IMG/VR virus record: IMGVR_UViG_3300031800_000001
Coordinates: 1 to 64,000 of that record
Source: a virus
Direction: 5' to 3' (one strand)
DNA length: 64,000 nt
Shown: positions 1 through 64,000 of the stretch, in pieces
Layout: the number at the start of each line of letters is the position of its first letter
Numbering within the stretch: the stretch's first letter is position 1
The notes under the pieces: generated by a model
The model's database searches: none
Seen by the model: only the letters and a program-made list of their open reading frames with translations
Told to the model about the DNA's origin: nothing
Program-made: the position numbers and the translations under genes

Positions 1-53
1 CACATACCGATACCGACAGCAACAACTACCGAGTAAAAAAATTGGAGGATTAA

Positions 54-263
54 ATGAAAACACTTATTAAAACAACTTGCAAGGCTTGCGAAGAAAACGG
101 GCAGTTTTCCGATGGGCGTGTGGCAACCGTGATGGCCCCACAATCAATCGACCACGGAGAAACCGTCGAGTGGGTTCCTGCCTGTGCGTCTCACTATAAA
201 TCGTGGTGGGATGGAGCGGATTGGAATGGTGGTCACTTAACCAAACTAATTAACGGAGGATAA
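54..263 (+). CDS. small hypothetical protein (CxxC...CxxH)
   Basis: ORF with strong GGAGGA SD upstream. Confidence 0.6.
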   Translation: MKTLIKTTCKACEENGQFSDGRVATVMAPQSIDHGETVEWVPACASHYKSWWDGADWNGGHLTKLINGG

Positions 264-417
264 AATGACAAACAAACAAGCCTTTGAGCTAATCCTAAAC
301 GCAGCAAAAAGTAACAGCACCGAAACTTGCGATATGCCCGACGAACTCCTAGAGGCAATTCAAATTGCAGAAACTTATATGGACTACGACGGAAACATTC
401 GAGAGGACTAAAAAATT

Positions 418-639
418 ATGATTAAAGCAATATACAAAGCAAGAGAAGATGGTGATTGGGATTTTGTCGCAGCGTTTGCGGGAGAAACCATTTGGGACGT
501 TCATCCAGCGGATACCTACGCGCAAGAGTGGGAATTAGAAACTGGTGATGAAGTTATCGTAAAGGATTTTGATGATTTGACTCGCTTGGTTGATGTATTG
601 GAGGACAATAATCACGGTTCCGTCAGATACCTTTGGTGA
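418..639 (+). CDS. small acidic hypothetical protein
   Basis: ORF with GAGGA SD in co-oriented cluster. Confidence 0.6.
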   Translation: MIKAIYKAREDGDWDFVAAFAGETIWDVHPADTYAQEWELETGDEVIVKDFDDLTRLVDVLEDNNHGSVRYLW

Positions 640-778
640 TAATGCCACTGACTCAACCATCGTAACGCATTGGAGAATTAAATGAAAACACTTATTGAAA
701 CAACTTTGATATGTACTAATTGGATTATCATATTCAATGTAGGAAAAGAAATTAACTCTTTAATTTATGGAGGATAAA

Positions 779-964
779 ATGAAAGAATATACTAAAGAAG
801 AAATCAACGATATGCGAGAGCAACTTGCAGACTCCGAATGGGAAGGGCTGAAAGACAGAGACTTACGCGAAGTCCTTTGGGACGGTTGTATAGGCTGGAA
901 GAATATGCCTGACGAAAAGATTGTCGAACAGTTTGTAGAGCTTTACGAATTTGAGTCAAACTAA
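779..964 (+). CDS. hypothetical protein, paralog of 11662..11889
   Basis: GGAGGA SD before ATG 779; shared DMRE.L...LW.GC.GWKN motif. Confidence 0.7.
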   Translation: MKEYTKEEINDMREQLADSEWEGLKDRDLREVLWDGCIGWKNMPDEKIVEQFVELYEFESN

Positions 965-1053
965 AAATGAAACTACGCACACAATATCTCGTCACCTTCC
1001 TGCTCGGATTGGTATGGATTAAATCAATGGTATTATTAGCGCAAGGATAAATT

Positions 1054-1365
1054 ATGAAACTAAAATTCAAAAATCAAGACGGCATTAAATACTCCATCAA
1101 GTTTAAGAAGCCCGATGCGCGTAAGCATGGTCAATGCGCTGGGTTTTGTTATTACCCTCACAACGGTAAAGCGGATATTGAAGTAAGCCCAAGCGAATCA
1201 AATCAAATTATTTTCAACACCGTTATACATGAAGTGACACACGCCTTTTTTGACGACAAGACAGAAACGGAGACAGCTAGATTTGCTGATACATTGAGTC
1301 GCCTTTTGTTTAACAATTTACAATTTAGAAGTTGCAACTTGCAAGAACTAATAAAAGAAAAATGA
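1054..1365 (+). CDS. putative zinc metallopeptidase-like protein
   Basis: HEVTH (HExxH) motif. Confidence 0.55.
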   Translation: MKLKFKNQDGIKYSIKFKKPDARKHGQCAGFCYYPHNGKADIEVSPSESNQIIFNTVIHEVTHAFFDDKTETETARFADTLSRLLFNNLQFRSCNLQELIKEK

Positions 1366-1553
1366 AAAAACTAAAACTAAAAGTAAATGACCCCGTGATG
1401 TGGAGAAAGAGGGAATATCGGTTTATTCGATACCCTATCGGCTCAACAGACAAAGCAGTTATAGTAACCGTTGGCGAAACGCATAGGCATTGGTTTACTG
1501 TTCCTGTAAGTGAATTAGACTTGATTATGGAATTTGATTTTGTAAAGGAATAA
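1362..1553 (+). CDS. hypothetical protein
   Basis: ORF overlapping upstream stop (ATGA). Confidence 0.5.
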   Translation: MKKLKLKVNDPVMWRKREYRFIRYPIGSTDKAVIVTVGETHRHWFTVPVSELDLIMEFDFVKE

Positions 1554-1717
1554 AATGCTGACAGGACAAGCACTAGATATTGTGTTGAGGATGGCTCGAT
1601 TTTTCCCGCACAAAGACAAGCAAGACGAAGAAGCAATTAAAGAAGTAGAATTTCTCCTATCATCCTTTGAGGATACGGGAGGCTACACCGAAGATGATTA
1701 CATGGAGGAGAATTAAA

Positions 1718-1948
1718 ATGACCAAAGAAGAAGTAAGAGAACAAGTCCAAGAGGACATTAGAAGTTACCTTGATTCAGACGTTTGCTGCGGGAGCTTAAC
1801 GCCCCGCGATGAAATAGTAGATGAGCTTTGTCAAATCGTAGTAGACAATTTTAAGAAACTGTCAGATGACGCTTGCGCGGATGCGATACATCCTCGCCAT
1901 TTCACCAAAGGCATTGACCTTCAGAGTGAACGCCGATTGGAGGATTAA
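1718..1948 (+). CDS. hypothetical protein, paralog of 24017..24256
   Basis: GGAGGAG SD; shared REQ.QEDI..YL...LCQIVVDNF.K motif. Confidence 0.7.
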   Translation: MTKEEVREQVQEDIRSYLDSDVCCGSLTPRDEIVDELCQIVVDNFKKLSDDACADAIHPRHFTKGIDLQSERRLED

Positions 1949-2176
1949 ATGAGAAACTACGAACTAATTAAAGCAATCTACGACAGATGTCCCAATATGG
2001 CGAAGTATCCCAAGGAACTTACCATTGACCAGATATTTGACAGGACGCAAGACATCATAGATTTGATTGAATTACATCGCCCCGAAATCGTAAACCCTAC
2101 CGATTTTGTACCTACCTTTGAAAGTTTGAAGGAAGAAATGAGGAAATACCCTCACCAAGATAACCACATGGACTGA
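1949..2176 (+). CDS. hypothetical protein
   Basis: GGAGGA SD, abuts upstream stop. Confidence 0.6.
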   Translation: MRNYELIKAIYDRCPNMAKYPKELTIDQIFDRTQDIIDLIELHRPEIVNPTDFVPTFESLKEEMRKYPHQDNHMD

Positions 2177-2184
2177 TAAAAATT

Positions 2185-3393
2185 ATGAAGCTACCAACAC
2201 TATATAAGAAAACCACAATAGGCAAGACACAAACTTGGCAGATTATCACCGATGGTGACAAATATCGCACCGTCTCTGGTCAACAGGATGGCAAAAAGAT
2301 TCAGAACAAGTGGACGACTTGTAAGCCCAAAAATGTTGGCCGCGCAAACGCAACTACTGGCGATGAACAGGCAATCAAAGAAGCCGTAGCCAAGCACGAC
2401 AAGAAGCTGGAAGGCGGATACCATTTGAACGTGGAGAACATCGACAAGAAAAGATTCTATGAGCCTATGCTTGCACAAGATTTCAAGAACAAAAATCGGC
2501 AGAAAGAAGTAATGACTGAAATTGGTTCAGAAGCAGATAACACAACTGGATATGGTGCTGCCGTGTTCTCTCAACCCAAGCTAGATGGCATACGCTGTAT
2601 CGCTATGCGTGAGGGATTGTTTACTCGTACTGGCAAGCCCATTACTGCTGTACCTCACATCCATGAAGCGTTGGAACCCTTCTTTGAAAAGTATCCTAAT
2701 GCTACTCTTGATGGTGAGTTGTATAACCATGCGTACAAGGACGATTTCAACAAAATCATTCACCTTGTTCGCAAGCAGATTCTTACTGATGAGCATTTGG
2801 CAGAGAGCAAGGAAATGATTCAGTATCACATTTATGATGCTCCCGTGATTGCTGGGGTATTCAAAGGGGATAAGTGTTGGACAGAGAAGGATTTGTTTTC
2901 GGATAGGACTTCCGTACTGGACGCACAGTTTGCCAATTTAGGAATAGATGGTCGCTCACTTCACGGAGAACCCAATCCTCTTGTTATCGTAGAGACTACC
3001 GAAGTAAATAGCAGAGAACATCTTGATGAGTTGTATGCGGATTACGTTGAGGTTGGTTATGAAGGTCAAATGATTCGACTCGACGGGCCTTACGAGAACA
3101 AACGCTCATCCAAACTGCTCAAGCGCAAGGAGTTCGTTGACGAAGAATACACCATTCTTGGTTACGAGGAAGGCAAGGGCAACCGTATTGGAACCATTAA
3201 GCACTTCAAGTTCAAGAACAAAAACGGCAAAGGCTTTAACTCAAACGTCAAAGGCTCGTTTGAATACATGGCGGAACTGCTAGAGAAAGCAGACGAATTG
3301 ATAGGCAAGGAGGCAACAGTTAAGTATTTTAACCTCACGCCTGACGGTGTGCCTCGCTTCCCCTATGTAATTGCAATTAGAGACTATGAGTAA
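2185..3393 (+). CDS. lig: ATP-dependent DNA ligase
   Basis: Motif I KLDGIRC, LDGELY, YEGQMIR, LLKRK, C-terminal PRFP. Confidence 0.95.
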   Translation: MKLPTLYKKTTIGKTQTWQIITDGDKYRTVSGQQDGKKIQNKWTTCKPKNVGRANATTGDEQAIKEAVAKHDKKLEGGYHLNVENIDKKRFYEPMLAQDFKNKNRQKEVMTEIGSEADNTTGYGAAVFSQPKLDGIRCIAMREGLFTRTGKPITAVPHIHEALEPFFEKYPNATLDGELYNHAYKDDFNKIIHLVRKQILTDEHLAESKEMIQYHIYDAPVIAGVFKGDKCWTEKDLFSDRTSVLDAQFANLGIDGRSLHGEPNPLVIVETTEVNSREHLDELYADYVEVGYEGQMIRLDGPYENKRSSKLLKRKEFVDEEYTILGYEEGKGNRIGTIKHFKFKNKNGKGFNSNVKGSFEYMAELLEKADELIGKEATVKYFNLTPDGVPRFPYVIAIRDYE

Positions 3394-3549
3394 TTTAGAA
3401 TTGGTACGAAAGACCCTTGACGCAGCGAGAGAATATGAACTTGAAGCGGAGGTTATGTGGAGTGCGTTAAACGCAGCAGCGGAGGCCAACGAGCATGGTA
3501 AAACTATGGAGCAAGCGTTAACCGAAGCGTTGGACGAATGGGACATTTA

Positions 3550-3753
3550 ATGATTGTTAAAGTTAAACTAGACGATTGGGCGAAGAACAAACTCAAGAAT
3601 CGTATGGGATGGACGATGCTTGCGGGAGGTGCAGACAGCTTGAGTCCGAATGACTTGATTATTTTGAGCTTAATCAGCAAAGAAGATGGAGAGACAATGG
3701 ATTTAACAGAAGAAGCGGGTAAGTTAAAAAAACTTTTCGATAAACACAGTTAA
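3550..3753 (+). CDS. hypothetical protein
   Basis: ORF in co-oriented cluster. Confidence 0.5.
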   Translation: MIVKVKLDDWAKNKLKNRMGWTMLAGGADSLSPNDLIILSLISKEDGETMDLTEEAGKLKKLFDKHS

Positions 3754-3756
3754 TTT

Positions 3757-3960
3757 ATGAACAATAAACAAATAGCAAAACGAATAGCCCTAACAGTAGC
3801 TTGGTTCCTCCTAGTATTATTTGTAGTGACGATACTTATGGGTTGCGCCACAAACAAGGAACACCCCATGTACGACAACCTTCTCTTTGAAAAAGAGTAT
3901 GAAAATTTAGCGTACAAGAGCGTCACGAAGAAAGACTACGAGTGCAAGGAGGAATGTTAA
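3757..3960 (+). CDS. putative small lipoprotein
   Basis: Basic N-terminus, hydrophobic stretch, LMGC lipobox-like. Confidence 0.5.
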   Translation: MNNKQIAKRIALTVAWFLLVLFVVTILMGCATNKEHPMYDNLLFEKEYENLAYKSVTKKDYECKEEC

Positions 3961-4182
3961 ATGAAAAAGCGCATTAAAGAGACACTCGTTCAAGAGATGA
4001 AGAACATTCACGGCGACACGCATGAAGGCTGGTGGACTGACGAACAGGCACTCGACGAAGTATCTGAAAGAGTTTACCGTACAGTTGGAAATTTTCTGGA
4101 GTGGTGGGGCAAGAACCCAAGCATTTCCACGGAGAAATACTGGGGCAAACCGGAGGACGGTGGTACAGGAGGCGCGTGGTAA
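3961..4182 (+). CDS. hypothetical protein
   Basis: AGGAGG SD, abuts upstream stop. Confidence 0.55.
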   Translation: MKKRIKETLVQEMKNIHGDTHEGWWTDEQALDEVSERVYRTVGNFLEWWGKNPSISTEKYWGKPEDGGTGGAW

Positions 4183-4184
4183 TC

Positions 4185-4337
4185 ATGTATTTTCAAGACT
4201 TAATCGAATGTCCCGAATGTGGTTTCCACGTTCACGAATTGACACACGTTCACGATTTGCCAAGAGGCAAGGTTCTAATGTGCGAGGCTTGCCATGAGGA
4301 TTCAGAGGAAGGTTCAAGTGATGACCCCCTTGAGTAA
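4185..4337 (+). CDS. small zinc-finger protein
   Basis: CPEC...CEAC; AGGAGG SD. Confidence 0.55.
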   Translation: MYFQDLIECPECGFHVHELTHVHDLPRGKVLMCEACHEDSEEGSSDDPLE

Positions 4338-4440
4338 GGTTTTAATTTTTAATAAATAAAAAAGATTATAGGTGGACGATATATTGAAAAAAGCATTGAC
4401 TTCACCAAAGAACAGTAGTAAGATGGGACTTGATTAAGCT

Positions 4441-4710
4441 ATGACAGATAAAGAAATACTAGAAACGATATATCGTTGGATACAACAGGCGAATAGTCGA
4501 GACGAAAATCCTGACCACACTCGCCAACGCCTGAAAGACTGCCAAGACTTTATTGAACAAGAATGGCAGAAGCATGACGACCCACAGCAACAATCCAAAG
4601 CACTTGGACAGTTTAGCAAGACTTGGTATGAGGCCGATGCTCGTAGAGAGGATGAGCGGCATCGCGGTTTAGTAATCGGGGAAGATGGAACCGTTGAATC
4701 ACTAGAATGA
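4441..4710 (+). CDS. hypothetical protein
   Basis: ORF downstream of promoter 4396-4424. Confidence 0.55.
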   Translation: MTDKEILETIYRWIQQANSRDENPDHTRQRLKDCQDFIEQEWQKHDDPQQQSKALGQFSKTWYEADARREDERHRGLVIGEDGTVESLE

Positions 4711-4901
4711 AAAATATAACACTAACAGTTAATCACACAGGGCGAGAAATGATGGTGAATTGGGACAATGTAGATTTTGCCAAGGAAAGCAAAAGTGTTT
4801 ACGGTGATGATTATGTTGAGATTCACTTTGGAAAACAATCCATTGACGTAAAAGAAACACTAGAAGAAGTCGAGGCGAAACTAGCGAATTTGGGCCTTTA
4901 G
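4707..4901 (+). CDS. hypothetical protein (FlbD-like small fold possible)
   Basis: VNWDNV...IDVKETLEEV pattern; stop codon lies within the tRNA 5' end. Confidence 0.45.
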   Translation: MKNITLTVNHTGREMMVNWDNVDFAKESKSVYGDDYVEIHFGKQSIDVKETLEEVEAKLANLGL

Positions 4902-4968
4902 CTCAACTGGTTAGAGCAGTACACTCATAATGTATTGGCTGGGGGTTCAAGTCCCTCAAGGCCCACCA
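4892..4968 (+). tRNA. tRNA with CAT anticodon, probably tRNA-Ile2 (alternatively Met)
   Basis: Acceptor GGGCCTT/AAGGCCC-A-CCA, D-arm TAGCTCA..TGGTTAGAGC, anticodon loop CTCATAA, T-loop TTCAAGT; G1-C72 pair argues against initiator. Confidence 0.9.
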
Positions 4969-4995
4969 TTAAATTTTAATAAAATACGGCAAACG

Positions 4996-5820
4996 ATGAA
5001 CGATAGATGTGATTTTAGTAACCTTCCCCCGATGCTCGACAAAAGCGAAACGGAGCAGTTGGGCCAAACCCTTCTCAATGGAACAGACGAGCAGAAGGAT
5101 GAGGCAAAATGTCGGCTCATTGAATCAAACATTCGCCTTGTCATAAAAATGGCAAAAGACTACGCCAATCTTGGAGTAGAAGTCGATGATTTGGTAAATG
5201 AGGGGAATATGGGCCTCATGGTTGCTGCTGAAAAATTTGACCCGAATAGGGGTGCAAAATTCTCAACTTATGCTTCTTTTTGGATTAGACAAAAGATACT
5301 ACGAGCCTTAAACAACAAGAGCAGCCTAATTAGACTTCCCGTTTACCTAAAGCAGAGATACATGAACATTCGTAAGTTCATGGGGAAATATACGGCTGAA
5401 CACGATGATGCGCCAAGCAACGAACTGATAGCTAAAGAGTTCGGCATTACAGTAGCCAAGGTCGAAAAATTATTTGAAATAACTGCTCCAATTTTTAGAC
5501 TCGACTCGTCGGTGGGGGCCGATGGGGAGAACAGCAGGATGCTCCCTTTCATTGAAATTGTGTGTGATATGGAGTCTTTTAGCCCATCACTTCAATTAGA
5601 ACGGAAGGAACAAACTCAAATTTTATCAGAAATGCTTTCAAACCTTCCAGAAAGGGAAGAATATATTATTCGCCATCGTTTTGGCTTGCAGGGGTTGGAG
5701 AAAGAGACTCTTGAAAAAATAGGCGACCACTTTGGCGTAACCCGCGAGAGGATACGGCAAGTTGAGGACACGGCACTCCGCAAATTAGGGTTCATGTATC
5801 GTAGCCGAAAAAAGGATTGA
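4996..5820 (+). CDS. RpoD/RpoS-like sigma-70 factor
   Basis: Region 2 SNIRLV...DLVNEGNMGL...KFDPNRGAKFSTYASFWIRQ; region 4 TLEKIG..FGVTRERIRQVE..ALRKL. Confidence 0.95.
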   Translation: MNDRCDFSNLPPMLDKSETEQLGQTLLNGTDEQKDEAKCRLIESNIRLVIKMAKDYANLGVEVDDLVNEGNMGLMVAAEKFDPNRGAKFSTYASFWIRQKILRALNNKSSLIRLPVYLKQRYMNIRKFMGKYTAEHDDAPSNELIAKEFGITVAKVEKLFEITAPIFRLDSSVGADGENSRMLPFIEIVCDMESFSPSLQLERKEQTQILSEMLSNLPEREEYIIRHRFGLQGLEKETLEKIGDHFGVTRERIRQVEDTALRKLGFMYRSRKKD

Positions 5821-5845
5821 CTCAATTTTAGAATTCGTTTAAGCT
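5817..5845 (+). promoter_or_regulatory. sigma70-type promoter with TAGAAT spacer element
   Basis: TTGACT-N6-TAGAAT-N5-TAAGCT; one of 11 such sites. Confidence 0.7.
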
Positions 5846-5855
5846 TGTTATTGCA

Positions 5856-6239
5856 ATGAATAAAAAGAAAATACATATCAAATGGGAAAAGAACAGCAGA
5901 GTCAATCGCCTCGCGGCGGAAGGCAAAATCAAAGAGGAGGACGTTCTTCCACGAAGCAGAACGGATGAATTTCCAGCAGAGGTAGCTACGGTAAGGATGC
6001 AGAAGTTGAGCGACAAGGTTCCTTATGTTGTCGTCCACATTCGCGGCAAATCAAAGCAACGAAAATTATGGAATGGTCACGATTATGAGTGTGCAATGAC
6101 CTGCCGAGTAACTCTTGCTGGCATTTGGGGTGGACAGCCTTTTGCAATGAGTTCAAATGGTGAGCTTGACGAAGATTATGATTGGCAAGATGTTCACAAT
6201 GTAGTGACCAGAGTAAAAGAAGCGATGGAGCTAAAATAA
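5856..6239 (+). CDS. hypothetical protein
   Basis: 127-aa ORF behind promoter. Confidence 0.65.
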   Translation: MNKKKIHIKWEKNSRVNRLAAEGKIKEEDVLPRSRTDEFPAEVATVRMQKLSDKVPYVVVHIRGKSKQRKLWNGHDYECAMTCRVTLAGIWGGQPFAMSSNGELDEDYDWQDVHNVVTRVKEAMELK

Positions 6240-6475
6240 TGCAAACGAAATACCGTCCACCCAACCAAGCCGAGTCGCACCCGAAGTATTGTGCGCCCTC
6301 CCCGTATGGGGGAAAGCTAGAAAATCTGACCGATTATCCCCCCGAATCCGTATTTCGTCTTGAAAGAAAGCTAGACAGATACAATCACATTATGGAATTG
6401 ATGAGAACTTGCCTTGCGCTATTTACCGTGACGCTCCAGATTGTTATTCTATTGAAACTGTTTAATTTAATATAA
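6239..6475 (+). CDS. hypothetical membrane protein
   Basis: C-terminal hydrophobic helix; TAATG coupling. Confidence 0.55.
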   Translation: MQTKYRPPNQAESHPKYCAPSPYGGKLENLTDYPPESVFRLERKLDRYNHIMELMRTCLALFTVTLQIVILLKLFNLI

Positions 6476-6478
6476 TTT

Positions 6479-6970
6479 ATGAAAAAAGCAAAAATGTTAT
6501 CAGCAGACGGTAGCGAGTTTACCGTGTTTTACCTAGAGCAAGAAAACCCTCACAAGATTGTAGATGATGCAGGGGTTGACATAGATACTGGCAAATATGT
6601 TGCTGGAGGCTTTTGCGTGGACGAGCAGGAAGACAATCCTTTCGGGCTGGACAAGACTTTCGCGGCCTTGGGGGGATGGCCGAAGGTATCTGATTTAGAC
6701 GCCCCAGCGTTTTCTGGCCCGACAGGGCCGAAAGGTCACACAGGCTGGAAAGGTGAGCAGGAGGCTTACGCTGGCGAAGTGATATTACCAGAGGACATGG
6801 TAATGGGCAGACTCTACAAGGTCGAAGGAATAGACATTGTTGCTAGATTCATGGGCGAATACAATGATTTACTTTTCGCCGTGAAACATCACGACACATG
6901 GTTTTACATTCCAATGGACGCGAAAGTACGCAAAATAGGAAAGAGTGAGGTTGACGAGTATTTAAGCTAA
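6479..6970 (+). CDS. hypothetical protein with short collagen-like G-X-Y stretch
   Basis: GPTGPKGHTGWKGEQ. Confidence 0.6.
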   Translation: MKKAKMLSADGSEFTVFYLEQENPHKIVDDAGVDIDTGKYVAGGFCVDEQEDNPFGLDKTFAALGGWPKVSDLDAPAFSGPTGPKGHTGWKGEQEAYAGEVILPEDMVMGRLYKVEGIDIVARFMGEYNDLLFAVKHHDTWFYIPMDAKVRKIGKSEVDEYLS

Positions 6971-6973
6971 TTT

Positions 6974-7043
6974 GTTTGCGGAATAGAGGCGTGAGAGAAC
7001 CGCGCACAGGACTATACTTCATCCTTTCATTAACACCGCGAAC
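6974..7043 (+). ncRNA. unknown three-way-junction RNA motif, copy 1 (5' of guaC)
   Basis: P1-GGAATAGA-P2(loop AGAGAAC)-CA-P3-TTAACACC-P1; same architecture at 13398 and 13476. Confidence 0.75.
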
Positions 7044-7063
7044 TATTTTTTAATTTTTATTAA

Positions 7064-8218
7064 GTGAGGATAGAGAACGACATAAAGCTAGACTACAAGG
7101 ATGTCCTTATGCGCCCAAAGCGTTCTACGCTAGAGTCCCGCAAGGATGTTGACTTGATGCGTGAGTTTATTTTTCCTCATGCTGGGGGGAAGGGTGCTGA
7201 CCCTAAAGCCTATGGATGGAAAGGTGTTCCCATCGTAGCTTCAAATATGGATACGGTTGGAACTTTTGAGATGGCTAAAAAACTTGCCGAATACCGTATG
7301 CTTACTTGCATCAGCAAGCACAATGATATAAAAAGATGGCTACACAAGCTGAATGGTTATGGAGTCTATAAAAACCAAGAGCAAAAAGACGGCACGGTTT
7401 GGGAGCATGACCCAAACTCAAAGTGTTCGCACAATAGAATTTATGAGCATATTTCTCCTTCTATTGGTATTAAGTATGACCCAGAAAAGGCCGATGATAT
7501 AGATTATCTCAATAACATTACATGGAACTTTTATCACACACGTTTCGTGTGTATTGATGCGGCAAATGGATACACAGCAAGATTCTGTGACTTCATAAAA
7601 AGAGTTAGAGAAGAACACCCAGCACTCATTATAATAGCTGGGAATGTTGTCACGGGAGAGATGACAGAACAGTTAATTCTAAATGGAGCAGATATTGTCA
7701 AGGTTGGTGTTGGAAGTGGTTCTGTTTGCACTACTCGCATTCAGACTGGTGTTGGTTATCCCCAATTTAGCGCGGTGGTCGAGTGTGCCGATGCCGCTCA
7801 TGGCGTTGGCGGGTATATTATGGCTGATGGCGGTTGTACCTGTGCTGGAGACGTTGCCAAGGCTTTTGGTGGAGGTGCTGATTTTGTCATGCTTGGCGGG
7901 ATGCTGGCTGGACATACGGAGTGCGAAGGACAGGAGGAAGAAATAGGAGGCATCAAATACAAAACCTTCTACGGTATGAGTTCCAAGGATGCTATGGAAA
8001 AACACAGCGGCGGCGTAGCCAAATATAGGAGCGCGGAGGGCAAAACGGTGAGGGTCAAGCACAGGGGGCTTGTTAAAAACACGTTAGAGAGCATCCTCGG
8101 CGGCTTACGGTCTGCCTGTACCTATATTGGAGCGAGAAGGCTAAAGGATATGCCCAAGTGCGCTACTTTTGTGAGAGTAACGCAGCAGTCGAATGAGATT
8201 TACGGAAAGAATACATGA
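7064..8218 (+). CDS. guaC: GMP reductase
   Basis: [69 protein letters not shown]. Confidence 0.95.
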
Positions 8219-8433
8219 GGGAGCTTTTTGAGTTAAAGGATAAATACTGGATTTCATGTTCCCCATTGGCTCGCGCTAAAAATGAGTGTTGGGTAGTATC
8301 TGTTTACAAAAAGCAGAAAGTCTCTTGGATAACGCAGGAGTGTAATAGTTTCCCCACACCAGAACAGGCTTACAAATGGGGCTTTGATAAAATTAAACAA
8401 ATAAATGCCAAATATGACAATAAAAGTAGATAA
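8215..8433 (+). CDS. hypothetical protein
   Basis: ATGA overlap with guaC. Confidence 0.5.
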
Positions 8434-8593
8434 CTCACTAGAAAAATCAGTCAAGGAAATACTGTCGGAGTACGAGGACGCCCAAATAAACCTCGCGTCA
8501 GACTTTACGCAGACTCTATTAGCGAAAAAGATTTGCAATAAGATTCGTGAACGCTATCATGTCTTTAGAATCAATGAACTGGAGAAAAAATGA
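8414..8593 (+). CDS. hypothetical protein
   Basis: ORF in overlapping chain. Confidence 0.45.
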   Translation: MTIKVDNSLEKSVKEILSEYEDAQINLASDFTQTLLAKKICNKIRERYHVFRINELEKK

Positions 8594-8817
8594 CCGCACT
8601 CGACTTTGATAAGCCAGAAATAAGGGTCAAGCTCATTTACAAGGCTTGCAAATACTTTACAGTAAAGGCGCACACACGCGAGGAAGCGCACAAGGCGGCG
8701 TATAATTCCTTTATGGATATGGCACAAAACAACATTTTTGATGGGTCAGAAATAGAGGACTTTTTTATTGAGACAAGTATCGACGGGCCAGATGGGGGAG
8801 ATATGCTACATGGATGA
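8590..8817 (+). CDS. hypothetical protein (V.A...EEA small phage family)
   Basis: FTVKAHTREEAHKAA; GGAG SD. Confidence 0.55.
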   Translation: MTALDFDKPEIRVKLIYKACKYFTVKAHTREEAHKAAYNSFMDMAQNNIFDGSEIEDFFIETSIDGPDGGDMLHG

Positions 8818-9027
8818 TGAAATAAAATACAACGCCCCCCAACACACCGGAAAGTGGGAAGATGGTGAATATGAGGCTTTCCTTCAGAGGTTTCGATGGC
8901 AACAAGAACACGGCGAGTCGCATGAAGATTACGGGGATAACAACTCTTTCCCCCGAAGGGAACACTAGCAGTTCATGCAGTTCTATTTATTAGAATTTAG
9001 AAAACCGTAATTACGCAAAAAAAGTAG

Positions 9028-9056
9028 TTGACTCACTTTTAGAATTGGTTTATCAT
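9028..9056 (+). promoter_or_regulatory. TAGAAT-class sigma70 promoter for rIIA
   Basis: TTGACT-N6-TAGAAT-N5-TATCAT. Confidence 0.7.
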
Positions 9057-9085
9057 AGTATTTCAGTCAAACAGAAAAACCTACT

Positions 9086-11377
9086 ATGAAACAAATCGAA
9101 AGAAATCCAAAGTCGCTACAATCACACGGCATTCAAAACACCGTTAAATTCGGAATCAAGGCTTCTGGTCTTGCTCACATCTTCAACGTCTTGCGGAATC
9201 AGTTATACTCCGACAAAATTATGGCAGTTGTACGGGAATATACCTGTAATGCCGTAGATGCTCACATTGATGATGATAAGCGCGACCTCCCTATCGTAGT
9301 GTCCCTTCCCACTCGCTTGCTGCCAGAGTTCAAGGTACGCGATTTCGGCAAGGGACTTACCGATGGTGATATTCAAGATGTGTATGCGTTCTATGGTGAA
9401 TCCACCAAGCGTCAAAGCAATGAGATGATTGGTCAACTCGGACTTGGCTCCAAATCGGCTTTTGCTTACGGTGACAATTTTGTTATCAATTCCTACATCG
9501 ACGGCAAGAAGCGCATCTACAACGCCTTCATTGACCCATCGCAAATTGGTCAAATTTCCAAAATTGGTGAGGAAAACACCAGCGAAGAAAATGGTATCGA
9601 AATCATTGTGCCTGTACGCAATGACGACCACACCGAATTTGAGGAAAAGGCTCATGTTCTTTTTCGCCACTTCCCCGTTAAGCCCACAGTAAAAGGCGCA
9701 GACAGCAGAAAGTTTGAGTACGAGAACCCAAATGTTATCTTCTCTGGCGACAACTGGAAGTGGATTGAGGTCAAAGACCAACGTAATTACCGTAGTAATT
9801 CCGATGGAGCTATTGTTGTGATGGGAAACATTGGTTATCCCGTCGATGAGTATGCCCTTAATCTTTCCCATGAGGATGGGCTTGCCCCCCTCTTGAAAGA
9901 GAACCTCATTATGAATGTTCCGATTGGTGACTTGGAGATTTCCGCATCACGCGAAAAACTTCAATACACCGACTACACACGCCAAAACTTGGTTCGCCAC
10001 TTGAAAGCGGTGAAGGATGGACTCGTAGAAAGCGTGAGCAAGGACTTTAAGCAATGCGGGACTTTGTTTGACGCGAAATGCCTTTTTGGTAGCGTGTTTG
10101 ATTACGCAAGCCCCCTTTACTCATTGAGGAACATCCTAGCGAAGAAGTTGCTTTGGAATGGTAAACAAGTGGATAGCGACAGTTATAGTGTGCCTAGTGC
10201 TACTTGGCCTAAAACGGAATCAGACCAAAGCGTGTACCTTCACGCCTTCAACAAAAATTATCGGAGCAGTAAGTTTAGATGCGAGGAATCAAACAGCATC
10301 AGTTGTACGAAAGGGACGGTGGTTATTGAGAATGATATTGGGCATCGTCGCGGCATCATGGGGCGCATATTACCCCTGCTTCTCGACGAAGGCAAAAAGC
10401 CCTTTATCATCCAATTTCCTAACGCAAAAGTGAAAGCGGCATGGGTAAAAAAGGTGAGTTGGGACGGCAAAATGACCCTGCTATCAAAACTGGAAAAGCA
10501 TAAGTTGAGCGAGTTTGAGGGCTATTCCCCTGTCCGAAATCCCGATGGTAGTGGAGCGGCGAAGGACGTTAAGCATTCCGCGAAATGCTTCACCTACAAC
10601 TATGATGTGGGAGATAAAATCAATCGTTGGAGCAGAGCAAAGTCTCAATACTGGAACATTGCCGAAGCAGACATGGATGCTGGCGGGGTCTATATTCTCA
10701 TCGACAAGTTCATGGTCAGAGGCTTGAAAGGCTACGACCAAGAACCAAAGCGAATGAGCAGTCTCAAGGATTCCTGCAAAGAAGCGGGGATTGTTTTTCC
10801 AACTGTTTACGCCTTCAAGGTCGGACAGAGGAACAAGGTCGAAGGTAAAAGCCAATGGACTACCCTTTGGGATTACATGAAAAAGCAGTTGAAACTGCAC
10901 ATGGAAACCACAGACCTTACGCAAAGGTTCCTTGACCGTACTGCCGCTCTTGAGTTCGTTAATACTCGCAGGAACGACAGACTCGAAAATCTGAACCACT
11001 TGTCTACTTTCCTCACCACAAAGCAGCAATGGAACAGTCTTGATAATAAGCTCGCAGACAAGGATGGCACTTTTGCCAAGTTCGCAGATGCGTTGGCCTT
11101 TATGCACGGTTGTGTGGAAGATACGAAAGGAGTAGACGTTGTGCGCGGTTTGGCGAAGGATTTCGGTCTGACGAAAGACTTTGAAAGCCCGAAGGCTCAA
11201 AAGACTACCCACAATCTGCTTGCCTTGGGCAAAAAGCTGATGGATAAGTACCCGATGATTGCTTGGTTAGATTATCAGCACTTATGCGGTTGGAAAAGCG
11301 GGGAGAAAAAGTTCCTCACGGACATCGCCAACTACATTAACGTGATAGACATTTGTAGCAGTTCTCCCGCTGAATAG
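9086..11377 (+). CDS. rIIA: RIIA-like protein (N-terminal GHKL ATPase)
   Basis: LYSDKI.AVVREYTCNAVDAH, VRDFGKGL, STK..SN..IGQLGLGSKSAFAY, SREKL; rIIB-like gene downstream. Confidence 0.85.
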   Translation: MKQIERNPKSLQSHGIQNTVKFGIKASGLAHIFNVLRNQLYSDKIMAVVREYTCNAVDAHIDDDKRDLPIVVSLPTRLLPEFKVRDFGKGLTDGDIQDVYAFYGESTKRQSNEMIGQLGLGSKSAFAYGDNFVINSYIDGKKRIYNAFIDPSQIGQISKIGEENTSEENGIEIIVPVRNDDHTEFEEKAHVLFRHFPVKPTVKGADSRKFEYENPNVIFSGDNWKWIEVKDQRNYRSNSDGAIVVMGNIGYPVDEYALNLSHEDGLAPLLKENLIMNVPIGDLEISASREKLQYTDYTRQNLVRHLKAVKDGLVESVSKDFKQCGTLFDAKCLFGSVFDYASPLYSLRNILAKKLLWNGKQVDSDSYSVPSATWPKTESDQSVYLHAFNKNYRSSKFRCEESNSISCTKGTVVIENDIGHRRGIMGRILPLLLDEGKKPFIIQFPNAKVKAAWVKKVSWDGKMTLLSKLEKHKLSEFEGYSPVRNPDGSGAAKDVKHSAKCFTYNYDVGDKINRWSRAKSQYWNIAEADMDAGGVYILIDKFMVRGLKGYDQEPKRMSSLKDSCKEAGIVFPTVYAFKVGQRNKVEGKSQWTTLWDYMKKQLKLHMETTDLTQRFLDRTAALEFVNTRRNDRLENLNHLSTFLTTKQQWNSLDNKLADKDGTFAKFADALAFMHGCVEDTKGVDVVRGLAKDFGLTKDFESPKAQKTTHNLLALGKKLMDKYPMIAWLDYQHLCGWKSGEKKFLTDIANYINVIDICSSSPAE

Positions 11378-11392
11378 TAGGCAGCGGGTTTC

Positions 11393-11438
11393 ACAGCGGC
11401 GGTTTTCCTCAAGTTGAGGGAGCCGCCGTTCTTTTGTT
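11393..11438 (+). terminator. intrinsic terminator
   Basis: GCGGCGGTTTTCCTCAA/TTGAGGGGAGCCGCCGT hairpin followed by TCTTTT. Confidence 0.7.
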
Positions 11439-11661
11439 GCGTATTTCAATTTATTAAAAAATAAAAAACTTGTTGACTTTCTACTTATAGAGGCTAGAAT
11501 ATAGTAGATGCACAATGCCAAAACATTTGGAGAGATTGAAGTCGGAAGCGTCTTTAGGCTAGACGGGAAGAACTGGCAGAAGGTCAGCGAGGTTTCCGCT
11601 AGAGACTTGAACCCGCCTCCCCCTATGCAAATTGAGCCAGAAACGCTAGTAGAGACACTTT

Positions 11662-11889
11662 ATGAGCATCAAAACGAAGCATAAGCAGCGCAAGGTTAAG
11701 CTATACAGCAAGGACATCATTGACGATATGCGTGAGCGTCTTTGCAAGGCTGAATCGGAAGGCGTATTAAGTAAGAAGAATAAACTTGTCCACAAGATTC
11801 TATGGGAGGGTTGTCACGGCTGGAAGAACATCCATGATGCTATTGTCATTACGCAATACGAGGAAGTCTATGGCGAATATAAAAAGTAA
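11662..11889 (+). CDS. hypothetical protein, paralog of 779..964
   Basis: DMRERL...LWEGCHGWKN. Confidence 0.65.
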   Translation: MSIKTKHKQRKVKLYSKDIIDDMRERLCKAESEGVLSKKNKLVHKILWEGCHGWKNIHDAIVITQYEEVYGEYKK

Positions 11890-11925
11890 TTTATCCTTTT
11901 TCTCTTACGAGAAAAATTTCTTAAA

Positions 11926-12174
11926 ATGGTAGACCCACAAACAATCAAAAAAGTGCAAAATTTTCCCAATGATGAAAAAACAGCAAAACTGTATGTTTAT
12001 GAAAAATTGGTAGAACATTTGGAGACACAGCGGGAGCAGTCCACCGACCCCGAATATCGGGGCGGGAAGGGCAACAAGCGTGATGCTCGCCGCGAGCTTT
12101 TCCGCTTACAGGTTGCGTTACGCACCATCAATTCTCATTTGAGTGATGCGAAAGACTTTTTGCAAAAAAAGTGA
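11926..12174 (+). CDS. hypothetical protein
   Basis: 82-aa ORF. Confidence 0.55.
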   Translation: MVDPQTIKKVQNFPNDEKTAKLYVYEKLVEHLETQREQSTDPEYRGGKGNKRDARRELFRLQVALRTINSHLSDAKDFLQKK

Positions 12175-12183
12175 CGAATATGC

Positions 12184-12212
12184 TTGCATGGAAGTTAGAA
12201 TTCCATTAAACT
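12184..12212 (+). promoter_or_regulatory. TAGAAT-class sigma70 promoter for rIIB
   Basis: TTGCAT-N6-TAGAAT-N5-TAAACT. Confidence 0.65.
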
Positions 12213-12250
12213 AGGGATAGTCAGTTAAACAAAGCTAACAGAAAGAAAAA

Positions 12251-13105
12251 ATGATACCCTATATACTCACAGACAACTCACTCACCGTAGTAATCGAAGG
12301 CAAGGCACACACGATGGCGAATACCCATCCAGCGTTCCTCCAAGCTCAAGAAGCATTGAAAGATGAAAATTGGGATAAGCTCAAGAATATGTTTGATGTA
12401 AGCAAGGCAGTCGGAGAATTTTTCGACAATGATGCTAACATCGAAGTCAAGGACGGAGCGGTTCACTACAATGGCGAAATTGTCCACAACCTTGTGGTTG
12501 ACAAGATTCTCGACTTCATGCGGAAGAATCTACCGTACCAACCTCTTGTTAAGTTCCTTGGCAAGTTGATGGAAAACCCCTCGCATCGCGCCGTGGACGA
12601 ACTCTACTCGTTTTTGGAGCATAAGAATATGCCCCTGACCCCCGAAGGCAATTTCCTCGCCTATAAGGGAGTGAACTCGGACTTCACCGACTTCTACTCC
12701 GGTAAGTTCTCCAATAAGGTTGGAGAGGTTCTTGAGATGCGTCGAAATGGCGTGTGTGATGACCTCAACAAAGGTTGTTCCTCTGGTTTCCACGCTGGAA
12801 GCTACGATTACGCCAAAGGCTATGCCTCTGGCGGGGGGCATCTGTTGGTGGTCGAGATTGACCCTTCTGACGTTGTGAGCGTTCCGCTTTGTAGCGATTG
12901 TCAGAAATTGCGTACAAGCAAGTATAAGGTCGTTGCGGTGTACGAAACCATTGAAGCTCCCGCCTTGGATGAGGCTCTTTACGAGTCCTACGATGATGAG
13001 GAAGCCGATGAGGTTGGGCGCGACGAGTACAACGAAGGTTGGTTCGCTGGCTACCAAAAAGCCAAACAGGACATAGTAGACAGTATGGACGACCCAAGTG
13101 TGTAG
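12251..13105 (+). CDS. rIIB: RIIB-like protein
   Basis: L..NPS.RAV.ELY.FL, GNFLAYKGV, M.RN.V.DD....CSSGFHAGS..YA, DP.DVVSVP. Confidence 0.9.
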   Translation: MIPYILTDNSLTVVIEGKAHTMANTHPAFLQAQEALKDENWDKLKNMFDVSKAVGEFFDNDANIEVKDGAVHYNGEIVHNLVVDKILDFMRKNLPYQPLVKFLGKLMENPSHRAVDELYSFLEHKNMPLTPEGNFLAYKGVNSDFTDFYSGKFSNKVGEVLEMRRNGVCDDLNKGCSSGFHAGSYDYAKGYASGGGHLLVVEIDPSDVVSVPLCSDCQKLRTSKYKVVAVYETIEAPALDEALYESYDDEEADEVGRDEYNEGWFAGYQKAKQDIVDSMDDPSV

Positions 13106-13107
13106 GT

Positions 13108-13138
13108 AAACCCCCCCGATTCATTTCGGGGGGTTTTT
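13108..13138 (+). terminator. intrinsic terminator
   Basis: AAACCCCCCCGA...TCGGGGGGTTTTT. Confidence 0.75.
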
Positions 13139-13159
13139 AGATTTAACTATTTATTGAAA

Positions 13160-13390
13160 ATGACTAACAAACAAGTAATGCAAAACATAGTCGAGCTTGC
13201 TGCAAGGCAGCGGGACGAAGGCGATAGTGGTCAGGAGTTTGTTGCTACCTCCATGTTCGCCATTGCAAGCGTGTGTGCCACAAGCGATTTCCCACAGGAG
13301 GAAGTCCAGAGCCTCGCGGCAAAAGCGATTGAACAGGGATACCAAAGGCCCGATGTGGGCGCGTGTGATGTCGATAAGGGTTTGGAATAA
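13160..13390 (+). CDS. hypothetical protein
   Basis: ORF between terminator and RNA motif. Confidence 0.5.
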   Translation: MTNKQVMQNIVELAARQRDEGDSGQEFVATSMFAIASVCATSDFPQEEVQSLAAKAIEQGYQRPDVGACDVDKGLE

Positions 13391-13397
13391 TGAATTT

Positions 13398-13464
13398 TTC
13401 GCGGAATAGAATCGTAAGAGAGCTACGGTCAAGGCAAATGTCTGCCTGTATTGAACACCGCGAA
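13398..13464 (+). ncRNA. unknown three-way-junction RNA motif, copy 2
   Basis: TTCGC-GGAATAGA-ATCGTA(AGAGAGC)TACGGT-CA-AGGCA/TGCCT-TTGAACACC-GCGAA. Confidence 0.75.
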
Positions 13465-13475
13465 TTTACTTTGGC

Positions 13476-13552
13476 GTATTTACGGAATAGAGCCAAGAGA
13501 GAGTCTTGGACAGCCTTTAGATGTGTTGTGGCGAGTTGAACACCGTGGATAC
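13476..13552 (+). ncRNA. unknown three-way-junction RNA motif, copy 3 (tandem with copy 2)
   Basis: GTATTTAC-GGAATAGA-CCAAG(AGAGAGT)CTTGG-CA-GCC/GGC-TTGAACACC-GTGGATAC. Confidence 0.75.
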
Positions 13553-14259
13553 CCCTTCTTTTACATATATCTTTGCGGCTCTTTCTATTCTCTTTTCATT
13601 TATGTTGTGTTTATTTGGTATAGAGAACAATGAATTTAGAAAAAGCCCCTTTTACTATGCTTTTATTAAGGTTACAGGGGGAGAGAGTATAAAGAATAGA
13701 GTGTTAAAGTGTTTTGAAAATGAGTTGAAATGGAGTGCCTCATATTTATATTTATTAAAATTTAATCAATTTAGCTTCCCATTTACAATCTATACAACAT
13801 ATAACACAATACAAAGAGATATACACAATGCAAAAAATTAAAATGATAGGAGAAATTACATGGACGATATTGGTTACATTATTATACTTATGCTTGGTTG
13901 CAGCTTTGGCTTTACTTTGTTTAATCTTTTCAAAGAATAACATTTATAGTAGAAAAAAAGTCCCAGCATTTTGAGCCATAAATAAGTGGCACGACGAGCA
14001 TAATTATATTAAAAGTCAAGAAAAAAGTCCCAATAATTTGAAATTAAAAATATATAAAAAAAGTCCCGATTTTTCAATGATGCAAATAAGCCACGCGACT
14101 CCGTTTTCCTATGATAAAAACCCATTTTTGAGTGATTTTTGTGCTTTTTTGTATAATAATAAAGATTTTATTCCTATTAGATGAATTTTCATTTATTAAA
14201 AATTAGAAAATGGCTTTTTTTTCGTTTTTATTGCTATAAAAATGTAATTATTATATGAT

Positions 14260-14451
14260 ATGAATACCAATATGGCCCAAAGATACGAGCAAGCATGGCA
14301 TAAAGTCTATTATGAGTCGCCGCGCTGGATGCAAGCAGCAGTTATTGACGATCCGACAGGTAGACTCGCCTCTGCCCTCGCGCAGGAGGCTGTGCTGGTT
14401 GCGGAGATAGACAACAAGCCCATAACGACAGGTATATTAAGCAATGATTGA
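14260..14451 (+). CDS. hypothetical protein
   Basis: ORF after AT-rich tract. Confidence 0.5.
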   Translation: MNTNMAQRYEQAWHKVYYESPRWMQAAVIDDPTGRLASALAQEAVLVAEIDNKPITTGILSND

Positions 14452-14605
14452 AAAAGATAGTGTTTATTGGTCTATACATAAAATTGTATTTGAGGAGATG
14501 TATGATGATTTAGATGATAGTATTAAATCTATTATACGAAACAAACCACAAAGCCGCGAGGGCGGGTTACTTAATGAAAAAATTGATTTAGAGGTGCGAA
14601 AGAGA

Positions 14606-14634
14606 TTGACTCAAGGTTAGAATTCCTGTACTAT
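14606..14634 (+). promoter_or_regulatory. TAGAAT-class promoter, probably leaderless transcript
   Basis: TTGACT-N6-TAGAAT-N5-TACTAT, ATG 5 nt later. Confidence 0.7.
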
Positions 14635-14639
14635 TAGGT

Positions 14640-14882
14640 ATGGCAAGAGGAAAAGTCAAAGGTGCAACAAGTTTCGTCCTAGTATCTCTGGACGACTTAA
14701 ATCATGTTCTGCGTCCAGCCGCTATGGTGATGTGCAGTCGCAAATTTGCTGACACGCTACATCTCAAAAGCAAGAGGGTTGAGGCGGGGTATGATACCTA
14801 CGCATTCGTCAACAACCAAGTAGGCGTTGTGAAGGACATGGAAATGAGTGCCATCCCAGAGGAAAAAGCCCTTGACTTTTAG
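14640..14882 (+). CDS. hypothetical protein
   Basis: ORF directly after promoter. Confidence 0.65.
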   Translation: MARGKVKGATSFVLVSLDDLNHVLRPAAMVMCSRKFADTLHLKSKRVEAGYDTYAFVNNQVGVVKDMEMSAIPEEKALDF

Positions 14883-14914
14883 TTAGAATCGGGCTAAAAT
14901 TACATATACTACAA

Positions 14915-15865
14915 ATGACTACTGATACAGAATACTTTCCTACGGTTGTGGGACAAGAACGGGCCAAGCGTAAGTTATCTTATTTTTTAGATAATTGGAA
15001 AAGCTCTGGCGTACTCCCAAACACAATGTTCGTCGCGCCTCGCGGGTGTGGCAAAACCATGCTGGCTACGCTTCTCGCGGCGACCATGAAAGAACACGCG
15101 CCGCGCAAGATAGGTCGTGTGGTGAACTGTGCGTCCATCAAGAACCTTAACCAGTTCATCAACGGGACGATTATCCCCTATATCCAGAACAAGGACTGTA
15201 CTCTCCTGTTGGACGAGGCATCCGAACTCCCCCGCGATGTGGAGATGGCACTACTGACCATCCTTAATCCCAATCCAGAGAACCGCAACACTTTTTCGTA
15301 TGAGGACTATACGATTGACTTTGATTTCACGCGCCAGACCTTTCTGCTCGCTACCACCGAAGCACACAAGGTTTTCCATGCTCTCATGGATAGGCTTGAC
15401 CGTGTGGATTTAGAGGAATACAAGAATCATCATCTTGGGGAGATTATTCGGCGCAATCTTGTTAATGCTGAATTTGACGCTGGCGTATTGGATGAAATTT
15501 CCACCGTGCTGCGTAGCAATGCGCGTCAAGCACAACGCATGGCAAACAACATTCGTAATCTTCTCACCAAAAAGAAATCCAAAAAATTCACAAGAAAGGA
15601 TTGGGAGCGGATGAAACACCACCTTGGCATCCGTCCTTTGGGCTTAAACGAAAACGAGATTCTGTGTCTCCGTGCCTTGTCAGAGAAGAAGGCGTCGAGC
15701 CTCACTTGCATCAGCGCGAAGTTGGGTATGTCAAAAGAGGTAATTCAACGCGACATTGAATTGTATCTCCAAAAAATGAATCTAATGGAAATCAGCACCG
15801 ATGGTCGTAGTTGTACTGCATTCGGACTGAAGTATTTAATGCGCCATGTTGAAGATTGCGAATGA
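14915..15865 (+). CDS. RuvB-like AAA+ ATPase (Holliday junction helicase-like)
   Basis: VGQE..K, Walker A APRGCGKT, Walker B LLLDEA, LATTE, DRL, C-terminal winged-helix-like region; no RuvA seen in window. Confidence 0.8.
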   Translation: MTTDTEYFPTVVGQERAKRKLSYFLDNWKSSGVLPNTMFVAPRGCGKTMLATLLAATMKEHAPRKIGRVVNCASIKNLNQFINGTIIPYIQNKDCTLLLDEASELPRDVEMALLTILNPNPENRNTFSYEDYTIDFDFTRQTFLLATTEAHKVFHALMDRLDRVDLEEYKNHHLGEIIRRNLVNAEFDAGVLDEISTVLRSNARQAQRMANNIRNLLTKKKSKKFTRKDWERMKHHLGIRPLGLNENEILCLRALSEKKASSLTCISAKLGMSKEVIQRDIELYLQKMNLMEISTDGRSCTAFGLKYLMRHVEDCE

Positions 15866-16142
15866 AAGTCTGGACGTAATTAAAGGTGATTGTCGCCTTG
15901 CGTCTGCGGCACAGGTTGCGGAAGGGAAATGGCTTGCCCACCCCATCAAAGGCAACCACATGATAATGTTTCTTTATACTAATGGTATATTATCTTTATC
16001 AATGGGGGAGTCAGAATATGAATGCGCAAATAGTTTTCAAATAATAGCTTTCGATGACCAACTTATATATTGCGTAAAAAAAATAACATTTAAGCAGATA
16101 TTAGATTTATTAAATTGGACTTGTGAAGATTATTGTGATTGA
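15846..16142 (+). CDS. hypothetical protein
   Basis: ORF overlapping the RuvB-like gene end. Confidence 0.45.
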   Translation: MLKIANESLDVIKGDCRLASAAQVAEGKWLAHPIKGNHMIMFLYTNGILSLSMGESEYECANSFQIIAFDDQLIYCVKKITFKQILDLLNWTCEDYCD

Positions 16143-16173
16143 CATGAAAATAGAATTAGTTTAGTATAAATGT

Positions 16174-16261
16174 AGTTAATGGTAGTTGGTGACTCCGTTC
16201 ATCTGTATGTCACCACTCCTCCTAGGGCGGCAGCCTTCCTCTTGGGGCTGTCGCTCTTTTT
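16174..16261 (+). ncRNA. candidate ~90-nt sRNA with anti-SD linker
   Basis: Promoter 16139-16167; hairpin TGGTGAC/GTCACCA; linker CTCCTCCT; terminator hairpin plus T-run. Confidence 0.5.
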
Positions 16262-16568
16262 CTTGCCCACTTTTATAGATTATTTCAAATAGACAAAAAT
16301 GTCGGATTATTTCAATTAGTGCAAATAGTAAAAGAAGTCCGAATATTCCAATGATGCAAATATACATATGATATCGTTTTATTTACATGAGAGGGAAAAT
16401 CCTGTCGATAAATAGTTGATAAATAAAGCTTGACTTTTCGCCAAAATCGGCGGGAACCCGATATTAGTAGGTGGACGATATACTTGCGGGTCCCCGATTT
16501 TTTGTCAAGCAAAAAGAACCCACCGACCCCGAAAAGGGCCGATGGGTCGCGGGTTTGCTCCCACCCCC

Positions 16569-17279
16569 CTAGTTAAGATTGCACAAGGCAGTCTGAACAG
16601 ATGCTTTCTTCGTTTTGCACAGACGAGGATGCTGGGCCTCGAATTGGATGCTGATGCGTTGCGTGGGTCGGACTACAACTCTCCTGCCGAGGTCGCCGTT
16701 CCAATCTTTTGGCTGTCCGCCGTACTTCTTGTTGACTCGACCCTTCAACCATATACCATGTTGCGCCACACCGTAGTATAATCTACTTGTGCCAGCAGCA
16801 GTTTTTTGAACTAACTCGATGCTTGCGATAGTAACTTCAATGGTTGTCTTGCGCGGGGCGTAGTTGGCGAACTCGTGGAACTCGACCTCTTTCCAAGTCG
16901 CGACTTCGGCGTTGATGATAAGCGTTGCCAGCGTTTCATTCGGCACGCTTTCATACCACTCGTAACCATTCTTTCCGTATCTGTCGGTGAAGTAACCGTT
17001 AAGACCATGACGGGTAAGGAAATTCTTTCCCATGCGTTCAATGTCAATAGCGGCGGTTTTCGGTGCGTTCCCATTCGTGGGAGTGCCATCGTACACAACG
17101 GCCATTTCGAGTTGGTATTGCGTGCTTAACTCTGCTCGTCTCCGCTCTATGTTATTTGTCCAGCCGAGCTTTGTAAACCGATGAGGGTTTTCCTTGCTCT
17201 GCATGACATAAAACACATTAAACGGTAGTGTGTGGTCTTTTCCTGACCCTTTGATAATGTATTGTATATGTTTTTTCAT
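16569..17279 (-). CDS. T5orf172 / GIY-YIG-superfamily domain protein
   Basis: FYVMQS...TKLGWTNNIERRRAEL...IER...YEWY pattern. Confidence 0.65.
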   Translation of the reverse strand: MKKHIQYIIKGSGKDHTLPFNVFYVMQSKENPHRFTKLGWTNNIERRRAELSTQYQLEMAVVYDGTPTNGNAPKTAAIDIERMGKNFLTRHGLNGYFTDRYGKNGYEWYESVPNETLATLIINAEVATWKEVEFHEFANYAPRKTTIEVTIASIELVQKTAAGTSRLYYGVAQHGIWLKGRVNKKYGGQPKDWNGDLGRRVVVRPTQRISIQFEAQHPRLCKTKKASVQTALCNLN

Positions 17280-17370
17280 GTCTTTAGTATATGTATCTTG
17301 TTTTAATAAATCCTTACCCTTCCAGAATCATATGGGTTCGTTCCCAAAACTGAAAGGGCAAGGGGGTTCT

Positions 17371-18282
17371 TTAGTTGTTCTCCACCTTTATCGGGAGGAG
17401 GAACGACTTCAGAGTGTTCTCGTCAAGACTCATCTTATTGAGCTTGCGTAGTACGTTGGTGTTCACCTTGTTCGCCAACTCGTAACGCTTCGGTTCAACA
17501 ACCCTAGTCAGGTGTTGCGTTGTCGCGTTGTAGAGGTTGTAAAGGTTGCGACCATTATCTTCACCGTAGCTTGGGTCATTCCAGATTGCTTCGATGCTGT
17601 CCTTCATGTTGCCAGAGGTGATGATTTTCTTCTTCTCAAGGTTGGCGAGAATCGTCGCGCCTTGGGATTGTTTGATTTCGGTTTCACCCAAACGGTCAAA
17701 CACTAGGGCTTGTTCGTCTGCCATGCCGAGGGCTTTTGTAATGCCTTCGCCAAGGAAACCGATGTCGATGCCAGACTGATGGCGGCGAGTCAATTCAAAC
17801 TCCTTCGCCAGCGCAACCATGCCATTGGTGCAAACCAACCGCAGGAATCCTAGTTGAACGCTCAAACGTAGAGAGCGGTCATAGGAGTTTTTTACAGTAA
17901 GACGCAAACCTAACTCATCACCGACACGCCTATCTTCGCGCCGTTTGAGTTGGTGGTTTTTATCTTTGAGGTCGTAGGTGACATAATTACGCTCACCGTT
18001 TCCGATAACGCGAACAGTCTTTTCCCACTTATCCAATCCCTTGTCCGACAAAATTCCTTCAATCTCGTCAATTACGTCAGGGGTTTGTACGATGCCGTAC
18101 CTTTCGCTGCAACTGCCGAGGGCAGTCTTTACGCCTTTACGGAAATTACCGTAAACTCCAGCGAATGTTGGGTCGTTTCCATCCTCGTTTAACGTGGCGA
18201 TTTGCTCGTCAGTTAAATCGTAGAGACGGCGGGTCGATACGCGATAGCTCGCGTCTGTGCTTTGTTTTATTACTTTTGGCAT
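17371..18282 (-). CDS. DUF932/DUF945-family protein
   Basis: NSYDRS...LRLVCTNG...RRH, NLYNLYNATT. Confidence 0.8.
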   Translation of the reverse strand: MPKVIKQSTDASYRVSTRRLYDLTDEQIATLNEDGNDPTFAGVYGNFRKGVKTALGSCSERYGIVQTPDVIDEIEGILSDKGLDKWEKTVRVIGNGERNYVTYDLKDKNHQLKRREDRRVGDELGLRLTVKNSYDRSLRLSVQLGFLRLVCTNGMVALAKEFELTRRHQSGIDIGFLGEGITKALGMADEQALVFDRLGETEIKQSQGATILANLEKKKIITSGNMKDSIEAIWNDPSYGEDNGRNLYNLYNATTQHLTRVVEPKRYELANKVNTNVLRKLNKMSLDENTLKSFLLPIKVENN

Positions 18283-18321
18283 TTGTTTGCTTTCTCTTGT
18301 TGTTTCAATCTCACTATTAAG

Positions 18322-18350
18322 ATTATCGCATTATTCTATTTTTCATGCAA
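18322..18350 (-). promoter_or_regulatory. TAGAAT-class promoter for DUF932 gene
   Basis: Minus strand TTGCAT-N6-TAGAAT-N5-GATAAT. Confidence 0.6.
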
Positions 18351-18511
18351 GCCTAAAATCGCTATAACTGAAACTTTCTTTTGATTGAGTTATTTGCACT
18401 ATCCCAATAATACCATGATTCTAAAAATCGGCCAGCTTTTTCTGTTGTGAGTAAATAAGGCTTGACATCGGGGGCGCGGGTCCCCTAATGTAATCGGGTC
18501 CCCGCCGCGGC

Positions 18512-18568
18512 TGTGAATAACCTGTGGATAAGTTTAGGGTTGACAAGGGGTCTTTTTTGTGTTATATT
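18512..18568 (+). promoter_or_regulatory. tandem DnaA boxes plus sigma70 promoter
   Basis: TGTGAATAA 18512, TGTGGATAA 18523, TTGACA(18540)-17-TATATT, ATG 18575. Confidence 0.75.
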
Positions 18569-18574
18569 ATAAGA

Positions 18575-18715
18575 ATGAAAGCGAGAAAGGCCAAGCCAAT
18601 AAAAGTCCGCGTAAGCCCCGAAGGGTTTATGGGTAGCGCGTCGCGTGAGCATCGCGTGAAAAGGGGCAAGGGTTCTTTTCGCCGCAACCCGAAACACAGG
18701 GGCAATTGTGAATAA
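18575..18715 (+). CDS. ArfA-like alternative ribosome-rescue peptide (46 aa)
   Basis: HRVKRGKGSFRRNPKH resembles the ArfA KGKGSYxRKxKH motif; own promoter. Confidence 0.6.
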   Translation: MKARKAKPIKVRVSPEGFMGSASREHRVKRGKGSFRRNPKHRGNCE

Positions 18716-18757
18716 GTTTTGCTCGCTATTCCCTCTCAACCTGCTATAATTATCGCC

Positions 18758-19258
18758 ATGAAACTGAACAACGTAGAACTAACTTACCAAGACACCGGAA
18801 CCAACCTTGCCGTTTGCATGATTGGAAACGATGCAGATATTGAACTGCAATTCAATTCATTCTGGAATCACGGCGCAACCAACGGAGAACTAAAGTGGAC
18901 AATGCCGTATCGAGCCTATTTTTGGACTGACGAAAAACGCTTTGTTAAAGCTCTCATCAATGGCGCATTGTTTTACATTCTTGAGAACTATCCCGAAAAG
19001 TTCAAAGGTAAAAAGGGCGGCGCGTTGACTCTTGCCCGTTACCTTGGCAAACGCCGTTTCCGTGAAATGCCACGCCAATCTCAATTAGTTTACACCCACC
19101 AAACTCTTGAGGAGTATTCCCTCGGAACCATCACCGCAGAATTTTCCGATAACTGCAACCTAAATTATCAGAGTGCGGTACGCAATCGCTCTTTTGATAT
19201 AATGAAAAAGACCTTGGACACACTCACGGACAAGGGCGCGGCCAAAAAAGCGTATTGA
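18758..19258 (+). CDS. hypothetical protein
   Basis: ORF 7 nt after TGCTATAAT. Confidence 0.7.
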   Translation: MKLNNVELTYQDTGTNLAVCMIGNDADIELQFNSFWNHGATNGELKWTMPYRAYFWTDEKRFVKALINGALFYILENYPEKFKGKKGGALTLARYLGKRRFREMPRQSQLVYTHQTLEEYSLGTITAEFSDNCNLNYQSAVRNRSFDIMKKTLDTLTDKGAAKKAY

Positions 19259-19289
19259 CATTAACCTAGAATCAGGAGATAATTAGATT

Positions 19290-20048
19290 ATGCAAATGAC
19301 ATTAAAGTTCGGGAATCCAAACGCCAAGCTCAAAGCCTTGGCAAAGCGTTTCAACATGGTGCTGAAAACCTTTTCGCTGCCTAGTGGCTGGACGTGTCCG
19401 GCGGCGAAGGAATGCCATTCACGCGCAGACCGTGAGACGGGAAAAATCGAGGATGGACAGCACACTCAATTCCGTTGCTTTCAAGCCAGCGCGGAAGCTC
19501 TTTATCCTTCCCTGCGGGCAATGGTTTGGCACAATCACGATTTGCTCATGGCAAAAGTTAACGATGGACATTTGGCGTTGGCCGATTTGATTCATGCCAG
19601 CCTCCCAAAGAAATTTGATATTTTGCGCGTCCACGTGGGCGGGGATTATTTCAATTTGAGTTACCTTGCCGCATGGTGTGAAGTGGCCAAGCGCAATCCT
19701 GAAAAGATGTTTTACTCCTACACTAAAAGCACCCACCTATGGGAATTGGCGGAGGCATCCAATGGCATACCGTCAAATCTGATTTTAACCGCATCGCGTG
19801 GTGGTTGGTTCGACAGCAAGATTGAAGAAAACGCATACAAGTGCGCCGAGGTTGTTTTTAGCGAAGAAGAAGCCGCGCAAAAAGGTTTAGAGATTGACCA
19901 CGACGATTCGCTTGCGGCGTTTGGCAAAAAGTCGTTTGCTCTCCTTCTGCATGGTACGCAACCGAAAGGTTCAAAAGCATCTAAAGCCTTGTCCAAGCTG
20001 CGTAAAGCTGGCAAGGGAGGATATAAAAAGGAGGTGGCGATGCTATAG
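19290..20048 (+). CDS. Gp88-like (gene product 88 family) protein
   Basis: N.KL, FSLPSG.TCP.A..C, CF, RVHVGGDYF, YSYTKS. Confidence 0.75.
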   Translation: MQMTLKFGNPNAKLKALAKRFNMVLKTFSLPSGWTCPAAKECHSRADRETGKIEDGQHTQFRCFQASAEALYPSLRAMVWHNHDLLMAKVNDGHLALADLIHASLPKKFDILRVHVGGDYFNLSYLAAWCEVAKRNPEKMFYSYTKSTHLWELAEASNGIPSNLILTASRGGWFDSKIEENAYKCAEVVFSEEEAAQKGLEIDHDDSLAAFGKKSFALLLHGTQPKGSKASKALSKLRKAGKGGYKKEVAML

Positions 20049-20139
20049 AAGAGTTTATAATTGTTGCAATGGTGTGTATGTTCGCCTTAGGCGGAAAAAT
20101 GTTCGAAGAATAAAATTAACCAAAAGAAAGAAAAATAAA

Positions 20140-20508
20140 ATGAAGCTAACAGCAAACAAGCTAAAAAACGGTGCTCTGTATTACAACACCAAATCACAAC
20201 GCGTGGAGCGCATGCTCGGCACGCTAAATACTAATCGTGTTTGGACTACCAGTCATGACGCTAGCCCAGAAGCAAACAAGTGCAACAACTTGCGTTTTGC
20301 AAACGGGCAAGAGGTGGACGGCTATCTTCAGGCTAGCCCGAAATGGAACGCAATGAAATCGGAAGAGGTCGAGAGACGGATTGCCGCCGAAGGTGGTGAA
20401 AAGAAGTGGCTCGAAAATGTTTTCGCAATTGCTGACAGGGAATTGCCGCCGTTGCCAACACCACGGCAGGATTCAATATCAAATCCGTTGGGCGCGGCGC
20501 AGCAATAG
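20140..20508 (+). CDS. hypothetical protein, related to 30313..30567
   Basis: ANKLKNGALYYN vs ANNLREGAIYIN. Confidence 0.65.
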   Translation: MKLTANKLKNGALYYNTKSQRVERMLGTLNTNRVWTTSHDASPEANKCNNLRFANGQEVDGYLQASPKWNAMKSEEVERRIAAEGGEKKWLENVFAIADRELPPLPTPRQDSISNPLGAAQQ

Positions 20509-20639
20509 AAGATCCAAATAGAAACCCCTAGGGCCCGGGAGGGCCTTAGGGGCGGGGGACAAATAAGGCTTGACATCCGCGGGGCGGGGCCCCGGCCTTG
20601 CCGTTTCGGGTTCCCGCTGGCGGAGGTGGATAAGTTTTT

Positions 20640-21400
20640 AATAAGAAAAGGGCGGATTGACGTGGTCAATGCACTTTAATGGACAACCCGACAGTTAAGC
20701 CAAGCCGTAGAATTCTCCAACCCTTTATGCCAACCCGATTTGGGTTAGCAAAAAAACTGAAATTAATGGGTAACAGGACTTCTTGATTACCTGCAACTAC
20801 TTTCGGAGCTAGATCAATGTTCATAGACCCTACAATACTTCGTACTCATCCACATCGCAAAGTCTCTCAACTCGACTCAGGCCCAAGAGATTGGTCGTCT
20901 CCCCCTTCTCGCTTCTGATGCCTTAAGGCTCTTGCAAACCTTTATTCGGCAATACCCGAGGAGCAACCGTCGCTACTCCAAATTGGTAACGGTGTAGGGA
21001 TTCGAACCCCACCAAACCAATATTCACCATCCACTTTCAATGCATCTCCAGCGGCGGCTTTCCTGATAAGGCTGCTTCACCCTGAGAGCTTAATAGCTCA
21101 AAGGTTAGAAGCACCAATTTCACCGTTAAATTTATAGATGTCCACCCGCCATGATGGATAAACCGTAAGTTGTCTTACCAACCCTGTCCCCAGCGGCCTA
21201 TTTGCATAACCGAAAGGGCGATGGAGGCGTTTCTCAGGGGCCATTTTCTGCGAACAGTTGGCCCCGACTCGGCATCTAATCGCTTGAGCCTGTAATCCAG
21301 CACTCAAGCGGTTGTTTCGTTAATCGCGCTGTTTTTCAAGCGCAGTTTTCGGAAACTAAAATTTTCTTTCAAAGAGCGGATTGAGCGTTTCCCAATCACT
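20640..21400 (-). ncRNA. candidate large structured non-coding RNA
   Basis: Consensus promoter 21407-21435, boxB/boxA-like leader, many hairpins, embedded tRNA-like domain, no credible ORF. Confidence 0.65.
20984..21127 (-). ncRNA. tRNA-like element (144 nt) with acceptor stem, T-arm and CCA but no canonical D/anticodon arms
   Basis: 5' AACGGTG pairs with 3' CACCGTT-A-CCA; T-arm TGGGG-TTCGAAT-CCCTA. Confidence 0.7.
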
Positions 21401-21406
21401 TTATCT

Positions 21407-21435
21407 ATTATAGACCCATTCTATGTTTGAGTCAA
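21407..21435 (-). promoter_or_regulatory. consensus sigma70 promoter (TAGAAT class)
   Basis: TTGACT-CAAACA-TAGAAT-GGGTC-TATAAT. Confidence 0.8.
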
Positions 21436-21716
21436 GATTTTTTTCAATTTCTTTTTGATGTAAGAGTAATCCTTGGCGCGGTTTACTATTACAGGAAAAT
21501 CGTCGTTTGCCTCACCCCAATACCAGTATTTTGCTGGTATGATTAGGGAGTAGTATTTGCTCTTGCCATTGTAATTGATATATGGCCCCTCTTTAGCTCT
21601 GTACATAACTGTATTCATCTGTGTCAATTATACGGTAATTCTAATTCACAGGCAAGCCCTTTCTTTGTGAATAAGTTTGTATTGCATGAAAGATAGAATG
21701 ATAGTATTCTTTAAAC

Positions 21717-21905
21717 ATGACAGCGAATGAAAAGCTAACGATTAAAGCCCAACTCTCAGAGTACCTTTTTGACAAGTCAATGCCCAACGGCCTCAAGGGC
21801 TGTAGGGTTTTTGTCATGGAAAACGACAACTTTGAAGGCATCTGGGAATTGAATAAATCTGAACTCTTGTCCGAACTGGCCGAGGCTACTGAAGGCTGTG
21901 AATAA
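21717..21905 (+). CDS. hypothetical protein ending in a DnaA box (TGT GAA TAA)
   Basis: Promoter 21682-21710, ATG 6 nt after -10. Confidence 0.65.
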   Translation: MTANEKLTIKAQLSEYLFDKSMPNGLKGCRVFVMENDNFEGIWELNKSELLSELAEATEGCE

Positions 21906-21955
21906 GTTTTTACGAATTAGCTCGCTATTACCTCTCAACCTGTTATACTATACCC

Positions 21956-22291
21956 ATGATTGAACGAGACATGAAACACAAATTCGAGAACTTGGATTTC
22001 CAAGACATTAGCAAGACCCACGGTGCTGACTCCATACAGGCTTGGGTGAAAATGGAGAACGGCTATGAGGCTTCCATCGTTAAACATGGCGGTTCGTATG
22101 GCAGCGAAAAAGGTCTGTATGAGATGGGCATTTTTGGCCCGAATGGCAGTATGTGCGACCCCCTTGGCTGGGATGATACTGTCTTGGGTTGGCTTACGCC
22201 TCAATTGGTGTCGCGCCATCTGCAGCTTCTCGCGCACAAGCGACGGCCTCCCTCCATGAGTGGGCAGGAAAATCACCCGCAAAGCACTTGA
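21956..22291 (+). CDS. phage hypothetical protein
   Basis: ENGYEASIV...SYG...GLYEM motif; extended -10 upstream. Confidence 0.7.
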   Translation: MIERDMKHKFENLDFQDISKTHGADSIQAWVKMENGYEASIVKHGGSYGSEKGLYEMGIFGPNGSMCDPLGWDDTVLGWLTPQLVSRHLQLLAHKRRPPSMSGQENHPQST

Positions 22292-22322
22292 CTGACAACT
22301 ATAATTATGTAATAATAATAAC

Positions 22323-22649
22323 ATGAAAGCAACTATCGAAATCAACCTAGATAATGACATCTTCCAGCTTGGAGGCGGTCTAGAACTTGCCCGCCTTCTT
22401 CGTAACTTGGCGGATGACGTAGAAAACAACAACGCTTGCAACCTTGGCTCGTATATCGCAGTAATAGATATAAACGGGAATAAGGTCGGAGAGTTTGAGG
22501 TCGTGGGCGAGCCTGACGACGAAACTAAATGGATTGAACCAAGCGAGGATGAAATTATCACTCAAGGCGATAAAAAATTAAAAGAGTATCTAGAACGACA
22601 AGAGTTTTCCAATGACACGGAAAGAAAGGAAACAAAGCAATGGTGGTAA
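22323..22649 (+). CDS. phage hypothetical protein
   Basis: I.LDND.F...ELARLLR.LA...DINGNKVG motif. Confidence 0.7.
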   Translation: MKATIEINLDNDIFQLGGGLELARLLRNLADDVENNNACNLGSYIAVIDINGNKVGEFEVVGEPDDETKWIEPSEDEIITQGDKKLKEYLERQEFSNDTERKETKQWW

Positions 22650-22749
22650 CATTTTTAATCTTACATATAACCGTAACCCTTCTTATCCCTGCTGCGCTGC
22701 TAGTGATGTGCGTGGAGGACATTCTGAACTTTTTAACAGGATACAAAAA

Positions 22750-22950
22750 ATGAGATACGGAATAATACAAAACGACAACCGGCAACAGACTCTTTTCTGG
22801 AGCGAGAAACTCAAGCAATGGATAGAGGTTGAGGGGCAATACTCGGCCATGAGGATTCTGGCAAAAGCGGTGCGCGGGCAAAAGTATACCCATAAGAGCG
22901 AGGAGATTCTTGAAGCAATTGTTGGCGAAATAAATAAGAAATACGCTTGA
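22750..22950 (+). CDS. hypothetical protein
   Basis: ORF ending at repeat module (CTTGAC). Confidence 0.5.
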   Translation: MRYGIIQNDNRQQTLFWSEKLKQWIEVEGQYSAMRILAKAVRGQKYTHKSEEILEAIVGEINKKYA

Positions 22951-23289
22951 CACAGGGGGCTGGGCGGGGTCCCGCCAAGTCAAGCTTTTTTTGTCAATCA
23001 TTTTTCGCGCTTTTTGATCGTCAAACTTTTTTGTCGATCACTCGTGATCGGCTAATTTGTTAGTCAAGCGTGAGTCAAGTTATCTGTCAATCAATTAGGC
23101 CCTTTAATCGCGTTTAATGAGGGTAATTGTTTTGAAGAATAACACTGTTTTTGTGGGGTATAGTGCCTGAAAATTTCTTGTTTACCCCCGCTTTCTCCGA
23201 TGTGAAATTCGTTGATTTTAAGAAATTGTGAACAGTGTGAGTAAGTTAGGTATTGACTTATAGGTATAATGGTGTTATATTATAGGTAG

Positions 23290-23571
23290 ATGAACGCAAT
23301 GGATAAATTCAAAGAGGAAATGGCGTTTTCGCTGTTTGGTCGTAGCCCATCGGTTTGCAAGGCCGGTGGTCAATGTGTGAAGTGCGGAGAGTTCGACCTT
23401 TCGTTTAGCGACGAACTCTCTCGCAAGGAGTTCGGCATCTCCGCTCTGTGCCAAACGTGCCAAGACGGAATCTTTGGCGTGGAGGAAGAACCCGAAGTTG
23501 GCCAAGGTTCTCACGCTATCCCCGGATTTTTCGTCCCACCCGCAGCATTAGACGGATTGGAGGGCGAATGA
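23290..23571 (+). CDS. small zinc-finger protein
   Basis: CVKC...S..EF.ISALCQTCQD; promoter TTGACT-17-TATATT upstream. Confidence 0.7.
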   Translation: MNAMDKFKEEMAFSLFGRSPSVCKAGGQCVKCGEFDLSFSDELSRKEFGISALCQTCQDGIFGVEEEPEVGQGSHAIPGFFVPPAALDGLEGE

Positions 23572-24020
23572 AAGGCTACGTCCAAGTATACCGCAACCTC
23601 AACAAGAAGTTGAGCAGTCAAGTCGGCAATGGAATCGACCCCAAGGTAGTTGGCGACCAACCCGTGTATAGTGTGCGCGGCAATGATGGGTTAGTAAAAA
23701 AACATCTCTGTCATTTTGTTATACATGACTGTACTTTTCGTGTGGGCAAAAAGGGCAATGAACGTGTGTGCTACGAGAAGCGCAAAAATGTTCACGCTTA
23801 TATTCAAGGGAGGGAGTGTTGGAACGAGGAAGAAAAACGGTGGGAGTACATTGGCCCAGATTGCAATTATGTTAATGACCCGAATACAGTCACCATTACC
23901 TACGACCCTTACAAGTACAAGACCTTTGTGCGCGTAGACACAGGCGAGCCAATACATAAAGCCAAGGTTGTCGTATTCGGTTGTGGCAAAATGGGCAGAG
24001 AGGTAAAAGCGATTTTATGA
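23568..24020 (+). CDS. phage hypothetical protein
   Basis: VYRNLN...YSV...RKNVHAY..G...YDPYK..TFV. Confidence 0.7.
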   Translation: MKGYVQVYRNLNKKLSSQVGNGIDPKVVGDQPVYSVRGNDGLVKKHLCHFVIHDCTFRVGKKGNERVCYEKRKNVHAYIQGRECWNEEEKRWEYIGPDCNYVNDPNTVTITYDPYKYKTFVRVDTGEPIHKAKVVVFGCGKMGREVKAIL

Positions 24021-24256
24021 AACACGAACCATCAATAAAAGATTTAATACTATTGAAAAAAATAGATATTATTAATACTAGAGAACAAATTCAAGAGGAT
24101 ATTGACACCTACCTAGGTGATAAAATCGACTATCCCGTGCAAGGGAAGGATATAGAAAATCTTTGTCAAATAGTAGTAGACAACTTTAATAAAAATTTAG
24201 GAGGAGAGTTTGATAGAAGGCGAGAGGCAGAGGAAAAAGGATTGTATGATGATTAA
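24017..24256 (+). CDS. hypothetical protein, paralog of 1718..1948
   Basis: REQIQEDI.TYL...LCQIVVDNF. Confidence 0.65.
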   Translation: MKHEPSIKDLILLKKIDIINTREQIQEDIDTYLGDKIDYPVQGKDIENLCQIVVDNFNKNLGGEFDRRREAEEKGLYDD

Positions 24257-24418
24257 ATAACTCCCAATTTTGTAATAGCTCCAAATAAATAACCCTTGCA
24301 AATAAGGCGAAAATCGGGGACCCGCAAGCGGGGTCCCCGCCGACTTATTCACAGTCAAGCTTTTTTTTCGTGAATAACTTTTCCTTGTAATTTTCAACCA
24401 ATCTGATATACTTTTCAA

Positions 24419-24661
24419 ATGATGAATGACCTACATGACATGATTCGGGTTTCCTGCGAGGAAGCCGTCACCGAGGACATGGGCCCTGCCACTTGGGCAA
24501 ATGAGCCCGAGCAGCCCCAGCCCGAGCCCTCCCACAGGGAGCAGCATGGGCGGTGCGAGGATGCGCCTTGCTGCGGGTGCTGTGGTGACGGCATGGAGGA
24601 TGGCTATGGCTCACCCGCTGATGATGCATGGCATGATGCCAATGAGTACCCAGACTGGTAG
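24419..24661 (+). CDS. acidic Cys-rich hypothetical protein
   Basis: RCEDAPCCGCC motif; ATG 6 nt after TATACT. Confidence 0.65.
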   Translation: MMNDLHDMIRVSCEEAVTEDMGPATWANEPEQPQPEPSHREQHGRCEDAPCCGCCGDGMEDGYGSPADDAWHDANEYPDW

Positions 24662-24790
24662 GCCTGTGGATAACTTTAGCTTGACGCCTCGGCGGGGGCC
24701 CCGAGTTATTCACAATGTCAAGCCCCTTTTGTGAATACTTTGTATAAGTTCACCCTTGACAAACAGGGTTTTTCGTGTTATATTATAACA

Positions 24791-24994
24791 ATGAAAGACG
24801 AACTATTCAAAGTAAAAATCGCCCTATGGCGCAAGGGCTTCAAGGGTTGCCCTTCTACCCAGCGTGAAACCCACATCAAGGCATTTGACTTGGCACACGC
24901 CAAGAGGATTAGTAACCGCCTATTCGGGACGCTAGGGGTAACAGTTGAACCCGTAGAAGGACGATTTGAAAGATTCAAAGAATTTAACAGGTAG
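24791..24994 (+). CDS. hypothetical protein
   Basis: Module promoter upstream; stop TAG lies in dyad repeat. Confidence 0.65.
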   Translation: MKDELFKVKIALWRKGFKGCPSTQRETHIKAFDLAHAKRISNRLFGTLGVTVEPVEGRFERFKEFNR

Positions 24995-25026
24995 GACGGC
25001 AGATGTCCCACCCTCTATGCTATACT
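24990..25026 (+). promoter_or_regulatory. dyad/extended -10 promoter repeat, copy 1
   Basis: GGTAGGAC-N7-GTCCCACC-N5-TGnTATACT. Confidence 0.8.
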
Positions 25027-25032
25027 CTACGC

Positions 25033-25230
25033 ATGAAAGAAATTAAGAATATGAAAAACGAAGCAATAAAAGTAAACGACAGAATCCAATGCAAGTCTCC
25101 GGGAAATCAAGGCGGCGTGATTGTCGGCATTGACACCGTGATGCACCTTGCCCTTGTCCGCTGGGATAACATCTTCACTAGTGAAATTATCGAGGCATGG
25201 GCAGGATTAGACGGTATTGAAAAAGTTTAA
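25033..25230 (+). CDS. hypothetical protein (SH3/KOW-like)
   Basis: IKVNDRIQ...GVIVG...VRWD. Confidence 0.6.
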   Translation: MKEIKNMKNEAIKVNDRIQCKSPGNQGGVIVGIDTVMHLALVRWDNIFTSEIIEAWAGLDGIEKV

Positions 25231-25231
25231 C

Positions 25232-25268
25232 GGTAGGACGGCAGATGTCCCACCCCCTGTGCTATACT
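25232..25268 (+). promoter_or_regulatory. dyad/extended -10 promoter repeat, copy 2
   Basis: Same consensus and spacing as copy 1. Confidence 0.8.
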
Positions 25269-25274
25269 AGACGC

Positions 25275-25454
25275 ATGATTAAAACAGATATGAAAGCAAG
25301 AGAATACACGAACCTACTACTAGAGCGCATTGAAGATGGCTCATATGATAAAGACCAAGTGATTATGGCTTGCGTTAAGTACATGAGTGAAGTTGACGTG
25401 GAGGACATGATGCAATGCAATGGAATGTTATTTGATGAGGACACGGAGAATTAA
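25275..25454 (+). CDS. hypothetical protein, near-identical duplicate of 28660..28818
   Basis: YTNLLLERIEDG.YDKDQVIMACVKYMSE.DV.DMM.CNG.LFDED. Confidence 0.75.
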   Translation: MIKTDMKAREYTNLLLERIEDGSYDKDQVIMACVKYMSEVDVEDMMQCNGMLFDEDTEN

Positions 25455-25464
25455 ATTAAGAATT

Positions 25465-25540
25465 ACACGGGAATGTTCCAAGGTGGCGACAGAGTCTCCA
25501 AAACTCCGTGAGGTAGGTTCGATTCCTGCCCCGTGTGCCA
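25465..25540 (+). tRNA. tRNA-Trp (CCA), atypical D-arm
   Basis: Acceptor ACACGGG/CCCGTGT-G-CCA, anticodon arm GAGT-CTCCAAA-ACTC, T-loop TTCGATT. Confidence 0.8.
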
Positions 25541-25549
25541 TTTAAGATT

Positions 25550-25783
25550 ATGAAAAAGAAAATGAAAACTTACAAGGTAGAGTTTAGGACAGCATTCGCT
25601 GGCTCGCCCTTCGTTCCAATCGTCCTTGAAGCAAAAGACGAAAACCAAGCCCAATGGGTTGCCCGCAACCTTTGCCGCTTTGGATACATTAGTGCCGCCC
25701 CAGTGGTTGTAGATGATGAGCCGTATTATACGGAAGCAACTCACGATTGGGCTTACGATGAAAATTACGAAGTTTATAGCTAG
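25550..25783 (+). CDS. hypothetical protein (YKV.F...A.DE..A family)
   Basis: ORF; similar pattern to 28944 and 24791. Confidence 0.55.
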   Translation: MKKKMKTYKVEFRTAFAGSPFVPIVLEAKDENQAQWVARNLCRFGYISAAPVVVDDEPYYTEATHDWAYDENYEVYS

Positions 25784-25793
25784 AAAGAAAATT

Positions 25794-26054
25794 ATGAAAG
25801 AATACGAAGCAACCTATACAAACGAAAGCCCGCAGGAATATCCCAACGGCAAGGTAACACTCGGCAGCGAGCCTCTTGAGCCATACGGTACGGTGACGTA
25901 TCACATTATGAATTGGCATTCATTTGATGATTTAGGCACGACAATGGAAACAGTCCAAGTGTGGAATCCTAAAACTAAAAGACTGTTTGAAATTTATTCA
26001 ACCGATGAAGGCGAGACTTTTACCTTCACTCAACCGGAACCTTACTTGGCATAA
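25794..26054 (+). CDS. hypothetical protein
   Basis: ORF with AATTATG start context. Confidence 0.55.
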   Translation: MKEYEATYTNESPQEYPNGKVTLGSEPLEPYGTVTYHIMNWHSFDDLGTTMETVQVWNPKTKRLFEIYSTDEGETFTFTQPEPYLA

Positions 26055-26058
26055 GATT

Positions 26059-26277
26059 ATGATAAAGAACGGAAAAAAACAAAACGTAGTGCCGACCAGC
26101 AGAGAGCAAAATCTTGCCTGTGCCAAGTTAGAGATTTCCTACCCTATGGCTTGCTTGTTATTCAAGCGGCTACAGTGGGCCAACAACATGGGAACGGGTG
26201 AGGATGATTATAATGTTCTTGAAGCTCATTTTATTGAGAAGCAGGGAACGCATAATTATATTAAGGAGGGATTTTAA
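26059..26277 (+). CDS. hypothetical protein
   Basis: ORF with GATTATG start context. Confidence 0.5.
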   Translation: MIKNGKKQNVVPTSREQNLACAKLEISYPMACLLFKRLQWANNMGTGEDDYNVLEAHFIEKQGTHNYIKEGF

Positions 26278-26586
26278 TATGAAAGATGATTTCAGAGATA
26301 TTTATTTTGTTCTTATTATTGGCATCGCATCATTTTTTATTATATTAGCGGCGGGTATTTATAGTACGCTGCGATACGGTAGTTTTTAGAATTATGAAAA
26401 CAAAAAAACTCCAAATAAAAAAAAACTCCAAATAAATAGACTATGCAAATATGTAAATGAATATTTTTTGCAAAAAACAGGCAAAAATGGGGCCCCCGAA
26501 GTTATTCACAATGCCAAAGGTTTTTGTGAATACTTTGGATAAGTACACCATTGACAAACCCCTTTTTGTGTGGTATATTTAAGTAG

Positions 26587-26715
26587 TTCGTGAGGGTAGT
26601 GAGGTGAACGGAGCCAAGAGCCCCCTATGATGCGCCAAGCTACCTCTCACGAATGCCACCTCTGCAAACGGTGAGGAAACATAAGAACGCAAGAGACGTT
26701 TGTATTTCAGTGGCA
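26587..26715 (+). ncRNA. candidate structured RNA (two long hairpins) between promoter and tRNA-Thr
   Basis: TTCGTGAG.GTAG/CTAC.TCTCACGAA and TGCCAC..TGCAAACG/CGTTTGTA..GTGGCA; no ORF. Confidence 0.45.
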
Positions 26716-26725
26716 CAATTTATTA

Positions 26726-26801
26726 GCCAGATTAGCTCAGTTGGTAGAGCAGCAGTTTTGTAACCTGCAGGCCACCCGTTCAAGTCGGGTATCTGGCTCC
26801 A
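26726..26801 (+). tRNA. tRNA-Thr (TGT)
   Basis: GCCAGAT/ATCTGGC-T-CCA, TAGCTCAGTTGGTAGAGC, loop TTTGTAA, T-loop TTCAAGT. Confidence 0.9.
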
Positions 26802-26808
26802 GATTTTA

Positions 26809-26845
26809 GGTAGGACTACGGATGTCCCACCCCCTGTGCTATACT
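26809..26845 (+). promoter_or_regulatory. dyad/extended -10 promoter repeat, copy 3
   Basis: Same consensus and spacing as copy 1. Confidence 0.8.
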
Positions 26846-26851
26846 AGACGC

Positions 26852-27154
26852 ATGATTAAAACGAATATGAAAAACAAAAAAGAAACCCATTGCCCGCCTC
26901 TGCTTTCCACGCAGGTGCTTCTCAACAACGAAGTCAAAGTCACTTCCATCGCTAGTCAATTTCACGGTCAAACTGGAATCGTCAACGCTATCATGGCTGA
27001 TGGCCGCACTCTTGAAGTTGACTTCGGCAAAGCCAAGGTTGCTTTCATCGACGTCACCCTAGTGAGTGAGATTCAAGAGCAAACCTATTTCGCCAAGACC
27101 GAGCAAAGTCTTGGCCCTGACGCAAACAGCGTTTTACCTCAGAACAGGCTTTAA
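26852..27154 (+). CDS. KOW/SH3-like hypothetical protein, paralog of 29164..29433
   Basis: LLN.E..VTS....F.G..G.VNAI.ADGR.L.V...EIQEQTYFAK. Confidence 0.7.
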   Translation: MIKTNMKNKKETHCPPLLSTQVLLNNEVKVTSIASQFHGQTGIVNAIMADGRTLEVDFGKAKVAFIDVTLVSEIQEQTYFAKTEQSLGPDANSVLPQNRL

Positions 27155-27158
27155 GATT

Positions 27159-27440
27159 ATGAGAAACATCATCAACGCAAACAACGAAGATTCAACCGAA
27201 CCCTTTGCAGTAGCTCTGCACGTCATCCTGCGCAACTTCTGGGAGTATTACCTAGAAGAGCCAGACGAAAACGGCATTGCCTTTGGCTATGTCATGGGAT
27301 TTGAAAATGAATGGGGCAGCGTTTACTTACCGGAACTCAAGCCGTACATCGTAAGCATTGCACGAGGCAAGGAGCTTGATTACATAATGCCACCCGAAGG
27401 ATATTATTGGGAAAACGAAAATGAATTTGACGTTGACTGA
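27159..27440 (+). CDS. DUF2958-like hypothetical protein
   Basis: W.YY..E.....FGYV.GFENEWG.V.L.EL pattern. Confidence 0.55.
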   Translation: MRNIINANNEDSTEPFAVALHVILRNFWEYYLEEPDENGIAFGYVMGFENEWGSVYLPELKPYIVSIARGKELDYIMPPEGYYWENENEFDVD

Positions 27441-27690
27441 GTAATCGGGCATCGTTGAGCCTGTCGCCCTCGTGGCGGTGGTAAAGGGTTGCTCGCTGAT
27501 GGCGGCAACCCCGCTCTCAATTTATTACCCAGACTGGTGAGCCTGTGGATAAGTTTTCCTTGACGCCCCCGGCGGGGGACCCGGACTTATTCACAATGCA
27601 AGCTTATTTTGTGAATTGTGTGTGAATAAGTTTATCTCGCCTTTTCCGTTTTTTTAAGGTATACTTTACGTATTGAAAGTGAGAGACGCA

Positions 27691-27852
27691 ATGACTGAAG
27701 AACAAAAGAGAGAAGAGCAACGCAAGACAGAGAACCGCTTGCAGCGTTGGAATGAATCCGTTGCGAAGGTGCAAGCCCTCCAAGCGGCGTGGCAGAGAGA
27801 AGAACTTGCCCGCAATCCCAACAAGGTTTTCTTAAAAGAATTTAACAGGTAG
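27691..27852 (+). CDS. hypothetical protein (53 aa)
   Basis: Ends KEFNR* like 24791..24994, with its stop in the dyad repeat. Confidence 0.55.
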   Translation: MTEEQKREEQRKTENRLQRWNESVAKVQALQAAWQREELARNPNKVFLKEFNR

Positions 27853-27884
27853 GACTGCGGATGTCCCACCTCGTGTGGTATACT
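27848..27884 (+). promoter_or_regulatory. dyad/extended -10 promoter repeat, copy 4
   Basis: Same consensus and spacing as copy 1. Confidence 0.8.
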
Positions 27885-27890
27885 AGACGC

Positions 27891-28073
27891 ATGATTAAAA
27901 CGAATATGAAAAACAAAAACGAAAAAACAGTGAAAGTCTCGCGGGTCAATCAGGCCACGGGCAAACGGGAAACCGTTTCAATCCCAGCAAGTGAGTGGAA
28001 CAACGCCGGACAAAGCCGCGTGAATGCTCTCATTCAACAAAGCGTGGACTACGCAAACAAAGTCGAGAGGTAG
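27891..28073 (+). CDS. hypothetical protein
   Basis: Shares N-terminus MIKTNMKNK with 26852; stop in the next repeat. Confidence 0.6.
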   Translation: MIKTNMKNKNEKTVKVSRVNQATGKRETVSIPASEWNNAGQSRVNALIQQSVDYANKVER

Positions 28074-28105
28074 GACGGCAGATGTCCCACCTCGTATGCT
28101 ATACT
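28069..28105 (+). promoter_or_regulatory. dyad/extended -10 promoter repeat, copy 5
   Basis: Same consensus and spacing as copy 1. Confidence 0.8.
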
Positions 28106-28129
28106 AGACGCAGTTAGAAGATAAAGAAT

Positions 28130-28297
28130 ATGAAAAACAAAAATGAAAACACAAACGAGCTGACCTTCAGAGGTTGGCACAGTGACGAAAACGAAACCTT
28201 CACGGGTGTTCGCAATGACAGTTTCGGCAATGATTGCCGTGACCACGACCAAGATGCTTGGAATTTCGAGATTGACGAAACCGATTGCTGGAAGTAA
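28130..28297 (+). CDS. acidic hypothetical protein (55 aa)
   Basis: ORF after repeat; N-terminus MKNKNE shared with neighbour. Confidence 0.55.
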   Translation: MKNKNENTNELTFRGWHSDENETFTGVRNDSFGNDCRDHDQDAWNFEIDETDCWK

Positions 28298-28302
28298 AAA
28301 TT

Positions 28303-28497
28303 ATGAAACACAACATCCAAAACGCAAGCGCGTTCAAAACTAAACAACTCGGCGACAAGCTCAACAAAGTAATTGAGCGAATCCCGAAACTCAAACTAAC
28401 AAGAGACGACGAGGATATGCTTCACATCGTTGCGCTCATCACCTTTATTGTAACACTACTCGGCACAGCACTTGTGATTTTAGCATTGGCATTTTAA
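28303..28497 (+). CDS. hypothetical membrane protein
   Basis: C-terminal hydrophobic helix. Confidence 0.55.
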   Translation: MKHNIQNASAFKTKQLGDKLNKVIERIPKLKLTRDDEDMLHIVALITFIVTLLGTALVILALAF

Positions 28498-28659
28498 TTA
28501 TGATAGTAGAAAACAAACAGATAAAAGTAGGCGATGAGATTCGCTTTGGAATGCAGCTAATGATAGTTGATGAGATTACAGAATTTAACACCATCATTGC
28601 AGTTGATGAAGATGGACAAGATTTAGAACTGACAGAGAATGAAATTGATATTTATTAAG

Positions 28660-28818
28660 ATGATGAAAACTAGAAAATACACAAACCTACTACTGGAGCG
28701 CATTGAAGATGGCCTGTATGATAAAGACCAAGTGATTATGGCTTGCGTTAAGTATATGAGCGAGGACGACGTGCAGGATATGATGGATTGCAATGGCCTG
28801 TTATTTGATGAGGATTAA
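28660..28818 (+). CDS. hypothetical protein, duplicate of 25275..25454
   Basis: Near-identical nucleotide and protein sequence. Confidence 0.75.
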   Translation: MMKTRKYTNLLLERIEDGLYDKDQVIMACVKYMSEDDVQDMMDCNGLLFDED

Positions 28819-28943
28819 AGTTAATAACTTTTGTTTGACAAAAATCGGGGACCCGCCGAGTTATTCACAATGCAAGCTTATTTTGTGAATACTTTGAATA
28901 ACTACACCCTTGACAAACGGGGTTTTTTGTGGTATATTTAGGT

Positions 28944-29096
28944 ATGGTAAACGAAGAAAGCATCTACAAAGTGACCTTCAAATGGACAGGTCAAAATGAG
29001 TTTGTGAAAGCTCGCAACGAAGCCCACGCGCTGCGCATCGCCTCCCGTTGGGGAGCCATTGAATCAGTCGAATTCGACTGTGAGGAATGTGAATAA
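28944..29096 (+). CDS. hypothetical protein (50 aa) ending in a DnaA box
   Basis: ATG 5 nt after TATATT; ends TGT GAA TAA. Confidence 0.6.
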   Translation: MVNEESIYKVTFKWTGQNEFVKARNEAHALRIASRWGAIESVEFDCEECE

Positions 29097-29163
29097 GTTT
29101 ATCTCGCCTTTTGGGCGAATTCATGAGACAATATAAACAGTTAAGAGAAAGAAAATTAAGAAT

Positions 29164-29433
29164 ATGAAAAAAGAAAACAACATCACAGAAGCACAACTCC
29201 TGCTGAATCAGGAAATCGTCGTCACCTCTCACCTCTCACGTTTCACAGGCCGCAAGGGTCGCGTGAATGCCATCTCGGCAGATGGTCGCAGCCTAGACGT
29301 TACCCTCGAAGGCGTGGGCGATGTATTCCTAGACGTTTCCCTCGTGGGTGAAATCCAAGAGCAAACCTATTTCGCCAAAGGTGAAGCAGACCTCGGCCCA
29401 ATCGCCAACAGCGTTGTGCAAGCCCACAAGTAA
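29164..29433 (+). CDS. KOW/SH3-like hypothetical protein, paralog of 26852..27154
   Basis: Shared motif through EIQEQTYFAK...LGP.ANSV. Confidence 0.7.
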   Translation: MKKENNITEAQLLLNQEIVVTSHLSRFTGRKGRVNAISADGRSLDVTLEGVGDVFLDVSLVGEIQEQTYFAKGEADLGPIANSVVQAHK

Positions 29434-29454
29434 AAACTCAAACCTTAAAAAATT

Positions 29455-29667
29455 ATGACTAAACAACATTTCGAATTTGTCGCCTCACTAATCAACGCCG
29501 CTACCAAAGGCGTTGCACCTCAACACCTCGCCATCTTGGCCGCTGCCAAGTTCACGAAGGACAACCCACGCTTTGACAAGGGGCGTTTCTATAACGCTTG
29601 CGGGTTATGCTCTGACGGCACTCCCAAGGTCGCGAAGATGTACGGATTGGAAAATCACGCACTATGA
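29455..29667 (+). CDS. phage hypothetical protein
   Basis: MTK.HFE..A...F..DNPRFD..RF..ACG motif. Confidence 0.7.
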   Translation: MTKQHFEFVASLINAATKGVAPQHLAILAAAKFTKDNPRFDKGRFYNACGLCSDGTPKVAKMYGLENHAL

Positions 29668-29740
29668 AAATGAATATTGACAGGCAATGCCTTTACGGAA
29701 TATTTATAGCAATTATTTTAATATTAACCAACTAAAAATT

Positions 29741-29923
29741 ATGAAAAAAAACAACCTACCCGTTATTGGTAAAATCCAAGACGTCAACGACGAAGCCAAC
29801 AAACTTTTCAGAGATAAAGTTATGATGCCAATGGTCACATTTGCTGTGACAATTATGTTCGTTGCAATCATCCTTGACTATGGCTTCCAACTTATTGACG
29901 CAATCGACATTCTGTGCCAGTAA
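29741..29923 (+). CDS. hypothetical membrane protein
   Basis: Hydrophobic helix. Confidence 0.5.
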   Translation: MKKNNLPVIGKIQDVNDEANKLFRDKVMMPMVTFAVTIMFVAIILDYGFQLIDAIDILCQ

Positions 29924-30049
29924 GTTTTACTTGACACCTCAACCCCAAAAATGGGGCCCCCGAAGTTATTCACATGTCAAGCGCTTTTTGTGAATAACTT
30001 GAATAAGTTCACCATTGACAAACCGCTCTTTTTGTGTTATATTATAACA

Positions 30050-30274
30050 ATGGAAACGATAATGATTAGCCCGACGAACAAAGCAAGCCAACGCACAAAG
30101 AACCGCATCCGTGAGAATGGGCCTGTGTTCAGTATCGACTTGAAGGAGGAAACGCAATGGCTCTTAAGGGCTGGCGTATCATTCAACGGAATCGTCTGGA
30201 TGGGCTGGCTACCTCGCAACGAATTCCACGTTGAATGCGTGGGCAAAAAGTTTATTGAAAAGGTTTTAGGGTAG
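30050..30274 (+). CDS. hypothetical protein
   Basis: ATG 6 nt after module -10; S.RTKNRIRE.GP motif; stop in dyad repeat. Confidence 0.65.
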   Translation: METIMISPTNKASQRTKNRIRENGPVFSIDLKEETQWLLRAGVSFNGIVWMGWLPRNEFHVECVGKKFIEKVLG

Positions 30275-30306
30275 GACGGCAGATGTCCCACCCACTGTGT
30301 TATACT
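30270..30306 (+). promoter_or_regulatory. dyad/extended -10 promoter repeat, copy 6
   Basis: Same consensus and spacing as copy 1. Confidence 0.8.
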
Positions 30307-30312
30307 ATACTT

Positions 30313-30567
30313 ATGATTATGAAAGACAACAAAGCAAACAACTTGCGCGAGGGCGCAATCTACATTAACGCCAACTCCGGCACGCCTTGCCGCTTGGTCA
30401 ACATCGTACCCTGTGAAGGTGCGTGGCTAGAAACCTTTGACGGCCAAGGCTACGGTGACACCGTAAAATTTGAGGATGTGCATTATGCAGATTCTGATGA
30501 TGTCCAAGATTTTTTGGAAGACCATCGCGTTTATAACGCAAGTGAGAAAGCTCCAAGCAGGGATTAA
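30313..30567 (+). CDS. hypothetical protein, related to 20140..20508
   Basis: ATG 6 nt after TATACT. Confidence 0.65.
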   Translation: MIMKDNKANNLREGAIYINANSGTPCRLVNIVPCEGAWLETFDGQGYGDTVKFEDVHYADSDDVQDFLEDHRVYNASEKAPSRD

Positions 30568-30828
30568 GTCCAAAGGCCCGTGGTGCCGGAGAGCACCTTA
30601 AATATCGAGGGCCACCCCACCTTAATACTCGAAACTGTCAATAAGTTTTTGTTGACAGACGTCGGGGCGGGGGGTATCTTCAGTCTCCCCGGGAATCTCC
30701 TCGCTATTAATATACAATCTATTAATTTACAGCAATAATTAATAATAAATAAAACTCAATTCAAAAAAACCCCCGGGGCTTTTTGTTTTTTCTGGTCTTT
30801 TCATTTACTATGTTGTAATATATAACAA

Positions 30829-31256
30829 GGGGGCGTACTGGTTTCGATTTGAAGCTTTACGCCAGATTGCAAGTAGAGGATGACGGTTGGCCTCTTAAAA
30901 AAACTGTCAAAAACATATATGCCAATGATGACATTGACATGGAGATGGCCCTTTCTGTAGACGAGGCTGACGAGATTCTCGCCAAGTTCGGATACGTTGA
31001 GGAGGAAGCCCTCTTGCTGGCAGTTTAAACCTGCCCCGTCCTACTCTGGATGCTCGTTAAAGAGCTAGGGCGTCGACAGCGAGCAAAAAACTGGACAGAT
31101 GAAGGGAGCCAGTATAAATAATCTCTTCATAAGTTCGCACAGGTCGGTTAGTCAAGTGACCCACCAACGCGAGTAAGAAATAATACTTGACTAAGCTTGT
31201 AGTATATCTGTCTGACGGTTTTGAAGACGTGGGTTCGACTCCCACCGCCTCCACCA
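30829..31256 (+). ncRNA. ssrA: tmRNA
   Basis: 5' GGGGGCG-TACTGGTTTCGA; 3' GTGGGTTCGACTCCCAC-CGCCTCC-ACCA with G3:U70; tag ORF 30921-31028 ANDD...LLLAV*. Confidence 0.95.
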
Positions 31257-31355
31257 ATTTTGGCTAGTCGTAGTGTGAGCTCGCACATCTCTATCCAGTC
31301 TGCAGGAATGAGAAAGACCGGAGTTGCTAACCGGCGGCTAGTCATTTTTTTTAAA

Positions 31356-31562
31356 ATGGAAGATCTAATCATAATTTTGATTGAAGAATACCGAGAACAG
31401 GTAAAAAATAGTCAAGACGAAGGAGAAAAAGAGATTCTCAGCGGTGTAATTAATAGATTGGGACGTTTATTATATGAATATAGGCCTTCTGCCACATTTA
31501 AGCTGTTAGAACATGAATCACCTGTCGTTCACATCTCAAAAACAAAAAAAGAAGAAGCTTAG
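31356..31562 (+). CDS. hypothetical protein
   Basis: ORF after tmRNA. Confidence 0.5.
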   Translation: MEDLIIILIEEYREQVKNSQDEGEKEILSGVINRLGRLLYEYRPSATFKLLEHESPVVHISKTKKEEA

Positions 31563-31717
31563 CCTACTTGACGACCCAGATTTAGATCCCGATATTAAAA
31601 TTTTCGTGCTTTTTTATATATTTCTTGTTGTCTTACCTGAGCTCTATGAAAGAACGCCAAAAAAATGTTTGAAAAATCGTAAAAAAATGATAAGATGGTT
31701 AGAGAAAGAATTAAAAA

Positions 31718-31924
31718 ATGGAAACAGAAAAAACGATGACTAAACAAGAAGAAAATTGGCTACTGATGACTCTATTGCAAATCCCTTGGGGTGAAGCGAA
31801 CCAAATTGATGACCCAGAAGACAGAAAATTCCTTGTGGGGAAAGCGAATGAGCTAAGACAGGAGCTGATTCGTCAGCGAGACGCCGCTGAAACGCAATCC
31901 CAGCTTATAACGCCGCATTTATGA
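31718..31924 (+). CDS. hypothetical protein
   Basis: ORF in coupled chain. Confidence 0.55.
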   Translation: METEKTMTKQEENWLLMTLLQIPWGEANQIDDPEDRKFLVGKANELRQELIRQRDAAETQSQLITPHL

Positions 31925-32250
31925 AAGACTATACATTACATGTGAATGATTCTAAAGAGTTGTTCAACAGTCAGGGTGAAAAAGTATCAGAGCTTGATAT
32001 TATTCTTCAAGTTTGGCAAGATTTGAATCGTCTTGGAGCTTCCGGCTTGCACATAGAAGACGAAACTGTAAAAAATGTATTAGAACAAATTATTATATCA
32101 GAATTCAAAGGGCTGCCCGAGGGGTACGAAATAGTGCAGAAGAAAATAACCCGAGAGCAGGCTAAAGCGATGGGAGTTGAGTTACCTGACTTTGACGCGA
32201 ATATGGATATCAACGAGGTTGTGCGCGGTCAAAATTTGCTTTCTAGGTAA
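31921..32250 (+). CDS. hypothetical protein
   Basis: ATGA overlap. Confidence 0.6.
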   Translation: MKDYTLHVNDSKELFNSQGEKVSELDIILQVWQDLNRLGASGLHIEDETVKNVLEQIIISEFKGLPEGYEIVQKKITREQAKAMGVELPDFDANMDINEVVRGQNLLSR

Positions 32251-32280
32251 ATTCTTTTATTTTGTGTAATTACTAATAGA

Positions 32281-33045
32281 ATGCCTCGTAAAAAACCGAA
32301 ACAAGTCGAGGGGGAACAAAAAGGTCAGCTAAACAACTCCATGAATGGAGGCCTCCCCGTAATTAGCAATCCATTAAAAACACAAATCAAGTTAAGACAG
32401 TTTCCTTGGACAGATAAACAAAAGGAATTCTTTAAAGTCGCACTCAATCCATCTACTAGAATAGTATTTGTTGACGGTCCCGCGGGCACAAGTAAAACTT
32501 TACTCGCAACTTACTGTGGTCTTCAGCTTCTAAATATGCATGCTGCTTCAGATATTTGCTATTTGAGGTCTGCTGTCGAATCTTCCGACTCTCATCTTGG
32601 GTTTTTGCCCGGATCAGCGGATGATAAATTAAGATTTTATAATTTACCCTTTATTGATAAGCTAGACGAACTTCTAATAGGTACGAAAGTGACAAAGCTA
32701 GAAGAAACTGGGCGGGTTTCTATGTTTCCTATTAATTTTGCTCGTGGACTACACTGGCCAGACAAGGTAATCATTATGGACGAGGCTCAAAACTCAACAG
32801 AGCAAGAAATAGTGACGGTTTTAACAAGAATGGGCAAGAATTGCCGCTGCTTTGTGTTAGCCGACCCCATGCAAACAGATTTAAGGCGTTCCACCGGCGG
32901 CTTTCAGAAGATGTTTAACATTTTTTCTGATGAAGCTAGTAAGGATATGGGTATACATACATTTGAATTTGACGAGGATGATATTATGAGATCAGAGTTA
33001 GTGAAATACGTAGTGAAGAAACTTAAAAGCGTAAACAAACAATAA
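32281..33045 (+). CDS. phoH: PhoH-family ATPase
   Basis: GPAGTSKT, LGFLPG, RG, IIMDEAQN, LTRMG, D..QTD, DIMRS.LV. Confidence 0.95.
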   Translation: MPRKKPKQVEGEQKGQLNNSMNGGLPVISNPLKTQIKLRQFPWTDKQKEFFKVALNPSTRIVFVDGPAGTSKTLLATYCGLQLLNMHAASDICYLRSAVESSDSHLGFLPGSADDKLRFYNLPFIDKLDELLIGTKVTKLEETGRVSMFPINFARGLHWPDKVIIMDEAQNSTEQEIVTVLTRMGKNCRCFVLADPMQTDLRRSTGGFQKMFNIFSDEASKDMGIHTFEFDEDDIMRSELVKYVVKKLKSVNKQ

Positions 33046-33104
33046 ATTGGTTTTCTCAACTGAAAGTTGCTCAAGCGGCTTTCTGTAATTATGGAGGAAT
33101 AAAT

Positions 33105-33329
33105 ATGGTTAAAGTAGAATTTAGCTACGGTGACGGAACCAGTGAGGGTCTTATGATGACCGATCATGAAGCGAGTGTGGAACTTCAACATTTCTTGAAC
33201 AGATACCCCGACGCGGGGAAGAAGCAATGGATGGCCAAGATGAAAGGTAAGAACATACCCTGTCCTTGGCAAGATAATCACTATTACGGAATCAATGAAA
33301 AGCACCGGGTAGATAATGGACTAGCATAA
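33105..33329 (+). CDS. hypothetical protein
   Basis: GGAGG SD. Confidence 0.55.
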   Translation: MVKVEFSYGDGTSEGLMMTDHEASVELQHFLNRYPDAGKKQWMAKMKGKNIPCPWQDNHYYGINEKHRVDNGLA

Positions 33330-33530
33330 CGAAAGTTAACCTTCGTAAAGGTTGGTTACAGTAATCGTGATCCATTGTTTGTTAATCAATTCCTAACCGG
33401 ATAAGTTTTGGCGTTGATTTACTACAACCCTTCGTCATTTATTTACACTTGTTTAAAAACCAGCGGTTTCTATATTTTATAAATATTGTGGGGTTTTTTG
33501 GTCTAGGTAATTATTATAATTTGAATAGTT

Positions 33531-33902
33531 ATGAAGATTTATTGTACCAAATGCGGTAACGGGGCTGCGTACACCTCGGAGAAGCCCAACTTCTGCATGA
33601 AGTGTGGCACACCCTTCACGGGGTCTGTTGCGCAAGCATCGGAGGTTGATGATGCCGCAGAGGGCGATGAGCCCTCTGGAGAATCCATCCCTAAAATTAA
33701 TAAATTAGATTTTGAAATTATTAGTGAAGTGGTTTCACCGAAGGTCACCTTGGGCACAATCTTTCAAGATGCAGCACGACAAGATGCCCCGCCTCAAGCA
33801 GACGCAGATTATCAAGCACCCGGAATGAGCCCGGAAGAAGCCATGGAAGAGTTCAAGCGTGAAGCAGGCACGCTAAGACCAGACCGAAACAAGGATGGCT
33901 AA
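33531..33902 (+). CDS. zinc-ribbon domain protein
   Basis: YCTKCG...FCMKCG. Confidence 0.75.
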   Translation: MKIYCTKCGNGAAYTSEKPNFCMKCGTPFTGSVAQASEVDDAAEGDEPSGESIPKINKLDFEIISEVVSPKVTLGTIFQDAARQDAPPQADADYQAPGMSPEEAMEEFKREAGTLRPDRNKDG

Positions 33903-34596
33903 TTCGAAGAACAAGGAAGCGAAGCGTCCTCGCTATGAGGATGTAATCTCAGAAATCAACACCGAAATCCAAAAAAGGAAGGGTAAGTGGAATCTTACCA
34001 TTCTATCTTGGATGGATTTTGATGATGTTTCTCAAATTATAAGAATCCATATATACAAAAAATGGCACCTATACGATCCGACAAAACCCCTTGGCCCTTG
34101 GTTAAATAGAATAATCTCCAACCAAATAAAAAACCTAATAAGAAACAATTATGGAAATTTCTCCAGACCATGTTTAAAGTGTGCTGCCGCCGAGGGGGAG
34201 GACCTATGTACCATATACCAAAGACAATGCAACGACTGCCCACTGTATGCCAACTGGGAAAAAAGTAAAAAAAGAGCACACGACACAAAATTACCAGTAT
34301 CGTTAGAAAATCACTCTCAAGAAGTATTCAGTATGTCTTCTGACTATGTAGATGTCGAAAGGTCGGCGGTAAAATTGCATAAGAAAATGAAAAAAGTACT
34401 AAAGCCATCCGAGTGGGCTGTCTATGAAAAATTATATATAAAAAATATGGACGAAGAAAAAGTCGCTAAGATTATGGGGTATAAAACGTCTGAGAAAAAT
34501 AGATCACCCGGATACAAGCAACTCAAGAATATAAAGAAATCAATAATTAAAAAGGCAAAAGCACTAATATACGAAGGAGACGTGGATATACTATGA
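33895..34596 (+). CDS. sigma-70-family (ECF-like) sigma factor with Cys-rich insertion
   Basis: Region-2-like DDVSQ......KKWHLYD.....WL.RI..N...N..R; HTH-like L...E......Y....EKVAKIMG. Confidence 0.7.
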   Translation: MANSKNKEAKRPRYEDVISEINTEIQKRKGKWNLTILSWMDFDDVSQIIRIHIYKKWHLYDPTKPLGPWLNRIISNQIKNLIRNNYGNFSRPCLKCAAAEGEDLCTIYQRQCNDCPLYANWEKSKKRAHDTKLPVSLENHSQEVFSMSSDYVDVERSAVKLHKKMKKVLKPSEWAVYEKLYIKNMDEEKVAKIMGYKTSEKNRSPGYKQLKNIKKSIIKKAKALIYEGDVDIL

Positions 34597-35312
34597 GCTT
34601 CAGGACCACGGGAGATGAAAGGAGAAAAACCATGAGCAAGACGAAAGAAAACAGCACGCACCTCAAAACTAGGCTGCCCCACGAAGAAAAAGACTCTGAT
34701 GCTCTCAATATTATCCAAATAGGAACAAACGATGGGGATGATCCAGTTTTCACCTTCATAGAGCAAAACGCCTTAGAGATTAATTCATGCGTGCTCGTAG
34801 ACGCAAACCCGTGGGCGTTAGAGAAGGCGAAAGAAAAATACAAGAATTTTTCATTTTGTAATTTTAAATTCGCCGCAGTTATTCCAATAGAAATTGGCGG
34901 TAAACAGATCTCATTCCATGTCCCCAACGAGGACAGGGATTCTCCATTCTCGTCAATTGACCCAGACTTCACAGCAGCACACGCGCAGGTGGGGGAATTA
35001 TTTCAATATCAGGTGGATACAATTTCTTTAGAAAAATTAATGGGAGAAGTACCAGACATAACTCATTTAATCATAGATACGGAGGGGTATGATATGTTGA
35101 ACCTGTTTAGTATCGATTTATTGCGATATCCTTCTCTCAAGCAGGTTTGTTTTGAGCACCTTCATGCGGATGGAATGCTTACCCAAGGAAATAGATTAAG
35201 AAGCCTTATCGGTTATTTTAATAGCTGCGGGTACTATGTTCTCTATGACCACGGAAGCGACTGTAATTTAATCGCCGAGAAACAAGTCCCCACTGAGGAA
35301 TCTGATGAATAA
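34593..35312 (+). CDS. FkbM-family methyltransferase
   Basis: IIQIG.NDG, VDANP, LIIDTEGYD, FEH. Confidence 0.75.
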   Translation: MSFRTTGDERRKTMSKTKENSTHLKTRLPHEEKDSDALNIIQIGTNDGDDPVFTFIEQNALEINSCVLVDANPWALEKAKEKYKNFSFCNFKFAAVIPIEIGGKQISFHVPNEDRDSPFSSIDPDFTAAHAQVGELFQYQVDTISLEKLMGEVPDITHLIIDTEGYDMLNLFSIDLLRYPSLKQVCFEHLHADGMLTQGNRLRSLIGYFNSCGYYVLYDHGSDCNLIAEKQVPTEESDE

Positions 35313-36393
35313 CGAAACTCAACTTAGCCCGAAGCAAGAGCAAGATATTCTGGACGCATGGAACAGCAGGCCGAATAATCCACCGTCACTAATGGAATTG
35401 ACTTCGATAGCGTTTCCAGACGTAAAAAATGCAGACGGTAGAAGTAAAGAGGGAAGGGGCGTAAAAGCCTTTCTAGCGAGCAGAGAACTAAAGGCAAGGG
35501 GGTCACACCAATATAAGGCGAAAGGGCTCCTAGAGCTAACTGAGGACCAAAAAGAATACCTTAAGAACAACGCCTCATTGCTTAAGCCCCTAGAACTCAC
35601 AAAGAATGTTTTTGATAATGACAATTTGACAACATTGAGTCAAGAGTTCAGAACCGTAACTGAATTTTTAAAGACTGCGGATGTAAAGGTTTATTCTGAG
35701 CCCGATAGGAATTTCTCCATAGAGCGGTATAGGCCCCCTAAAACTTTTTACGCAACACTGCTAGTAATAAACAGGTACATACATGTTAAAATAGACAAAG
35801 ACAAGGTTACCCATCAACAGTCAAAAGAAATAAACTCCCTTATTGGATATATGAATACATATAGATTTGGTCATCAAATCAACACGTATCAATCCGATCA
35901 AGACAGAGAATTATTCGAGAGCAGTTTCGTAAGGTATACTAATGATAAGGCGGACCTAACCCAAGAAGAGGTAGATCAATATATTGTTCTATGTACCGAG
36001 GTCGTGATATCATCCACCATCCAAGAAACTATTCAGATGCTTCAAATGCAAATCGACCAAGAAGTAACAAACAGTGGGAAAGTTCCCATGTCCTTAGTGG
36101 AGGCGAGCAATACGGCCCGCTCTGAGTACAACCAATGCGTCACGAGACAGCAAAAACTATTAAACGATTTAAAAGTCAAAAGAAGCGACAGACTAAGTAA
36201 GCTCGTCAAACAGAACGCCAGCATCTTAAATTTGGTACAAATGTGGAAAGAGGAAGAGAGCAGGGAAAAACTCATCCAGCTAGCGGAGAAAAGAAAAAAA
36301 ATCATAAAAAAAGAAATCAATAAGCTGACGACTATGGAAGAAGTCAAAGCTAGAATAATGGGAATTACGGAGGACGAGATACTCAATGGTTAA
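35305..36393 (+). CDS. hypothetical protein with coiled-coil C-terminus (packaging region)
   Basis: 362-aa ORF two genes upstream of terminase. Confidence 0.7.
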   Translation: MNNETQLSPKQEQDILDAWNSRPNNPPSLMELTSIAFPDVKNADGRSKEGRGVKAFLASRELKARGSHQYKAKGLLELTEDQKEYLKNNASLLKPLELTKNVFDNDNLTTLSQEFRTVTEFLKTADVKVYSEPDRNFSIERYRPPKTFYATLLVINRYIHVKIDKDKVTHQQSKEINSLIGYMNTYRFGHQINTYQSDQDRELFESSFVRYTNDKADLTQEEVDQYIVLCTEVVISSTIQETIQMLQMQIDQEVTNSGKVPMSLVEASNTARSEYNQCVTRQQKLLNDLKVKRSDRLSKLVKQNASILNLVQMWKEEESREKLIQLAEKRKKIIKKEINKLTTMEEVKARIMGITEDEILNG

Positions 36394-37318
36394 CTGCAAG
36401 GTCTGCGAAAAAGAATTCGAAAACGACAGGCAATTACATGGGCACCTAAAGGCCCATGGATTGCGCATGGTAGAGTATTACCAGAAGCACTCCCCCCGCT
36501 ATGACAAACATGACGGTAAAATAATAAAATTCAAAAACAAAGAACAATACCTCACAACCGAATTCAATACTCGGACCAACCTTAGAATGTGGCTCAAGAG
36601 CATAAGTGAAAACGAAGCAAAAGAATATTGCAAAGACGTACTTATAAAAAGAAAAGAAAAACGAGACCTTATATATACCCCGTCTCAAGTAGAGCTTAGA
36701 ACCGTAATAAGCCCACCCATGCAGTACTATAATGAATTATTCGGGGATTACTATAGGCTGTGCTCTAGCCTAGGGTTCAAGAATAAGTATGGCCGCTTTA
36801 GCGACATAGTAAGTGGTTACGAGTACAATAAGCCAGAATATAAAATATTCGTAGATACCCGTGAACGTATACCACTTAAATTTGAAAGAGGCATTGAGGT
36901 GAGAAAATTGGATTTCGGAGACTATGCGTTCAGCAGCAAAACGGCGACATGCAATTGTTATATAGAAAGAAAAATGTTATCTGACTTTATAGGTACCATG
37001 AGCGGGGGATATGAGAGATTCATAAACGAAATAAAAAGAGCACAAGATGCAGATGCGTATCTTGTGGTTCTGGTGGAAGACAGCTTAACTCATGCTATGA
37101 GTTTTCCATACTTACCACATATATCAAAAAAAATAAAAGCAACCCCCGAGTTTATATTTCATAGAGTAAGGAGTATAATACAGAAATATCCGCATACCCA
37201 ATTTTTATTTGTAAATGGAAGGGCAGAGGCTTCTAGAGTTATAGAAAGAATTTTTACATGTGGATGTGTTTATAAGAAAGTTGATTTGCAATACGCTTAC
37301 GACCTAAAGAAACTATAA
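36386..37318 (+). CDS. C2H2 zinc finger plus ERCC4-type nuclease
   Basis: CKVC...H..H; VDTRE, LDFGDY, IERK..SDF. Confidence 0.8.
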   Translation: MVNCKVCEKEFENDRQLHGHLKAHGLRMVEYYQKHSPRYDKHDGKIIKFKNKEQYLTTEFNTRTNLRMWLKSISENEAKEYCKDVLIKRKEKRDLIYTPSQVELRTVISPPMQYYNELFGDYYRLCSSLGFKNKYGRFSDIVSGYEYNKPEYKIFVDTRERIPLKFERGIEVRKLDFGDYAFSSKTATCNCYIERKMLSDFIGTMSGGYERFINEIKRAQDADAYLVVLVEDSLTHAMSFPYLPHISKKIKATPEFIFHRVRSIIQKYPHTQFLFVNGRAEASRVIERIFTCGCVYKKVDLQYAYDLKKL

Positions 37319-39153
37319 TGTGGTACACGCCAGAAAAATATAATCAAGCACCGCTGAAGAACGTTAACGCCGAATTCCTTAAGCTAAAAGGTGGACTAGA
37401 CGACAGGGAAGCAAAAATTACCCTAGCTAAATTCCTGAGGAGTAACCTAGGCCTTACAACGGAACTTATTTCGGGTATAAAGCTAGCGCCCTATCAGGAG
37501 GTGACCTTAAAGGCTTTGATGAATAGGAACTTTTCTATGTGCGTATGGGGTCGCGGTTGTGGTAAGACTTTTATTGCGAGTGTATTTTGTTTCTTACAGT
37601 GCATCTTCGAACCAAGGACAAAAATTTTAATAGCTGGGCCGACCTTTAGAACCGCTAGGTTTATATTTAATAATCTGGAAAACATAGTAGAATCAGAAGG
37701 TGCCGAACTCCTAGCGCAAGCCTTTGGCGCGAAGATCAAAAGAAACGACCAGTATGAATGGAAGATAAACGAAGGGACTATAACGGCTATACCACTCAAC
37801 GGAGAAAAGATTCGTGGTTTCAGGGCAAACGTTCTTGTCCTTGATGAGTATATGCTTATTCCGGAAGATATCATAACTAATGTTCTCATGCCGTTCTTGG
37901 TCGCGCCACAAAATATAAAAGAGCGCTTGGAGATTAGAGAAATGGAAGATAATCTAATCAAGAAAGGAGTCATGAAGGAAGAGGACAGAATGGTTTTCGA
38001 AAATACGTCTAAAATGATTGCCCTTTCGTCAGCTAGCTATACATTTGAAAACCTATATAAAACATACAAAGAATGGATGGAGAAAATAACCACGGAGGAA
38101 AACGTTGGTGAGGCAAAATATTTTATTTCCCAAATGGGATACGAATCCCTCCCGAAAGAAATGATTGATCCAATCATTATCGAAGAAGCGCAGGGCGGCG
38201 GGCAAAGCCATGCCAGCTTCCAGCGGGAATATTGCGCTCAATTTACTGATGGTTCTGACTCTTATTATAGTGCAAAAAAAATGCATGAATGCACAATTCC
38301 AGATGGAGAGGAACCCACCACGCAACTATTTGGAACCAAGGGGTCAAAATATGTATTAGGCATCGACCCAAGTTTTAGTAATAGTCCATCGTCTGACTTT
38401 TTTGCAATGTCTGTGCTGGAACTAGACAGCAAAACCCAACAGGGGACACTGGTGCACAGTTATGCTGTGGCTGGTGGAAATCTGACAGACCATATAAAAT
38501 ACCTTCATTATATTTTAACTCATTTTGATATAGAGATGATTATTATTGATAATGCAGGAGCAGAATTTATAGATAGCGCTAATACATCCGCCATGTTTAA
38601 GGAAAGCAGAATTAAGGTAAATTTTTTCGAATTTAACAGCGCCAAAGACGGAGAAGACTACAGGAAAGAAACTATGAAAGCAAGTAGGTCGTACAATAAG
38701 ACCGCCAATTATATCTGTTTCAAACAGGTGTTTACTTCTGACTTTATAAGAAAAGCAAACGAACATCTTCAAACATGCATAGACCATAAGAAGGTGTGGT
38801 TTGCGTCAAAAGCAGCCGCGTGTGACTCAGCGTTCAATAGGAACACCTCTAAAGTACTCCCCTTGAAACATGTTAATGAAGTAAGCGCGTTAGAGTTTGT
38901 AGAAACCCAAGACGCTCTAGTATATCAAACAAAAAAGCAATGCGCCCTTGTAGAGGTAAAAAGCACCGCGAAGGGAACACAAACATTCGACTTGCCTCTT
39001 CACCTTAAGAAAAGCACATCCGCACACAAAGCTAGAAAAGATAATTATACTACTTTAATGCTTGGGTGTTGGGGTATTAAGTGCTATTATGATATACAAC
39101 ACGCTAGAAGAAGTGGGGTCGAGGATACCTTTACGCCATTCATGATAGAATAA
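37318..39153 (+). CDS. terL: terminase large subunit
   Basis: PYQ, Walker A GRGCGKT, IRGFRA..LVLDE, F.REY.A.F, nuclease YVLGIDP, KD.Y. Confidence 0.9.
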   Translation: MWYTPEKYNQAPLKNVNAEFLKLKGGLDDREAKITLAKFLRSNLGLTTELISGIKLAPYQEVTLKALMNRNFSMCVWGRGCGKTFIASVFCFLQCIFEPRTKILIAGPTFRTARFIFNNLENIVESEGAELLAQAFGAKIKRNDQYEWKINEGTITAIPLNGEKIRGFRANVLVLDEYMLIPEDIITNVLMPFLVAPQNIKERLEIREMEDNLIKKGVMKEEDRMVFENTSKMIALSSASYTFENLYKTYKEWMEKITTEENVGEAKYFISQMGYESLPKEMIDPIIIEEAQGGGQSHASFQREYCAQFTDGSDSYYSAKKMHECTIPDGEEPTTQLFGTKGSKYVLGIDPSFSNSPSSDFFAMSVLELDSKTQQGTLVHSYAVAGGNLTDHIKYLHYILTHFDIEMIIIDNAGAEFIDSANTSAMFKESRIKVNFFEFNSAKDGEDYRKETMKASRSYNKTANYICFKQVFTSDFIRKANEHLQTCIDHKKVWFASKAAACDSAFNRNTSKVLPLKHVNEVSALEFVETQDALVYQTKKQCALVEVKSTAKGTQTFDLPLHLKKSTSAHKARKDNYTTLMLGCWGIKCYYDIQHARRSGVEDTFTPFMIE

Positions 39154-39194
39154 TCCAAAAAAAACCGAGAAAAACCGTGTAAATTCTTTTTGAT

Positions 39195-41246
39195 ATGCCA
39201 AGACCAAAGAAAACTGTAGAAGTGCAACCATTAATGGCCGGAATGGAAGAGTCTCTGGCTTACGTAAACGCCGAGAAAAGAACCAGATCCCGTCGTAATA
39301 TTGCCGGGACCATAGAAAGGACCAACAGGTTCACCAACATAGAGAATGGGCTGGTTCCGTTCAATTATTCCAAGGGGACAGCAAAATACACCAATATGGA
39401 TGTGAGGGAGGCATGTGTCCTCTGTCAAAAAGCATACTGGAATTTTGCGGTGTTTCGCAATACCATCGACTTGATGACCGAATTCTCCATTGAGACTATC
39501 TATTTTACGGGAGGGTCAAAAAAGTCCAAACAATTCTTTGAAACGCTTTTGGAAAAGATTAATATATGGGCATTACAGGATAAATTTTTTAGAGAATATT
39601 TCAGATCTGGTAACGTATTTATACATAGGTTTGACGGGAAGATACCAATAAACGAAGTAAACAAGCTCACGAGAGTTTTCAAAACTAAAATCCTCTCAAG
39701 CAAAGCTCAAAATCTTATGTTACCAATAAGGTACGTCATACTTAATCCAGTAAGTATTGAATCAGGCGGAAACGTTTCATTCGTAAGGAATACTTATTAT
39801 AAGCTTCTTTCTGATTACGAAATAGAAAGATTAAGGTCGCCCAGATCAGAGGAAGATAAGGAACTTTACCAGTCGCTTCCACCAGACATAAAAAAACAAA
39901 TTGACAAACCCGGGAATCACGCAATAAGGCTCCCCTTGGACAAAGACAAAACTCTAGCTGTTTTTTATAAGAAACAAGATTATGAGCCCTTGGCGATCCC
40001 AATGGGTTGGCCTGTTCTCGAAGCAATAAACTGTAAAGCTGAAATGAGAAAAATGGACATGGCAATTACCAGAACCATGCAGCAAGCTATACTTTTAATT
40101 ACAATGGGGACTGAGCCAGACAAAGGCGGAGTTAACCAAAAAAATCTTGAGCGCATGCAGACCCTTTTTGTCAACGAGTCGATAGGAAGAGTTTTAGTTT
40201 CAGACTATACCACAAAAGCCGAATTTGTCATCCCGCAAATTGGCACTTTGCTTTCTCCGGAAAAATACGAAGTGGTCGAAAGAGATATAAATATCGGACT
40301 AAATAATATTTTAATAGGAGGAGAAAAGTATGCCAACCAGCAAACCAAGACAGAAGTTTTTATGGCGAGGCTAAAACAGGCTAGACAATCTTTCATGAAA
40401 GAGTTCTTGATGCCCGAAATTAAAAGAATATCAAGACTCATGGGCTTCAGAAAGTTTCCACAAGCTCATTTCGAAGATACGCCACTCAAACAGGATTACA
40501 ACATGCAAAGAATATACAGCAGACTAATTGAGCTTGGCGTGCTTACCCCAGAGGAGGGCATGTTGGCTATTTCGGATAATAGACTACCCGATCCCGATTC
40601 GTCTGTGGAGTCCCAAATGGAATACAAAAAACTCAGAGACAAGGGCTTATACGAGCCGTTGCTAGGAGGACCAGAAACTCAAAAAGAAATGGCAGACAAA
40701 ACCCAAAAGGGAGCGATGGAGCTTGCTGATAAAAACATTAAGTCTCAAGAGAAAATGGGTAAAGAGAAAGCGAAAGAGGCCGCGAAGGCCCCAAAACTTG
40801 TGGTGCCACCTCCCACTGGAGGAGGACCAGTGGGTAGACCTGCTGGGATTAGCACCCCGCAACCAAGTGATAGAAAACCCGGGAAAATTGGAGAGAAACA
40901 ATCAAAAGCACTCTTTAGTATAGACAAAATAAAAAACAACATGCTTCTCGCAAATAAGCTGGAAGAAAAAATAGAAACAGAACTGAAAAAGAAATTCAAG
41001 CTTGAGAAGTTGGATGACCTGCAAAAAGAAATAGTTGAAAACATAGCGCAGCTGGTGATTGCGAATGAAGATTCTAAGAATTGGAACAAGGTAACTTATA
41101 TAAGAAAATATATAAAAGACCCCAAGGACACGAATAAAGAAGCAGTAAGCGCTATTAACGAAATAGCATTCGAACATCAAGTTGACTCATATCTGGCAGG
41201 AATATTACATGCAAGCAGATCGGAAGTTGACCCATGCCAAGAGTAA
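39195..41246 (+). CDS. portal protein (putative)
   Basis: Directly follows terminase; FFREYFRSGNVF helix; size and position. Confidence 0.75.
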   Translation: MPRPKKTVEVQPLMAGMEESLAYVNAEKRTRSRRNIAGTIERTNRFTNIENGLVPFNYSKGTAKYTNMDVREACVLCQKAYWNFAVFRNTIDLMTEFSIETIYFTGGSKKSKQFFETLLEKINIWALQDKFFREYFRSGNVFIHRFDGKIPINEVNKLTRVFKTKILSSKAQNLMLPIRYVILNPVSIESGGNVSFVRNTYYKLLSDYEIERLRSPRSEEDKELYQSLPPDIKKQIDKPGNHAIRLPLDKDKTLAVFYKKQDYEPLAIPMGWPVLEAINCKAEMRKMDMAITRTMQQAILLITMGTEPDKGGVNQKNLERMQTLFVNESIGRVLVSDYTTKAEFVIPQIGTLLSPEKYEVVERDINIGLNNILIGGEKYANQQTKTEVFMARLKQARQSFMKEFLMPEIKRISRLMGFRKFPQAHFEDTPLKQDYNMQRIYSRLIELGVLTPEEGMLAISDNRLPDPDSSVESQMEYKKLRDKGLYEPLLGGPETQKEMADKTQKGAMELADKNIKSQEKMGKEKAKEAAKAPKLVVPPPTGGGPVGRPAGISTPQPSDRKPGKIGEKQSKALFSIDKIKNNMLLANKLEEKIETELKKKFKLEKLDDLQKEIVENIAQLVIANEDSKNWNKVTYIRKYIKDPKDTNKEAVSAINEIAFEHQVDSYLAGILHASRSEVDPCQE

Positions 41247-42544
41247 GGATAACTTCACAATCTCAGGCTCTGTATGTGGGTCCTGCGCCATCAACCGGTT
41301 ATCATTTTATAGATTCCGCCGGTAATCCTACCTCTGATCTAGATGCTACTAATTTGCTCAAGCAACTCAATGGTCTTCAATCTTTAGACTATGAAATAGT
41401 CAACAATAGAATTCCGATAAGTGAACTCGGGAGAAGGGAAACCGTAAAAAGAGCTATCATCACGCCTCCTGATGTTAATGTAAGTTTTTCGTATATTGCT
41501 TCTGATTTAAAAAACGAAATCAGAATGGGGTTTGATGTCAATTTTCATACTGGGTATTCTTGGACAGACCCCTTTCACGAAAACAATACTGGGATATTTT
41601 GCTTATCAGGAATGCTCAGCAGGGAAAGTTACCCAGTGTATAGCGGATTTAATACGGTGGACGATGGGGTGTTCACATCTGCTTGGCCATATTCGGATAG
41701 GGATAAAAGAAATTTGTTTTTAGGCATAGCTCCCGAAGGGTCAGACATGAAAGATATCCCAAACGAGGAATACGAGAAAATACATTGCGTGTCTTTCGGC
41801 GATTGCCACTTGGCTAAATATAATGTAGAATTTAGCCTCAATAGTCCTATAGTTGTCCAAACATCATATCAATGCGCAAACATACAATATCATTCGAGTG
41901 GATCAGGATTTATCCCCGCAATGAATACCGTAGATTTTACCCCCGTAAATGATAACATTTTTATAATTCCAAAGCTTAAGGGTGAAGTCAGCGGTAATGT
42001 ATCAGGAGTAGCTGAGCCACTAAGAATAGGAGACATGAACCTCAGAATAACCGCGCCCCAATATGGAACAGAAAAAGAAGACATACTGGACGCCGGTATA
42101 AATTATAGAGATCTTAGCGTGCAAAACGCAACCATCTCAATTGAAATAAATAGACACGCATGGAAAGGGTTGGGCCATAAATTACCTATAGATCGACCCA
42201 TAAAATACCCAATTACCGTAAAGACTAGCATAAAGGGGTTAGTGGGGGAAACCCGAACAGGCGATTTGTATAATTTCATATCTAAAGATTACAAATATGA
42301 TTTAATATTTGAATGCAGGGCCCCTACGATATGGTGTCCGGGTTTCGAGCAAGACGTAAGGGTTAGATATGATGTTCTTGGGTCAAATTTGGATAATTTT
42401 TCTTTCACAAACCAAGTAAATCAGGGGAGAGAGGTAGAGCTGAATTATATAACTGATGTAGCAGAAGGAGCCGGAGGGCAGGGTATTTTCATGAGCGGAA
42501 TGGTGTTCGAAACTGGATTTGCATTCTCTGGTTTTAACTTTTAG
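41234..42544 (+). CDS. putative tail-tube-like structural protein
   Basis: Beta-strand-rich pattern (LQSLDY...ELG...P.VNVSFSY; PITVKTSI); context. Confidence 0.5.
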   Translation: MPRVRITSQSQALYVGPAPSTGYHFIDSAGNPTSDLDATNLLKQLNGLQSLDYEIVNNRIPISELGRRETVKRAIITPPDVNVSFSYIASDLKNEIRMGFDVNFHTGYSWTDPFHENNTGIFCLSGMLSRESYPVYSGFNTVDDGVFTSAWPYSDRDKRNLFLGIAPEGSDMKDIPNEEYEKIHCVSFGDCHLAKYNVEFSLNSPIVVQTSYQCANIQYHSSGSGFIPAMNTVDFTPVNDNIFIIPKLKGEVSGNVSGVAEPLRIGDMNLRITAPQYGTEKEDILDAGINYRDLSVQNATISIEINRHAWKGLGHKLPIDRPIKYPITVKTSIKGLVGETRTGDLYNFISKDYKYDLIFECRAPTIWCPGFEQDVRVRYDVLGSNLDNFSFTNQVNQGREVELNYITDVAEGAGGQGIFMSGMVFETGFAFSGFNF

Positions 42545-42569
42545 GGTGTAATAGAGAGGGAAGATAAAT

Positions 42570-42731
42570 ATGCTAGAACTGTTAATTTTAAGTCTTTTGG
42601 TGAATGCTGGTCTCGGGCTTTGGGTCTTCAGGCTGAAAAGCCTTGTGGATAGAGTGCACCCGCGCTTTCTTCAGGCTGCCGAGAGACGAGCCACAAAGGG
42701 TGTGGCGTTTAGGAAAAAGGCTAAAAAATAA
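42570..42731 (+). CDS. small membrane-anchored basic protein
   Basis: MLELLILSLLVNAGLGLWVF, then basic tail; GTGTAA upstream. Confidence 0.45.
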   Translation: MLELLILSLLVNAGLGLWVFRLKSLVDRVHPRFLQAAERRATKGVAFRKKAKK

Positions 42732-42740
42732 AGGTTAATC

Positions 42741-43925
42741 ATGGAAGAACAAGACAACGATTCTATAAAAATAGACTTACCCCTAGAGGGTCAAGCCGGC
42801 CAAGGAGTAGTCGGTTACAATAACCCATCTGGACCAGATTTATCCCTGCCAGACATCCCCATGCCTGTTTCACAACCGAAGCAGACAAAGGAGGTAAAAG
42901 ACGAAATTGATGTGGCATTCAAGTTCGCATTTATCGGCGCTGGACAAGGGGGGTCAAGAATAGCTGAGACCTTCCATGGCTTGGGCTACAGAAAAATCGC
43001 AGTTTTAAATACCGCAGAGCAAGACTTAAATACCATCAACCTTGACAATAAGCTTTGCATTGGCTCGGGTGGCGCAGGAAAAGACCCTGAAATCGCTAGA
43101 AAGGTATTCGCAGAAAGAAAAGAAGATGTTATAGATTTCATGAGGTATTCTTTTGGTGAGCAGCTTGACAGAATCATGATTTGTGCTGGTGCTGGTGGAG
43201 GAACCGGGGCTGGCACTGTGGTGCCACTGGTTCGTGCCGCTAAAGAACTACAAGAGACACTCGGATGCTCCACTTCTAAAGTAGGAGTAATCCTAGCTTT
43301 ACCGAAAGCCTCAGAAGGCAAGAAGGTCAACGCTAATGCTCACGATTGTCTAAAAAGCGTTTATGAGTTAGTTAAGGAGGGCGTGGTCTCTCCTTTGGTG
43401 GTCATCGATAACGAAAGGATAGGAAAAATATACCCGAACCTTGTGGTGTCAAATTTTTGGCAAACCGCTAACATGAGCATGGCTGGACTTTTCCACCTGT
43501 TCAACTTGACCGCAGCTAGGGATAGCTCCTATACCGCGTTTGACGCAAATGATTATAAAAATGTCCTAGATTCAGGGCTTATGGTTTTCGGCGCAGCCCC
43601 GGTTGAAGAGTGGGAAAACCCCGTCAGTATTTCTAGGGCCGTGAGGGACAATTTCAACAGTGGTTTATTGGCAGGCGGAATAGATCTTTCTAGCGGTAGT
43701 TGCGCTGGAGCAATTGTCGTAGGGGGCCAAAGACAACTTGATAACATACCCCAAGCTGACCTAGACCAAGCCTTCGACCAGCTATGCAGAATGCTTGCTC
43801 CCGGAAATGTCGTGCACAGGGGAATCTACTCCGGAGATAAAGATAGTCTCACTGTATTTACGACAATCGGAGGTTTGTCAAGGCCCGACGAAAAGCTTAA
43901 GGAACTTAAGAAGCTTGGAGTATAA
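42741..43925 (+). CDS. tubulin/FtsZ-family GTPase (PhuZ/TubZ-like)
   Basis: GAGQGGSRI, NTA..D, GAGKDP, signature GAGGGTGAG, IDN, D..D. Confidence 0.9.
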   Translation: MEEQDNDSIKIDLPLEGQAGQGVVGYNNPSGPDLSLPDIPMPVSQPKQTKEVKDEIDVAFKFAFIGAGQGGSRIAETFHGLGYRKIAVLNTAEQDLNTINLDNKLCIGSGGAGKDPEIARKVFAERKEDVIDFMRYSFGEQLDRIMICAGAGGGTGAGTVVPLVRAAKELQETLGCSTSKVGVILALPKASEGKKVNANAHDCLKSVYELVKEGVVSPLVVIDNERIGKIYPNLVVSNFWQTANMSMAGLFHLFNLTAARDSSYTAFDANDYKNVLDSGLMVFGAAPVEEWENPVSISRAVRDNFNSGLLAGGIDLSSGSCAGAIVVGGQRQLDNIPQADLDQAFDQLCRMLAPGNVVHRGIYSGDKDSLTVFTTIGGLSRPDEKLKELKKLGV

Positions 43926-43980
43926 ATTTGGTATTTTTCATAATTACCATTTATAATTAAACAGATAAGGGAATAATATT

Positions 43981-44190
43981 ATGGCAGTAAAAAAGAACGA
44001 AGTGAAGCCGGGTTGGAAAACTACGGAATTTTGGTTAACCGTTGTGGTCGCGTTAGGATCTTTGCTCTGGGGAGCAGATTTGCTCGATCCTGAGGCAGCT
44101 GGAACAGCAAACAATGTCTTCGGACTCTTGGTTTCCGGGCTGGCAGCAGTCGGATACACGGTGTCTAGAGGTTTAGCCAAAAAGGGATAA
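43981..44190 (+). CDS. putative holin
   Basis: Two TM segments, KPGWKTTEFW start, basic C-terminus. Confidence 0.6.
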   Translation: MAVKKNEVKPGWKTTEFWLTVVVALGSLLWGADLLDPEAAGTANNVFGLLVSGLAAVGYTVSRGLAKKG

Positions 44191-44196
44191 TCCATA

Positions 44197-44391
44197 ATGG
44201 CTTGGCTGACGGCATTAATTAAAGCCGTTTTAGAATGGCTGACGGCAGAAGTAAAGAAAGATACTAAAGCTTCAGACGCGGATGATATACCCCAACCACT
44301 CAAAGATAAGTGGCGACAACGAATCCAAGATCAGCTTGATAAACAAAAGAAAAAAGATGAAGAGTCTACTGAAAAATCTAACGATTCTTAG
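44197..44391 (+). CDS. hypothetical protein (possible i-spanin-like)
   Basis: Overlaps downstream lipoprotein; next to holin-like gene. Confidence 0.4.
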   Translation: MAWLTALIKAVLEWLTAEVKKDTKASDADDIPQPLKDKWRQRIQDQLDKQKKKDEESTEKSNDS

Positions 44392-44581
44392 TTTTGCGCT
44401 TATCCTTATAGGATGCGGAAGCACCCGCGTCGTGTTTGTTGATACCAGCGCAGATATGATAAGAATTGGCCCTAATGTAACTGGAAAATGTTACATACTT
44501 AAAAACGGAGAATGGGTGCTTAGTAAGAATAAAGTTAAATTGCCAGAGGGTTGGTACGCAGGAGGTATACCCAAGGATTAA
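44357..44581 (+). CDS. lipoprotein (possible o-spanin-like)
   Basis: Signal peptide with LIGC lipobox. Confidence 0.55.
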   Translation: MKSLLKNLTILSFALILIGCGSTRVVFVDTSADMIRIGPNVTGKCYILKNGEWVLSKNKVKLPEGWYAGGIPKD

Positions 44582-44607
44582 CCTACATAAAAGCTTTTAC
44601 GAGTAAC

Positions 44608-44648
44608 GGGGCTATGCGGGTGTAAACACTTGCGTAGCCTTTTTTTTA
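44608..44648 (+). terminator. intrinsic terminator
   Basis: GGGCTATGCGGGTGT-AA-ACACTTGCGTAGCC followed by T-run. Confidence 0.75.
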
Positions 44649-44670
44649 AGGTCACTTAAGGATAATAATT

Positions 44671-45414
44671 ATGAGTGAAGAAAAAAGAACAAAAGAAGAA
44701 GTTAAGGCTGATCTTAAAGTCAAAGAGGCAGAAGTATTAAATCATCAGGCTGCAGTAAGAAAGCAGGATGCCGAAACAAGAAAGCTCCTTGCCGAAGCAG
44801 GCAAAGAAGAGATCGAGTATCAGAAAGCTTATATTGTAAGGCAAAAAGAACTGACATCCGACGAGGAGAATCATCTTTATAGATTTAATAAAGACGTTAA
44901 CTCCAACTCTGTGCAGATGTGCATGAGCAAGCTTACGCAATGGCACCGCCTAGATCCAAAATGCGATATGGAGGTTATCTTTTCGTCACCCGGAGGAAGT
45001 ATTATTGATGGTTTTGAATTATTTGATTTTCTTCAAGAAATGAGGGCCCAAGGACATAAAGTTATAACTGGCTCTTTGGGAATGGCTGCGTCTATGGCTG
45101 GGATTCTTTTGCAAGCAGGAACTCATAGATGGATAGGCCACCAAGCATGGATGATGATCCATAGAGCCGCATTTGGGGCAATTGGCAAAACATACGAAAT
45201 AGAAGACGAGGTCAAGCTGGTGAAAAGAATTGAAGAGAGATGCATTGATATCTTTGTCTCTCGTTCCAAACTAAGTAAATTGAAAATCAAAAGAAATTGG
45301 GATAGAAAAGATTGGTGGATAGACGCAGACGAATGCTTGGAGTGGGGATTGGTCGATGAAATTAAAGCAATGATGCCGGAGCACATGAGCGCTTCTAAGA
45401 AAAAGAAAAAGTGA
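44671..45414 (+). CDS. clpP: ClpP-family protease with N-terminal coiled coil
   Basis: SSPGGS...G, GMAASMA..LLQAG, MIH, RD.W..A.E...WGLVD. Confidence 0.9.
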   Translation: MSEEKRTKEEVKADLKVKEAEVLNHQAAVRKQDAETRKLLAEAGKEEIEYQKAYIVRQKELTSDEENHLYRFNKDVNSNSVQMCMSKLTQWHRLDPKCDMEVIFSSPGGSIIDGFELFDFLQEMRAQGHKVITGSLGMAASMAGILLQAGTHRWIGHQAWMMIHRAAFGAIGKTYEIEDEVKLVKRIEERCIDIFVSRSKLSKLKIKRNWDRKDWWIDADECLEWGLVDEIKAMMPEHMSASKKKKK

Positions 45415-45763
45415 AAAAAAAATCCTTCAAAAAAAAGCCTCACAAAAAAAGAGATGGTAGTTGGGATACCACCGACCTCTATAGAGGCGGCGAGAACCCT
45501 TTCGATGTAGAATGGATAAAGTATTATAACTCAGTGGAAGGCCGCGACCAAATACTGTTTCTTTATACGGACAAAGAAACAAAAAAAATCATAAAGCACA
45601 GAATACTTAGATAAAATCGTGTAAAGTTACACCATGTCAAAGCCACATGGTTGTAGCTGGAAGAGATACCCTTCGGAAGATAAGACCGTTCAGTTTTTTA
45701 TCATACTGTTCTTGATTTGTTTTATCGTGCTCATTTTCGGATTTCTTTGTGTAAATACAAAAG

Positions 45764-46237
45764 ATGAAAATCCTAAAGAAACTAAGGGAGAAAACAGGGA
45801 GCCTCCTGAAACGAACATCAAACTTCCTAAACGATAACATAAAATCCATATACGCAGTATTAGTTACTGCAATTCTTTTTACAGGATTAGGGTTAAAATA
45901 TCAGTCCGACTACGCAATTAGACTTTTAGAAATCCAAAAAGACTTCATCACTATTGAAGAAAATCTAAATTTATATAAGCTGGTCAACAAAGAACAATCA
46001 GATTTTATTAATTTCCAAGGCGAGGCAAATCATAGCCTAAGAAAATTAAATGCCAATCAGAAGGATACCCTACAACGAGCTAGCGAGGTTATTTACGAAC
46101 TCACCAACGAGCTCACCTACCGACAGGCCTTTATTCAAAAATTAGTAGAGTATTTAAAAAGCATAAAAGAGTGGCCCCCAAAAAACATGGCACCACCGGA
46201 GCGGCCTAAGCCAACCGACCCAGACAAATGGACATAG
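45764..46237 (+). CDS. membrane-anchored coiled-coil protein
   Basis: TM helix followed by heptad pattern. Confidence 0.6.
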   Translation: MKILKKLREKTGSLLKRTSNFLNDNIKSIYAVLVTAILFTGLGLKYQSDYAIRLLEIQKDFITIEENLNLYKLVNKEQSDFINFQGEANHSLRKLNANQKDTLQRASEVIYELTNELTYRQAFIQKLVEYLKSIKEWPPKNMAPPERPKPTDPDKWT

Positions 46238-46246
46238 GGGATCGCG

Positions 46247-46507
46247 ATGAAAAAACTTGCGATCCTCGACGAGTCACGATCTTATAGGTGGTGGGACAAA
46301 GAAACAACCACCTATGCTTTCCAAACTAAAAATGGAGACTGGTGGGTTATGCGCCCAGAGAAGAAATCTTCTCAAAAGAAAAAGATCGTTGCAAAGAAAA
46401 AAAGCGAATCTACAGTTTGCGGCAACAGCGTCACGCTAACGGTCATCGGGTTTGCACTAGGAGTCAGCCTTGCTTTAAATTTAATTTTTTTATTATGGGG
46501 AAACTAA
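46247..46507 (+). CDS. hypothetical membrane protein
   Basis: C-terminal TM helix. Confidence 0.55.
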   Translation: MKKLAILDESRSYRWWDKETTTYAFQTKNGDWWVMRPEKKSSQKKKIVAKKKSESTVCGNSVTLTVIGFALGVSLALNLIFLLWGN

Positions 46508-47004
46508 GAAGAACTACACTTTGGGTGATGGCGATATGCTTATTGAATGTAAGCTGTGTCGTTTTCCATCCCGAGCAGTTTCAAAGAGATGAACTAGGAT
46601 ACTATATTAATCACTACAACGCCTGCGGTCCAGTCGCCTTAGAGAAGGCGTTTGAAGCGTTGGGGGACGAGAACGAAAGCAGAGTCGAAATAAGCAGGAA
46701 AATACAAGACAAGGGAAATTCTTTAAGGACACTTCTTTCTTTGCTTCACTATGACGGCCTATTGGTAACTTTACCAAAAGAGATAAAAACCGCGTGCAAA
46801 GAACATGGGTATAAGGTTATAGAGCTTAATAACCTAGACGAGTTAAAAGAGAAAGACGTGGCCCTTGTTTTAGTTTGGGGAAGGATTTTTAAGAGAGAAG
46901 CTCATTGGGTAGTCTTTCCGATAGATAACGAATTTAGGAAGCTCAAAGAGTGGTATGGAGAATACACTGAAATAGGCAAAATTTACCTGTTAAAAAAAAT
47001 ATAA
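46495..47004 (+). CDS. C39-like cysteine peptidase, possible lipoprotein
   Basis: NACGPVAL catalytic Cys motif, HWVV. Confidence 0.6.
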   Translation: MGKLRRTTLWVMAICLLNVSCVVFHPEQFQRDELGYYINHYNACGPVALEKAFEALGDENESRVEISRKIQDKGNSLRTLLSLLHYDGLLVTLPKEIKTACKEHGYKVIELNNLDELKEKDVALVLVWGRIFKREAHWVVFPIDNEFRKLKEWYGEYTEIGKIYLLKKI

Positions 47005-47067
47005 TTTTTAATATCTAGTCATTTTTGTGTAATATGAATTAGTAGTCCGAATTGCATTGCCTCAAAA

Positions 47068-47625
47068 ATGAAAAATAAATTCTTTATCACCAAAAAGAAA
47101 CAGGAAACCTACTCCAAGCTTTGGGAAAAGGTTAACGAACCTACCATTGCGGAAGCTGACAAAAAGGCCGGGTACCCTCCTAAAGATAAAAAGGACGGCA
47201 AGAAAGGAGACAAAAAGGAAGATAAAAAAGAAAAAGGCAAAGATGGCAAGAAGCTCCCGCCGTGGCTAAACAAAAAGAAATCCAACTCCACTCTGTCTCA
47301 ACAAGAGGCTATAGATTATTCTAGTAAGATAATTGGGGCTTTAAGAAAAAAACAGAAAGATCACAACTCCGAATTTAATACGAAAGCTCAATTTTCAAAA
47401 ATAAAAGAAGCATACAGGCGGGGTGTCAATTTGCGCCCAAAAGGCTCAAAAAAAACATGTAACCAATGGGGGATGGCTAATGTTAATGCTTTTTTAGAGA
47501 AGGTGGAAGAACTAAATTTTGAAAAAGCCGACCAAGACATCAAGAAATACAACATAAAGGTAAGATTCAATGACTTAGAAGATCTGTATTTAGAAGAGTA
47601 TTCCCCAATTAATAAGGTGTATTAA
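47068..47625 (+). CDS. basic hypothetical protein
   Basis: Lys-rich; AYRRG...QWGMANVN.F motif. Confidence 0.65.
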   Translation: MKNKFFITKKKQETYSKLWEKVNEPTIAEADKKAGYPPKDKKDGKKGDKKEDKKEKGKDGKKLPPWLNKKKSNSTLSQQEAIDYSSKIIGALRKKQKDHNSEFNTKAQFSKIKEAYRRGVNLRPKGSKKTCNQWGMANVNAFLEKVEELNFEKADQDIKKYNIKVRFNDLEDLYLEEYSPINKVY

Positions 47626-47645
47626 TAAGAAGAGGGTATTTTATT

Positions 47646-47996
47646 ATGGCAAGAAAAGAAAGCGATTTCAGACAGGACGGCCTCCCGGCGGGGGTAAGTT
47701 ATGCATACAAGAAGGGAACAGATATTAGTTCCGCAGCGGATGTGGTTTCCGCGCCGTCGGTGAGCACTGATTCAATTGTGGTGACAGATATCGTTGTAAG
47801 CAAGGGGACGGCTGGAACGGTAACCGTGCAGGATGGAGCGACAGAAATTGCGGATTTATACGTGGCTGCAGGAGGGGTTAACTCGGCAAACTTATCCGGC
47901 CCGCTTAAGTTAACAGCTGGAAACGCGTTAAAAATGAAGCTGAACAACACGAACACCAATTATTCTATTTTAGTAACTTATTATCTACAATCATAA
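47646..47996 (+). CDS. small beta-rich virion-associated protein (putative)
   Basis: Composition and position before capsid genes. Confidence 0.55.
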   Translation: MARKESDFRQDGLPAGVSYAYKKGTDISSAADVVSAPSVSTDSIVVTDIVVSKGTAGTVTVQDGATEIADLYVAAGGVNSANLSGPLKLTAGNALKMKLNNTNTNYSILVTYYLQS

Positions 47997-48000
47997 GCCA

Positions 48001-49530
48001 ATGAAAAAATTCAAACACACTACGCTATTTAGCTCGGTCATAAGGCCCTTAGTGTCAGAGGAGAAGGACAAGTACCTCGCCTTGGCGAGCTCGTTAGATG
48101 TAGCAAACTTCATCCCAGAAATTGACACCGCCAAAAACATTGACCTTCTTCCCATTGCTTTCAATGCCTGTGTAGCCAATAGGGTCAACAGGAACGGGGA
48201 CGTCATTGACACGGAAACGGCTATAGAAATTTTTGAATCGTTCATTAATAAACCTATAAATGTTGAACACAACAGGCAAAGAGTAATAGGCACTATCCTT
48301 ACCGCTGGATTCAGTGAGTTTGGAACGGATGCCCCAGTAGAGAAGGACAAGGTGGCAAATGCTAGCGGGCCATTCAACATTACCCTCGGTGGAATAGTGT
48401 GGAAAGTAGTAAATAATGAATTGTCTGATATTATAGAAGAATCAAACGACCCGACAAGCGAGCACTTCATGAAAATTTCAGCAAGTTGGGAGTTAGGTTT
48501 CACAGACTACAACTTATTGGTTCTAGCAGGAGAAGAGAAGAATATCGAAAACGCGGTTCTCATTGACGACCCAGAGCAGATAAAATCATTGAAAGAAAAT
48601 TTAAAAATTTTTGGCGGATCAGGAAAGCTTGATGACGGTAGATTCATTTACCGCAAAGTAATCAACACGGTCATTCCCCTTGGGATAGGACTTACGGAAA
48701 CTCCAGCGGCGGATGTGAAAGGTGTCTTCGTCAGAAAAGAGAAAGCAAGGGAAAATCTTGCCGAAAACAGGGAGATTATCCCAGAAACCAAAAATAAAGA
48801 AAATATTTCACAAACCAATATAAACAATGTAATCAAAGAAAAGAGACTAGCTATGAAAATAAACAGTTTGAAAGATATCACTGATGAGAGCTTACAGGAA
48901 GTTTCCGCTTCTGCTATCACTGATTTTATCAAAACGGAACTCCAAGAATCTGTCGACAAGTTTGAGGCCGAAAAAACCGAACTTAACGAGTCACTAAAGG
49001 CAGCCAGAGAGGCCAATGAGAAAATCGAAAAAGCAGAAAAGAACACCCATGAGGAGCTCAATACCCTCAAGACCGAAATTGCCAAACTCGTCGAAGACAA
49101 AGAGGCGAAGGAGGCCGAAGAGAAGTTTAACCAACGTATGGCCCACATGGACGATGTCTATGAGCTTAACGACGAAGATCGTGAAGTTATTGCGTCAGAC
49201 GTAAAGGATTTGGATGATAATGGGTTCGAGACATACCAGAAGAAGATGTCTACCCTTATTCGTCACAAAAATAAAGAATTGCTGGCTGAAGAAGTCGAAG
49301 CGCAAGAAGTTGCCGTAGCGGCAGAGCCCAAGGTTGAAAAGGAGGCTACGTCTTCCGAAATCAACGCGAAACAGGAGTCCGAGGATACCGAGGAAGCTGT
49401 TGAACAGGCTTTGGAAAACGCTGAAGCGGAAGCGTCTACGGTTCCCGTTTCTACACCAGCAGAAGAGCCCACTGTTCATGACAAGTTCAAGAGAGCTTTT
49501 GATGTGGACCAATGGGAATTGAAAGAGTAA
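48001..49530 (+). CDS. putative prohead protease/scaffold protein
   Basis: N.NGD, F..KPINVEH...VIG, ISASWE; long acidic coiled-coil C-terminus; upstream of capsid. Confidence 0.7.
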   Translation: MKKFKHTTLFSSVIRPLVSEEKDKYLALASSLDVANFIPEIDTAKNIDLLPIAFNACVANRVNRNGDVIDTETAIEIFESFINKPINVEHNRQRVIGTILTAGFSEFGTDAPVEKDKVANASGPFNITLGGIVWKVVNNELSDIIEESNDPTSEHFMKISASWELGFTDYNLLVLAGEEKNIENAVLIDDPEQIKSLKENLKIFGGSGKLDDGRFIYRKVINTVIPLGIGLTETPAADVKGVFVRKEKARENLAENREIIPETKNKENISQTNINNVIKEKRLAMKINSLKDITDESLQEVSASAITDFIKTELQESVDKFEAEKTELNESLKAAREANEKIEKAEKNTHEELNTLKTEIAKLVEDKEAKEAEEKFNQRMAHMDDVYELNDEDREVIASDVKDLDDNGFETYQKKMSTLIRHKNKELLAEEVEAQEVAVAAEPKVEKEATSSEINAKQESEDTEEAVEQALENAEAEASTVPVSTPAEEPTVHDKFKRAFDVDQWELKE

Positions 49531-49565
49531 TTAAATTTTACATTAAATAAAGGAGAAAATAAATT

Positions 49566-50129
49566 ATGGCTATTAATCTAAAACCATTTAGAATTTACGA
49601 TGAGCATGATGTTATCAATCTTTACGCCTATAGTGGAGCTATTGGCGTAAGCGCAGGTGACAAAATCCCTCGTGGATCAATTGTTAAAGTAGTTCAGGGG
49701 TGGGATAATACATCCGAACCTGTTGAAATGCTTGGAAGCCCCGGCGCTTCCTACGACGGCACTGTTTCGCAGAGATACGGAACAGTAGCGAAGGTCGCCC
49801 TTGCGTCAAGCGGTAACGTTGCCCTAGGCATGATGCTGCACGACATCCAAGAGGTCGATGAAAACGGAGAATTACTGAAGTTCCATCCCCGCAAGGCGGC
49901 TGAAATGGAAGTGGTGCTCAGCGGACAATCCGTTCCTGTGGTAACCAGAGGAGTATTCCTATACACTGGAGACACAATCGGAACAGTTGAATACGCCAAC
50001 ACGAAGCTCTATACTGCTGACGACGGCGAAATTACAACGCTAAATCAGGACAGCGCTAACCACTTGGTTGGCAAATCACTCGGGGTCAGTGACGTCGATG
50101 GTTACCTCCTGATCAAACTGGAACTTTAA
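49566..50129 (+). CDS. putative capsid decoration/minor head protein
   Basis: Between protease and MCP; AGGAG SD. Confidence 0.6.
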   Translation: MAINLKPFRIYDEHDVINLYAYSGAIGVSAGDKIPRGSIVKVVQGWDNTSEPVEMLGSPGASYDGTVSQRYGTVAKVALASSGNVALGMMLHDIQEVDENGELLKFHPRKAAEMEVVLSGQSVPVVTRGVFLYTGDTIGTVEYANTKLYTADDGEITTLNQDSANHLVGKSLGVSDVDGYLLIKLEL

Positions 50130-50154
50130 TACTAAATAAGAGAGGAAATTTACT

Positions 50155-51333
50155 ATGAAGCTTAAATTAAAAGAAACACCGGAACAAGTAGAGCTCGTAA
50201 GAGCCCTTGGCTCTAGAAATCCTGCGATTTCTCAAGAAGCCAACGAGGCTTTTGCTGCGTTTATCGGTCCCGTCGTGAGTAAGGTCCTGAATGAAGCTGG
50301 AACTTCTAGCGCCATTTATACCGATACCGTATTCGACGAAGACGATCACCCGAGCTACCCACTTGACCTATATTACAATACGGACAAGGGCTTTATCAGC
50401 GTTTGGTCCCAAGACGTTGCTGGCGGTCTTCCGTCATCCAACGCGATGGTTCCGATCCAAGAGTTGAAGCTCATGACTTACCGTCTTGACAGTGCTGTTC
50501 ACCTTCACAAACGTTATGCGCGCAAAGCGCGTTTGGACGTCGTGGCGAAGGCTATTGAGCGCATGGCGCAAGAGGTACTTCTTAAACAAGAGCGCAACGC
50601 ATGGTCAGTGATCATGAAGGCCCTCGCAGAGGGAGCCACGAAGAATGGCCGCTCTGTTGCTGCTGGAACAGGCGGATCTCTTCGTCACGTGTTGACTTCG
50701 AGAAACACTGGCGCAACAGCTGAGTTCAGACTGTCTGACCTCAACGACTTGCTGACCAGAGTTAAGAGAATCAACGTCGGTTTTGCTGGTGGTACCCCCG
50801 CTGGCTTGATGGGCAGAGGTTTGACTGATCTGTGGATGAGCCCCGAAGTGATGGCCCAAGTTCGTGCCTTTGCGTTTAACGCAATTCGTACTGACTCTGG
50901 CGCAACCGCCACGAATGCTCAGAATATGCCGGATGCGGCACGGATGGGAGTTTGGAGCTCCGCCGGAATGTCTGAGATTTATGGAGTGTCACTGCATGAG
51001 CTCATCGAGCTTGGTCTTAACGAAAGATACAACGCGCTGTTTGAGACGTTCTTTGACAGTGTTGGCTCTGCTGCCACGAACCTTGACGGTTCCACGAACA
51101 GCATTTCCAACTTCGCGACAGCCTCCCATCAAGTTCTTGTTGGGTTGGATCTGAGCCGCGAGTCGTTTGTTCGTCCAGTTGCTCGTCAGGCTGAAAGTGG
51201 TGGAACGTTCACGGCATTGCCCGATGACCAATTCTACGCCACTCGCGCTGACAAAACAGGCTGGTATGGCTTCCTTGAGGAAGGCAGACTCTGCTTGGAT
51301 GGACGCGCAGTCGTTGGACTGATTCTGGGCTAA
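50155..51333 (+). CDS. major capsid protein (putative)
   Basis: 392 aa after protease and decoration genes; followed by terminator. Confidence 0.75.
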   Translation: MKLKLKETPEQVELVRALGSRNPAISQEANEAFAAFIGPVVSKVLNEAGTSSAIYTDTVFDEDDHPSYPLDLYYNTDKGFISVWSQDVAGGLPSSNAMVPIQELKLMTYRLDSAVHLHKRYARKARLDVVAKAIERMAQEVLLKQERNAWSVIMKALAEGATKNGRSVAAGTGGSLRHVLTSRNTGATAEFRLSDLNDLLTRVKRINVGFAGGTPAGLMGRGLTDLWMSPEVMAQVRAFAFNAIRTDSGATATNAQNMPDAARMGVWSSAGMSEIYGVSLHELIELGLNERYNALFETFFDSVGSAATNLDGSTNSISNFATASHQVLVGLDLSRESFVRPVARQAESGGTFTALPDDQFYATRADKTGWYGFLEEGRLCLDGRAVVGLILG

Positions 51334-51350
51334 TTGTTCGGAATAAATTT

Positions 51351-51382
51351 AAGGCCCGGGGGTTTCTCTCCGGGCCTTTTTT
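51351..51382 (+). terminator. intrinsic terminator
   Basis: AAGGCCCGG...CCGGGCC-TTTTTT. Confidence 0.8.
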
Positions 51383-51409
51383 CGTGTAACCCTAAGTAAG
51401 GAAAAAGGT

Positions 51410-51835
51410 ATGAAAAGGAAAAAAAATAACACGGAAAAACCTAAGGCTTCCAAGGCAAAAACGCAAAAAAAACCCCGTAAACCTTCTGAATTATCCCAAA
51501 CCCATGGGAGAACAGAAGAACCAGAATTCCAACCCACGACGCTAGATCAAATTTGGGGGGATACGGGAAATGATAAATACGGTACGCTAGACGAAGAAGA
51601 GTATCAAAAAGAATTAGACGAGTTTTCTCTCACAGACCTCCACGCACACGCGTCACAAGTGGGTATAATTCCCATCGACAGCAGAGACATGCTGGAAAGA
51701 AGGCTTGTGAAAGAATTCAACAAACATGTAAACGTCTACAGAAAGCCATACGTCGGATCTTCTACGCCAACTAAGGAAGAAGAAATGAAACGAATCCCCA
51801 AAAAAGTGTGGGATATTTTAAAAGAAGGTAGATAA
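51410..51835 (+). CDS. hypothetical protein
   Basis: 141-aa ORF after GTGTAA. Confidence 0.7.
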   Translation: MKRKKNNTEKPKASKAKTQKKPRKPSELSQTHGRTEEPEFQPTTLDQIWGDTGNDKYGTLDEEEYQKELDEFSLTDLHAHASQVGIIPIDSRDMLERRLVKEFNKHVNVYRKPYVGSSTPTKEEEMKRIPKKVWDILKEGR

Positions 51836-51883
51836 TCTTTTGGATAAGGTTTCGCTTTCTTTCTATTATATTAGGAACAGACC

Positions 51884-52270
51884 ATGGCGACTACTTATGA
51901 CATTACCCTTGTGCAGGGAGAAACCTTAGATCTTCGATTTAAGGTCACAGATTCCGATTCTATTCCAATAAATTTAAGCGGATATTCAGCAAGAGGTGTG
52001 GCCCGAATGGGTTATGGAAACACTGGTATACTGTTGAATCTAAATCCGAAGGTAGTTTCTGGAAGCGACGATGATGCCACCCTTGGCGCAAGTGGGTTTA
52101 TTGACGTTTATATTAGGCCAACCGATACCTCCGGCGTGCCCGTGGTACAGGGGGTGTATGATGTAGAAAAATATCTAACCGTTCCTATTGCGTCAGGAGA
52201 TTGGGAGGCTGAAAAAGTGGTAAAAGGATATTTTAATGTCGTTCCAGAAGTGACAATATCACTACAGTAG
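51884..52270 (+). CDS. BppU-like/tail adaptor small protein (putative)
   Basis: I..QGET...PINLSGYSAR...GVYDVE...VKG.F.V.PEVT pattern. Confidence 0.6.
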   Translation: MATTYDITLVQGETLDLRFKVTDSDSIPINLSGYSARGVARMGYGNTGILLNLNPKVVSGSDDDATLGASGFIDVYIRPTDTSGVPVVQGVYDVEKYLTVPIASGDWEAEKVVKGYFNVVPEVTISLQ

Positions 52271-52280
52271 GGAACGATAA

Positions 52281-55200
52281 ATGGCTCAAAAGGAAGTATC
52301 TGTACAGATTACGCAATTGAGTGCAAGCGTAGAAGCTGCCTCTTCTGCCGGTGCTTCTGTGTCCCAATCTACATCCAGCGCTACAGTAATCAGCGCCAAA
52401 TCAGCAGGAGCACAGACTATCATGGCTGGGCCTCAGGGGCCAGCAGGGCCATCTGGTATATCTGGCATGCAAGGAATATCCGGTATGTCTGGCACAGGTC
52501 CAATAGGACCAAGTGGAGCTACTGGAGCCTCTGGCATTTCTGGAACGCAAGGAGAACAAGGTTCTCAGGGTGACCAAGGCGACCAAGGGATTCAGGGTCC
52601 AAGCGGAGCTACAGGAGTCTCGGGTATTTCTGGAACGCAGGGCATCCAAGGCCCTTCTGGGGCTACTGGCATTTCGGGTATTTCTGGAATGCAAGGAGGA
52701 CAGGGTATTCAAGGAACCCAAGGCGACCAAGGCGACCAAGGCGACCAAGGAATTCAGGGGCCAAGCGGGGCCACGGGAATTATAGGAGCCACGGGCAGCC
52801 AAGGCCCTATAGGACCGCATATCACAGGAATTAGTGGTAGTGGGACAGGGGTAAGCTTCTTTGTCTCCGGAGGAGGCATCCTCGGGCCAATAAACATACA
52901 AGGACCAAGCGGTGCGACAGGCACTAGTGGAATATCAGGGTTAAAAGGAGACTCGGGACCTCAAGGAGATGTCGGAAGTACTGGACCAACGGGCCCTCAG
53001 GGCTCGCAAGGGGATCAAGGCCTTGTTGGCGGAGACACTTTTAACTTTTATTTTAGTACAGATACCATAGACACAGACCCCACAAATGGATATTTAAAAT
53101 TTGGGAATTCCACCTACTCAAGCATAACCGAAATATACGTCGATGATATGGAAAAAGGTGGAGACTCCATAACTGACTGGGTCGATGCCTTAGATGACGT
53201 TTATCAATCAAGAATAAAAGTTTTCTCGGCTAGTGACGCAGAAAAGTGGGCGGTCTTCAAAGTAGTTTCGGACAACACCGCAAAGGTCGGCTATACCCAA
53301 ATCAATGTTAATTATATAGCTCATAGCGATTTATTCGTAGTAGACGAAGAGGTAGCAATGACTTTTGCGCCAGCCGCACAAGGCCCGAAGGGGGATACTG
53401 GACCGACGGGGCCGGGAGGCGCTCAAGGCGATCAGGGGGATCAAGGGGTTGCTGGAACTAGCGGCATTGGAATCACTGGTATAAGTGGGAGCGGAACAGG
53501 GGTAAGCTTTTTATTATCTGGTGGCGGAACTCTTGGTCCAATAAATATACAGGGCCCATCTGGTTTATCTGGTTTATCTGGAATATCAGGAATGCCGGGA
53601 GGTCTGGGAAGCACAGGCCCTCAAGGAGCTCAAGGTGACAAAGGCGACAAAGGCGACCAAGGCGACCAAGGAATTCAGGGAATCCAAGGACCAAGCGGGG
53701 CCACAGGAGCCACAGGAGCCGTGGGGCCGCACATTACAGGCGTAAGTGGCAGTGGGACAGGGGTAAGCTTTTTAGTCTCAGGAGGAGGCGTCATTGGACC
53801 AATAAATATACAAGGGCCCTCTGGGCTTACAGGAATCTCCGGAATGCCGGGAGGACTAGGAAGCGCGGGTCCCCAAGGCGATCAAGGAATCCAAGGGTCG
53901 CAAGGCATACAAGGAACCCAAGGAGACCAAGGTCTTGTTGGCGGAGATAGCTTCGATTTTTATTGGACTACTGATACGGTAGTTTCTGACCCCGGAAATG
54001 GATACATAAAGTTTGATAATTCAACTTATGCAAATGTACAAAAAGTTTTAGTTGATGACCTAGAAAAAGGAGGGGATTCAATAATCGATTGGGTTAATTC
54101 TTTGGATCACGTAACCGGCTCTAGAATAAAAATATTCGACTCGGCCACTGCCGAAAAATGGGCCGTATTTAGGATAGGAAAAGATAATACTGCTGGAGCA
54201 GGATATACCCAGCTTAATGTCAATTATATAGCTCATAGTGACTCTTTCACGTTAAACGAGGCAGTCACATTAACCTATGCACCAGCGGCCAGTGGAGCAC
54301 CGGGGGATGCCGGACCAGCAGGGCCTTCGGGAGCTACGGGAGCTACAGGCGTGGCGGGAGAGGGAACAGGGGACTTCGGTGGATATAGCTTTAGTTTTTA
54401 TTATAATAGCGGGTATTCAGAAGCTCTTTGGTCCGAGGGGCCGGGAACCAGCGGGCTTAAGTTGGTGACTCCGAATAATGATATACGTGACACGTCGGGC
54501 ATAGATATATCTTATACTAATTATCGCGGGGGAGATGCTACTTACTGGCTTGAAGATTTTGGAAATTATGGTGATGTAGCAAATAGAGGCATATTAAAAT
54601 TATTCCATCGAGATAAAGTCAATGTAGAGTGGGCTGCATTTTTGATTACTGGCCAGCCTGCAAGCCGTGATTCTTGGTCAAACGTAGGAGTTACATGGAA
54701 GTCCTCGTCGTCGAGCAGTCCGCCATTGTTTACTCACTCTGGGGAAACCGTAGTCTCTTTCGTTCCAGCTGGCCCAACCGGACAAGCAGGAGCAGCAGGA
54801 GCAGCAGGAGTAGGCGGCGGTGGCGGTGGTGGTGCTCCAGCCACTGGACATACTGGAGCATTTCAGTTCCATGGAGGCTCTATGAATGACGTTGGCGTGG
54901 GTTCGCTTTCGGGGTCGAATGTACTTTTTGAAGGGCACGACTTCAACCAATCGACTACCGGATTTGAATACGCAAACGCAATAGGGATTGGTCAGGAATT
55001 TCAAGAGCTAGCCCTCGGAAACATAGCTCAGTACCCGAACCCAGTCACGCCGGAGTACATCTTAGATTGCGGCATGTCGGGAACGTTGGACGTAAGGGGC
55101 GAGGTGTGGGTCAGTGGAAACCTTGTGCCTCATGTAAGCGGAGGCTTTAATTTGGGCTATAATGAGCCCGCCGGTCTCGGGGCAGAAACAAGAGGTAAAT

Positions 55201-56327
55201 GGTGGGGGGAGATCTTTGCAGATAGTGGGACTTTTCATGGGGCCGCAGTTAACTCGCTTGACGTTATAAATCACGGGGCAAGAGTAAGCATCGGGGCAAG
55301 CCCCGACTACATGTATGGATCGGCAGGCGGATCATTATATTGTCCTACCGGCTATTTTGACAAGATAGGATCATGGCTAGATGCACAGGGACAACCCCCA
55401 CTGAATACAACTATGCATGGAGTTTTCCTTCACCAAAATTGTCTGCATTTCTCGCCAGAGCTTGACGGAGGGGCAGATCTTGGAACCCCAGATTTATATT
55501 GGAGCAGTTTGTATTTAAACAACAACAGTCTCGTAATGTCAGGCGTAGGAATGACCGGCGCTGTGCATATCGGGTTCGATAATGATCACAACCTTAGAAT
55601 AAGCGCACCAAAGACTGGGAACGAAGTAACGATAAGCGGAACACCCTTAACGGGTTATTCTCCTAATACCGTGGCCGACATAAGGTTCTCCGGCACTGGA
55701 CTGTCGGAGGCCACAACGCTAAGGGCCAATAGCGTTGGAGAGCTAACTATATCAACCCAAGGAGACGCAGGTGGGCAGACAACTATTTCTAATGCTAAAA
55801 TAACTTCGCCAATTTTTTCTGGAAACTCTGGGGTTTTTCGATCAGGAATAAACCTAACAAACACTGATCTTGGCATAACATATTTTGACGTACATGATGA
55901 TGGTAATGCAGTAGGAGACATGACATTCTGTGGTCAAGTTAATCAATGCGTAGAAGACTTGGGGGAATTTGGCGAGACCGGATGGGTACCGGACCCATAT
56001 GGTATAGGCATGGGTGGTACTGGATTCAGCATAAATATGGCTGGCAGCAACATGAAGAAATTCAACTTATGCTCGCATGCTCGCGGGCTTAATTTGACGA
56101 ACATAAAGGCTGGGCGTTCAGTGACAATCCAGATCTTCGCAACAGACGGCTGTTTGACAGCAGACGATAATTATTACAGATTTTTAAGCGGTAACAACCT
56201 CAATTTTGTGGGAATTGAGCCGCATACCCTAAAGATAGGAAAAATGGGGCTACTGACAATAACCGCATACGGCACCGGCGCTAGCTCTTGCGTTTGTCAC
56301 TGGGCTGAATCGGATTACACGGTTTAA
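52281..56327 (+). CDS. collagen-like tail fibre protein
   Basis: Long G-X-Y tracts interleaved with duplicated globular domains. Confidence 0.85.
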   Translation: MAQKEVSVQITQLSASVEAASSAGASVSQSTSSATVISAKSAGAQTIMAGPQGPAGPSGISGMQGISGMSGTGPIGPSGATGASGISGTQGEQGSQGDQGDQGIQGPSGATGVSGISGTQGIQGPSGATGISGISGMQGGQGIQGTQGDQGDQGDQGIQGPSGATGIIGATGSQGPIGPHITGISGSGTGVSFFVSGGGILGPINIQGPSGATGTSGISGLKGDSGPQGDVGSTGPTGPQGSQGDQGLVGGDTFNFYFSTDTIDTDPTNGYLKFGNSTYSSITEIYVDDMEKGGDSITDWVDALDDVYQSRIKVFSASDAEKWAVFKVVSDNTAKVGYTQINVNYIAHSDLFVVDEEVAMTFAPAAQGPKGDTGPTGPGGAQGDQGDQGVAGTSGIGITGISGSGTGVSFLLSGGGTLGPINIQGPSGLSGLSGISGMPGGLGSTGPQGAQGDKGDKGDQGDQGIQGIQGPSGATGATGAVGPHITGVSGSGTGVSFLVSGGGVIGPINIQGPSGLTGISGMPGGLGSAGPQGDQGIQGSQGIQGTQGDQGLVGGDSFDFYWTTDTVVSDPGNGYIKFDNSTYANVQKVLVDDLEKGGDSIIDWVNSLDHVTGSRIKIFDSATAEKWAVFRIGKDNTAGAGYTQLNVNYIAHSDSFTLNEAVTLTYAPAASGAPGDAGPAGPSGATGATGVAGEGTGDFGGYSFSFYYNSGYSEALWSEGPGTSGLKLVTPNNDIRDTSGIDISYTNYRGGDATYWLEDFGNYGDVANRGILKLFHRDKVNVEWAAFLITGQPASRDSWSNVGVTWKSSSSSSPPLFTHSGETVVSFVPAGPTGQAGAAGAAGVGGGGGGGAPATGHTGAFQFHGGSMNDVGVGSLSGSNVLFEGHDFNQSTTGFEYANAIGIGQEFQELALGNIAQYPNPVTPEYILDCGMSGTLDVRGEVWVSGNLVPHVSGGFNLGYNEPAGLGAETRGKWWGEIFADSGTFHGAAVNSLDVINHGARVSIGASPDYMYGSAGGSLYCPTGYFDKIGSWLDAQGQPPLNTTMHGVFLHQNCLHFSPELDGGADLGTPDLYWSSLYLNNNSLVMSGVGMTGAVHIGFDNDHNLRISAPKTGNEVTISGTPLTGYSPNTVADIRFSGTGLSEATTLRANSVGELTISTQGDAGGQTTISNAKITSPIFSGNSGVFRSGINLTNTDLGITYFDVHDDGNAVGDMTFCGQVNQCVEDLGEFGETGWVPDPYGIGMGGTGFSINMAGSNMKKFNLCSHARGLNLTNIKAGRSVTIQIFATDGCLTADDNYYRFLSGNNLNFVGIEPHTLKIGKMGLLTITAYGTGASSCVCHWAESDYTV

Positions 56328-56329
56328 CG

Positions 56330-57382
56330 ATGTTCATTACACAGCCACGGAATTGCGCTCTTATTGGAAGCATACCATCAGGAATATTTGAAGGTGACGG
56401 TTCAATTCTTCCGAAGACAACTGGGCACTCGACTTCCGATAACGGCGGAACAAAGCTGGTTGGGTACTTTAACCCAAATGATACAGGTAACGTGTCGGGC
56501 TCGACATACAACAACCTAGTTAGTGGTGAAATGGACTTGGCCATCTACAACGGAATGTCTTATACCACGGGATTTGTCGATGGAGCGGGTTTCTGGAGCG
56601 AAACAAGCGGCACGTTGTTTGACGGCAAAATCGTGGACGCGTCGGATTTTAGACTTACTCGTTATTTTGAGAGCGATGGAGCGGATGATTTTTTAGGACC
56701 TATGTTGTCGTTTTCCGAAGGCTACATCCCCGACGTCCAAGAAACGGGTCTTTATTTAAATGCCGGTGACGGACCCTCGCCTCACGGTGGATATCAAAAT
56801 CACGGTTGGGCGATGTGTATGTGGGTAAATTTTCCTCAGCAAGCTTGGGGAACGAGTGGTAATGTTTTGTTTAGCTGTGGACGCGATGTTATGGATGATA
56901 GATCAACCCTAGCATATACTCTAGAGACGGGGTTTGCATATCAATTTGGTTTGGGGGCAACATATGCCGACACGCAAACACATATTAAACCAATAGAAGC
57001 CGATAGATGGTATTTTGTTGCGTATCAAAACAACGGCACTCGCAGCTTTCTTTACAATGATGATGGAACCGAGATCTCCGTTGATGGCAAGATCCTTCCT
57101 CTCCGACACGAATATGGTGAGTTTTTAAAGCAGGGGAGGTATGCTATGCCAATATACATAGGGGGGTACTACGAGCAGTACGAAATAGACCCACCACTAG
57201 CCGAAAGGGCATATGATGTATCTAAATCAGGAACAAAATTCGGAATGATGCTCCTATACAGCGGCGAAATAGGAATCAATAGAATTATACAAAATTATAT
57301 AGCTACAAGAGATATGTATAACAGAAATAGCGGAGAAAAAGATCCATATTTTGTAGAAAGCCAAGATACATTTACATATTAA
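56330..57382 (+). CDS. LamG/concanavalin-A-like domain protein
   Basis: F..DG.DD, W.MCMWVN, RWYFVA, IYIG, I.QNY.A. Confidence 0.7.
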   Translation: MFITQPRNCALIGSIPSGIFEGDGSILPKTTGHSTSDNGGTKLVGYFNPNDTGNVSGSTYNNLVSGEMDLAIYNGMSYTTGFVDGAGFWSETSGTLFDGKIVDASDFRLTRYFESDGADDFLGPMLSFSEGYIPDVQETGLYLNAGDGPSPHGGYQNHGWAMCMWVNFPQQAWGTSGNVLFSCGRDVMDDRSTLAYTLETGFAYQFGLGATYADTQTHIKPIEADRWYFVAYQNNGTRSFLYNDDGTEISVDGKILPLRHEYGEFLKQGRYAMPIYIGGYYEQYEIDPPLAERAYDVSKSGTKFGMMLLYSGEIGINRIIQNYIATRDMYNRNSGEKDPYFVESQDTFTY

Positions 57383-57430
57383 AAATAATTAGCAAGAACA
57401 CGATCTGAACCCTAAAATAGAAAGAAGAAG

Positions 57431-58345
57431 ATGGATCTAGGAAAGAAAAATAAACAAATATTTGTAAAACAAATAAGCACATCAGGATGGGAGCAAGGCG
57501 GAGCCCATACTGACTATGAGAATGTTTTCAAAATAGGAAATCCGGGTGACGGAATATTTATTTCTTCAGAAGGAGATAGATTTACAATAACCAGCATTAC
57601 TGGCTCAAACATCACCGGCAGTTTCGCAAGCTCGGGGATTTATGTGGGAAACACAGAGAACACTCTTCTTTTCAAATCTGTAATAGGAGGCAGTGGAATA
57701 CAAATCACCGGTTATACGGGGGATTTGGTTATAGACTTTACGGGTAAACCTAGCCCAGAAGGACAAAACATAGGTACTGATTCGTCGGCTACTGGTTTAA
57801 GTGGGGTATTTAGGGGGATAGACCAAGCGGCGGATGGAACTAGTATTTTCCAATTCAGAAGCTTAACTGGTGCCGGAAATATTATTATCACAGGCGACAC
57901 GGGTAGATTAATTATAAGCGGAAATAATAGCGCCGGCGCTGGAGGTGGCGGAGGTGGCGGGGGTGGCTATACGGGTCATCATATTTATAGTGGAGGAACA
58001 AATCCGGAAGATAGCGGAATTGGGATGATTGAGCAGAGCGGATTTACGGGAAGTTTTGCGCAGTCATTTTCGCAAATGATGGTAACCGGAGATATAACTG
58101 GATTTAGTATGTCCGGAATGACAACTGGTGCGGCAGCCACAATAATGATAACCTGCCCAACCGGAAATAACGTAAGCTTCATGAACGAATTCACATTCAT
58201 AGGAGAAGAACCCGTGGCTTTTCACTCTGGAAAAACAGGCCTACTTGTTTTTACTTGCTTTGGCACTGGAGGCCCCGGGATTTCCCCACATGAGCACAAT
58301 ACGCTTCCAAGCGGAGTGTTAGCGGCATACGGAGTACAGGATTAA
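57431..58345 (+). CDS. tail fibre/adaptor-like protein
   Basis: L.FKS..GG.GI.IT repeats; C-terminal domain similar to that of 52281..56327. Confidence 0.65.
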   Translation: MDLGKKNKQIFVKQISTSGWEQGGAHTDYENVFKIGNPGDGIFISSEGDRFTITSITGSNITGSFASSGIYVGNTENTLLFKSVIGGSGIQITGYTGDLVIDFTGKPSPEGQNIGTDSSATGLSGVFRGIDQAADGTSIFQFRSLTGAGNIIITGDTGRLIISGNNSAGAGGGGGGGGGYTGHHIYSGGTNPEDSGIGMIEQSGFTGSFAQSFSQMMVTGDITGFSMSGMTTGAAATIMITCPTGNNVSFMNEFTFIGEEPVAFHSGKTGLLVFTCFGTGGPGISPHEHNTLPSGVLAAYGVQD

Positions 58346-58347
58346 GG

Positions 58348-59325
58348 ATGCATATAACAGACTGGAAAAGCACTGCTTGGCTACGAGCATTGGGACAGAA
58401 GTCTAGTTCAATCGTCGATGACGTTGAATTCAGGCCCGGAAAAGTTATATCCAAAAATCTTATTGGTCACTTTGATCCGAATAATATTTCTTGTTATAAC
58501 GGCGCTGTGGGAGGGGATACATACAGCAATTTGGTGGCCGGTCAGGAAGATTTATGTCTTTGGAATATGGATACGGTGCCGACGTTTGGCGAAACGCCTG
58601 ATTTTGAATCACCGACAAGCACCTCGGTGGGCTATTTTATGGGAGATGGATTAGACAACTATATGCGCGAATGCGGGGGATATGCCGGAGGGTTCGCCCT
58701 TAATGTATCAAACGATTTTACCCTGAATGTCTGGGTTCAAGTGAATGCGGTTGCGCTTGGAAAACTAGGAGGCTCATCGTGTCCAAGATATGGAGGCTAC
58801 ATTGGGGTCGGTGCTATAAACGACAAGTCTAACGGTGGGTGTGCGGTTGGAGTTGTAGGAGACGATAGTGGGAACTACGGCAGGATTGCCCTGTTCGCGC
58901 CGTCGGCGGATAGCCCGGCGGCGTATAGTGATCGCCGCTCAATCGGGTCGAAGATTGAGTCAAATAAATGGTATATGTTTTCACTAGTAAAAGAAGTTCT
59001 TAGTCCAAATTTTGATAGAATTACTTTGTATTTAAATGGGGTTTACCAAAGGTTAATTACGGGGGCGAATTGCACGCAAACTGGCACAGGACAACACAAA
59101 GGAGAACTGATTCCGGCTGGCTATATTGGTGGGGCCCAACAGGTAGTTGTTATGGCTTTATGGCAAGAATATTACGGCATGGGTTCGCCTTCCCCCGCGT
59201 CGAGTGCTAATTTTGGCCACATTTTGGTATACAACAGGGCATTAAAACACTCAGAATTAAGACAAAACTATTTAGCGCTAAATCAACTCTATTATCCATT
59301 TAGAGAAGGAGCAATAATACAATGA
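58348..59325 (+). CDS. LamG/concanavalin-A-like domain protein
   Basis: DG.DNY, FTLNVWV, NKWY, LYLNG, VYNRAL...E..QNY.A. Confidence 0.75.
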   Translation: MHITDWKSTAWLRALGQKSSSIVDDVEFRPGKVISKNLIGHFDPNNISCYNGAVGGDTYSNLVAGQEDLCLWNMDTVPTFGETPDFESPTSTSVGYFMGDGLDNYMRECGGYAGGFALNVSNDFTLNVWVQVNAVALGKLGGSSCPRYGGYIGVGAINDKSNGGCAVGVVGDDSGNYGRIALFAPSADSPAAYSDRRSIGSKIESNKWYMFSLVKEVLSPNFDRITLYLNGVYQRLITGANCTQTGTGQHKGELIPAGYIGGAQQVVVMALWQEYYGMGSPSPASSANFGHILVYNRALKHSELRQNYLALNQLYYPFREGAIIQ

Positions 59326-59567
59326 GAGAAGACCTAAAATTTGTTATATTAAACGAGAACGAAGTGGGCTATGTTGACTTCACAGAAGTCCTTCAAACTA
59401 GCCCAGCGTCAATGAGATATTCTTTAGATAGAAGCAAAACATTTGTAAAATATAAAGGGGAGCAGCCCGAGTTTATATTTGAAATTACAAACGATCTAGT
59501 GGGAAGAAAAGAATACTCACACCAAGAGTTTTTGGAAATACTTAGCACAGAAGAATGGAACCGATAA
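59322..59567 (+). CDS. small phage hypothetical protein
   Basis: VDF.EV.QTS..S.RYSLD.SKTFVKY.GEQP...EW pattern. Confidence 0.65.
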   Translation: MREDLKFVILNENEVGYVDFTEVLQTSPASMRYSLDRSKTFVKYKGEQPEFIFEITNDLVGRKEYSHQEFLEILSTEEWNR

Positions 59568-61846
59568 AAGAACCACCCGAAGAGTATACGCTGGCTCTGG
59601 GAGACGTGATAGTTGGCTTACGCAAACTAGACGACAGAACATTTGCGCCCAAAAATTCCAAAATTTTCAACTCCGTTTTAATCAAAAATGAAAAATCATA
59701 CCTAACGGATAGGTTCAGAGTTTGCCTATCTACAGCAAACCAAGAAGAGGATATTCTAAATATACTGAATGATATAGAAGAAAAAATGGAAGGTAAAAAA
59801 TGGATTTTCTTCGTTGCCGATTATTCGAAGGGCGATGAGGCTTTCGAAAAAATAAAGCAACACACCACCTCTGCGGGTTCATTTTTCCCGATAAAGCTTA
59901 AACACTGTAAGGACGAGTTGTCCGCCGAAAAGGCTATAGGTAAAATATCTGACATCTACGAAGAAGAGTATCCATATAAGTTAGATTTTAGAAAAGAAAA
60001 CCCCTCAAAAATTGACCACAAAATACAAAGCTTTTGCTTCGTGGCCACAAAAGAAGTAAAAGAAGAAGCAGCAATTCTGATTAAAAGCCTCAGGGGATTT
60101 CATTCTGAGCCAATATATGTTGTTTGCGACAAGGAAACTGAATATTTCTTATCATGCATAGACTTGGACTTGAATGATATTTTCTTCAGGCTCGAAATGG
60201 AACAGAAGATTTTAGACGCTATAGACAAAAAATATAATTTTGAAAGAAAAAATAATTATCACCGGCCAGAATGCATCATAAAAAAAATGGACTGCATGAG
60301 TTACGCCTTGGAAAACCACGACAACGTGTTCTTTTTGGATAGCGACATGATTGTGTTAGATTCTCTTCAGGAGAAGTTCGACAAAGACATTTTCCTGTCT
60401 CCTCACTATCACAAGACGGGCACACCCGACTCGAACAACTCTGTTGATTATGGGTTCTTTAATGCAGGGTACGTGTTTTGTGCGAATTCAGATTTGCCAA
60501 ATTTCTGGAAGGACGCTTATATAAATGATTCTGATTTTTTTGAACAAGAATGCATGAACCAAATATGTGAGAAATTTGATGTCGGATTTTTTAGTAACCG
60601 TCACAACGTAGGGTTTTGGAGAAAAAACTTTAATGCAAAAATTGAACCAAAAAGTATACATGTCCACGCGGTAGATAACGAAAATTTACAAAGGAACGCT
60701 GGGCTCAAATCAGAAAACAATAAATTAAAATTAAAAACAATTAAACTGCTGCAGTCTAGCGAAAACGAAAACCATCACGAGATATTAGAATTTATAAATA
60801 AAATAGATAGCGGGTGGGGAGGGAGACAGGAGAGTTTTAGGTTCGCAACATCAAACCCCAATGGAAAAATAAACTTAGGTTTGCAAACCGTTTTCGATTC
60901 CCATAGGAGCGGCTGGAAATATGCTGTGAGCGCACTGGCTTCTTTACACAACAACAATGGAGTTTTGTTAGACGGATTCTTAGAGAATAATTTCGCTTGG
61001 CATTTAGAAGAATACAGGAGAGAAAGAAAAGTTATACCCTATAAAATCCCTTGGGTTGGGTTTTTCCATAACCCACAGAACATGCCGCCTTGGTTTTTCA
61101 ACAAGTATTCCTTACAGAACATTATTGCGGGAGATGAGTTCCAAGAAAGCCTCGAGCATTGCGTGGGGCTATTCACGTTATCGGAATATCATGCAAAATA
61201 CCTAAGGGAAACAACCGGCAAGACGGTATGCTCGCTTATTCATCCAACAGAAATACCCGAAACTCTTTTCGACTATGATAAATTTTTAAAAAATAAAAAC
61301 AAACAAATAGTAAACATTGGCTATTGGTTGAGAAAATTAAATTCCATCTACTCAATCCCCATAGCCTCAGGAAACGAATACGTTAAACTCAGGCTGATTC
61401 CCTATTCTTCTGCTAGACCGCTGGAAGTAATAGACAAGATGCTGCGGAAAGAAAAAGATATATACGACATAAGAATAGAACAAAAATATATAGAAAACAC
61501 AATAACAAAGAGCTCCCTTTCAAACGAAGACTACGATACACTTCTTTCCGAAAATATAGTCTTTTTAGATCTTTATGATTCTAGCGCAAATAACGCAGTG
61601 ATAGAGTGTATGGCTCGCGCAACGCCGCTCCTTGTTAACCCGCTGCCGGCAGTAATAGAATACTTGGGCAAGGATTATCCATTTTACTACGACTCCCTTG
61701 AGGAAGCCGCGGGAAAGGCCGAGAACTTTGAGCTAGTAAAAGAAACTCACGAATACCTTAAAGATTGCGAAATCAGAAAAAAATTATCTCAAGAGCATTT
61801 TAAAAAATCGTTTGAAGAAAGCGAAGTGTACGGTCTATTAAAATGA
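59555..61846 (+). CDS. multidomain glycosyltransferase
   Basis: GT-A-like FLDSD, FNAGY, EQ..MN; C-terminal GT-B-like N.VIECMARATPLLVN. Confidence 0.75.
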   Translation: MEPIKEPPEEYTLALGDVIVGLRKLDDRTFAPKNSKIFNSVLIKNEKSYLTDRFRVCLSTANQEEDILNILNDIEEKMEGKKWIFFVADYSKGDEAFEKIKQHTTSAGSFFPIKLKHCKDELSAEKAIGKISDIYEEEYPYKLDFRKENPSKIDHKIQSFCFVATKEVKEEAAILIKSLRGFHSEPIYVVCDKETEYFLSCIDLDLNDIFFRLEMEQKILDAIDKKYNFERKNNYHRPECIIKKMDCMSYALENHDNVFFLDSDMIVLDSLQEKFDKDIFLSPHYHKTGTPDSNNSVDYGFFNAGYVFCANSDLPNFWKDAYINDSDFFEQECMNQICEKFDVGFFSNRHNVGFWRKNFNAKIEPKSIHVHAVDNENLQRNAGLKSENNKLKLKTIKLLQSSENENHHEILEFINKIDSGWGGRQESFRFATSNPNGKINLGLQTVFDSHRSGWKYAVSALASLHNNNGVLLDGFLENNFAWHLEEYRRERKVIPYKIPWVGFFHNPQNMPPWFFNKYSLQNIIAGDEFQESLEHCVGLFTLSEYHAKYLRETTGKTVCSLIHPTEIPETLFDYDKFLKNKNKQIVNIGYWLRKLNSIYSIPIASGNEYVKLRLIPYSSARPLEVIDKMLRKEKDIYDIRIEQKYIENTITKSSLSNEDYDTLLSENIVFLDLYDSSANNAVIECMARATPLLVNPLPAVIEYLGKDYPFYYDSLEEAAGKAENFELVKETHEYLKDCEIRKKLSQEHFKKSFEESEVYGLLK

Positions 61847-62979
61847 ACGGAGATAAAAGACACAAAATGGCAATCCGTAAAAGGATTAGGAAAGATAATT
61901 TCCTAGATTCCGAAGGGATAGTTAATACCCCCAGAAAGTCAGAAGGAAAATTTTGCAAGAATCCTTTTGACCAATTTGAAATTCACCCTAACGGTATGGT
62001 GTCTGTTTGCTGCATGAGTTGGCTTCCCGAGAAAATAGGAAACGTCAAAGAAGAAAGCGTTAAGGAGGTTTTCAACTCGGAAAAAGCACAGGAAATAAGA
62101 GAAAGCATATTGGATGGTTCTTTCAAATACTGCGATCACAAACTATGCCCATACATACAGAACGGATCTTTGCCGGACAAGGAAGAGGTTACTGATCCTC
62201 GTCATAAATCAATTATAAAAAACAACAAAACAAAAGACCTTGAGCCGACGTTTTATAATCTTTGCTATGATGAGTCCTGTAATTTAAGCTGCCCAAGCTG
62301 TAGAAAAAATAAGATTCTTTATTACGAGGGCAAAGTTTATGAAGAAAAGAAAAAAATACAAGATAATATAATAAAACATATCTTCGGAAAGCCTCACGAC
62401 AATTACTGCCTTATTAACGTAACTGGCTCGGGAGACCCATTCGGATCGAAGCTTTTTAGGGAACTGTTGTTTAGTATAGATGGAGAAAAATTTCCTAGGG
62501 TATTTTTTAATCTACAGACAAACGGGGTAATGTTCACCCCCAAGTATTGGGAAAAGATGAAAAGAATACAAAAAAACATCAACACAGTTATGGTTTCATA
62601 TGACGCCGGAACACCAGAAACATATAAGATTACCCGCAGGGGAGGGGATTGGGATCAGCTTCAAAAAAATATGAAATTTCTGAGCTCTCTAAGACAAAAA
62701 GGTCTTATCAATGAGCTAAGAATAGACTGCGTTGTCCAAAAAGCTAACTACAAAGAATTAGATAAGCTAGTGAAGATAGGTTTAGACTTGAAAGTGGATA
62801 AAGTATTTTTTTCGCTACTCGTAGATTGGGGCACATGGACACCCGAAATATACAAACAAAATTGTATATGGAAAAAAACACATCCAGAATTTGAAGAATT
62901 TACAAAGGCTTTGCTGAATCCAATTTTCAATGACCCGATTGTGGACTTAGGAAATTTAACGGAATACAAAAAATGTTAG
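61843..62979 (+). CDS. radical SAM protein with N-terminal SPASM-like domain
   Basis: CNLSCPSC, GSGDPF, LQTNG; N-terminal C..PF...I..NG.V..CC. Confidence 0.85.
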   Translation: MNGDKRHKMAIRKRIRKDNFLDSEGIVNTPRKSEGKFCKNPFDQFEIHPNGMVSVCCMSWLPEKIGNVKEESVKEVFNSEKAQEIRESILDGSFKYCDHKLCPYIQNGSLPDKEEVTDPRHKSIIKNNKTKDLEPTFYNLCYDESCNLSCPSCRKNKILYYEGKVYEEKKKIQDNIIKHIFGKPHDNYCLINVTGSGDPFGSKLFRELLFSIDGEKFPRVFFNLQTNGVMFTPKYWEKMKRIQKNINTVMVSYDAGTPETYKITRRGGDWDQLQKNMKFLSSLRQKGLINELRIDCVVQKANYKELDKLVKIGLDLKVDKVFFSLLVDWGTWTPEIYKQNCIWKKTHPEFEEFTKALLNPIFNDPIVDLGNLTEYKKC

Positions 62980-63680
62980 TATTTAATAAATTAAAATGCG
63001 TGTTCACGCCCATATTGAAAGTGGGCACGAATAGTTTTTTTTACTATTGGGGAGACGTAATGTATGGAGAAGAAGACTCCTTGGTTAAGAAAGTGAAAAA
63101 AGGCACTGGTGGAGGTCACTCCACCAAACTTAGACATAGGGTTAAGAGGGATTTTAACGTGGAGTGGGACCCATCGGTTCGAGAGTCTGTTGCGGGCTAT
63201 TATAAATTTGCTTTTGTAAGAAATCCGTGGGTCAGGGCCGTGTCGGCTTTTCGGGAACTAATAAGGCGGTATCCATTTGGGCAAACCGTGGTAAACGAAG
63301 AAGCGGGGTTAACTTATTACGAAATATATGATTTAATGGATGGGCATGTGGATTTTGAAAATTTTATTAATTTTGTCGTAAATAGAGAAAGGGATCACAC
63401 AAATGTAATTAATGGGCATTGGAGAACGCAAGTCGTGACTCTTTGTATGCATCATAAGGAAGGAGCTATGGAATATGATTTTTTTGGTAAATTGGAAAAT
63501 GTTGATGATGATCTAAATAAGGCTCAAAAGCGTTTGGGTCTTGAAGAAACTAAATTATCCAAAGAGCATGAAACTGCGGCATACGATTATAAATTGTACT
63601 ACAAAAACAAAAAAATAATCGACATGGTCGGGGAATATTATAAAGAAGACATAGAGAAATTCGGTTATGATTTCGCATAA
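62973..63680 (+). CDS. sulfotransferase (Sulfotransfer_2 type)
   Basis: KVGTNS, FAFVRNPW.RAVSAF, HW..Q, Y..D...FGYDF. Confidence 0.85.
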   Translation: MLVFNKLKCVFTPILKVGTNSFFYYWGDVMYGEEDSLVKKVKKGTGGGHSTKLRHRVKRDFNVEWDPSVRESVAGYYKFAFVRNPWVRAVSAFRELIRRYPFGQTVVNEEAGLTYYEIYDLMDGHVDFENFINFVVNRERDHTNVINGHWRTQVVTLCMHHKEGAMEYDFFGKLENVDDDLNKAQKRLGLEETKLSKEHETAAYDYKLYYKNKKIIDMVGEYYKEDIEKFGYDFA

Positions 63681-64000
63681 GCATAAAATAATTTTCGTGC
63701 CCATCCCAAAGAACGCCAGCCGCTCTATCGCTTTTCTTATTAATGGGGATGAATCGGATTATGGACACTCTACTGCCAAGGGTCTAATGAGAAAGCATAG
63801 GGAATATTGGGATGATTATTATAAGTTTTGTGTGGTAAGAAACCCTTATGATAGGATTGTGTCTGCATATCATCATTTCAAAACCACGCAATTCAAGCGA
63901 GGCGTAAGGGGTTCGAAGCCAAGGCGTATGCAGAATTTACTTAAACAATATTCGGGTTTTCAGGATTTTGTTTTGAATTATCTTAAAGACGCAGAGTTGG
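63667..64000 (+). CDS. second sulfotransferase (truncated by window end)
   Basis: MISHKHKIIFVPIPKNASRS...YYKFCVVRNPYDRIVSAY. Confidence 0.8.
   Translation, partial: MISHKHKIIFVPIPKNASRSIAFLINGDESDYGHSTAKGLMRKHREYWDDYYKFCVVRNPYDRIVSAYHHFKTTQFKRGVRGSKPRRMQNLLKQYSGFQDFVLNYLKDAEL

Follow-up and report, generated by a model that had tools for sequence, protein, structure and literature searches.

An uncatalogued three-way-junction RNA family found almost only in phages

The stretch of viral DNA analysed here (IMGVR_UViG_3300031800_000001:1-64000; 64,000 nt, hereafter the window) contains three short, similar segments, one of them just upstream of a GMP reductase gene and the other two in tandem. 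From the DNA alone, these had been read as copies of a structured RNA in which unpaired bases are conserved and stems covary, and the copy before GMP reductase had been taken as a hint of a nucleotide-sensing leader (the original prediction). The locus therefore raises three connected questions: whether these segments form a selected RNA, whether that RNA belongs to GMP reductase, and what it may otherwise do for the phages that carry it.

Results

Three copies of one fold in the window

The features on which the analysis turns are the following, all on the + strand.

6479–6970, +: gene for a 163-aa protein without a family match, ending in a stop codon 3 nt upstream of P1 (copy 1)
6974–7043, +: motif copy 1; minimum-energy fold P1, P2 and P3; model R1 60.9 bits, E = 1.5e-13
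6974–6981/7036–7043, 6989–6993/7001–7005 and 7008–7011/7022–7025, +: helices P1, P2 and P3 of copy 1
6982–6988, 6994–7000, 7006–7008 and 7026–7035, +: unpaired bases of copy 1, being J1/2 (AAUAGAG), the P2 loop (AGAGAAC), ACA, and J3/1 (UUCAUUAACA)
7064–8218, +: GMP reductase gene (guaC), GTG start; Pfam IMPDH/GMP reductase, 5.5e-72
13160–13390, +: 76-aa ORF without a family match, placed after a strong terminator (13112–13139) and ending 7 nt before copy 2
13398–13464, +: motif copy 2, first of the tandem pair; fold P1, P2 and P3; R1 68.5 bits, E = 1.5e-15
13398–13404/13458–13464, 13411–13416/13424–13429 and 13432–13436/13443–13447, +: helices P1, P2 and P3 of copy 2
13417–13423 and 13448–13457, +: unpaired bases of copy 2, being the P2 loop (AGAGAGC) and J3/1 (GUAUUGAACA)
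13476–13552, +: motif copy 3, second of the tandem pair, 11 nt past copy 2; R1 65.1 bits, E = 1.2e-14
13476–13485/13543–13552, 13493–13497/13505–13509 and 13513–13515/13530–13532, +: helices P1, P2 and P3 of copy 3
13486–13492, 13498–13504, 13510–13512 and 13533–13542, +: unpaired bases of copy 3, being J1/2, the P2 loop (AGAGAGU), ACA, and J3/1

The three copies lie at the positions and on the strand first assigned to them and share one fold, with E values between 1.5e-15 and 1.5e-13 under a covariance model built from relatives (R1). Over the whole 116-kb record, R1 gives exactly three matches, namely these copies (60.9–68.5 bits). Single-sequence minimum-energy folding yields all three helices for copies 1 and 2, and P1 and P2 for copy 3. 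There are two occurrences of the pattern GGAATAGA-N30-60-GAACACC in the window, compared with an expectation of 0.00 from 100 shuffles.

Covariation across the family

The original prediction had proposed building a covariance model and searching phage metagenomes with it. In all, 86 distinct family sequences were gathered from IMG/VR phage contigs, with stems that covary. Members are 65–95 nt long and consist of a closing helix P1, a 5-bp P2 and a variable hairpin P3. P1 usually has 7–14 bp, often 10–14 bp, and reaches ~30 bp in one locus (L075); the P3 loop varies in both sequence and length (6–40 nt). The junction strands are AAUAGAG, ACR and N-Y-A-K-U-K-AACA, and ~20 junction and loop bases are invariant among the 86 sequences (G-AAUAGAG, the P2 loop R-GAGA-R-Y, ACR, and A-K-U-(K)-AACA-C).

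When the sequences were aligned with MAFFT, fitted to no structure, 93.7% of cells paired, compared with 59.9% in shuffles. The covariation score was 0.878; shuffles gave 0.211, sliding the partners by 1–3 columns gave no more than 0.142, and none of 500 shuffles reached the observed score. Compensatory double changes are found at 14 of the 16 pairs, and P1, P2 and P3 all covary, which bears out the prediction of a structured RNA whose stems covary and whose unpaired bases are invariant. Because G-U pairs in the stems outnumber A-C pairs (57 versus 10) and the motif is co-oriented with its flanking genes, the fold is taken to be shown as selected on the sense strand, as RNA.

Some details of the predicted consensus required revision. 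Within GGAATAGA and AACACC, both described as conserved unpaired bases, GG and CC are in fact the two innermost P1 pairs; the outer of these two pairs is G-C in 57 sequences and A-U in 29, with no other combination among the 86. The supposed CA linker is really A-C-R, with a C that is invariant in 86/86 sequences. The P2 loop has the 7 nt attributed to it, but its first and last bases are pair-like (A-C 35, A-U 27, G-C 24, G-U 0), so that it is effectively a GAGAR pentaloop. The pattern T(T/G)AACACC is kept, except that K may be missing, as in copy 1. Parts of the motif may resemble T-loops or the T-box AG bulge, the sarcin–ricin loop and loop B of the hairpin ribozyme. Pairing of the 3′ tail (CUAUU) with J1/2 was found in 6 of 52 contexts, which is not significant, and is topologically impossible while P1 is formed. 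A scan for circularly permuted forms gave only tandem arrays and chance matches.

Distribution and database searches

The three sites are members of an uncatalogued structured RNA family, a three-way junction that is almost phage-only. As had been anticipated, it carries no name in Rfam: at gathering thresholds, the 4227 models of Rfam 15 matched only tmRNA and two tRNAs in the window and nowhere the motif; at E up to 10, the two motif regions gave only chance matches of 10–15 bits, with no ribozyme model among them; and 17 further motif-bearing loci gave tRNAs only. Among 50,697 phage records, neither the region nor a typical motif had a true match by BLAST, and a CobT-like neighbour protein had no match by tblastn; R1 found no copy in T4, Pelagibacter phages HTVC010P and HTVC008M, Puniceispirillum phage HMO-2011 or Roseophage SIO1. 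A full-text literature search with the core strings gave nothing relevant, the supplement of a 10,006-candidate viral RNA survey (PMC10690425) lying outside its scope.

True copies number at least 65 in IMG/VR loci, versus one, among nine pattern matches, in a strict pattern scan of 185,579 prokaryotic genomes (GTDB). The listed sequencing runs that contain window DNA are seawater and marine metagenomes only, with no RNA run among them. Copy number varies with genome size, small phage genomes having a single copy and larger ones two or three, sometimes in tandem: one copy is present in each of G001 (complete, 43 kb), G002, G003 and G004 and two in G005, and tandem pairs or a triple, with diverged copies, occur in the window, L323 and L324. 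Where phages have in common a CobT-like 490-aa protein, only 45–50% identical between them, the motif is found at the same place in 72 of 75 loci, as one domain of a larger structured noncoding region. Since its position has stayed fixed even as the adjacent protein fell to 45% identity, and since it is also shared across differing gene contents, the motif almost certainly does something specific.

The motif does not track GMP reductase

The guaC gene begins 20 nt past copy 1, after a U/A-rich spacer without a Shine-Dalgarno sequence, and one related contig retains this order. The placement makes a riboswitch for guanine nucleotides or (p)ppGpp, controlling GMP reductase, an appealing reading. 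However, only one of 80 phage guaC homologue loci (44–92% identity) carries the motif, and this locus (L241) is on the same contig as L122, a close relative of the window; relatives at 83–92% GMP reductase identity are among the 79 loci that lack it. In seven close relatives, similarity to the window starts at the guaC start codon, upstream of which their sequence is unrelated to that of the window, the upstream region being common to L241 only. The 163-aa gene and the motif occur together in just one related contig besides the window, and a search with the 163-aa protein found a single relative. All other family members flank unrelated genes, and no purine-riboswitch model matches. The nucleotide-sensing leader that had been suggested thus does not survive the comparison of homologues: guaC is a neighbour of the motif rather than its regulatory target, and the riboswitch reading is close to refuted, with hardly any probability left to it.

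Genomic context

The motif is intergenic, almost always runs in the same direction as the flanking genes, and is present independently of the identity of the adjacent gene. Its neighbours are mutually unrelated, encoding GMP reductase, large terminase, SMC/SbcC-like, ParB-methylase, HNH and T7-like RNA polymerase proteins or an N-terminal fragment of DNA polymerase A; one copy lies 2 nt from a tRNA-Arg gene, and the copy of L076 lies between convergent genes. Clustering of the immediate neighbour genes gave lineage-specific families only, and all-against-all BLAST at 1e-3, a weak test, found no protein family common to six motif-bearing genomes. A T7-like RNA polymerase was rejected as a partner, PF00940 being undetected in five motif-bearing records searched; L068 does encode such a polymerase.

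In many contexts, a co-oriented gene upstream has its stop codon 3–33 nt short of P1; operon ends account for several contexts, and in ~15 an ATG follows P1 by 7–12 nt. In the L063 group, the motif is followed 21 nt downstream by a canonical terminator and then by a DNA polymerase gene. In the complete genome G001, it stands 8 nt upstream of a promoter-like site; across 81 contexts, promoters are not significantly enriched just downstream (3, versus ~2.8 expected). The 3′ tail is pyrimidine-rich and G-poor, with 43% U (versus 28% background) and 7% G in its first 8 bases outside the CobT-like group (34 contexts). Of 78 distinct contexts, 16 have at least 5 U in the 8 nt that follow P1, among them copy 1 and L143/L146; window copies 1–3 have 6 U in 8 tail nt.

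Discussion

What the RNA may do

We tentatively favour, at rather less than an even chance, the possibility that the motif is a transcript-processing or 3′-end module. It would ride as an autonomous module within polycistronic phage transcripts, or at their ends, and act on its own transcript, marking or processing RNA at gene or operon junctions. Two routes could lead there: the RNA may cut itself, or a conserved host RNA-processing enzyme may recognise, or be blocked by, the motif. The specific mechanism we favour is a new class of small self-cleaving ribozyme, which, judged on its own, is nevertheless unlikely. Some 20 invariant junction bases, freely covarying stems and a neighbour-blind phage distribution also characterise the hammerhead, twister, pistol and hatchet ribozymes. 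Against a ribozyme, no known ribozyme class has a core of related sequence, and the long, stable P1 (10–14 bp, or ~30 bp in L075) would hold the products together if the RNA were cut inside the junction. A translational operator fits the ~15 contexts with a following ATG equally well, and the U-rich tail in 16 of 78 contexts suggests termination.

Conserved-core junction RNAs of this size have repeatedly proved to be ribozymes or riboswitches. Put more broadly, the motif may be a new functional RNA class with its own chemistry or ligand, either a small self-cleaving ribozyme or a phage-borne aptamer for an infection-related signal (for example, a nucleotide second messenger), with which many unrelated marine and freshwater phages would sense or sequester it. 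This is possible, if on the unlikely side.

The motif could also work as a conditional attenuator, riboswitch-like or bound by host RNA polymerase or another host factor, a reading that we consider distinctly unlikely. On binding a small molecule or conserved host factor, the junction would set P1 formation; P1 and the U-rich tail would then act as a terminator for distal genes, or P1 would govern ribosome access to a start 7–12 nt downstream. The size, the P1-closed three-way junction and the invariant junction bases are like those of known aptamers, the absence of a phage protein partner fits a host factor or ligand, and tandem copies match the tandem aptamers known from glycine and glutamine riboswitches. 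The ATGs that follow P1, the tails with at least 5 U in 8 nt and the succession of motif, terminator and DNA polymerase gene in the L063 group point the same way. However, nothing unites the genes found downstream, one copy adjoins a tRNA gene, the L076 copy is flanked by convergent genes and so has no gene downstream, and the G001 motif is upstream, not downstream, of the next promoter-like site. Moreover, a P1 of mostly 10–14 bp is too stable for a switching helix, and no alternative pairing or anti-terminator was seen, the complementarity of tail and junction (CUAUU) not being significant.

The indifference of the motif to context, its near restriction to phages and the tandem arrays of 2–3 diverged copies (window, L323 and L324) would also suit a stand-alone small RNA, freed from the transcript and serving as a trans-acting decoy or sponge that captures a conserved host protein or a defence signal, with arrays raising the dose. 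RNase P would be expected to free the 3′ end of the copy abutting the tRNA gene through 5′-end processing, and in the CobT-like group the motif is one domain of a larger noncoding structure. Such a role is improbable all the same: most genomes have a single copy without its own promoter or terminator, stoichiometric action would demand very high expression, there is no known target, and the conserved bases are in the junction, unlike the exposed repeated loops of CsrB or 6S-type decoys. Upstream stop codons 3–33 nt before P1, operon-end contexts and the pyrimidine- and U-rich tail would instead be expected of an RNA with a purely structural role, as a 3′ stabiliser or non-canonical terminator: placed at the end of the upstream cistron, its compact fold would stop 3′-to-5′ exonucleases, in a manner analogous to exonuclease-resistant RNAs, or end transcription; the tandem copies recall flaviviral xrRNAs, which come in pairs. 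We hold this to be very improbable, as ~20 invariant bases far exceed the needs of a roadblock hairpin or terminator, and a purely protective role leaves the conserved core unexplained because a simple hairpin would block an exonuclease. In addition, there is one copy per genome despite the many operon ends of each phage, only ~20% of tails have a terminator-like U-tract, and essential genes begin 7–12 nt downstream in many phages.

Should the motif turn out to be no more than a processing or termination signal, it would still reveal how uncultured phages without Shine-Dalgarno sites organise polycistronic messages. What is new is an RNA family absent from Rfam 15 and nearly confined to uncultured phages; the annotation as a GMP reductase riboswitch, attractive but mistaken, is corrected. 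At 65–95 nt, with many natural variants for mutant design and easy in vitro testing, the family is tractable.

Comparison with known systems

Among phage RNAs, int-alpA RNA (RF02996) is likewise a small conserved junction RNA of intergenic regions, but its model gave no match in the 116-kb record at E up to 10. Flavivirus xrRNAs are ~70-nt three-way junctions with a conserved core, often in tandem diverged copies in the 3′ untranslated region; however, they come from eukaryotic RNA viruses, block a 5′-to-3′ exonuclease and have a pseudoknot ring not seen in the motif, so that the likeness is an analogy only. The put RNAs of phage HK022 (putL/putR) are phage-specific, folded and cis-acting, measure ~70 nt and occur in one or two copies per genome. 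They need no phage protein and act as RNA-only processive antiterminators, an activity that would account for the order of motif, terminator and essential gene in L063; placement of this kind is present in the L063 group (terminator 21 nt downstream) and absent in G001 and L076. By contrast with the closed three-way junction of the motif, put consists of two stem-loops, shares no sequence similarity with it, and is located just downstream of promoters, whereas the G001 motif is just upstream of a promoter-like site.

The guanine/purine (RF00167) and glutamine glnA (RF01739) aptamers share with the motif a P1-closed three-stem junction of ~60–70 nt and conserved junction bases, may sit just before a start codon, and occur in tandem; glnA is marine, phage-borne and sometimes tandem. 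Neither model matches the motif, which lacks a consistent regulated gene set and, because its P3 loop is variable, also lacks their loop–loop lock; some of its copies, moreover, are placed next to a tRNA gene or at the end of an operon. For the purine riboswitch in particular, the L2–L3 interaction and the junction sequence differ, RF00167 gives no match, and placement at guaC is limited to 1 of 80 loci.

The small ribozymes differ from the motif in that no Rfam ribozyme model matches it at E up to 10 and in that its P1 is often very long. Its 7-nt and 3-nt junction strands echo hammerhead lengths, yet it has no CUGANGA or GAAA, and J3/1 measures 9–10 nt rather than 1: AAUAGAG, ACR and N-Y-A-K-U-K-AACA stand in place of the CUGANGA, GAA(A) and single H of the hammerhead, and no Rfam hammerhead model matches. 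In overall design, hammerhead, twister-sister, pistol and hatchet ribozymes are nonetheless alike, with 50–90 nt, covarying helices and ~15–20 invariant junction or loop bases, and the small ribozymes of phages and metagenomes are, like the motif, intergenic, on the sense strand, independent of their neighbours, present in one to few copies per phage genome, and occasionally tandem or beside tRNA genes.

Three copies in the window

A three-way-junction RNA (helices P1, P2 and P3) had been predicted at three sites in the window, and reading of the sequence confirmed all three at the predicted positions. These and the neighbouring features are as follows.

6974-7043, + strand: motif copy 1
7064-8218, + strand: GMP reductase gene (guaC), 20 nt after copy 1
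9086-11377: rIIA-like gene
12251-13105: rIIB-like gene
13112-13139: strong intrinsic terminator after the rIIB-like gene (8-bp stem, 7 G-C, then a T run)
13398-13464, + strand: motif copy 2
13476-13552, + strand: motif copy 3

As anticipated, the aligned copies share the blocks GGAAUAGA, AGAGA, CA and U(K)AACACC, and the segments between these blocks differ yet stay complementary. Folded singly, copies 1 and 2 adopt P1, P2 and P3 in their minimum-energy structures, and copy 3 adopts P1 and P2. The composite pattern gave 0.00 matches in shuffles, so chance occurrence is not expected; the 116-kb IMG/VR virus record, of which the window is the first 64 kb, has exactly these three copies.

The terminator at 13112-13139 is closely followed by a 76-aa ORF and the tandem copies, and no obvious promoter separates them from it. 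The tandem pair is followed by ~1.1 kb (13553-14640) of AT-rich, ORF-poor sequence with promoter-like sites nearby, in which AAAAAGTCCC occurs three times in 113 nt (13955-14067; 0.32 expected in the whole window). Most window genes lack a Shine-Dalgarno sequence (for example, starts at 14606-14642 and 14872-14917), and several sigma-70-like promoters (TTGACT ... TAGAAT ... -10 element) end just 4-14 nt before an ATG, a spacing that suggests leaderless or very short-leader mRNAs. The window also encodes a phage tmRNA (30829-31256; 147.6 bits), in which ~75 nt extra break the model alignment after the part aligned to the tag-coding region.

A covarying RNA family

Scanning IMG/VR with a sequence pattern gave at least 119 loci. 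Roughly half were chance matches without pairing; the others had P1 and P2 helices whose sequences are unrelated. A MAFFT alignment of 38 of the latter, built with no structural input, yielded the three-way junction in RNAalifold. The covariation of the stems, claimed originally from the window copies, held in this larger set: compensatory double changes occur at 14 of 16 pairs, paired cells amount to 93.7% (59.9% in shuffles, 36-41% with partners slid) and the covariation score is 0.878 (0.211 in shuffles, at most 0.142 with partners slid). The covariance model built from this alignment (R1), a check proposed with the original prediction, found at least 65 copies in the scan loci.

Because the scan pattern fixes some bases as invariant, further members were gathered by synteny, from phage loci with a CobT-like 490-aa protein (vWA domain plus HExxH-like motif; mutual identity 45-50%). 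The motif lies ~65-70 nt after the CobT-like gene in 72 of these 75 loci. Among the synteny members, GG and AACACC vary in concert, the outer G of the one and the last C of the other becoming A and U; the first base of the P2 loop is A or G, and the two A's of the junction strand J1/2 are rarely changed; the remaining core is fixed. Taken together, 86 distinct sequences give the consensus P1 - (R-G) AAUAGAG - P2 (5 bp), loop R-GAGA-R-Y - ACR - P3 (variable) - N-Y-A-K-U-(K)-AACA (C-Y) - P1'. G-U pairs outnumber A-C pairs in the stems (57 versus 10), indicating that it is the sense strand that folds, as expected of RNA.

Two or three copies stand in tandem in the window and in two fetched IMG/VR phage loci, L323 and L324 (L numbers denote such loci throughout). 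L324, from a GC-rich phage, carries three tandem copies (3509-3727), the first of which lacks the A of ACR, and the second reads AACAAAG instead of AACAC; the family thus has more divergent members than the strict pattern can detect. At L075:6660-6830 (minus strand), the motif sits atop an extended outer helix of ~30 bp (AGAGUGCACC...GGGUGCACUCU), followed by UUUUUAUU; as a whole, the element resembles a long terminator hairpin tipped by the junction.

A larger structured region in one group

Phages of the CobT-like group carry another three-way junction, distinct from the motif and directly upstream of it (loci L154-L214, ~65 nt upstream; e.g. L153:3901-3965 in alignment A7). Besides an outer helix, this junction has two hairpins, one with a GCAA tetraloop and the other with a conserved UUCCUUUCC loop, and compensatory changes occur at 17 of its 18 pairs. 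The UUCCUUUCC loop resembles an anti-Shine-Dalgarno sequence. In L176, from a phage of the ~40-kb class, both junction domains lie inside a noncoding gap of ~795 nt (3926-4720), the remaining ~640 nt of which follow the motif and have no convincing ORF and no Rfam match. The upstream junction and this ORF-poor stretch in some members indicate that the motif can form part of a larger noncoding RNA, as one of its domains, and the L176 region may be a large multi-domain RNA. Members related to L176 have repeated boxes resembling GACGAAGC and GCGAGGAA downstream.

Genomic contexts

The motif is always intergenic and is co-oriented with its neighbours in nearly every context, and the neighbouring genes of different copies have nothing in common.

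Neighbours of motif copies
GMP reductase: window, L122
Large terminase: L052
SMC/SbcC-like protein: L083
ParB-methylase: L009
HNH endonuclease after helicase: L019
N-terminal DNA polymerase A fragment: L023
T7-like RNA polymerase: L068
Small ORFs without family match: many

At L110:6998-7146, a tRNA-Arg(UCU) gene follows a copy at a distance of 2 nt, and a tRNA-Tyr gene lies ~900 nt further, so the motif can occur inside a tRNA gene region. Several contexts are ends of transcription units; convergent genes flank the L076 copy, and in L063 a canonical terminator follows 21 nt after it. Promoter-like sites lie directly downstream in L107, L117 and the complete 42.9-kb genome G001, with no enrichment of such sites across all contexts. 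In the 8 nt that follow P1, pyrimidines are abundant and G is scarce (6-7%); only 16 of 78 contexts reach terminator-like U density. In ~15 contexts an ATG without Shine-Dalgarno follows P1 by 7-12 nt, the window phage lacking this sequence at most genes anyway. Four motif-bearing phage genomes or records (G001-G004) have one copy each, G005 has two and the window's record three. An all-against-all BLAST of six motif-bearing genomes found no protein family common to them.

The position of copy 1 had suggested a guaC leader. When 80 phage loci with homologues of the window guaC (44-92% identity) were searched with R1, including 1.5 kb of flank each, the motif was found in a single locus (L241, on the same contig as L122). 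In relatives with 83-92% identity, similarity to the window starts at the guaC start codon, and the upstream sequence differs in each. Copy 1 thus adjoins guaC without being its conserved leader. Against L238-L244, position 7064 is a sharp mosaic junction.

Distribution and novelty

Consistent with the claim of an unnamed family, the motif has no Rfam 15 match at gathering thresholds or at E up to 10, and the int-alpA model has no match in the record; the motif belongs to none of the families tested. A stricter pattern scanned over 185,579 prokaryote species, one genome each, gave nine matches, about the number we estimate by chance, one of them a true copy, on a 28-kb contig of a Verrucomicrobia MAG. 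The motif is absent from five cultured phages (T4, HTVC010P, HTVC008M, HMO-2011 and SIO1), and BLAST against 50,697 phage records gave no true match. Window DNA is present in seawater and marine metagenomes. The motif occurs almost only in phages. As an RNA family it is new, without an Rfam 15 match, and its general kind is familiar. Fremin et al. 2023 (PMC10690425) list 10,006 unnamed candidates, which may or may not include it.

Possible functions

The RNA fold of the motif is deeply conserved around an invariant core and indifferent to the identity of the flanking genes. We infer that it is an autonomous module whose function, because no phage partner is apparent, would reside either in the RNA or in some conserved component of the host. 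Its positions inside operons, at operon ends and beside a tRNA gene argue against a leader controlling the next gene; this range would favour action on its own transcript (processing or 3'-end definition) or action in trans. Stems that vary freely around an invariant junction are typical of ribozymes and aptamers.

Position range and junction pattern together set the ranking of the readings. A module for transcript processing or punctuation is put foremost, tentatively and at somewhat less than even likelihood; its most specific form, a new self-cleaving ribozyme, is a guess that we regard as possible but doubtful. An attenuator dependent on a ligand or host factor would come next, as an unlikely reading, ahead of a trans-acting decoy or sponge, for which the likelihood seems lower again. 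A purely structural stabilizer or terminator appears more improbable still, the invariant junction exceeding what a roadblock hairpin or terminator needs. A guaC riboswitch, last in the ranking, is rejected as scarcely credible, given one motif in 80 homologue loci and unrelated upstream sequences. Among known systems, the motif's closest functional parallels would be small ribozymes from phage metagenomes or three-way-junction aptamers.

Follow-up and report, generated by a model that had tools for sequence, protein, structure and literature searches.

DnaA acts as a transcription factor at promoters such as those of E. coli dnaA and nrdAB and at promoters of B. subtilis and Caulobacter, where 9-mer boxes lie upstream of or within sigma-70-type promoters; many non-origin boxes also gather in limited stretches at DnaA-titrating loci (E. 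coli datA and clusters in B. subtilis), and datA-type loci are compact, with ~5 boxes in ~1 kb plus IHF and without promoter phasing. From promoter-proximal boxes, DnaA activates or represses cellular promoters, activation reportedly resulting from stabilisation of RNA polymerase and repression from occlusion, depending on occupancy and bound nucleotide, and lambda transcription is stimulated as well (PMC8203912). The only phage precedent that we found in the literature is that of the injection-stop boxes of T5. T5-like phages keep ~8 boxes in their pre-early DNA (Heusterspreute 1987 via Davison, bioRxiv 10.1101/866236); there they form direct pairs with a 3-bp gap within the terminal redundancy, in inverted repeats that are long and non-coding, and have been suggested as the stop for DNA injection in the first-step-transfer region (bioRxiv 10.1101/866236). 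The locus described here resembles the T5-like case in that a lytic phage has multiple consensus boxes in pre-early/early DNA, kept in relatives and unrelated to known origins, with a role of DnaA only hypothesised in both; the two also have a common flank, TGTGGATAA(C/G)T. It differs in that its boxes are parts of individual promoters across a coding array and that the contig gives no sign of a terminal repeat taking part. Compared with the cellular DnaA promoters, the locus is viral, repeats the arrangement at ~12 promoters over 12 kb in a fixed helical phase, and uses mainly the TTATTCACA variant together with leaderless starts, the role of DnaA here being putative; compared with datA-type loci, it has 1.3 boxes per kb and these are tied to promoters.

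The window, by which we mean the whole 64-kb stretch that was analysed, belongs to a 116,086-bp contig (71% complete) of an uncultured, divergent, tailed phage of ~160 kb. Its 18.4-30.7 kb region carries early genes arrayed in the style of a host-takeover module: ~18 short transcription units on the plus strand, whose promoters fall into three classes and each have an extended -10. Most units place the ATG 5-8 nt after the -10, so that their mRNAs should be leaderless, and the products are one to few small, mostly orphan proteins per unit, plus two tRNAs and an ArfA-like peptide; the two tRNAs and the many tiny genes are real features of the array. Densely packed early genes, small and mostly orphan, in units that have their own strong host-type promoters and a hairpin/terminator characterise the module of the Bacillus phage SPO1 and T5/T4-type pre-early regions, and this array is likewise dense, its genes being small and mostly orphan and each unit having a strong host-type promoter and a hairpin/terminator; it differs in its three promoter classes, leaderless starts, tRNAs and ArfA-like gene, sequence homology between those early regions and this array was not detected, and DnaA boxes are not known from SPO1 promoters. 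The SPO1 host-takeover cluster comprises 26 genes (10.1101/569657).

All 16 exact TTATNCACA sites in the window fall within 18512-29997, and the whole contig holds 17 exact TTATNCACA/TGTGNATAA sites, the sole extra one, at 106469, being the only one in the remaining 104 kb. By dinucleotide shuffle, 2.69 TTATNCACA/TGTGNATAA matches are expected per 64 kb (maximum 9) and none of 100 shuffles attained 16, while 0.51 matches are expected in the 12.2-kb array, in which 16 are observed. The preliminary description was accurate in its 16 coordinates, each an exact match, and in its many near matches, which are enriched ~2-fold (~15 near boxes per genome copy). Thirteen of the 16 boxes read TTATTCACA and three TTATCCACA. 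The box makes up the invariant core of an asymmetric element of 13 bp, TGTG(A/G)ATAA(C/G)TTT; a logo built from 53 sites in seven phages extends the box on the 3' side only, by (C/G)TTT, and the 12-mer TGTGRATAASTT (<=1 mismatch) is found 21 times where 1.5 matches are expected, 20 of these 21 sites lying in the array. E. coli oriC R1-R4 (TGTGNATAAC, with ...AACT in R3 and R4) have the same flank, as do the T5 iss boxes (TGTGGATAACTT, TGTGGATAAGTC), and the proposed match to the DnaA consensus holds with this flank included. At position 5, 83% of sites have T (TTATTCACA), a preference shared across relatives, whereas C, the form of high-affinity boxes, stands there in oriC R1 and R4 and in most T5 boxes. 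Something therefore constrains this position, which is free in the DnaA consensus. Recurrent box variants include TTACTCACA, a change at a position that E. coli DnaA, as Schaper and Messer reportedly found in 1995, tolerates poorly. The tandem and inverted pairs of the preliminary description are present, with a gap of 2 bp for the tandem pair and of 3, 6, 13-15, 25 and 32-34 for inverted pairs, and single boxes occur too; three boxes provide the stop codon (Cys-Glu-stop) of the gene before them.

From the end of each box it is 29-107 nt to a downstream -10 hexamer, and these distances form four classes (29-32, 38-42, 53-64 and 105-107 nt). This bears out the promoter linkage proposed earlier, and the dispersal over fixed promoter positions likewise bears out a layout unlike a compact oriC. 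In class I promoters (TTGACA consensus), the element lies at ~-57 and/or ~-47, one helical turn apart, with 7-8 or 17-19 nt between box and TTGAC, and an inverted copy lies ~23 bp farther upstream. In class II, the element lies at ~-46 and the -35 is weak, a geometry (box just upstream of a weak -35) that we take to resemble that of nrdAB. A box (<=1 mismatch) is carried by 6/6 TTGAC-type (class I) promoters of the array, by 0/5 TTGAC promoters elsewhere on the contig and by 0/6 class III promoters of the array. Class III uses its own dyad element, GGTAGGAC-N7-GTCCCACC, presumably for a factor made by the phage itself; classes I and II look host-RNA-polymerase dependent, and the element is built into these two. 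A phage-encoded sigma-70-family factor (4930..5820, plus strand; regions 2, 3 and 4) lies outside the array as part of the same transcription programme and may read a non-canonical class of promoters.

All features of the array are on the plus strand. Module A, a class I promoter (18447..18574), contains the variant box TGTGAGTAA at 18447, TTGACA with GC hairpins, the tandem boxes at 18512 and 18523, a -35 at 18540 and an extended -10 at 18560-18568, and leads to the ATG at 18575 of the 46-aa ArfA-like mini-protein (18575..18715), whose Cys-Glu-stop codons are box 18707. This box (18707-18715) opens module B, a class II promoter (18707..18757) with CTCGCT replacing the -35, TATAAT at 18745, 29 nt after the box, and the ATG of a 166-aa gene at 18758, downstream of which lies a GP88-like gene (19290-20048). 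Module C (21642..21716) has a variant inverted box, box 21666 and TTGCAT-17-TATTCT, as read partly from the sequence directly; its 62-aa gene (ATG 21717) ends in coincidence with box 21897, which begins the class II module D (21897..21955; CTCGCT, extended -10 at 21941, ATG 21956, 111 aa). In the class I module E (23236..23289), a one-mismatch box TGTGAGTAA (gap 8) precedes TTGACT, an extended -10 at 23273 and ATG 23290 (93 aa). Module F, of class II (24315..24418), has a GC hairpin, inverted box 24345, the variant CGTGAATAA at 24369, an extended -10 at 24404 and ATG 24419 (80 aa), with a box-to--10 distance kept in two relatives. The class I module G (24665..24790) comprises box 24665, a GC hairpin, inverted box 24706, variants at 24730 and 24741, a -35 at 24756, an extended -10 at 24776 and ATG 24791 (67 aa). 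Two box-less class III promoters follow (24990..25274), their dyads at 24990 and 25232 fused to an extended -10 and their ATGs at 25033 and 25275, and then tRNA-Trp (25465..25540), called by ARAGORN only and absent from the Rfam list at gathering threshold. In the class I module H (26502..26801), inverted box 26502, variants at 26525 and 26535, a -35 at 26551 and an extended -10 at 26571 drive tRNA-Thr (26726-26801), behind which lies a class III promoter (26809..26851; ATG 26852, 100 aa). Module I, of class II (27544..27665), has box 27544, a GC hairpin, inverted box 27587, box 27621, CTCGCC and TATACT at 27660, and is followed by class III promoters at 27848 and 28069 (27848..28129; ATGs 27891 and 28130). 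The class I module J (28861..28943; inverted box 28861, variant 28884, -35 28910, extended -10 28930) leads to ATG 28944 of a 50-aa gene ending in box 29088, the start of the class II-like module K (29088..29163; CTCGCC, CAATAT at 29129, read in part directly from the sequence), whose 89-aa gene begins at ATG 29164. The class I module L (29966..30049) combines inverted box 29966 with box 29989, a -35 at 30015, an extended -10 at 30035 and ATG 30050 (74 aa), and a class III promoter (30270..30312) precedes ATG 30313 of an 84-aa gene that is ~70% conserved in relatives. Directly downstream of the array lies a full-length phage-encoded tmRNA (30829..31256, plus strand; RF00023, 147.6 bits).

Conservation in related phages, raised in the preliminary description, was found: five relatives with TerL identity of ~70% or more (G002, G003, G005, G009 and G010) have the same word in clusters. 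In relatives of ~70% TerL identity the position of the element is unchanged and its flanks are divergent, and at TerL-anchored loci 39 boxes lie upstream of TerL vs 5 downstream. Upstream of an orthologous 80-aa gene, the box lies 29-30 nt from the -10 and the DNA between has diverged. At the junction after the ArfA-like gene, box-bearing phages have CTCGCT or CTCGGC as '-35' while the box-less L089 has TTGACA, as should be the case if the box makes up for a weak -35. The arrays of relatives also contain many consensus promoters without a box, and because the early-type promoters of the complete relative G001 are box-less, the element is dispensable.

The best reading of these observations, which we favour tentatively and short of calling it probable, is that host DnaA binds the boxes as a promoter co-factor. 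The element is asymmetric, occurs alone as well as in pairs, runs in either orientation and is spaced variably, which suits a monomeric binder such as DnaA; such site use is typical of DnaA boxes, unlike fixed-spacing dimer operators. Early promoters, moreover, must function with host proteins. The motif is non-random and promoter-linked, and among the three ideas of the preliminary description a link between early transcription and DnaA has the best support; T at position 5 and the UP-like register speak against it.

The 13-bp element could instead be the operator of a different sequence-specific protein, its identity to the DnaA consensus being coincidental, which we regard as unlikely. The binder might be a small regulator, made early by the phage or carried in the virion, that first boosts the early promoters or later turns them off; it might also be a different host transcription factor. 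Such a protein would account for a conserved site longer than 9 bp, for the constraint of position 5 to an A/T-rich T and for the recurrence of TTACTCACA; the element is clade-specific and missing from G001, tight palindromes such as TTCACA-N3-TGTGAA occur in relatives, and the related word CGGATAACC lies in the spacer of G002 promoters. The array is also rich in conserved, function-unassigned orphan proteins, and the phage already has the dedicated class III dyad. However, Pfam, PHROGs and ESM Atlas yielded no candidate binder, a phyletic filter (present in G000 and G002, not in G001) was unspecific, and phage repressors seldom use an asymmetric site alone and at many different spacings; a chance 8/8 match to the DnaA consensus plus the shared 3' flank is improbable, and immediate-early promoters cannot need a protein not yet made. 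No HTH or other DNA-binding family except the sigma factor was found among 41 different ORFs scanned, and no DnaA domain on the contig or in five relatives; because the contig is only 71% complete, a phage-encoded reader could be missing.

It is quite unlikely that the element, as AATAA(C/G)TTTTT, is of UP type and is contacted, with no dedicated factor, by host RNA polymerase through its alpha C-terminal domains, TGTG being carried along because the promoters are paralogous copies. Like UP elements of the rrnB P1 type, it is A/T-rich at -38 to -59, and the distal-subsite register and T-tract are matched in relatives: at a gap of 17, AATAACTTTTT at -57 to -47 is exactly the distal UP subsite, and in distant relatives box and flank are in exact register with the E. 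coli UP consensus (8-12/14), several relatives having A-tracts at -45 to -40 that raise the score to 11-12/14 (background 4.9, sd 1.9; 0.24% of random 22-mers reach 11). The box-less G001 has A/T-rich DNA upstream of its -35 hexamers too, and a UP role would account for A being preferred at position 5 of the box. Unlike UP elements, however, the element has a 5' TGTG extension that is invariant across phages although the intergenic DNA has otherwise diverged, has G/C at -52, and also occurs inverted and far upstream, at ~-80, ~-120 and before terminator hairpins, where alpha contacts are unlikely. The class I promoters of this phage score only 4-7/14, and proximal boxes (gap 7-8) score 2-5/14 in register, by a consensus that stems from E. 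coli work and may not fit this host. The A/T tract of the relatives is replaced in this phage by more box-like repeats and, because its UP score stays near background, the box itself is what multiplies.

A primary role in replication, through DnaA-recruiting promoter-associated origins or a collective datA-like sink starving the host origin, appears very improbable. With 16 exact and ~15 near boxes, each genome copy would add sites as the phage replicates, the one tandem pair with its 2-bp gap is typical of DnaA oligomer sites, and DnaA-stimulated transcriptional activation of ori-lambda is a precedent (PMC8203912). No phage initiator was recognised and no phage replication genes were found on the contig, an argument from absence that is weak at 71% completeness. 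Against such a role, the boxes are spread over 12 kb at promoter-defined positions, are unclustered and are mostly the T variant, not the highest-affinity form, and we found neither DnaA-trio arrays nor an AT-rich unwinding element next to boxes, two AT-rich repeat stretches not being kept in relatives; the preliminary proposals of a datA-type sink and of phage initiation gained no specific support. That the boxes act in RNA, inverted copies pairing into hairpins (processing sites, attenuators or terminator extensions between cassettes), is the least credible reading, since the 9-12-bp stems (z = -2.7 to -3.0 in 3/7 modules folded) and the alternative pairings of box 24665 with 24706 around a GC hairpin or of 24706 with variant 24730 are offset by A/U-rich stems with loops of 12-17 nt and no U-tract, by arms identical in sequence without covariation, by distant relatives in which boxes are mostly single and partnerless, and by box positions set by the downstream promoter rather than the upstream gene.

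Returning to DnaA as the promoter co-factor, the motif with its statistics, geometry, conservation and restriction to certain promoter classes is established here; this binder and the direction of its effect we infer. One host DnaA molecule would bind each box via domain IV, cooperatively at tandem or phased boxes. Positioned just upstream of the -35, DnaA would serve as a co-factor of host RNA polymerase and would stabilise it at a weak -35, as at E. coli nrdAB, and high occupancy might occlude upstream contact. Early phage expression would then track how much DnaA the infected cell contains or which nucleotide this DnaA has bound, with DnaA sequestration on replicating phage DNA as a possible by-product. 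A sequence identical to a DnaA-binding site at fixed early-promoter positions, in this phage and many relatives, suggests that early phage expression may be wired to DnaA.

Exact matches to the DnaA-binding consensus, hereafter boxes, were searched on both strands as TTATNCACA/TGTGNATAA. The window holds 16 of them, all within 18512-29997, compared with a mean of 2.69 and a maximum of 9 in dinucleotide-preserving shuffles and with 0.51 boxes expected in the 12.2-kb region. The preliminary description had placed boxes at 18512, 18523, 18707, 21666, 21897, 24345, 24665, 24706, 26502, 27544, 27587, 27621, 28861, 29088, 29966 and 29989 and had judged them to exceed chance; the search returned each of these positions, and the excess holds against shuffled sequence. 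The boxes are concentrated in the early-gene array rather than equally frequent elsewhere, with one further exact box only, at 106469, in the rest of the 116,086-bp contig. Similarly, when at most one mismatch is allowed, the extended word TGTGRATAASTT has 21 occurrences where 1.5 would be expected, 20 of them inside the array.

The array (18.4-30.7 kb) comprises ~18 short plus-strand transcription units, and its promoters fall, on direct reading of the sequence, into three classes. Class I promoters (six copies) have the form TTGACA/T-17-TATATT with a TG extension, and class II promoters (six copies) have an extended or plain -10 and a non-canonical -35 (CTCGCT, CTCGCC, CTTGTA or TTGCAT); a box is present in both classes. 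Class III promoters (six copies, with none expected by chance) carry the dyad GGTAGGAC-N7-GTCCCACC joined, always at the same spacing, to an extended -10 (24990, 25232, 26809, 27848, 28069 and 30270; plus strand), and none of the six has a box. Three relatives retain the class III dyad ahead of their orthologue of the 84-aa gene. A phage factor probably recognises this dyad, perhaps the phage sigma factor, a sigma-70-family protein with regions 2, 3 and 4 encoded at 4930-5820 on the plus strand (Pfam; PHROG 351, E 5e-62).

Among 15 extended -10 promoters (18560-30320), 13 are followed by an ORF-opening ATG 5-8 nt past the -10 hexamer, in ten cases at exactly 6 nt, and one of the two promoters without such an ATG drives tRNA-Thr. 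Because the ATG follows the -10 so closely, the early mRNAs would be leaderless, which implies that the early genes are predicted to be translated systematically from leaderless mRNAs. The internal genes of the units have the non-Shine-Dalgarno word TTAAGAWT-ATG (family D5) upstream. The array products are proteins of 46-166 aa, mostly without family assignment and with several paralogous pairs; a GP88-like and an L5-gp82-like protein are also encoded. Paralogous segments have 83-88% nucleotide identity (24647-24698 and 27526-27577; 25290-25441 and 28663-28814; 27044-27096 and 29326-29378), and these pairs show that cassettes composed of a gene end, a box and a hairpin were duplicated recently. 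We also note that ARAGORN calls a tRNA-Trp at 25465-25540 (plus strand) for which the Rfam tRNA model is silent at the gathering threshold, and which may be atypical. Separately, the ORF-poor stretch at 20.1-21.7 kb contains, 3' of a consensus minus-strand promoter at 21435, a full-length but sub-threshold match to the manA RNA motif (RF01745; 20763-20977, minus strand; 34.6 bits compared with a gathering threshold of 55.2; E 2e-6).

The boxes had been described as lying just upstream of promoters, and this linkage extends to all 16 of them, each ending 29-107 nt 5' of a -10 hexamer. Five boxes end 29-32 nt from the -10, placing the box centre near -46, and three end at 38-42 nt, with the centre near -57; six inverted copies end at 53-64 nt, and the remaining two, ahead of the inter-cassette GC hairpin, at 105-107 nt. 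Within the array, each of the six class I promoters has a box (with at most one mismatch) at a gap of 8, 17 or 19 from the -35, while TTGAC promoters elsewhere on the contig have none (0/5). The box-to-TTGAC gap is either 7-8 nt (nine sites) or 17-19 nt (14 sites), that is, one helical turn apart. Three boxes additionally supply the last codons, Cys-Glu-stop, of the gene before them. The reported tandem and inverted pairs do occur, but boxes are also used singly: we observed single boxes, direct tandem pairs with a 2-bp gap (one such pair only in this phage), divergent pairs at gaps of 3, 6, 13-15 and 25, and convergent pairs at 32-34 around a hairpin. Such single, tandem and inverted use is, as far as the sequence can tell, the grammar of a monomeric binder.

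An alignment of 53 exact sites, drawn from seven phages (this one and six related loci), places the box at the core of a 13-bp asymmetric element, TGTG(A 44/G 8/C 1)ATAA(C 35/G 12)TTT (n=53). The eight specified positions of the DnaA consensus are invariant, and the 5' side of the box has no conservation comparable to that of the 3' side (n=53). Position 5 is T in 13 of the 16 sites here, all of them TTATTCACA, and in 44/53 across phages; the high-affinity form TTATCCACA, with C at position 5, accounts for the other three sites of this phage and does not predominate. A further variant, TTACTCACA, is recurrent.

A search with TerL in IMG/VR returned 387 related contigs, among them G001, a complete genome of 158 kb that has terminal repeats, and G002, a contig of 136 kb. 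The same word is conserved and clustered in five related virus records, with seven boxes at 98-108 kb of G002, six in the last 2.3 kb of the G003 contig, seven at 20-31 kb of G005, eight at 10-16 kb of G009 and five at 39-43 kb of G010; nearly all of these are TTATTCACA (whole-record counts). In 37 TerL-anchored loci, 39 boxes lie upstream and five downstream of TerL, and in relatives with ~70% TerL identity the box is typically exactly 17 nt upstream of TTGACT. In three phages, TGTGAATAACTTTT lies 29-30 nt from the -10 of an orthologous 80-aa gene although the intervening DNA has diverged. At the junction after the ArfA-like gene, two box-bearing phages have a poor -35, and a box-less locus (L089; G002:92001-112000) has a consensus TTGACA. 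Because there are only two boxes in G001, whose TTGAC promoters are devoid of the element, we conclude that the element is clade-specific and dispensable. Orthologous early genes (30313 and 18758; loci L089, L090, L092, L093 and L095) are preceded by a class III dyad, by a box with TTGACT or by a plain TTGACA, and because the promoter classes differ in this way, promoter modules have apparently been swapped as cassettes. Of note, the minus strand of L089 has many TTGAC-17-TATACT promoters with a conserved (C)GGATAAC(C) in the -35/-10 spacer; the 3' half of the box sequence overlaps with this motif, which the box's reader might recognise as a further kind of site.

We consider promoter-coupled binding of DnaA, which the preliminary description had offered beside titration and phage initiation, to be the best single explanation of these patterns, although we hold it tentatively. 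Specifically, host DnaA would be the candidate binder and would act at the box-bearing early promoters. As in DnaA-regulated promoters, the box has a fixed position relative to the core elements and is conserved in orthologous promoters, and we group the array's promoters with the predicted DnaA-box-controlled promoters. At promoter-proximal boxes, DnaA is known both to activate and to repress transcription, and it also stimulates transcription of lambda (PMC8203912). The 3' extension at first seemed contrary to DnaA, yet the flank (C/G)T(T) is common to the boxes, to E. coli oriC R1-R4 and to the injection-stop (iss) boxes of T5 (TGTGGATAACTT and TGTGGATAAGTC with flank) in this small reference sample; R1-R4 are all followed by C, and R3 and R4 by CT. 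The contig has no match to PF08299 or PF00308 at E<=1, and five relatives, including one complete genome, have none to PF08299 at the same threshold. The invariance of the eight consensus positions, the monomer-like use of the boxes and the finding of a sigma factor as the sole member of a DNA-binding family in the 41 different scanned ORFs likewise favour DnaA. Two features speak against DnaA, namely that 83% of the sites have T at position 5 while the strongest boxes have C, and that the variant box recurs.

Alternatively, another protein, e.g. a phage-encoded regulator, might read the element, a reading that we regard as rather unlikely but as a serious rival and the strongest one. An incomplete contig and the conserved orphan proteins encoded in the array leave room for such a regulator; however, these orphan proteins have no DNA-binding signature, and the sigma factor is the only member of a DNA-binding family in 41 different scanned ORFs. 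An ESM Atlas search with the 84-aa and 93-aa proteins returned viral hypotheticals only. The AAA+ and winged-helix protein encoded at 14915-15865 was considered as an initiator or reader and rejected, being RuvB-like or clamp-loader-like instead. Filtering for genes present in G000 and G002 and absent from G001 gave dozens of genes, because G001 is too divergent for the filter to be specific. To our knowledge, none of the CRP (TGTGA-N6-TCACA), ARG box, Pho box, MetR, Fur and IHF sites fits the spacing or the second half-site.

An UP-type element contacted by the alpha subunit is a further serious rival, though an improbable one as the sole reading. The E. coli UP consensus at -59 to -38 is NNAAAWWTWTTTTNNNAAANNN, which may not apply to this host. 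At a gap of 17, the A/T part AATAACTTTTT spans -57 to -47, corresponding to the distal UP subsite; several relatives have an A-tract next to it and reach 11-12/14 consensus positions, and the A/T preference at position 5 could be explained in this way. Scored in register against the E. coli consensus, relatives reach 8-12/14 and this phage 4-7/14, with a background of 4.9 (sd 1.9). The class I promoters of this phage, at only 4-7/14 because more box-like repeats replace the tract, argue against an UP element. Moreover, the proximal boxes misfit the proximal subsite, TGTG is invariant, and inverted boxes lie far upstream. A composite site touched by both DnaA and the alpha subunit is possible and would reconcile both readings.

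Titration or initiation as the primary role of the boxes is very unlikely, and this part of the earlier interpretation gained no specific support. An oriC-type origin has a compact box cluster, DnaA-trios and an AT-rich unwinding element; here, as had been remarked of the layout, the boxes form no compact cluster and are dispersed over 12 kb at promoter positions. No arrays of at least four DnaA-trios adjoin the boxes, and AT-rich windows are few, with none adjacent to the tandem boxes. Two AT-rich CTCCAAATAAA repeats were rejected as an origin element; they form a 13-codon mini-ORF that is unique to this contig and not conserved. A datA-type sink is a dense high-affinity cluster that is independent of promoters and has an IHF site, whereas here all 16 boxes lie at promoter-defined distances and most are the T variant. 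Finally, a role at the RNA level as hairpin or terminator was dismissed because the 9-12-bp A/U stems that inverted copies can form have no U-tract and no covariation, most boxes in relatives are single, and a generic terminator scan showed no enrichment (22 compared with 16.1, sd 4.5).

In the literature searched, we found no account in which DnaA boxes belong to the early promoters of a phage. The nearest case comes from T5-like phages, whose non-coding injection-stop repeats contain ~8 paired boxes, for which a role of DnaA has only been proposed (10.1101/866236). The T5 box pairs have a 3-bp gap and lie within long non-coding inverted repeats of the terminal redundancy, whereas the boxes described here lie in promoters between coding cassettes, with one tandem pair at a 2-bp gap.

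The IMG/VR viral contig, of which the window is the first 64 kb, is 71% complete (CheckV), and none of 50,697 phage records matched the array in a megablast, so that no near-identical genome or close cultured relative emerged; a TerL search of species genomes likewise found no relative. The gene content of this divergent phage includes an ATP-dependent ligase, rIIA and rIIB, in addition to the sigma factor, the RuvB-like AAA+ protein, an IMPDH/GMP-reductase-like enzyme and a ClpP-like protease. The genes conflict as to the host lineage, each indicating another one: TerL is ~24% identical to that of 165-kb Bacillus siphoviruses, rIIA is ~34% identical to its homologue in 147-kb roseophages, the GP88-like protein matches Synechococcus phages at 35-44%, and the closest homologues of the IMPDH/GMP-reductase-family gene (7064-8218, plus strand) are from Bacteroidota (53-59%). 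The ArfA-like gene points to beta/gamma-proteobacteria, and leaderless starts together with mycobacteriophage families fit Actinobacteria. A Bacillota host, considered on the basis of the TRTG -16 extension and the TerL matches, was dropped as later evidence did not support it. Separately, a partial copy of the IMPDH/GMP-reductase gene (83% identical) lies at the end of a contig of 14.8 kb binned as 'Candidatus Woesebacteria' (NZCP01000005.1; L115), which is probably a mis-binned relative of the phage.

The phage appears to be equipped with a ribosome-rescue set of its own. The first cassette of the array encodes an ArfA-like basic peptide of 46 aa (18575-18715, plus strand; motif KRGKGSFRRNPKH), and its orthologues in three relatives retain K(K/R)GKGS(F/Y)xRxxKH. 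All four sequences match Pfam ArfA (best E 5e-5, below the curated cutoff), and the top matches of their profile in the PDB are ArfA chains only (E 0.013-0.045). The candidate set further includes a full-length tmRNA (30829-31256; RF00023, 147.6 bits) and the ClpP-like protease (44671-45414). Such a set is notable in a genome whose early mRNAs look leaderless.

Even if the reader is not DnaA, the array reveals a clean three-class promoter grammar in a large, abundant and unstudied phage group. The promoter modules are self-contained, span ~100 bp, exist as natural box-plus and box-minus variants and offer, in their leaderless ATG, a direct fusion point for a reporter. Were DnaA the reader, the boxes would give phages a simple, portable sensor of host growth and replication based on a near-universal protein that is hard to change, DnaA's role as a transcription factor would extend to viral programmes, and a reason would be offered for the unexplained boxes in T5 pre-early DNA. 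In its broadest form, which we advance as a doubtful but conceivable extension, a whole clade of large uncultured phages would use DnaA as a required co-activator of its immediate-early leaderless takeover genes, such that the first burst of expression would read DnaA-ATP, i.e. the replication and growth state, and the amplifying phage DNA would then soak up DnaA and block host re-initiation. If true, this would constitute a general and undescribed regulatory circuit between phage and host.

What the first reader, a model, noticed from the sequence alone, without database searches (positions are those of the whole stretch)
18575..18715. ArfA-like peptide plus tmRNA plus ClpP: a phage ribosome-rescue kit
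The 46-aa ORF ends in HRVKRGKGSFRRNPKHRGNCE, resembling the KGKGS.xR.xKH motif of ArfA. In E. coli, ArfA is made from a truncated non-stop mRNA and is repressed by tmRNA tagging. Here a stop codon follows the motif closely, so the peptide would escape that control. Together with the phage tmRNA and ClpP it could counter host defences that cut mRNA or tRNA and stall ribosomes.
Basis: partly seen in the sequence, partly recalled or inferred. Interest (0 to 1): 0.7.

Follow-up and report, generated by a model that had tools for sequence, protein, structure and literature searches.

The report
Phage mini-ArfA-like ribosome-rescue peptide
A real, conserved 46-residue early gene of an uncultivated marine phage carries the ribosome-docking tail of the bacterial rescue factor ArfA joined to a different, phage-specific front half, so it probably frees ribosomes stuck on broken messages; it is not part of a fixed kit with the phage tmRNA, and the supposed ClpP is a capsid-maturation protease.

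Summary
Window 18575-18715 (+) is a 46-aa ORF ending as quoted. It is a real gene: 38 protein clusters, 42 viral loci, pN 0.18 against pS 0.74.

Its C-terminal half (residues 23-46) is homologous to the mRNA-channel tail of ArfA: hhalign 95.7 %, E 1e-8. A family profile hits only ArfA chains in the PDB. All 39 members touch PF03889, though this one scores below Pfam's cut-off (15 against 25.5 bits).

The N-terminal half, with the conserved motif EGFMGSASREH, matches nothing, including ArfA's RF2-activating minidomain. The gene has a normal stop codon and no hairpin or terminator before it, so arfA's non-stop regulation is absent.

A consensus sigma-70 promoter ends 6 nt before the ATG, giving a leaderless mRNA. 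16 of 30 relatives keep this geometry.

The family is almost entirely phage-borne, mainly in one clade of about 160-180 kb marine phages.

The tmRNA at 30829-31256 is real, but it and the peptide gene are gained and lost independently. The "ClpP" at 44671-45414 is a head-maturation protease.

Best reading (about 0.6): a constitutively made, release-factor-dependent rescue factor that works like ArfA or ArfT. No experiment exists. This scan has noted other phage ArfA-like peptides on other DNA.

The parts
18512..18531 (+). Two DnaA-box-like nonamers (TGTGAATAA, TGTGGATAA) just upstream of the -35 element. Possible operator of the early promoter.
   Evidence: Read and located. The same TGTGNAWAA box lies within 75 nt upstream in 6 of 23 distinct relatives, against a chance rate of about 0.4 % per region.
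18540..18568 (+). Sigma-70-type promoter, TTGACA-17 nt-TATATT, with TG before the -10. The -10 ends 6 nt before the ATG, so the predicted start site is the A of the ATG (leaderless mRNA).
   Evidence: 11 of 12 matches, extended -10. The geometry is kept in 16 of 30 distinct relatives against 2.25 % of random positions. The start site has not been mapped.
18575..18715 (+). Mini-ArfA-like gene: 46 aa plus TAA. 15 Lys/Arg and 3 Glu give a net charge of about +12.
18602..18652 (+). Family-specific N-terminal module, residues 10-26 (K-x-R-V-x-x-E-G-F-M-G-S-A-S-R-E-H). Proposed release-factor or decoding-centre contact.
   Evidence: Invariant R12 G17 M19 A22 S23 H26. No alignment to the ArfA N-terminus and no PDB match. 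The role is inferred.
18641..18712 (+). ArfA-homologous tail, residues 23-46 (S-R-E-H-R-V-K-R-G-K-G-S-F-R-R-N-P-K-H-R-G...). Proposed to occupy the empty mRNA entry channel.
   Evidence: hhalign 95.7 %, E 1e-8. Pfam positions 26-43. The only PDB hits are ArfA chains. The structural role is taken from ArfA cryo-EM (PMC5378476).
18742..19258 (+). Next transcription unit: an extended -10 (TGcTATAAT, 18742-18750), then a leaderless-geometry ATG at 18758 and a 166-aa gene. This gene usually follows the peptide gene in relatives. Function unknown.
   Evidence: AF2 pLDDT 82. The best fold matches are RNA polymerase alpha-NTD / Rpb11-like chains at Z 5.3-6.5 only. No translation link was found.
30829..31256 (+). 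One-piece tmRNA in the same early region. A loosely associated accessory, not physically coupled to the peptide gene.
   Evidence: ARAGORN. Rfam RF00023 at 147.6 bits. The tag frame is conserved in relatives. Independent presence and absence.
44671..45414 (+). It is a head-maturation (prohead) protease and NOT part of a rescue system.
   Evidence: PF00574 at 99 bits. phrog_94 'head maturation protease' at E 2.1e-50, against 'ATP-dependent protease' PHROGs at 2.5e-11. It lies between the terminase (37318-39153) and the structural genes.

Best explanation
The gene encodes a phage-borne, shortened, N-terminally remodelled relative of the alternative ribosome-rescue factor ArfA.

Proposed sequence of events:
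1. Early in infection the host sigma-70 RNA polymerase fires the consensus promoter at 18540-18568. Transcription begins at or next to the A of the ATG, giving a leaderless mRNA. The promoter geometry is shown; the start site and timing are inferred.
2. The message has an ordinary stop codon. The 46-residue, roughly +12 peptide is therefore made constitutively and is not gated by tmRNA capacity as arfA is. The gene architecture is shown; the consequence is inferred.
3. The tail R30-G-K-G-S-F-R-R-x-x-K-H41 threads into the vacant mRNA entry channel of a ribosome stalled at the 3' end of a cut or truncated message, as the homologous ArfA tail does. This is inferred from homology.
4. The family-specific front half (K10-x-R12 ... 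G17-F-M-G-S-A-S-R-E-H26) sits in the A site and decoding centre. There it recruits or activates a class-I release factor (RF2 and/or RF1), which hydrolyses the peptidyl-tRNA. This is inference only.
5. The ribosome is recycled for phage translation. That would be useful when host mRNA is being degraded or when defence ribonucleases cut mRNA or tRNA.

The phage tmRNA offers a second, independently inherited rescue route that depends on host SmpB.
For: - It is a real protein gene under purifying selection.
- The tail is homologous to ArfA: hhalign 95.7 %, E 1e-8. The only PDB hits of the family profile are six ArfA sequences. All 39 members match PF03889 at E<=1, best 5.4e-6. Two members carry precomputed PF03889 hits and four are named ArfA by JGI. 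The Atlas's nearest clusters carry PF03889 in about 10 % of members.
- The last 16 residues nearly equal those of the ArfA of Vibrio sp. HN007.
- Ungapped, the peptide spans the equivalent of E. coli ArfA residues 5-50, which is the active truncated form (PMC5378476).
- There is precedent for a 40-aa factor that ends at a stop codon, is unregulated and has only a KGKGS-like tail: ArfT (PMC6299226).
- The promoter is strong and conserved.
- 7 of 42 peptide-bearing records also carry a tmRNA (G000; six more). That is 5 of the 10 that are at least 60 % complete, against about 2.3 % of isolate phage genomes (PMC9004378).
Against: - No experiment exists.
- The match to PF03889 is below Pfam's gathering score and covers only the basic tail.
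- ArfA's hydrophobic RF2-binding patch (L19, L24, F25) and its core (I11, A18) have no counterpart at the aligned positions (PMC5378476).
- The AF2 model is uninformative (pLDDT 60).
- The host is unknown, so the partner release factor cannot be named.
- A complete clade member (G247) has a tmRNA but no such gene, so the gene is dispensable.
- Basic G/K/R-rich tails can converge.
Confidence: 0.6

Rival explanations
1. The peptide binds the ribosome but does not rescue it. Its ArfA-type tail plugs empty mRNA channels to modulate translation. For example, it could compete with host SmpB-tmRNA or host ArfA so that phage products escape tagging. It could block initiation on host mRNAs, or bias ribosomes toward the phage's many leaderless mRNAs.
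For: - Only the channel-binding tail is shared with ArfA. The RF2-activating half is replaced.
- The phage uses leaderless geometry for about 10 early genes.
- The peptide is made without tmRNA gating.
Against: - The N-terminal half is as strongly conserved as the tail (six invariant residues). That points to a specific partner rather than a simple plug.
- Many carriers also encode a tmRNA, which argues against a role in blocking trans-translation.
- A channel plug would also hinder leaderless mRNAs, which occupy the same channel.
Confidence: 0.2
2. It is a generic small basic nucleic-acid-binding peptide (DNA or RNA chaperone, packaging or condensation aid). Its KGKGS...KH motif resembles ArfA by convergence.
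For: - Very basic composition.
- Sub-threshold Pfam score.
- Disordered AF2 model.
- Two members give weak Ribosomal_L16 hits.
Against: - The match covers 24 columns at 58 % identity, with the motif order K-K-G-K-G-S-[FY]-x-R-x-x-K-H kept exactly.
- ArfA is the only family hit in the PDB and the only one hit by all members in Pfam.
- The early-gene position fits a role in host takeover rather than packaging.
Confidence: 0.12
3. It is not a gene: a chance ORF lying over promoter or operator DNA of the early region.
For: Short ORF in a promoter-dense region. ORFs of similar size lie on the opposite strand.
Against: pN is below pS in all 253 pairs, and third positions vary most in this frame. The family is conserved across phages with different promoters.
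Confidence: 0.02

Closest known systems
ArfA (YhdL, Pfam PF03889), the RF2-dependent alternative ribosome-rescue factor of beta- and gammaproteobacteria (PDB 5MDV, 5H5U, 5U4I, 5MGP)
   Same: - Homologous C-terminal tail (K-K-G-K-G-S-[FY]-x-R-x-x-K-H) over 24 columns.
- Same overall length as the active truncated ArfA.
- Very basic and probably disordered off the ribosome.
   Different: - The N-terminal RF2-activating minidomain is replaced by an unrelated conserved module (EGFMGSASREH).
- No hydrophobic C-terminal extension, and no RNase III hairpin or terminator inside the frame.
- It ends at a normal stop codon.
- It is phage-borne rather than chromosomal.
- It scores below Pfam's cut-off.
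ArfT of Francisella tularensis (40 aa; PMC6299226)
   Same: - Tiny size.
- Only a KGKGS-like basic tail in common with ArfA.
- Not regulated through a truncated mRNA.
- Shows that a different front half can still activate release factors (RF1 or RF2).
   Different: No detectable sequence relationship was tested or found here. ArfT is chromosomal and restricted to Francisella.
Other phage-encoded ArfA-like genes: Pelagibacter phage HTVC027P gp30 (PMC12753301); Pseudoalteromonas phage J2-1 'alternative ribosome-rescue factor A'; Pseudomonas phage pf16
   Same: Small phage genes with an ArfA-type K-K-G-[KR]-G-S-F motif. gp30 is transcribed early and late in infection (PMC12753301).
   Different: - J2-1 and pf16 were found here only as tblastn matches to a canonical Vibrio ArfA query. 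Their own sequences were not examined.
- gp30 (58 aa) shares only KKGRGSFKR.
- None has the EGFMGSASREH module.
- tblastn with two family members found no relative in 50,697 phage records.
BrfA of Bacillus subtilis (PMC6881298)
   Same: A small RF2-dependent rescue factor that uses a basic tail in the mRNA channel.
   Different: BrfA is made from a non-stop mRNA. It was not hit by the family profile in the PDB search.

Membership tests
ArfA (PF03889) | Scores at or above Pfam's gathering threshold (25.5 bits) over the whole 44-position model | tested here: not met
   15 bits, E 0.017, positions 26-43 only. Vibrio ArfA scores 80.4 bits over positions 2-43 in the same test. The best family member reaches E 5.4e-6.
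ArfA (PF03889) | Basic C-terminal tail with the KGKGS motif and downstream R/K...KH, which occupies the mRNA channel | tested here: met
   G31-K-G-S34, R37, K40 and H41 are invariant. hhalign 95.7 %, E 1e-8. The only PDB hits are ArfA. Channel binding itself was not tested.
ArfA (PF03889) | Hydrophobic N-terminal minidomain (I11, A18, L19, L24, F25 in E. coli) that binds the RF2 switch loop and domain 2 (PMC5378476) | tested here: not met
   The profile-profile alignment stops at residue 23. The aligned positions hold P/K, G and S. The shortest members have only about 9 residues before F18-M19.
ArfA (PF03889) | Made from a truncated non-stop mRNA (hairpin, RNase III site or terminator inside the frame) and so repressed by tmRNA | tested here: not met
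   The stop codon comes 5 codons after KH. The mRNA fold z-score is -0.35. No scan hit lies between 18575 and 18758. No conserved hairpin precedes the stop in 22 relatives; instead the last codons overlap the next gene's -35.
ArfA (PF03889) | RF2-dependent peptidyl-tRNA hydrolysis on non-stop ribosomes | not testable with these tools
   Needs biochemistry or genetics.
ArfT-like (function-defined: tiny, unregulated RF1/RF2 adaptor) | About 40 aa, KGKGS-like tail, own stop codon, no truncation control | tested here: met
   37-47 aa family with the tail and a stop codon. Compared with the description in PMC6299226. Sequence kinship to ArfT was not tested.
   A Pfam scan at E<=10 of the ORF, and at E<=1 of all 39 members, lists PF03889 but not DUF7230.
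ClpP (PF00574) as a tmRNA-tag degrading protease | A housekeeping-type ClpP rather than a capsid protease | tested here: not met
   The best PHROG is head maturation protease at 2.1e-50, against ATP-dependent protease at 2.5e-11. It lies in the structural module.

The most novel reading that the evidence does not exclude
The EGFMGSASREH front half is a new release-factor-activating module. That would make this a fourth kind of RF-dependent rescue adaptor, after ArfA, ArfT and BrfA. It would have evolved in phages by keeping ArfA's channel-sensing tail and swapping the effector half. It could then work with the release factor (RF1 and/or RF2) of hosts that have no ArfA of their own. It would be made constitutively from a leaderless early mRNA to recycle ribosomes during host mRNA destruction or ribonuclease-based defence.
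Probability: 0.3. Interest if true: 0.7.

Novelty: new variant of a known kind. Interest (0 to 1): 0.5.

Why it matters
Ribosome rescue is essential in bacteria, and its back-up factors (ArfA, ArfB, ArfT, BrfA) are few and lineage-restricted. A phage family that keeps ArfA's stalled-ribosome sensor but replaces the release-factor-activating half offers three things.

- It is a natural experiment on how release factors can be switched on without a stop codon.
- It suggests that large marine phages invest in recycling ribosomes during takeover or under ribonuclease-type defences.
- It gives a 46-residue peptide that can be synthesised and tested directly.

The finding also shows that arfA's tmRNA-gated regulation is not carried over into this phage version.

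Tried and rejected
- NCBIfam: no hit.
- phrog_37108: a weak hit to the tail only, function unknown.
- megablast and tblastn against 50,697 phage records: no relative of the region or of the peptide family.
- PDB search with the N-terminal 23 residues: nothing.
- AF2 of the peptide: pLDDT 60, uninformative.
- RNA fold of the message: no structure.
- Search for a hairpin or terminator before the stop in relatives: none conserved.
- SmpB, RF-1 domain, peptidyl-tRNA hydrolase and peptide deformylase in the 116-kb record (71 % complete): none found.
- The conserved downstream 166-aa gene as a functional partner: Pfam and PHROG give nothing and the Atlas is uninformative. Foldseek gives no match at E<=0.001. 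VIA-align gives only RNA polymerase alpha-NTD / Rpb11-like chains at Z 5.3-6.5, below the level that means more than a common arrangement. Rejected as evidence for a translation link.
- Long proteins containing the motif (P0063, P0072, P0068): no informative fused domain. P0164 is a glycosyltransferase clustered by accident.
- A sample of 201 genomes of the Vibrio's class for canonical ArfA: only 3 hits, too few to use. I used the search for homologous proteins instead.
- The two bacterial MAG hits: one (L004) is syntenic with the phage clade, so it is a phage contig binned into a MAG. The other (L003) is an 11.6-kb contig of unknown nature.
- Host identity could not be determined.

Full report
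**1. The observation**

Window 18575-18715 (+) is an ATG-started ORF of 46 codons plus TAA. The window is the first 64 kb of a 116,086-bp IMG/VR virus record that CheckV rates 71 % complete. The region has no close relative among 50,697 deposited phage genomes. The large terminase is only about 24 % identical to that of large Bacillus siphophages.

**2. It is a real gene**

- The 5.8-billion-protein collection holds 38 clusters of 37-76 aa at E 2.5e-18 to 4e-6.
- An exhaustive HMMER pass over 1.84 billion representatives finds 50.
- Thirteen residues are invariant: R12 G17 M19 A22 S23 H26 G31 K32 G33 S34 R37 K40 H41.
- In a 32-codon core of 23 distinct gene copies, mean pS is 0.74 and mean pN 0.18. 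pN is below pS in all 253 pairs, and the third codon position is the most variable.
- Longer ORF calls in the databases are upstream over-extensions. Their extra residues translate the promoter (L-D-K = TTGACA; W-Y-I-I = TGGTATATTAT).

**3. What it resembles**

Pfam gives a single, sub-threshold hit to ArfA (PF03889): E 0.017 and 15 bits against a 25.5-bit cut-off. It is confined to profile positions 26-43 of 44. Three further tests show this is homology of the tail and not noise.

- A profile of the family searched against all PDB sequences returns only the six distinct ArfA sequences and nothing else, at E 0.005-0.09.
- All 39 members match PF03889 at E<=1, the best at 5.4e-6.
- hhalign of a clean family alignment (A2) against 20 canonical ArfA proteins (A3) gives 95.7 % probability and E 1e-8, with 58 % identity over 24 columns. 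Residues 23-46 here align to 40-63 of the template.

The last 16 residues are nearly those of the chromosomal ArfA of Vibrio sp. HN007, which scores 80.4 bits over the full Pfam model. JGI's pipeline already names four members ArfA.

The N-terminal half (K-A-R-V-x-x-E-G-F-M-G-S-A-S-R-E-H) does not align with ArfA at all. It also hits no solved chain.

In ArfA the N-terminal half folds into the minidomain whose hydrophobic patch (L19, L24, F25) binds RF2 Trp319, Val198 and Phe217. Its core (I11, A18) is needed for activation. His21-Glu30 lies in the A site, and the C-terminus fills the mRNA tunnel (PMC5378476). Ungapped, the phage peptide spans the equivalent of E. coli residues 5-50, which is the active truncated ArfA. 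The patch positions, however, hold P/K, G and S. Only part of the A-site stretch (R-E-H-R-V-K-K) is alignable.

**4. Gene architecture**

A near-consensus sigma-70 promoter (TTGACA, 17 nt, TATATT, TG before the -10; 11 of 12 matches) ends at 18568. That is six bases before the ATG, so the canonical +1 is the A of the start codon. There is no Shine-Dalgarno sequence.

- The same geometry appears in 16 of 30 distinct relatives under strict criteria, against 2.25 % of random positions.
- In two of these (L012, L023) the promoter is sigma-54-like (TGGCA[CT]G-N4-CTGCT) and again ends at the right distance for a leaderless start. A third locus, L036, shows the same element by eye.
- Several more relatives have weaker hexamers in the same register.
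- This is a trait of the phage and not of this gene alone. About ten other early genes between 11 and 31 kb show the same geometry, as does the next gene (TGcTATAAT at 18742-18750, ATG at 18758).

The message has no unusual structure (z -0.35). The scan gives no terminator-like site between 18575 and 18758. In 22 relatives no conserved hairpin precedes the stop codon. Instead the variable last codons (P-L-D-R, S-I-D-T-N, K-L-D) overlap the TTGAC(A) -35 element of the next gene's promoter.

The hallmark of arfA is therefore absent. That hallmark is a frame interrupted by an RNase III site or terminator, so that the factor is made only when tmRNA is saturated. Several other phage ArfA-like genes noted by this scan do have it. 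Here the peptide should be made whenever the promoter fires, as ArfT is (PMC6299226).

**5. Distribution**

The family is essentially phage-borne.

- A pattern scan of one genome for each of 185,579 prokaryote species found three relatives. One is the canonical Vibrio ArfA. One is a MAG contig (L004) that is syntenic with the phage and therefore a mis-binned phage contig. One is an 11.6-kb MAG contig of unknown nature.
- IMG/VR gave 42 loci.
- Sixteen of 22 carrier records tested have a large terminase 65-74 % identical to the window's.
- The neighbourhood RuvB-like ATPase / DUF932 / peptide / 166-aa gene / GP88-family gene is conserved.
- The terminase clade has at least 387 contigs, many from Tara and other marine samples.
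- The gene also occurs in unrelated smaller records, for example a 41.8-kb record rated 87 % complete.
- It is absent from one complete clade genome, G247 (158 kb, terminal repeats).
- Variants exist. An [FW]-N-T-G-[ST]-R-T-H-K front half is seen in L041 and L141. A more canonical-looking I-R-K-N-P-I-A-A-S-L front half is seen in about 176-kb phages (L042-L047).

The literature and GenBank hold a few phage genes called ArfA. HTVC027P gp30 is expressed early and late (PMC12753301), but its sequence shares only KKGRGSFKR with the peptide here. Pseudoalteromonas phage J2-1 and Pseudomonas phage pf16 matched a canonical Vibrio ArfA query in tblastn; their own sequences were not examined. I found no functional study.

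**6. The 'kit'**

*tmRNA.* The tmRNA at 30829-31256 is genuine (ARAGORN; Rfam 147.6 bits over the full model). Its odd tag frame, E-A-D-[EA]-I-L-A-K-F-G-[YW]...[LV]-A-A, is conserved in relatives.

Of 42 peptide-bearing records (the window's own plus the 41 searched), seven carry a tmRNA: G000 and six relatives. That is 5 of the 10 that are at least 60 % complete, against about 2.3 % of isolate phages (PMC9004378). These are relatives, however, not independent events, and the two genes vary independently:

| Record | Completeness | Peptide gene | tmRNA |
|---|---|---|---|
| G001 | 96 % | yes | yes |
| G010 | 100 % | yes | yes |
| G033 | 91 % | yes | yes |
| G018 | 79 % | yes | no |
| G032 | 83 % | yes | no |
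| G247 | 100 % | no | yes |

 The spacing between the two genes ranges from 11 to 78 kb.

No SmpB, RF-1-domain protein, peptidyl-tRNA hydrolase or deformylase was found in the record. Both routes would therefore rely on host partners.

*'ClpP'.* The gene at 44671-45414 has the ClpP fold, but its best match is phrog_94, head maturation protease, at 2.1e-50. It sits in the structural module downstream of the terminase. It does not belong to a rescue system.

**7. Mechanism and odds**

| Claim | My estimate |
|---|---|
| It is a real gene | about 0.98 |
| The tail is homologous to ArfA's and binds the empty mRNA channel | about 0.8 |
| It acts as a release-factor-dependent rescue factor | about 0.6 |

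The front half is conserved as strongly as the tail. That argues for a specific macromolecular partner, and a class-I release factor is the obvious candidate. ArfT shows that a front half unlike ArfA's can do this job.

The main rival (0.2) is a ribosome-channel binder with another effect on translation. Convergence of a basic nucleic-acid-binding peptide comes next (0.12). The host is not identified. Consensus sigma-70 promoters and sigma-54-type promoters in clade members suggest a bacterium with both sigma factors, but this is inference.

**8. Verdict**

The peptide is ArfA-like in its sensor tail and free of non-stop control. It is not canonical ArfA, it is not coupled to the tmRNA, and the ClpP link is wrong.
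- I class it as a new variant of a known kind and set interest at 0.5.

This scan has already noted other, differently built phage ArfA-like peptides on other genomes. This family differs from them in its front half and in having an ordinary stop codon.

Noticed in passing
window 11473-30050 (e.g. promoters at 11473, 14606, 18540, 18742, 19255, 22288, 23253, 24756, 28910, 30015): About ten early genes have a consensus sigma-70 promoter whose -10 ends 5-8 nt before the start codon, with no Shine-Dalgarno sequence. This phage, and its clade, appear to express much of the early region as leaderless mRNAs.
   Followed up: partly
L012, L023, L036 (about 30 nt upstream of the peptide gene): In three clade members the peptide gene is preceded by a sigma-54-type element (TGGCA[CT]G-N4-CTGCT) instead of a sigma-70 promoter. 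It again sits at the distance that puts +1 at or 1 nt before the ATG.
   Followed up: partly
window 18512-18531; relatives L013, L014, L024, L028, L040: DnaA-box-like nonamers (TGTGNAWAA) sit just upstream of the -35 of the peptide gene's promoter, here and in 5 of 22 other distinct relatives. This looks like a conserved operator of the early promoters.
   Followed up: partly
window 30829-31256; L056, L057, L058: The phage tmRNA encodes an unusually long tag with a conserved core E-A-D-[EA]-I-L-A-K-F-G-[YW]-x-E-E, ending LAA, VAA, VTA or LAV. No SmpB gene is in the record.
   Followed up: partly
window 18758-19258: The 166-aa gene that usually follows the peptide gene gives a confident AF2 model (pLDDT 82; residues 1-110 above 90). 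Its top 16 VIA-align matches are all RNA polymerase alpha-NTD / Rpb3 / Rpb11 / subunit L chains, but only at Z 4.7-6.5. It may be an RNA-polymerase-related early protein.
   Followed up: partly
window 42741-43925: A tubulin/FtsZ-family GTPase gene (PF00091, E 4e-12) lies between the terminase region and the prohead protease of this roughly 160-kb siphophage-like genome.
   Followed up: no
window 33895-34596 and 32281-33045: A phage sigma-factor-like gene (Sigma70_r2) and a PhoH-like ATPase lie between the early region and the packaging genes. The sigma factor may drive middle or late transcription.
   Followed up: no
L019:454-864: In one relative the peptide frame has no stop after KH and runs on for 136 codons into the next gene. 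This is either an assembly error or a natural stop-less variant.
   Followed up: no
L042-L047 (6001-6072) and L041, L141: Other phages carry differently built ArfA-tail peptides. One is a 43-aa form with a canonical-looking I-R-K-N-P-I-A-A-S-L front half that ends in AA or VAA. The other is a form of 36-41 aa with [FW]-N-T-G-[ST]-R-T-H-K.
   Followed up: partly
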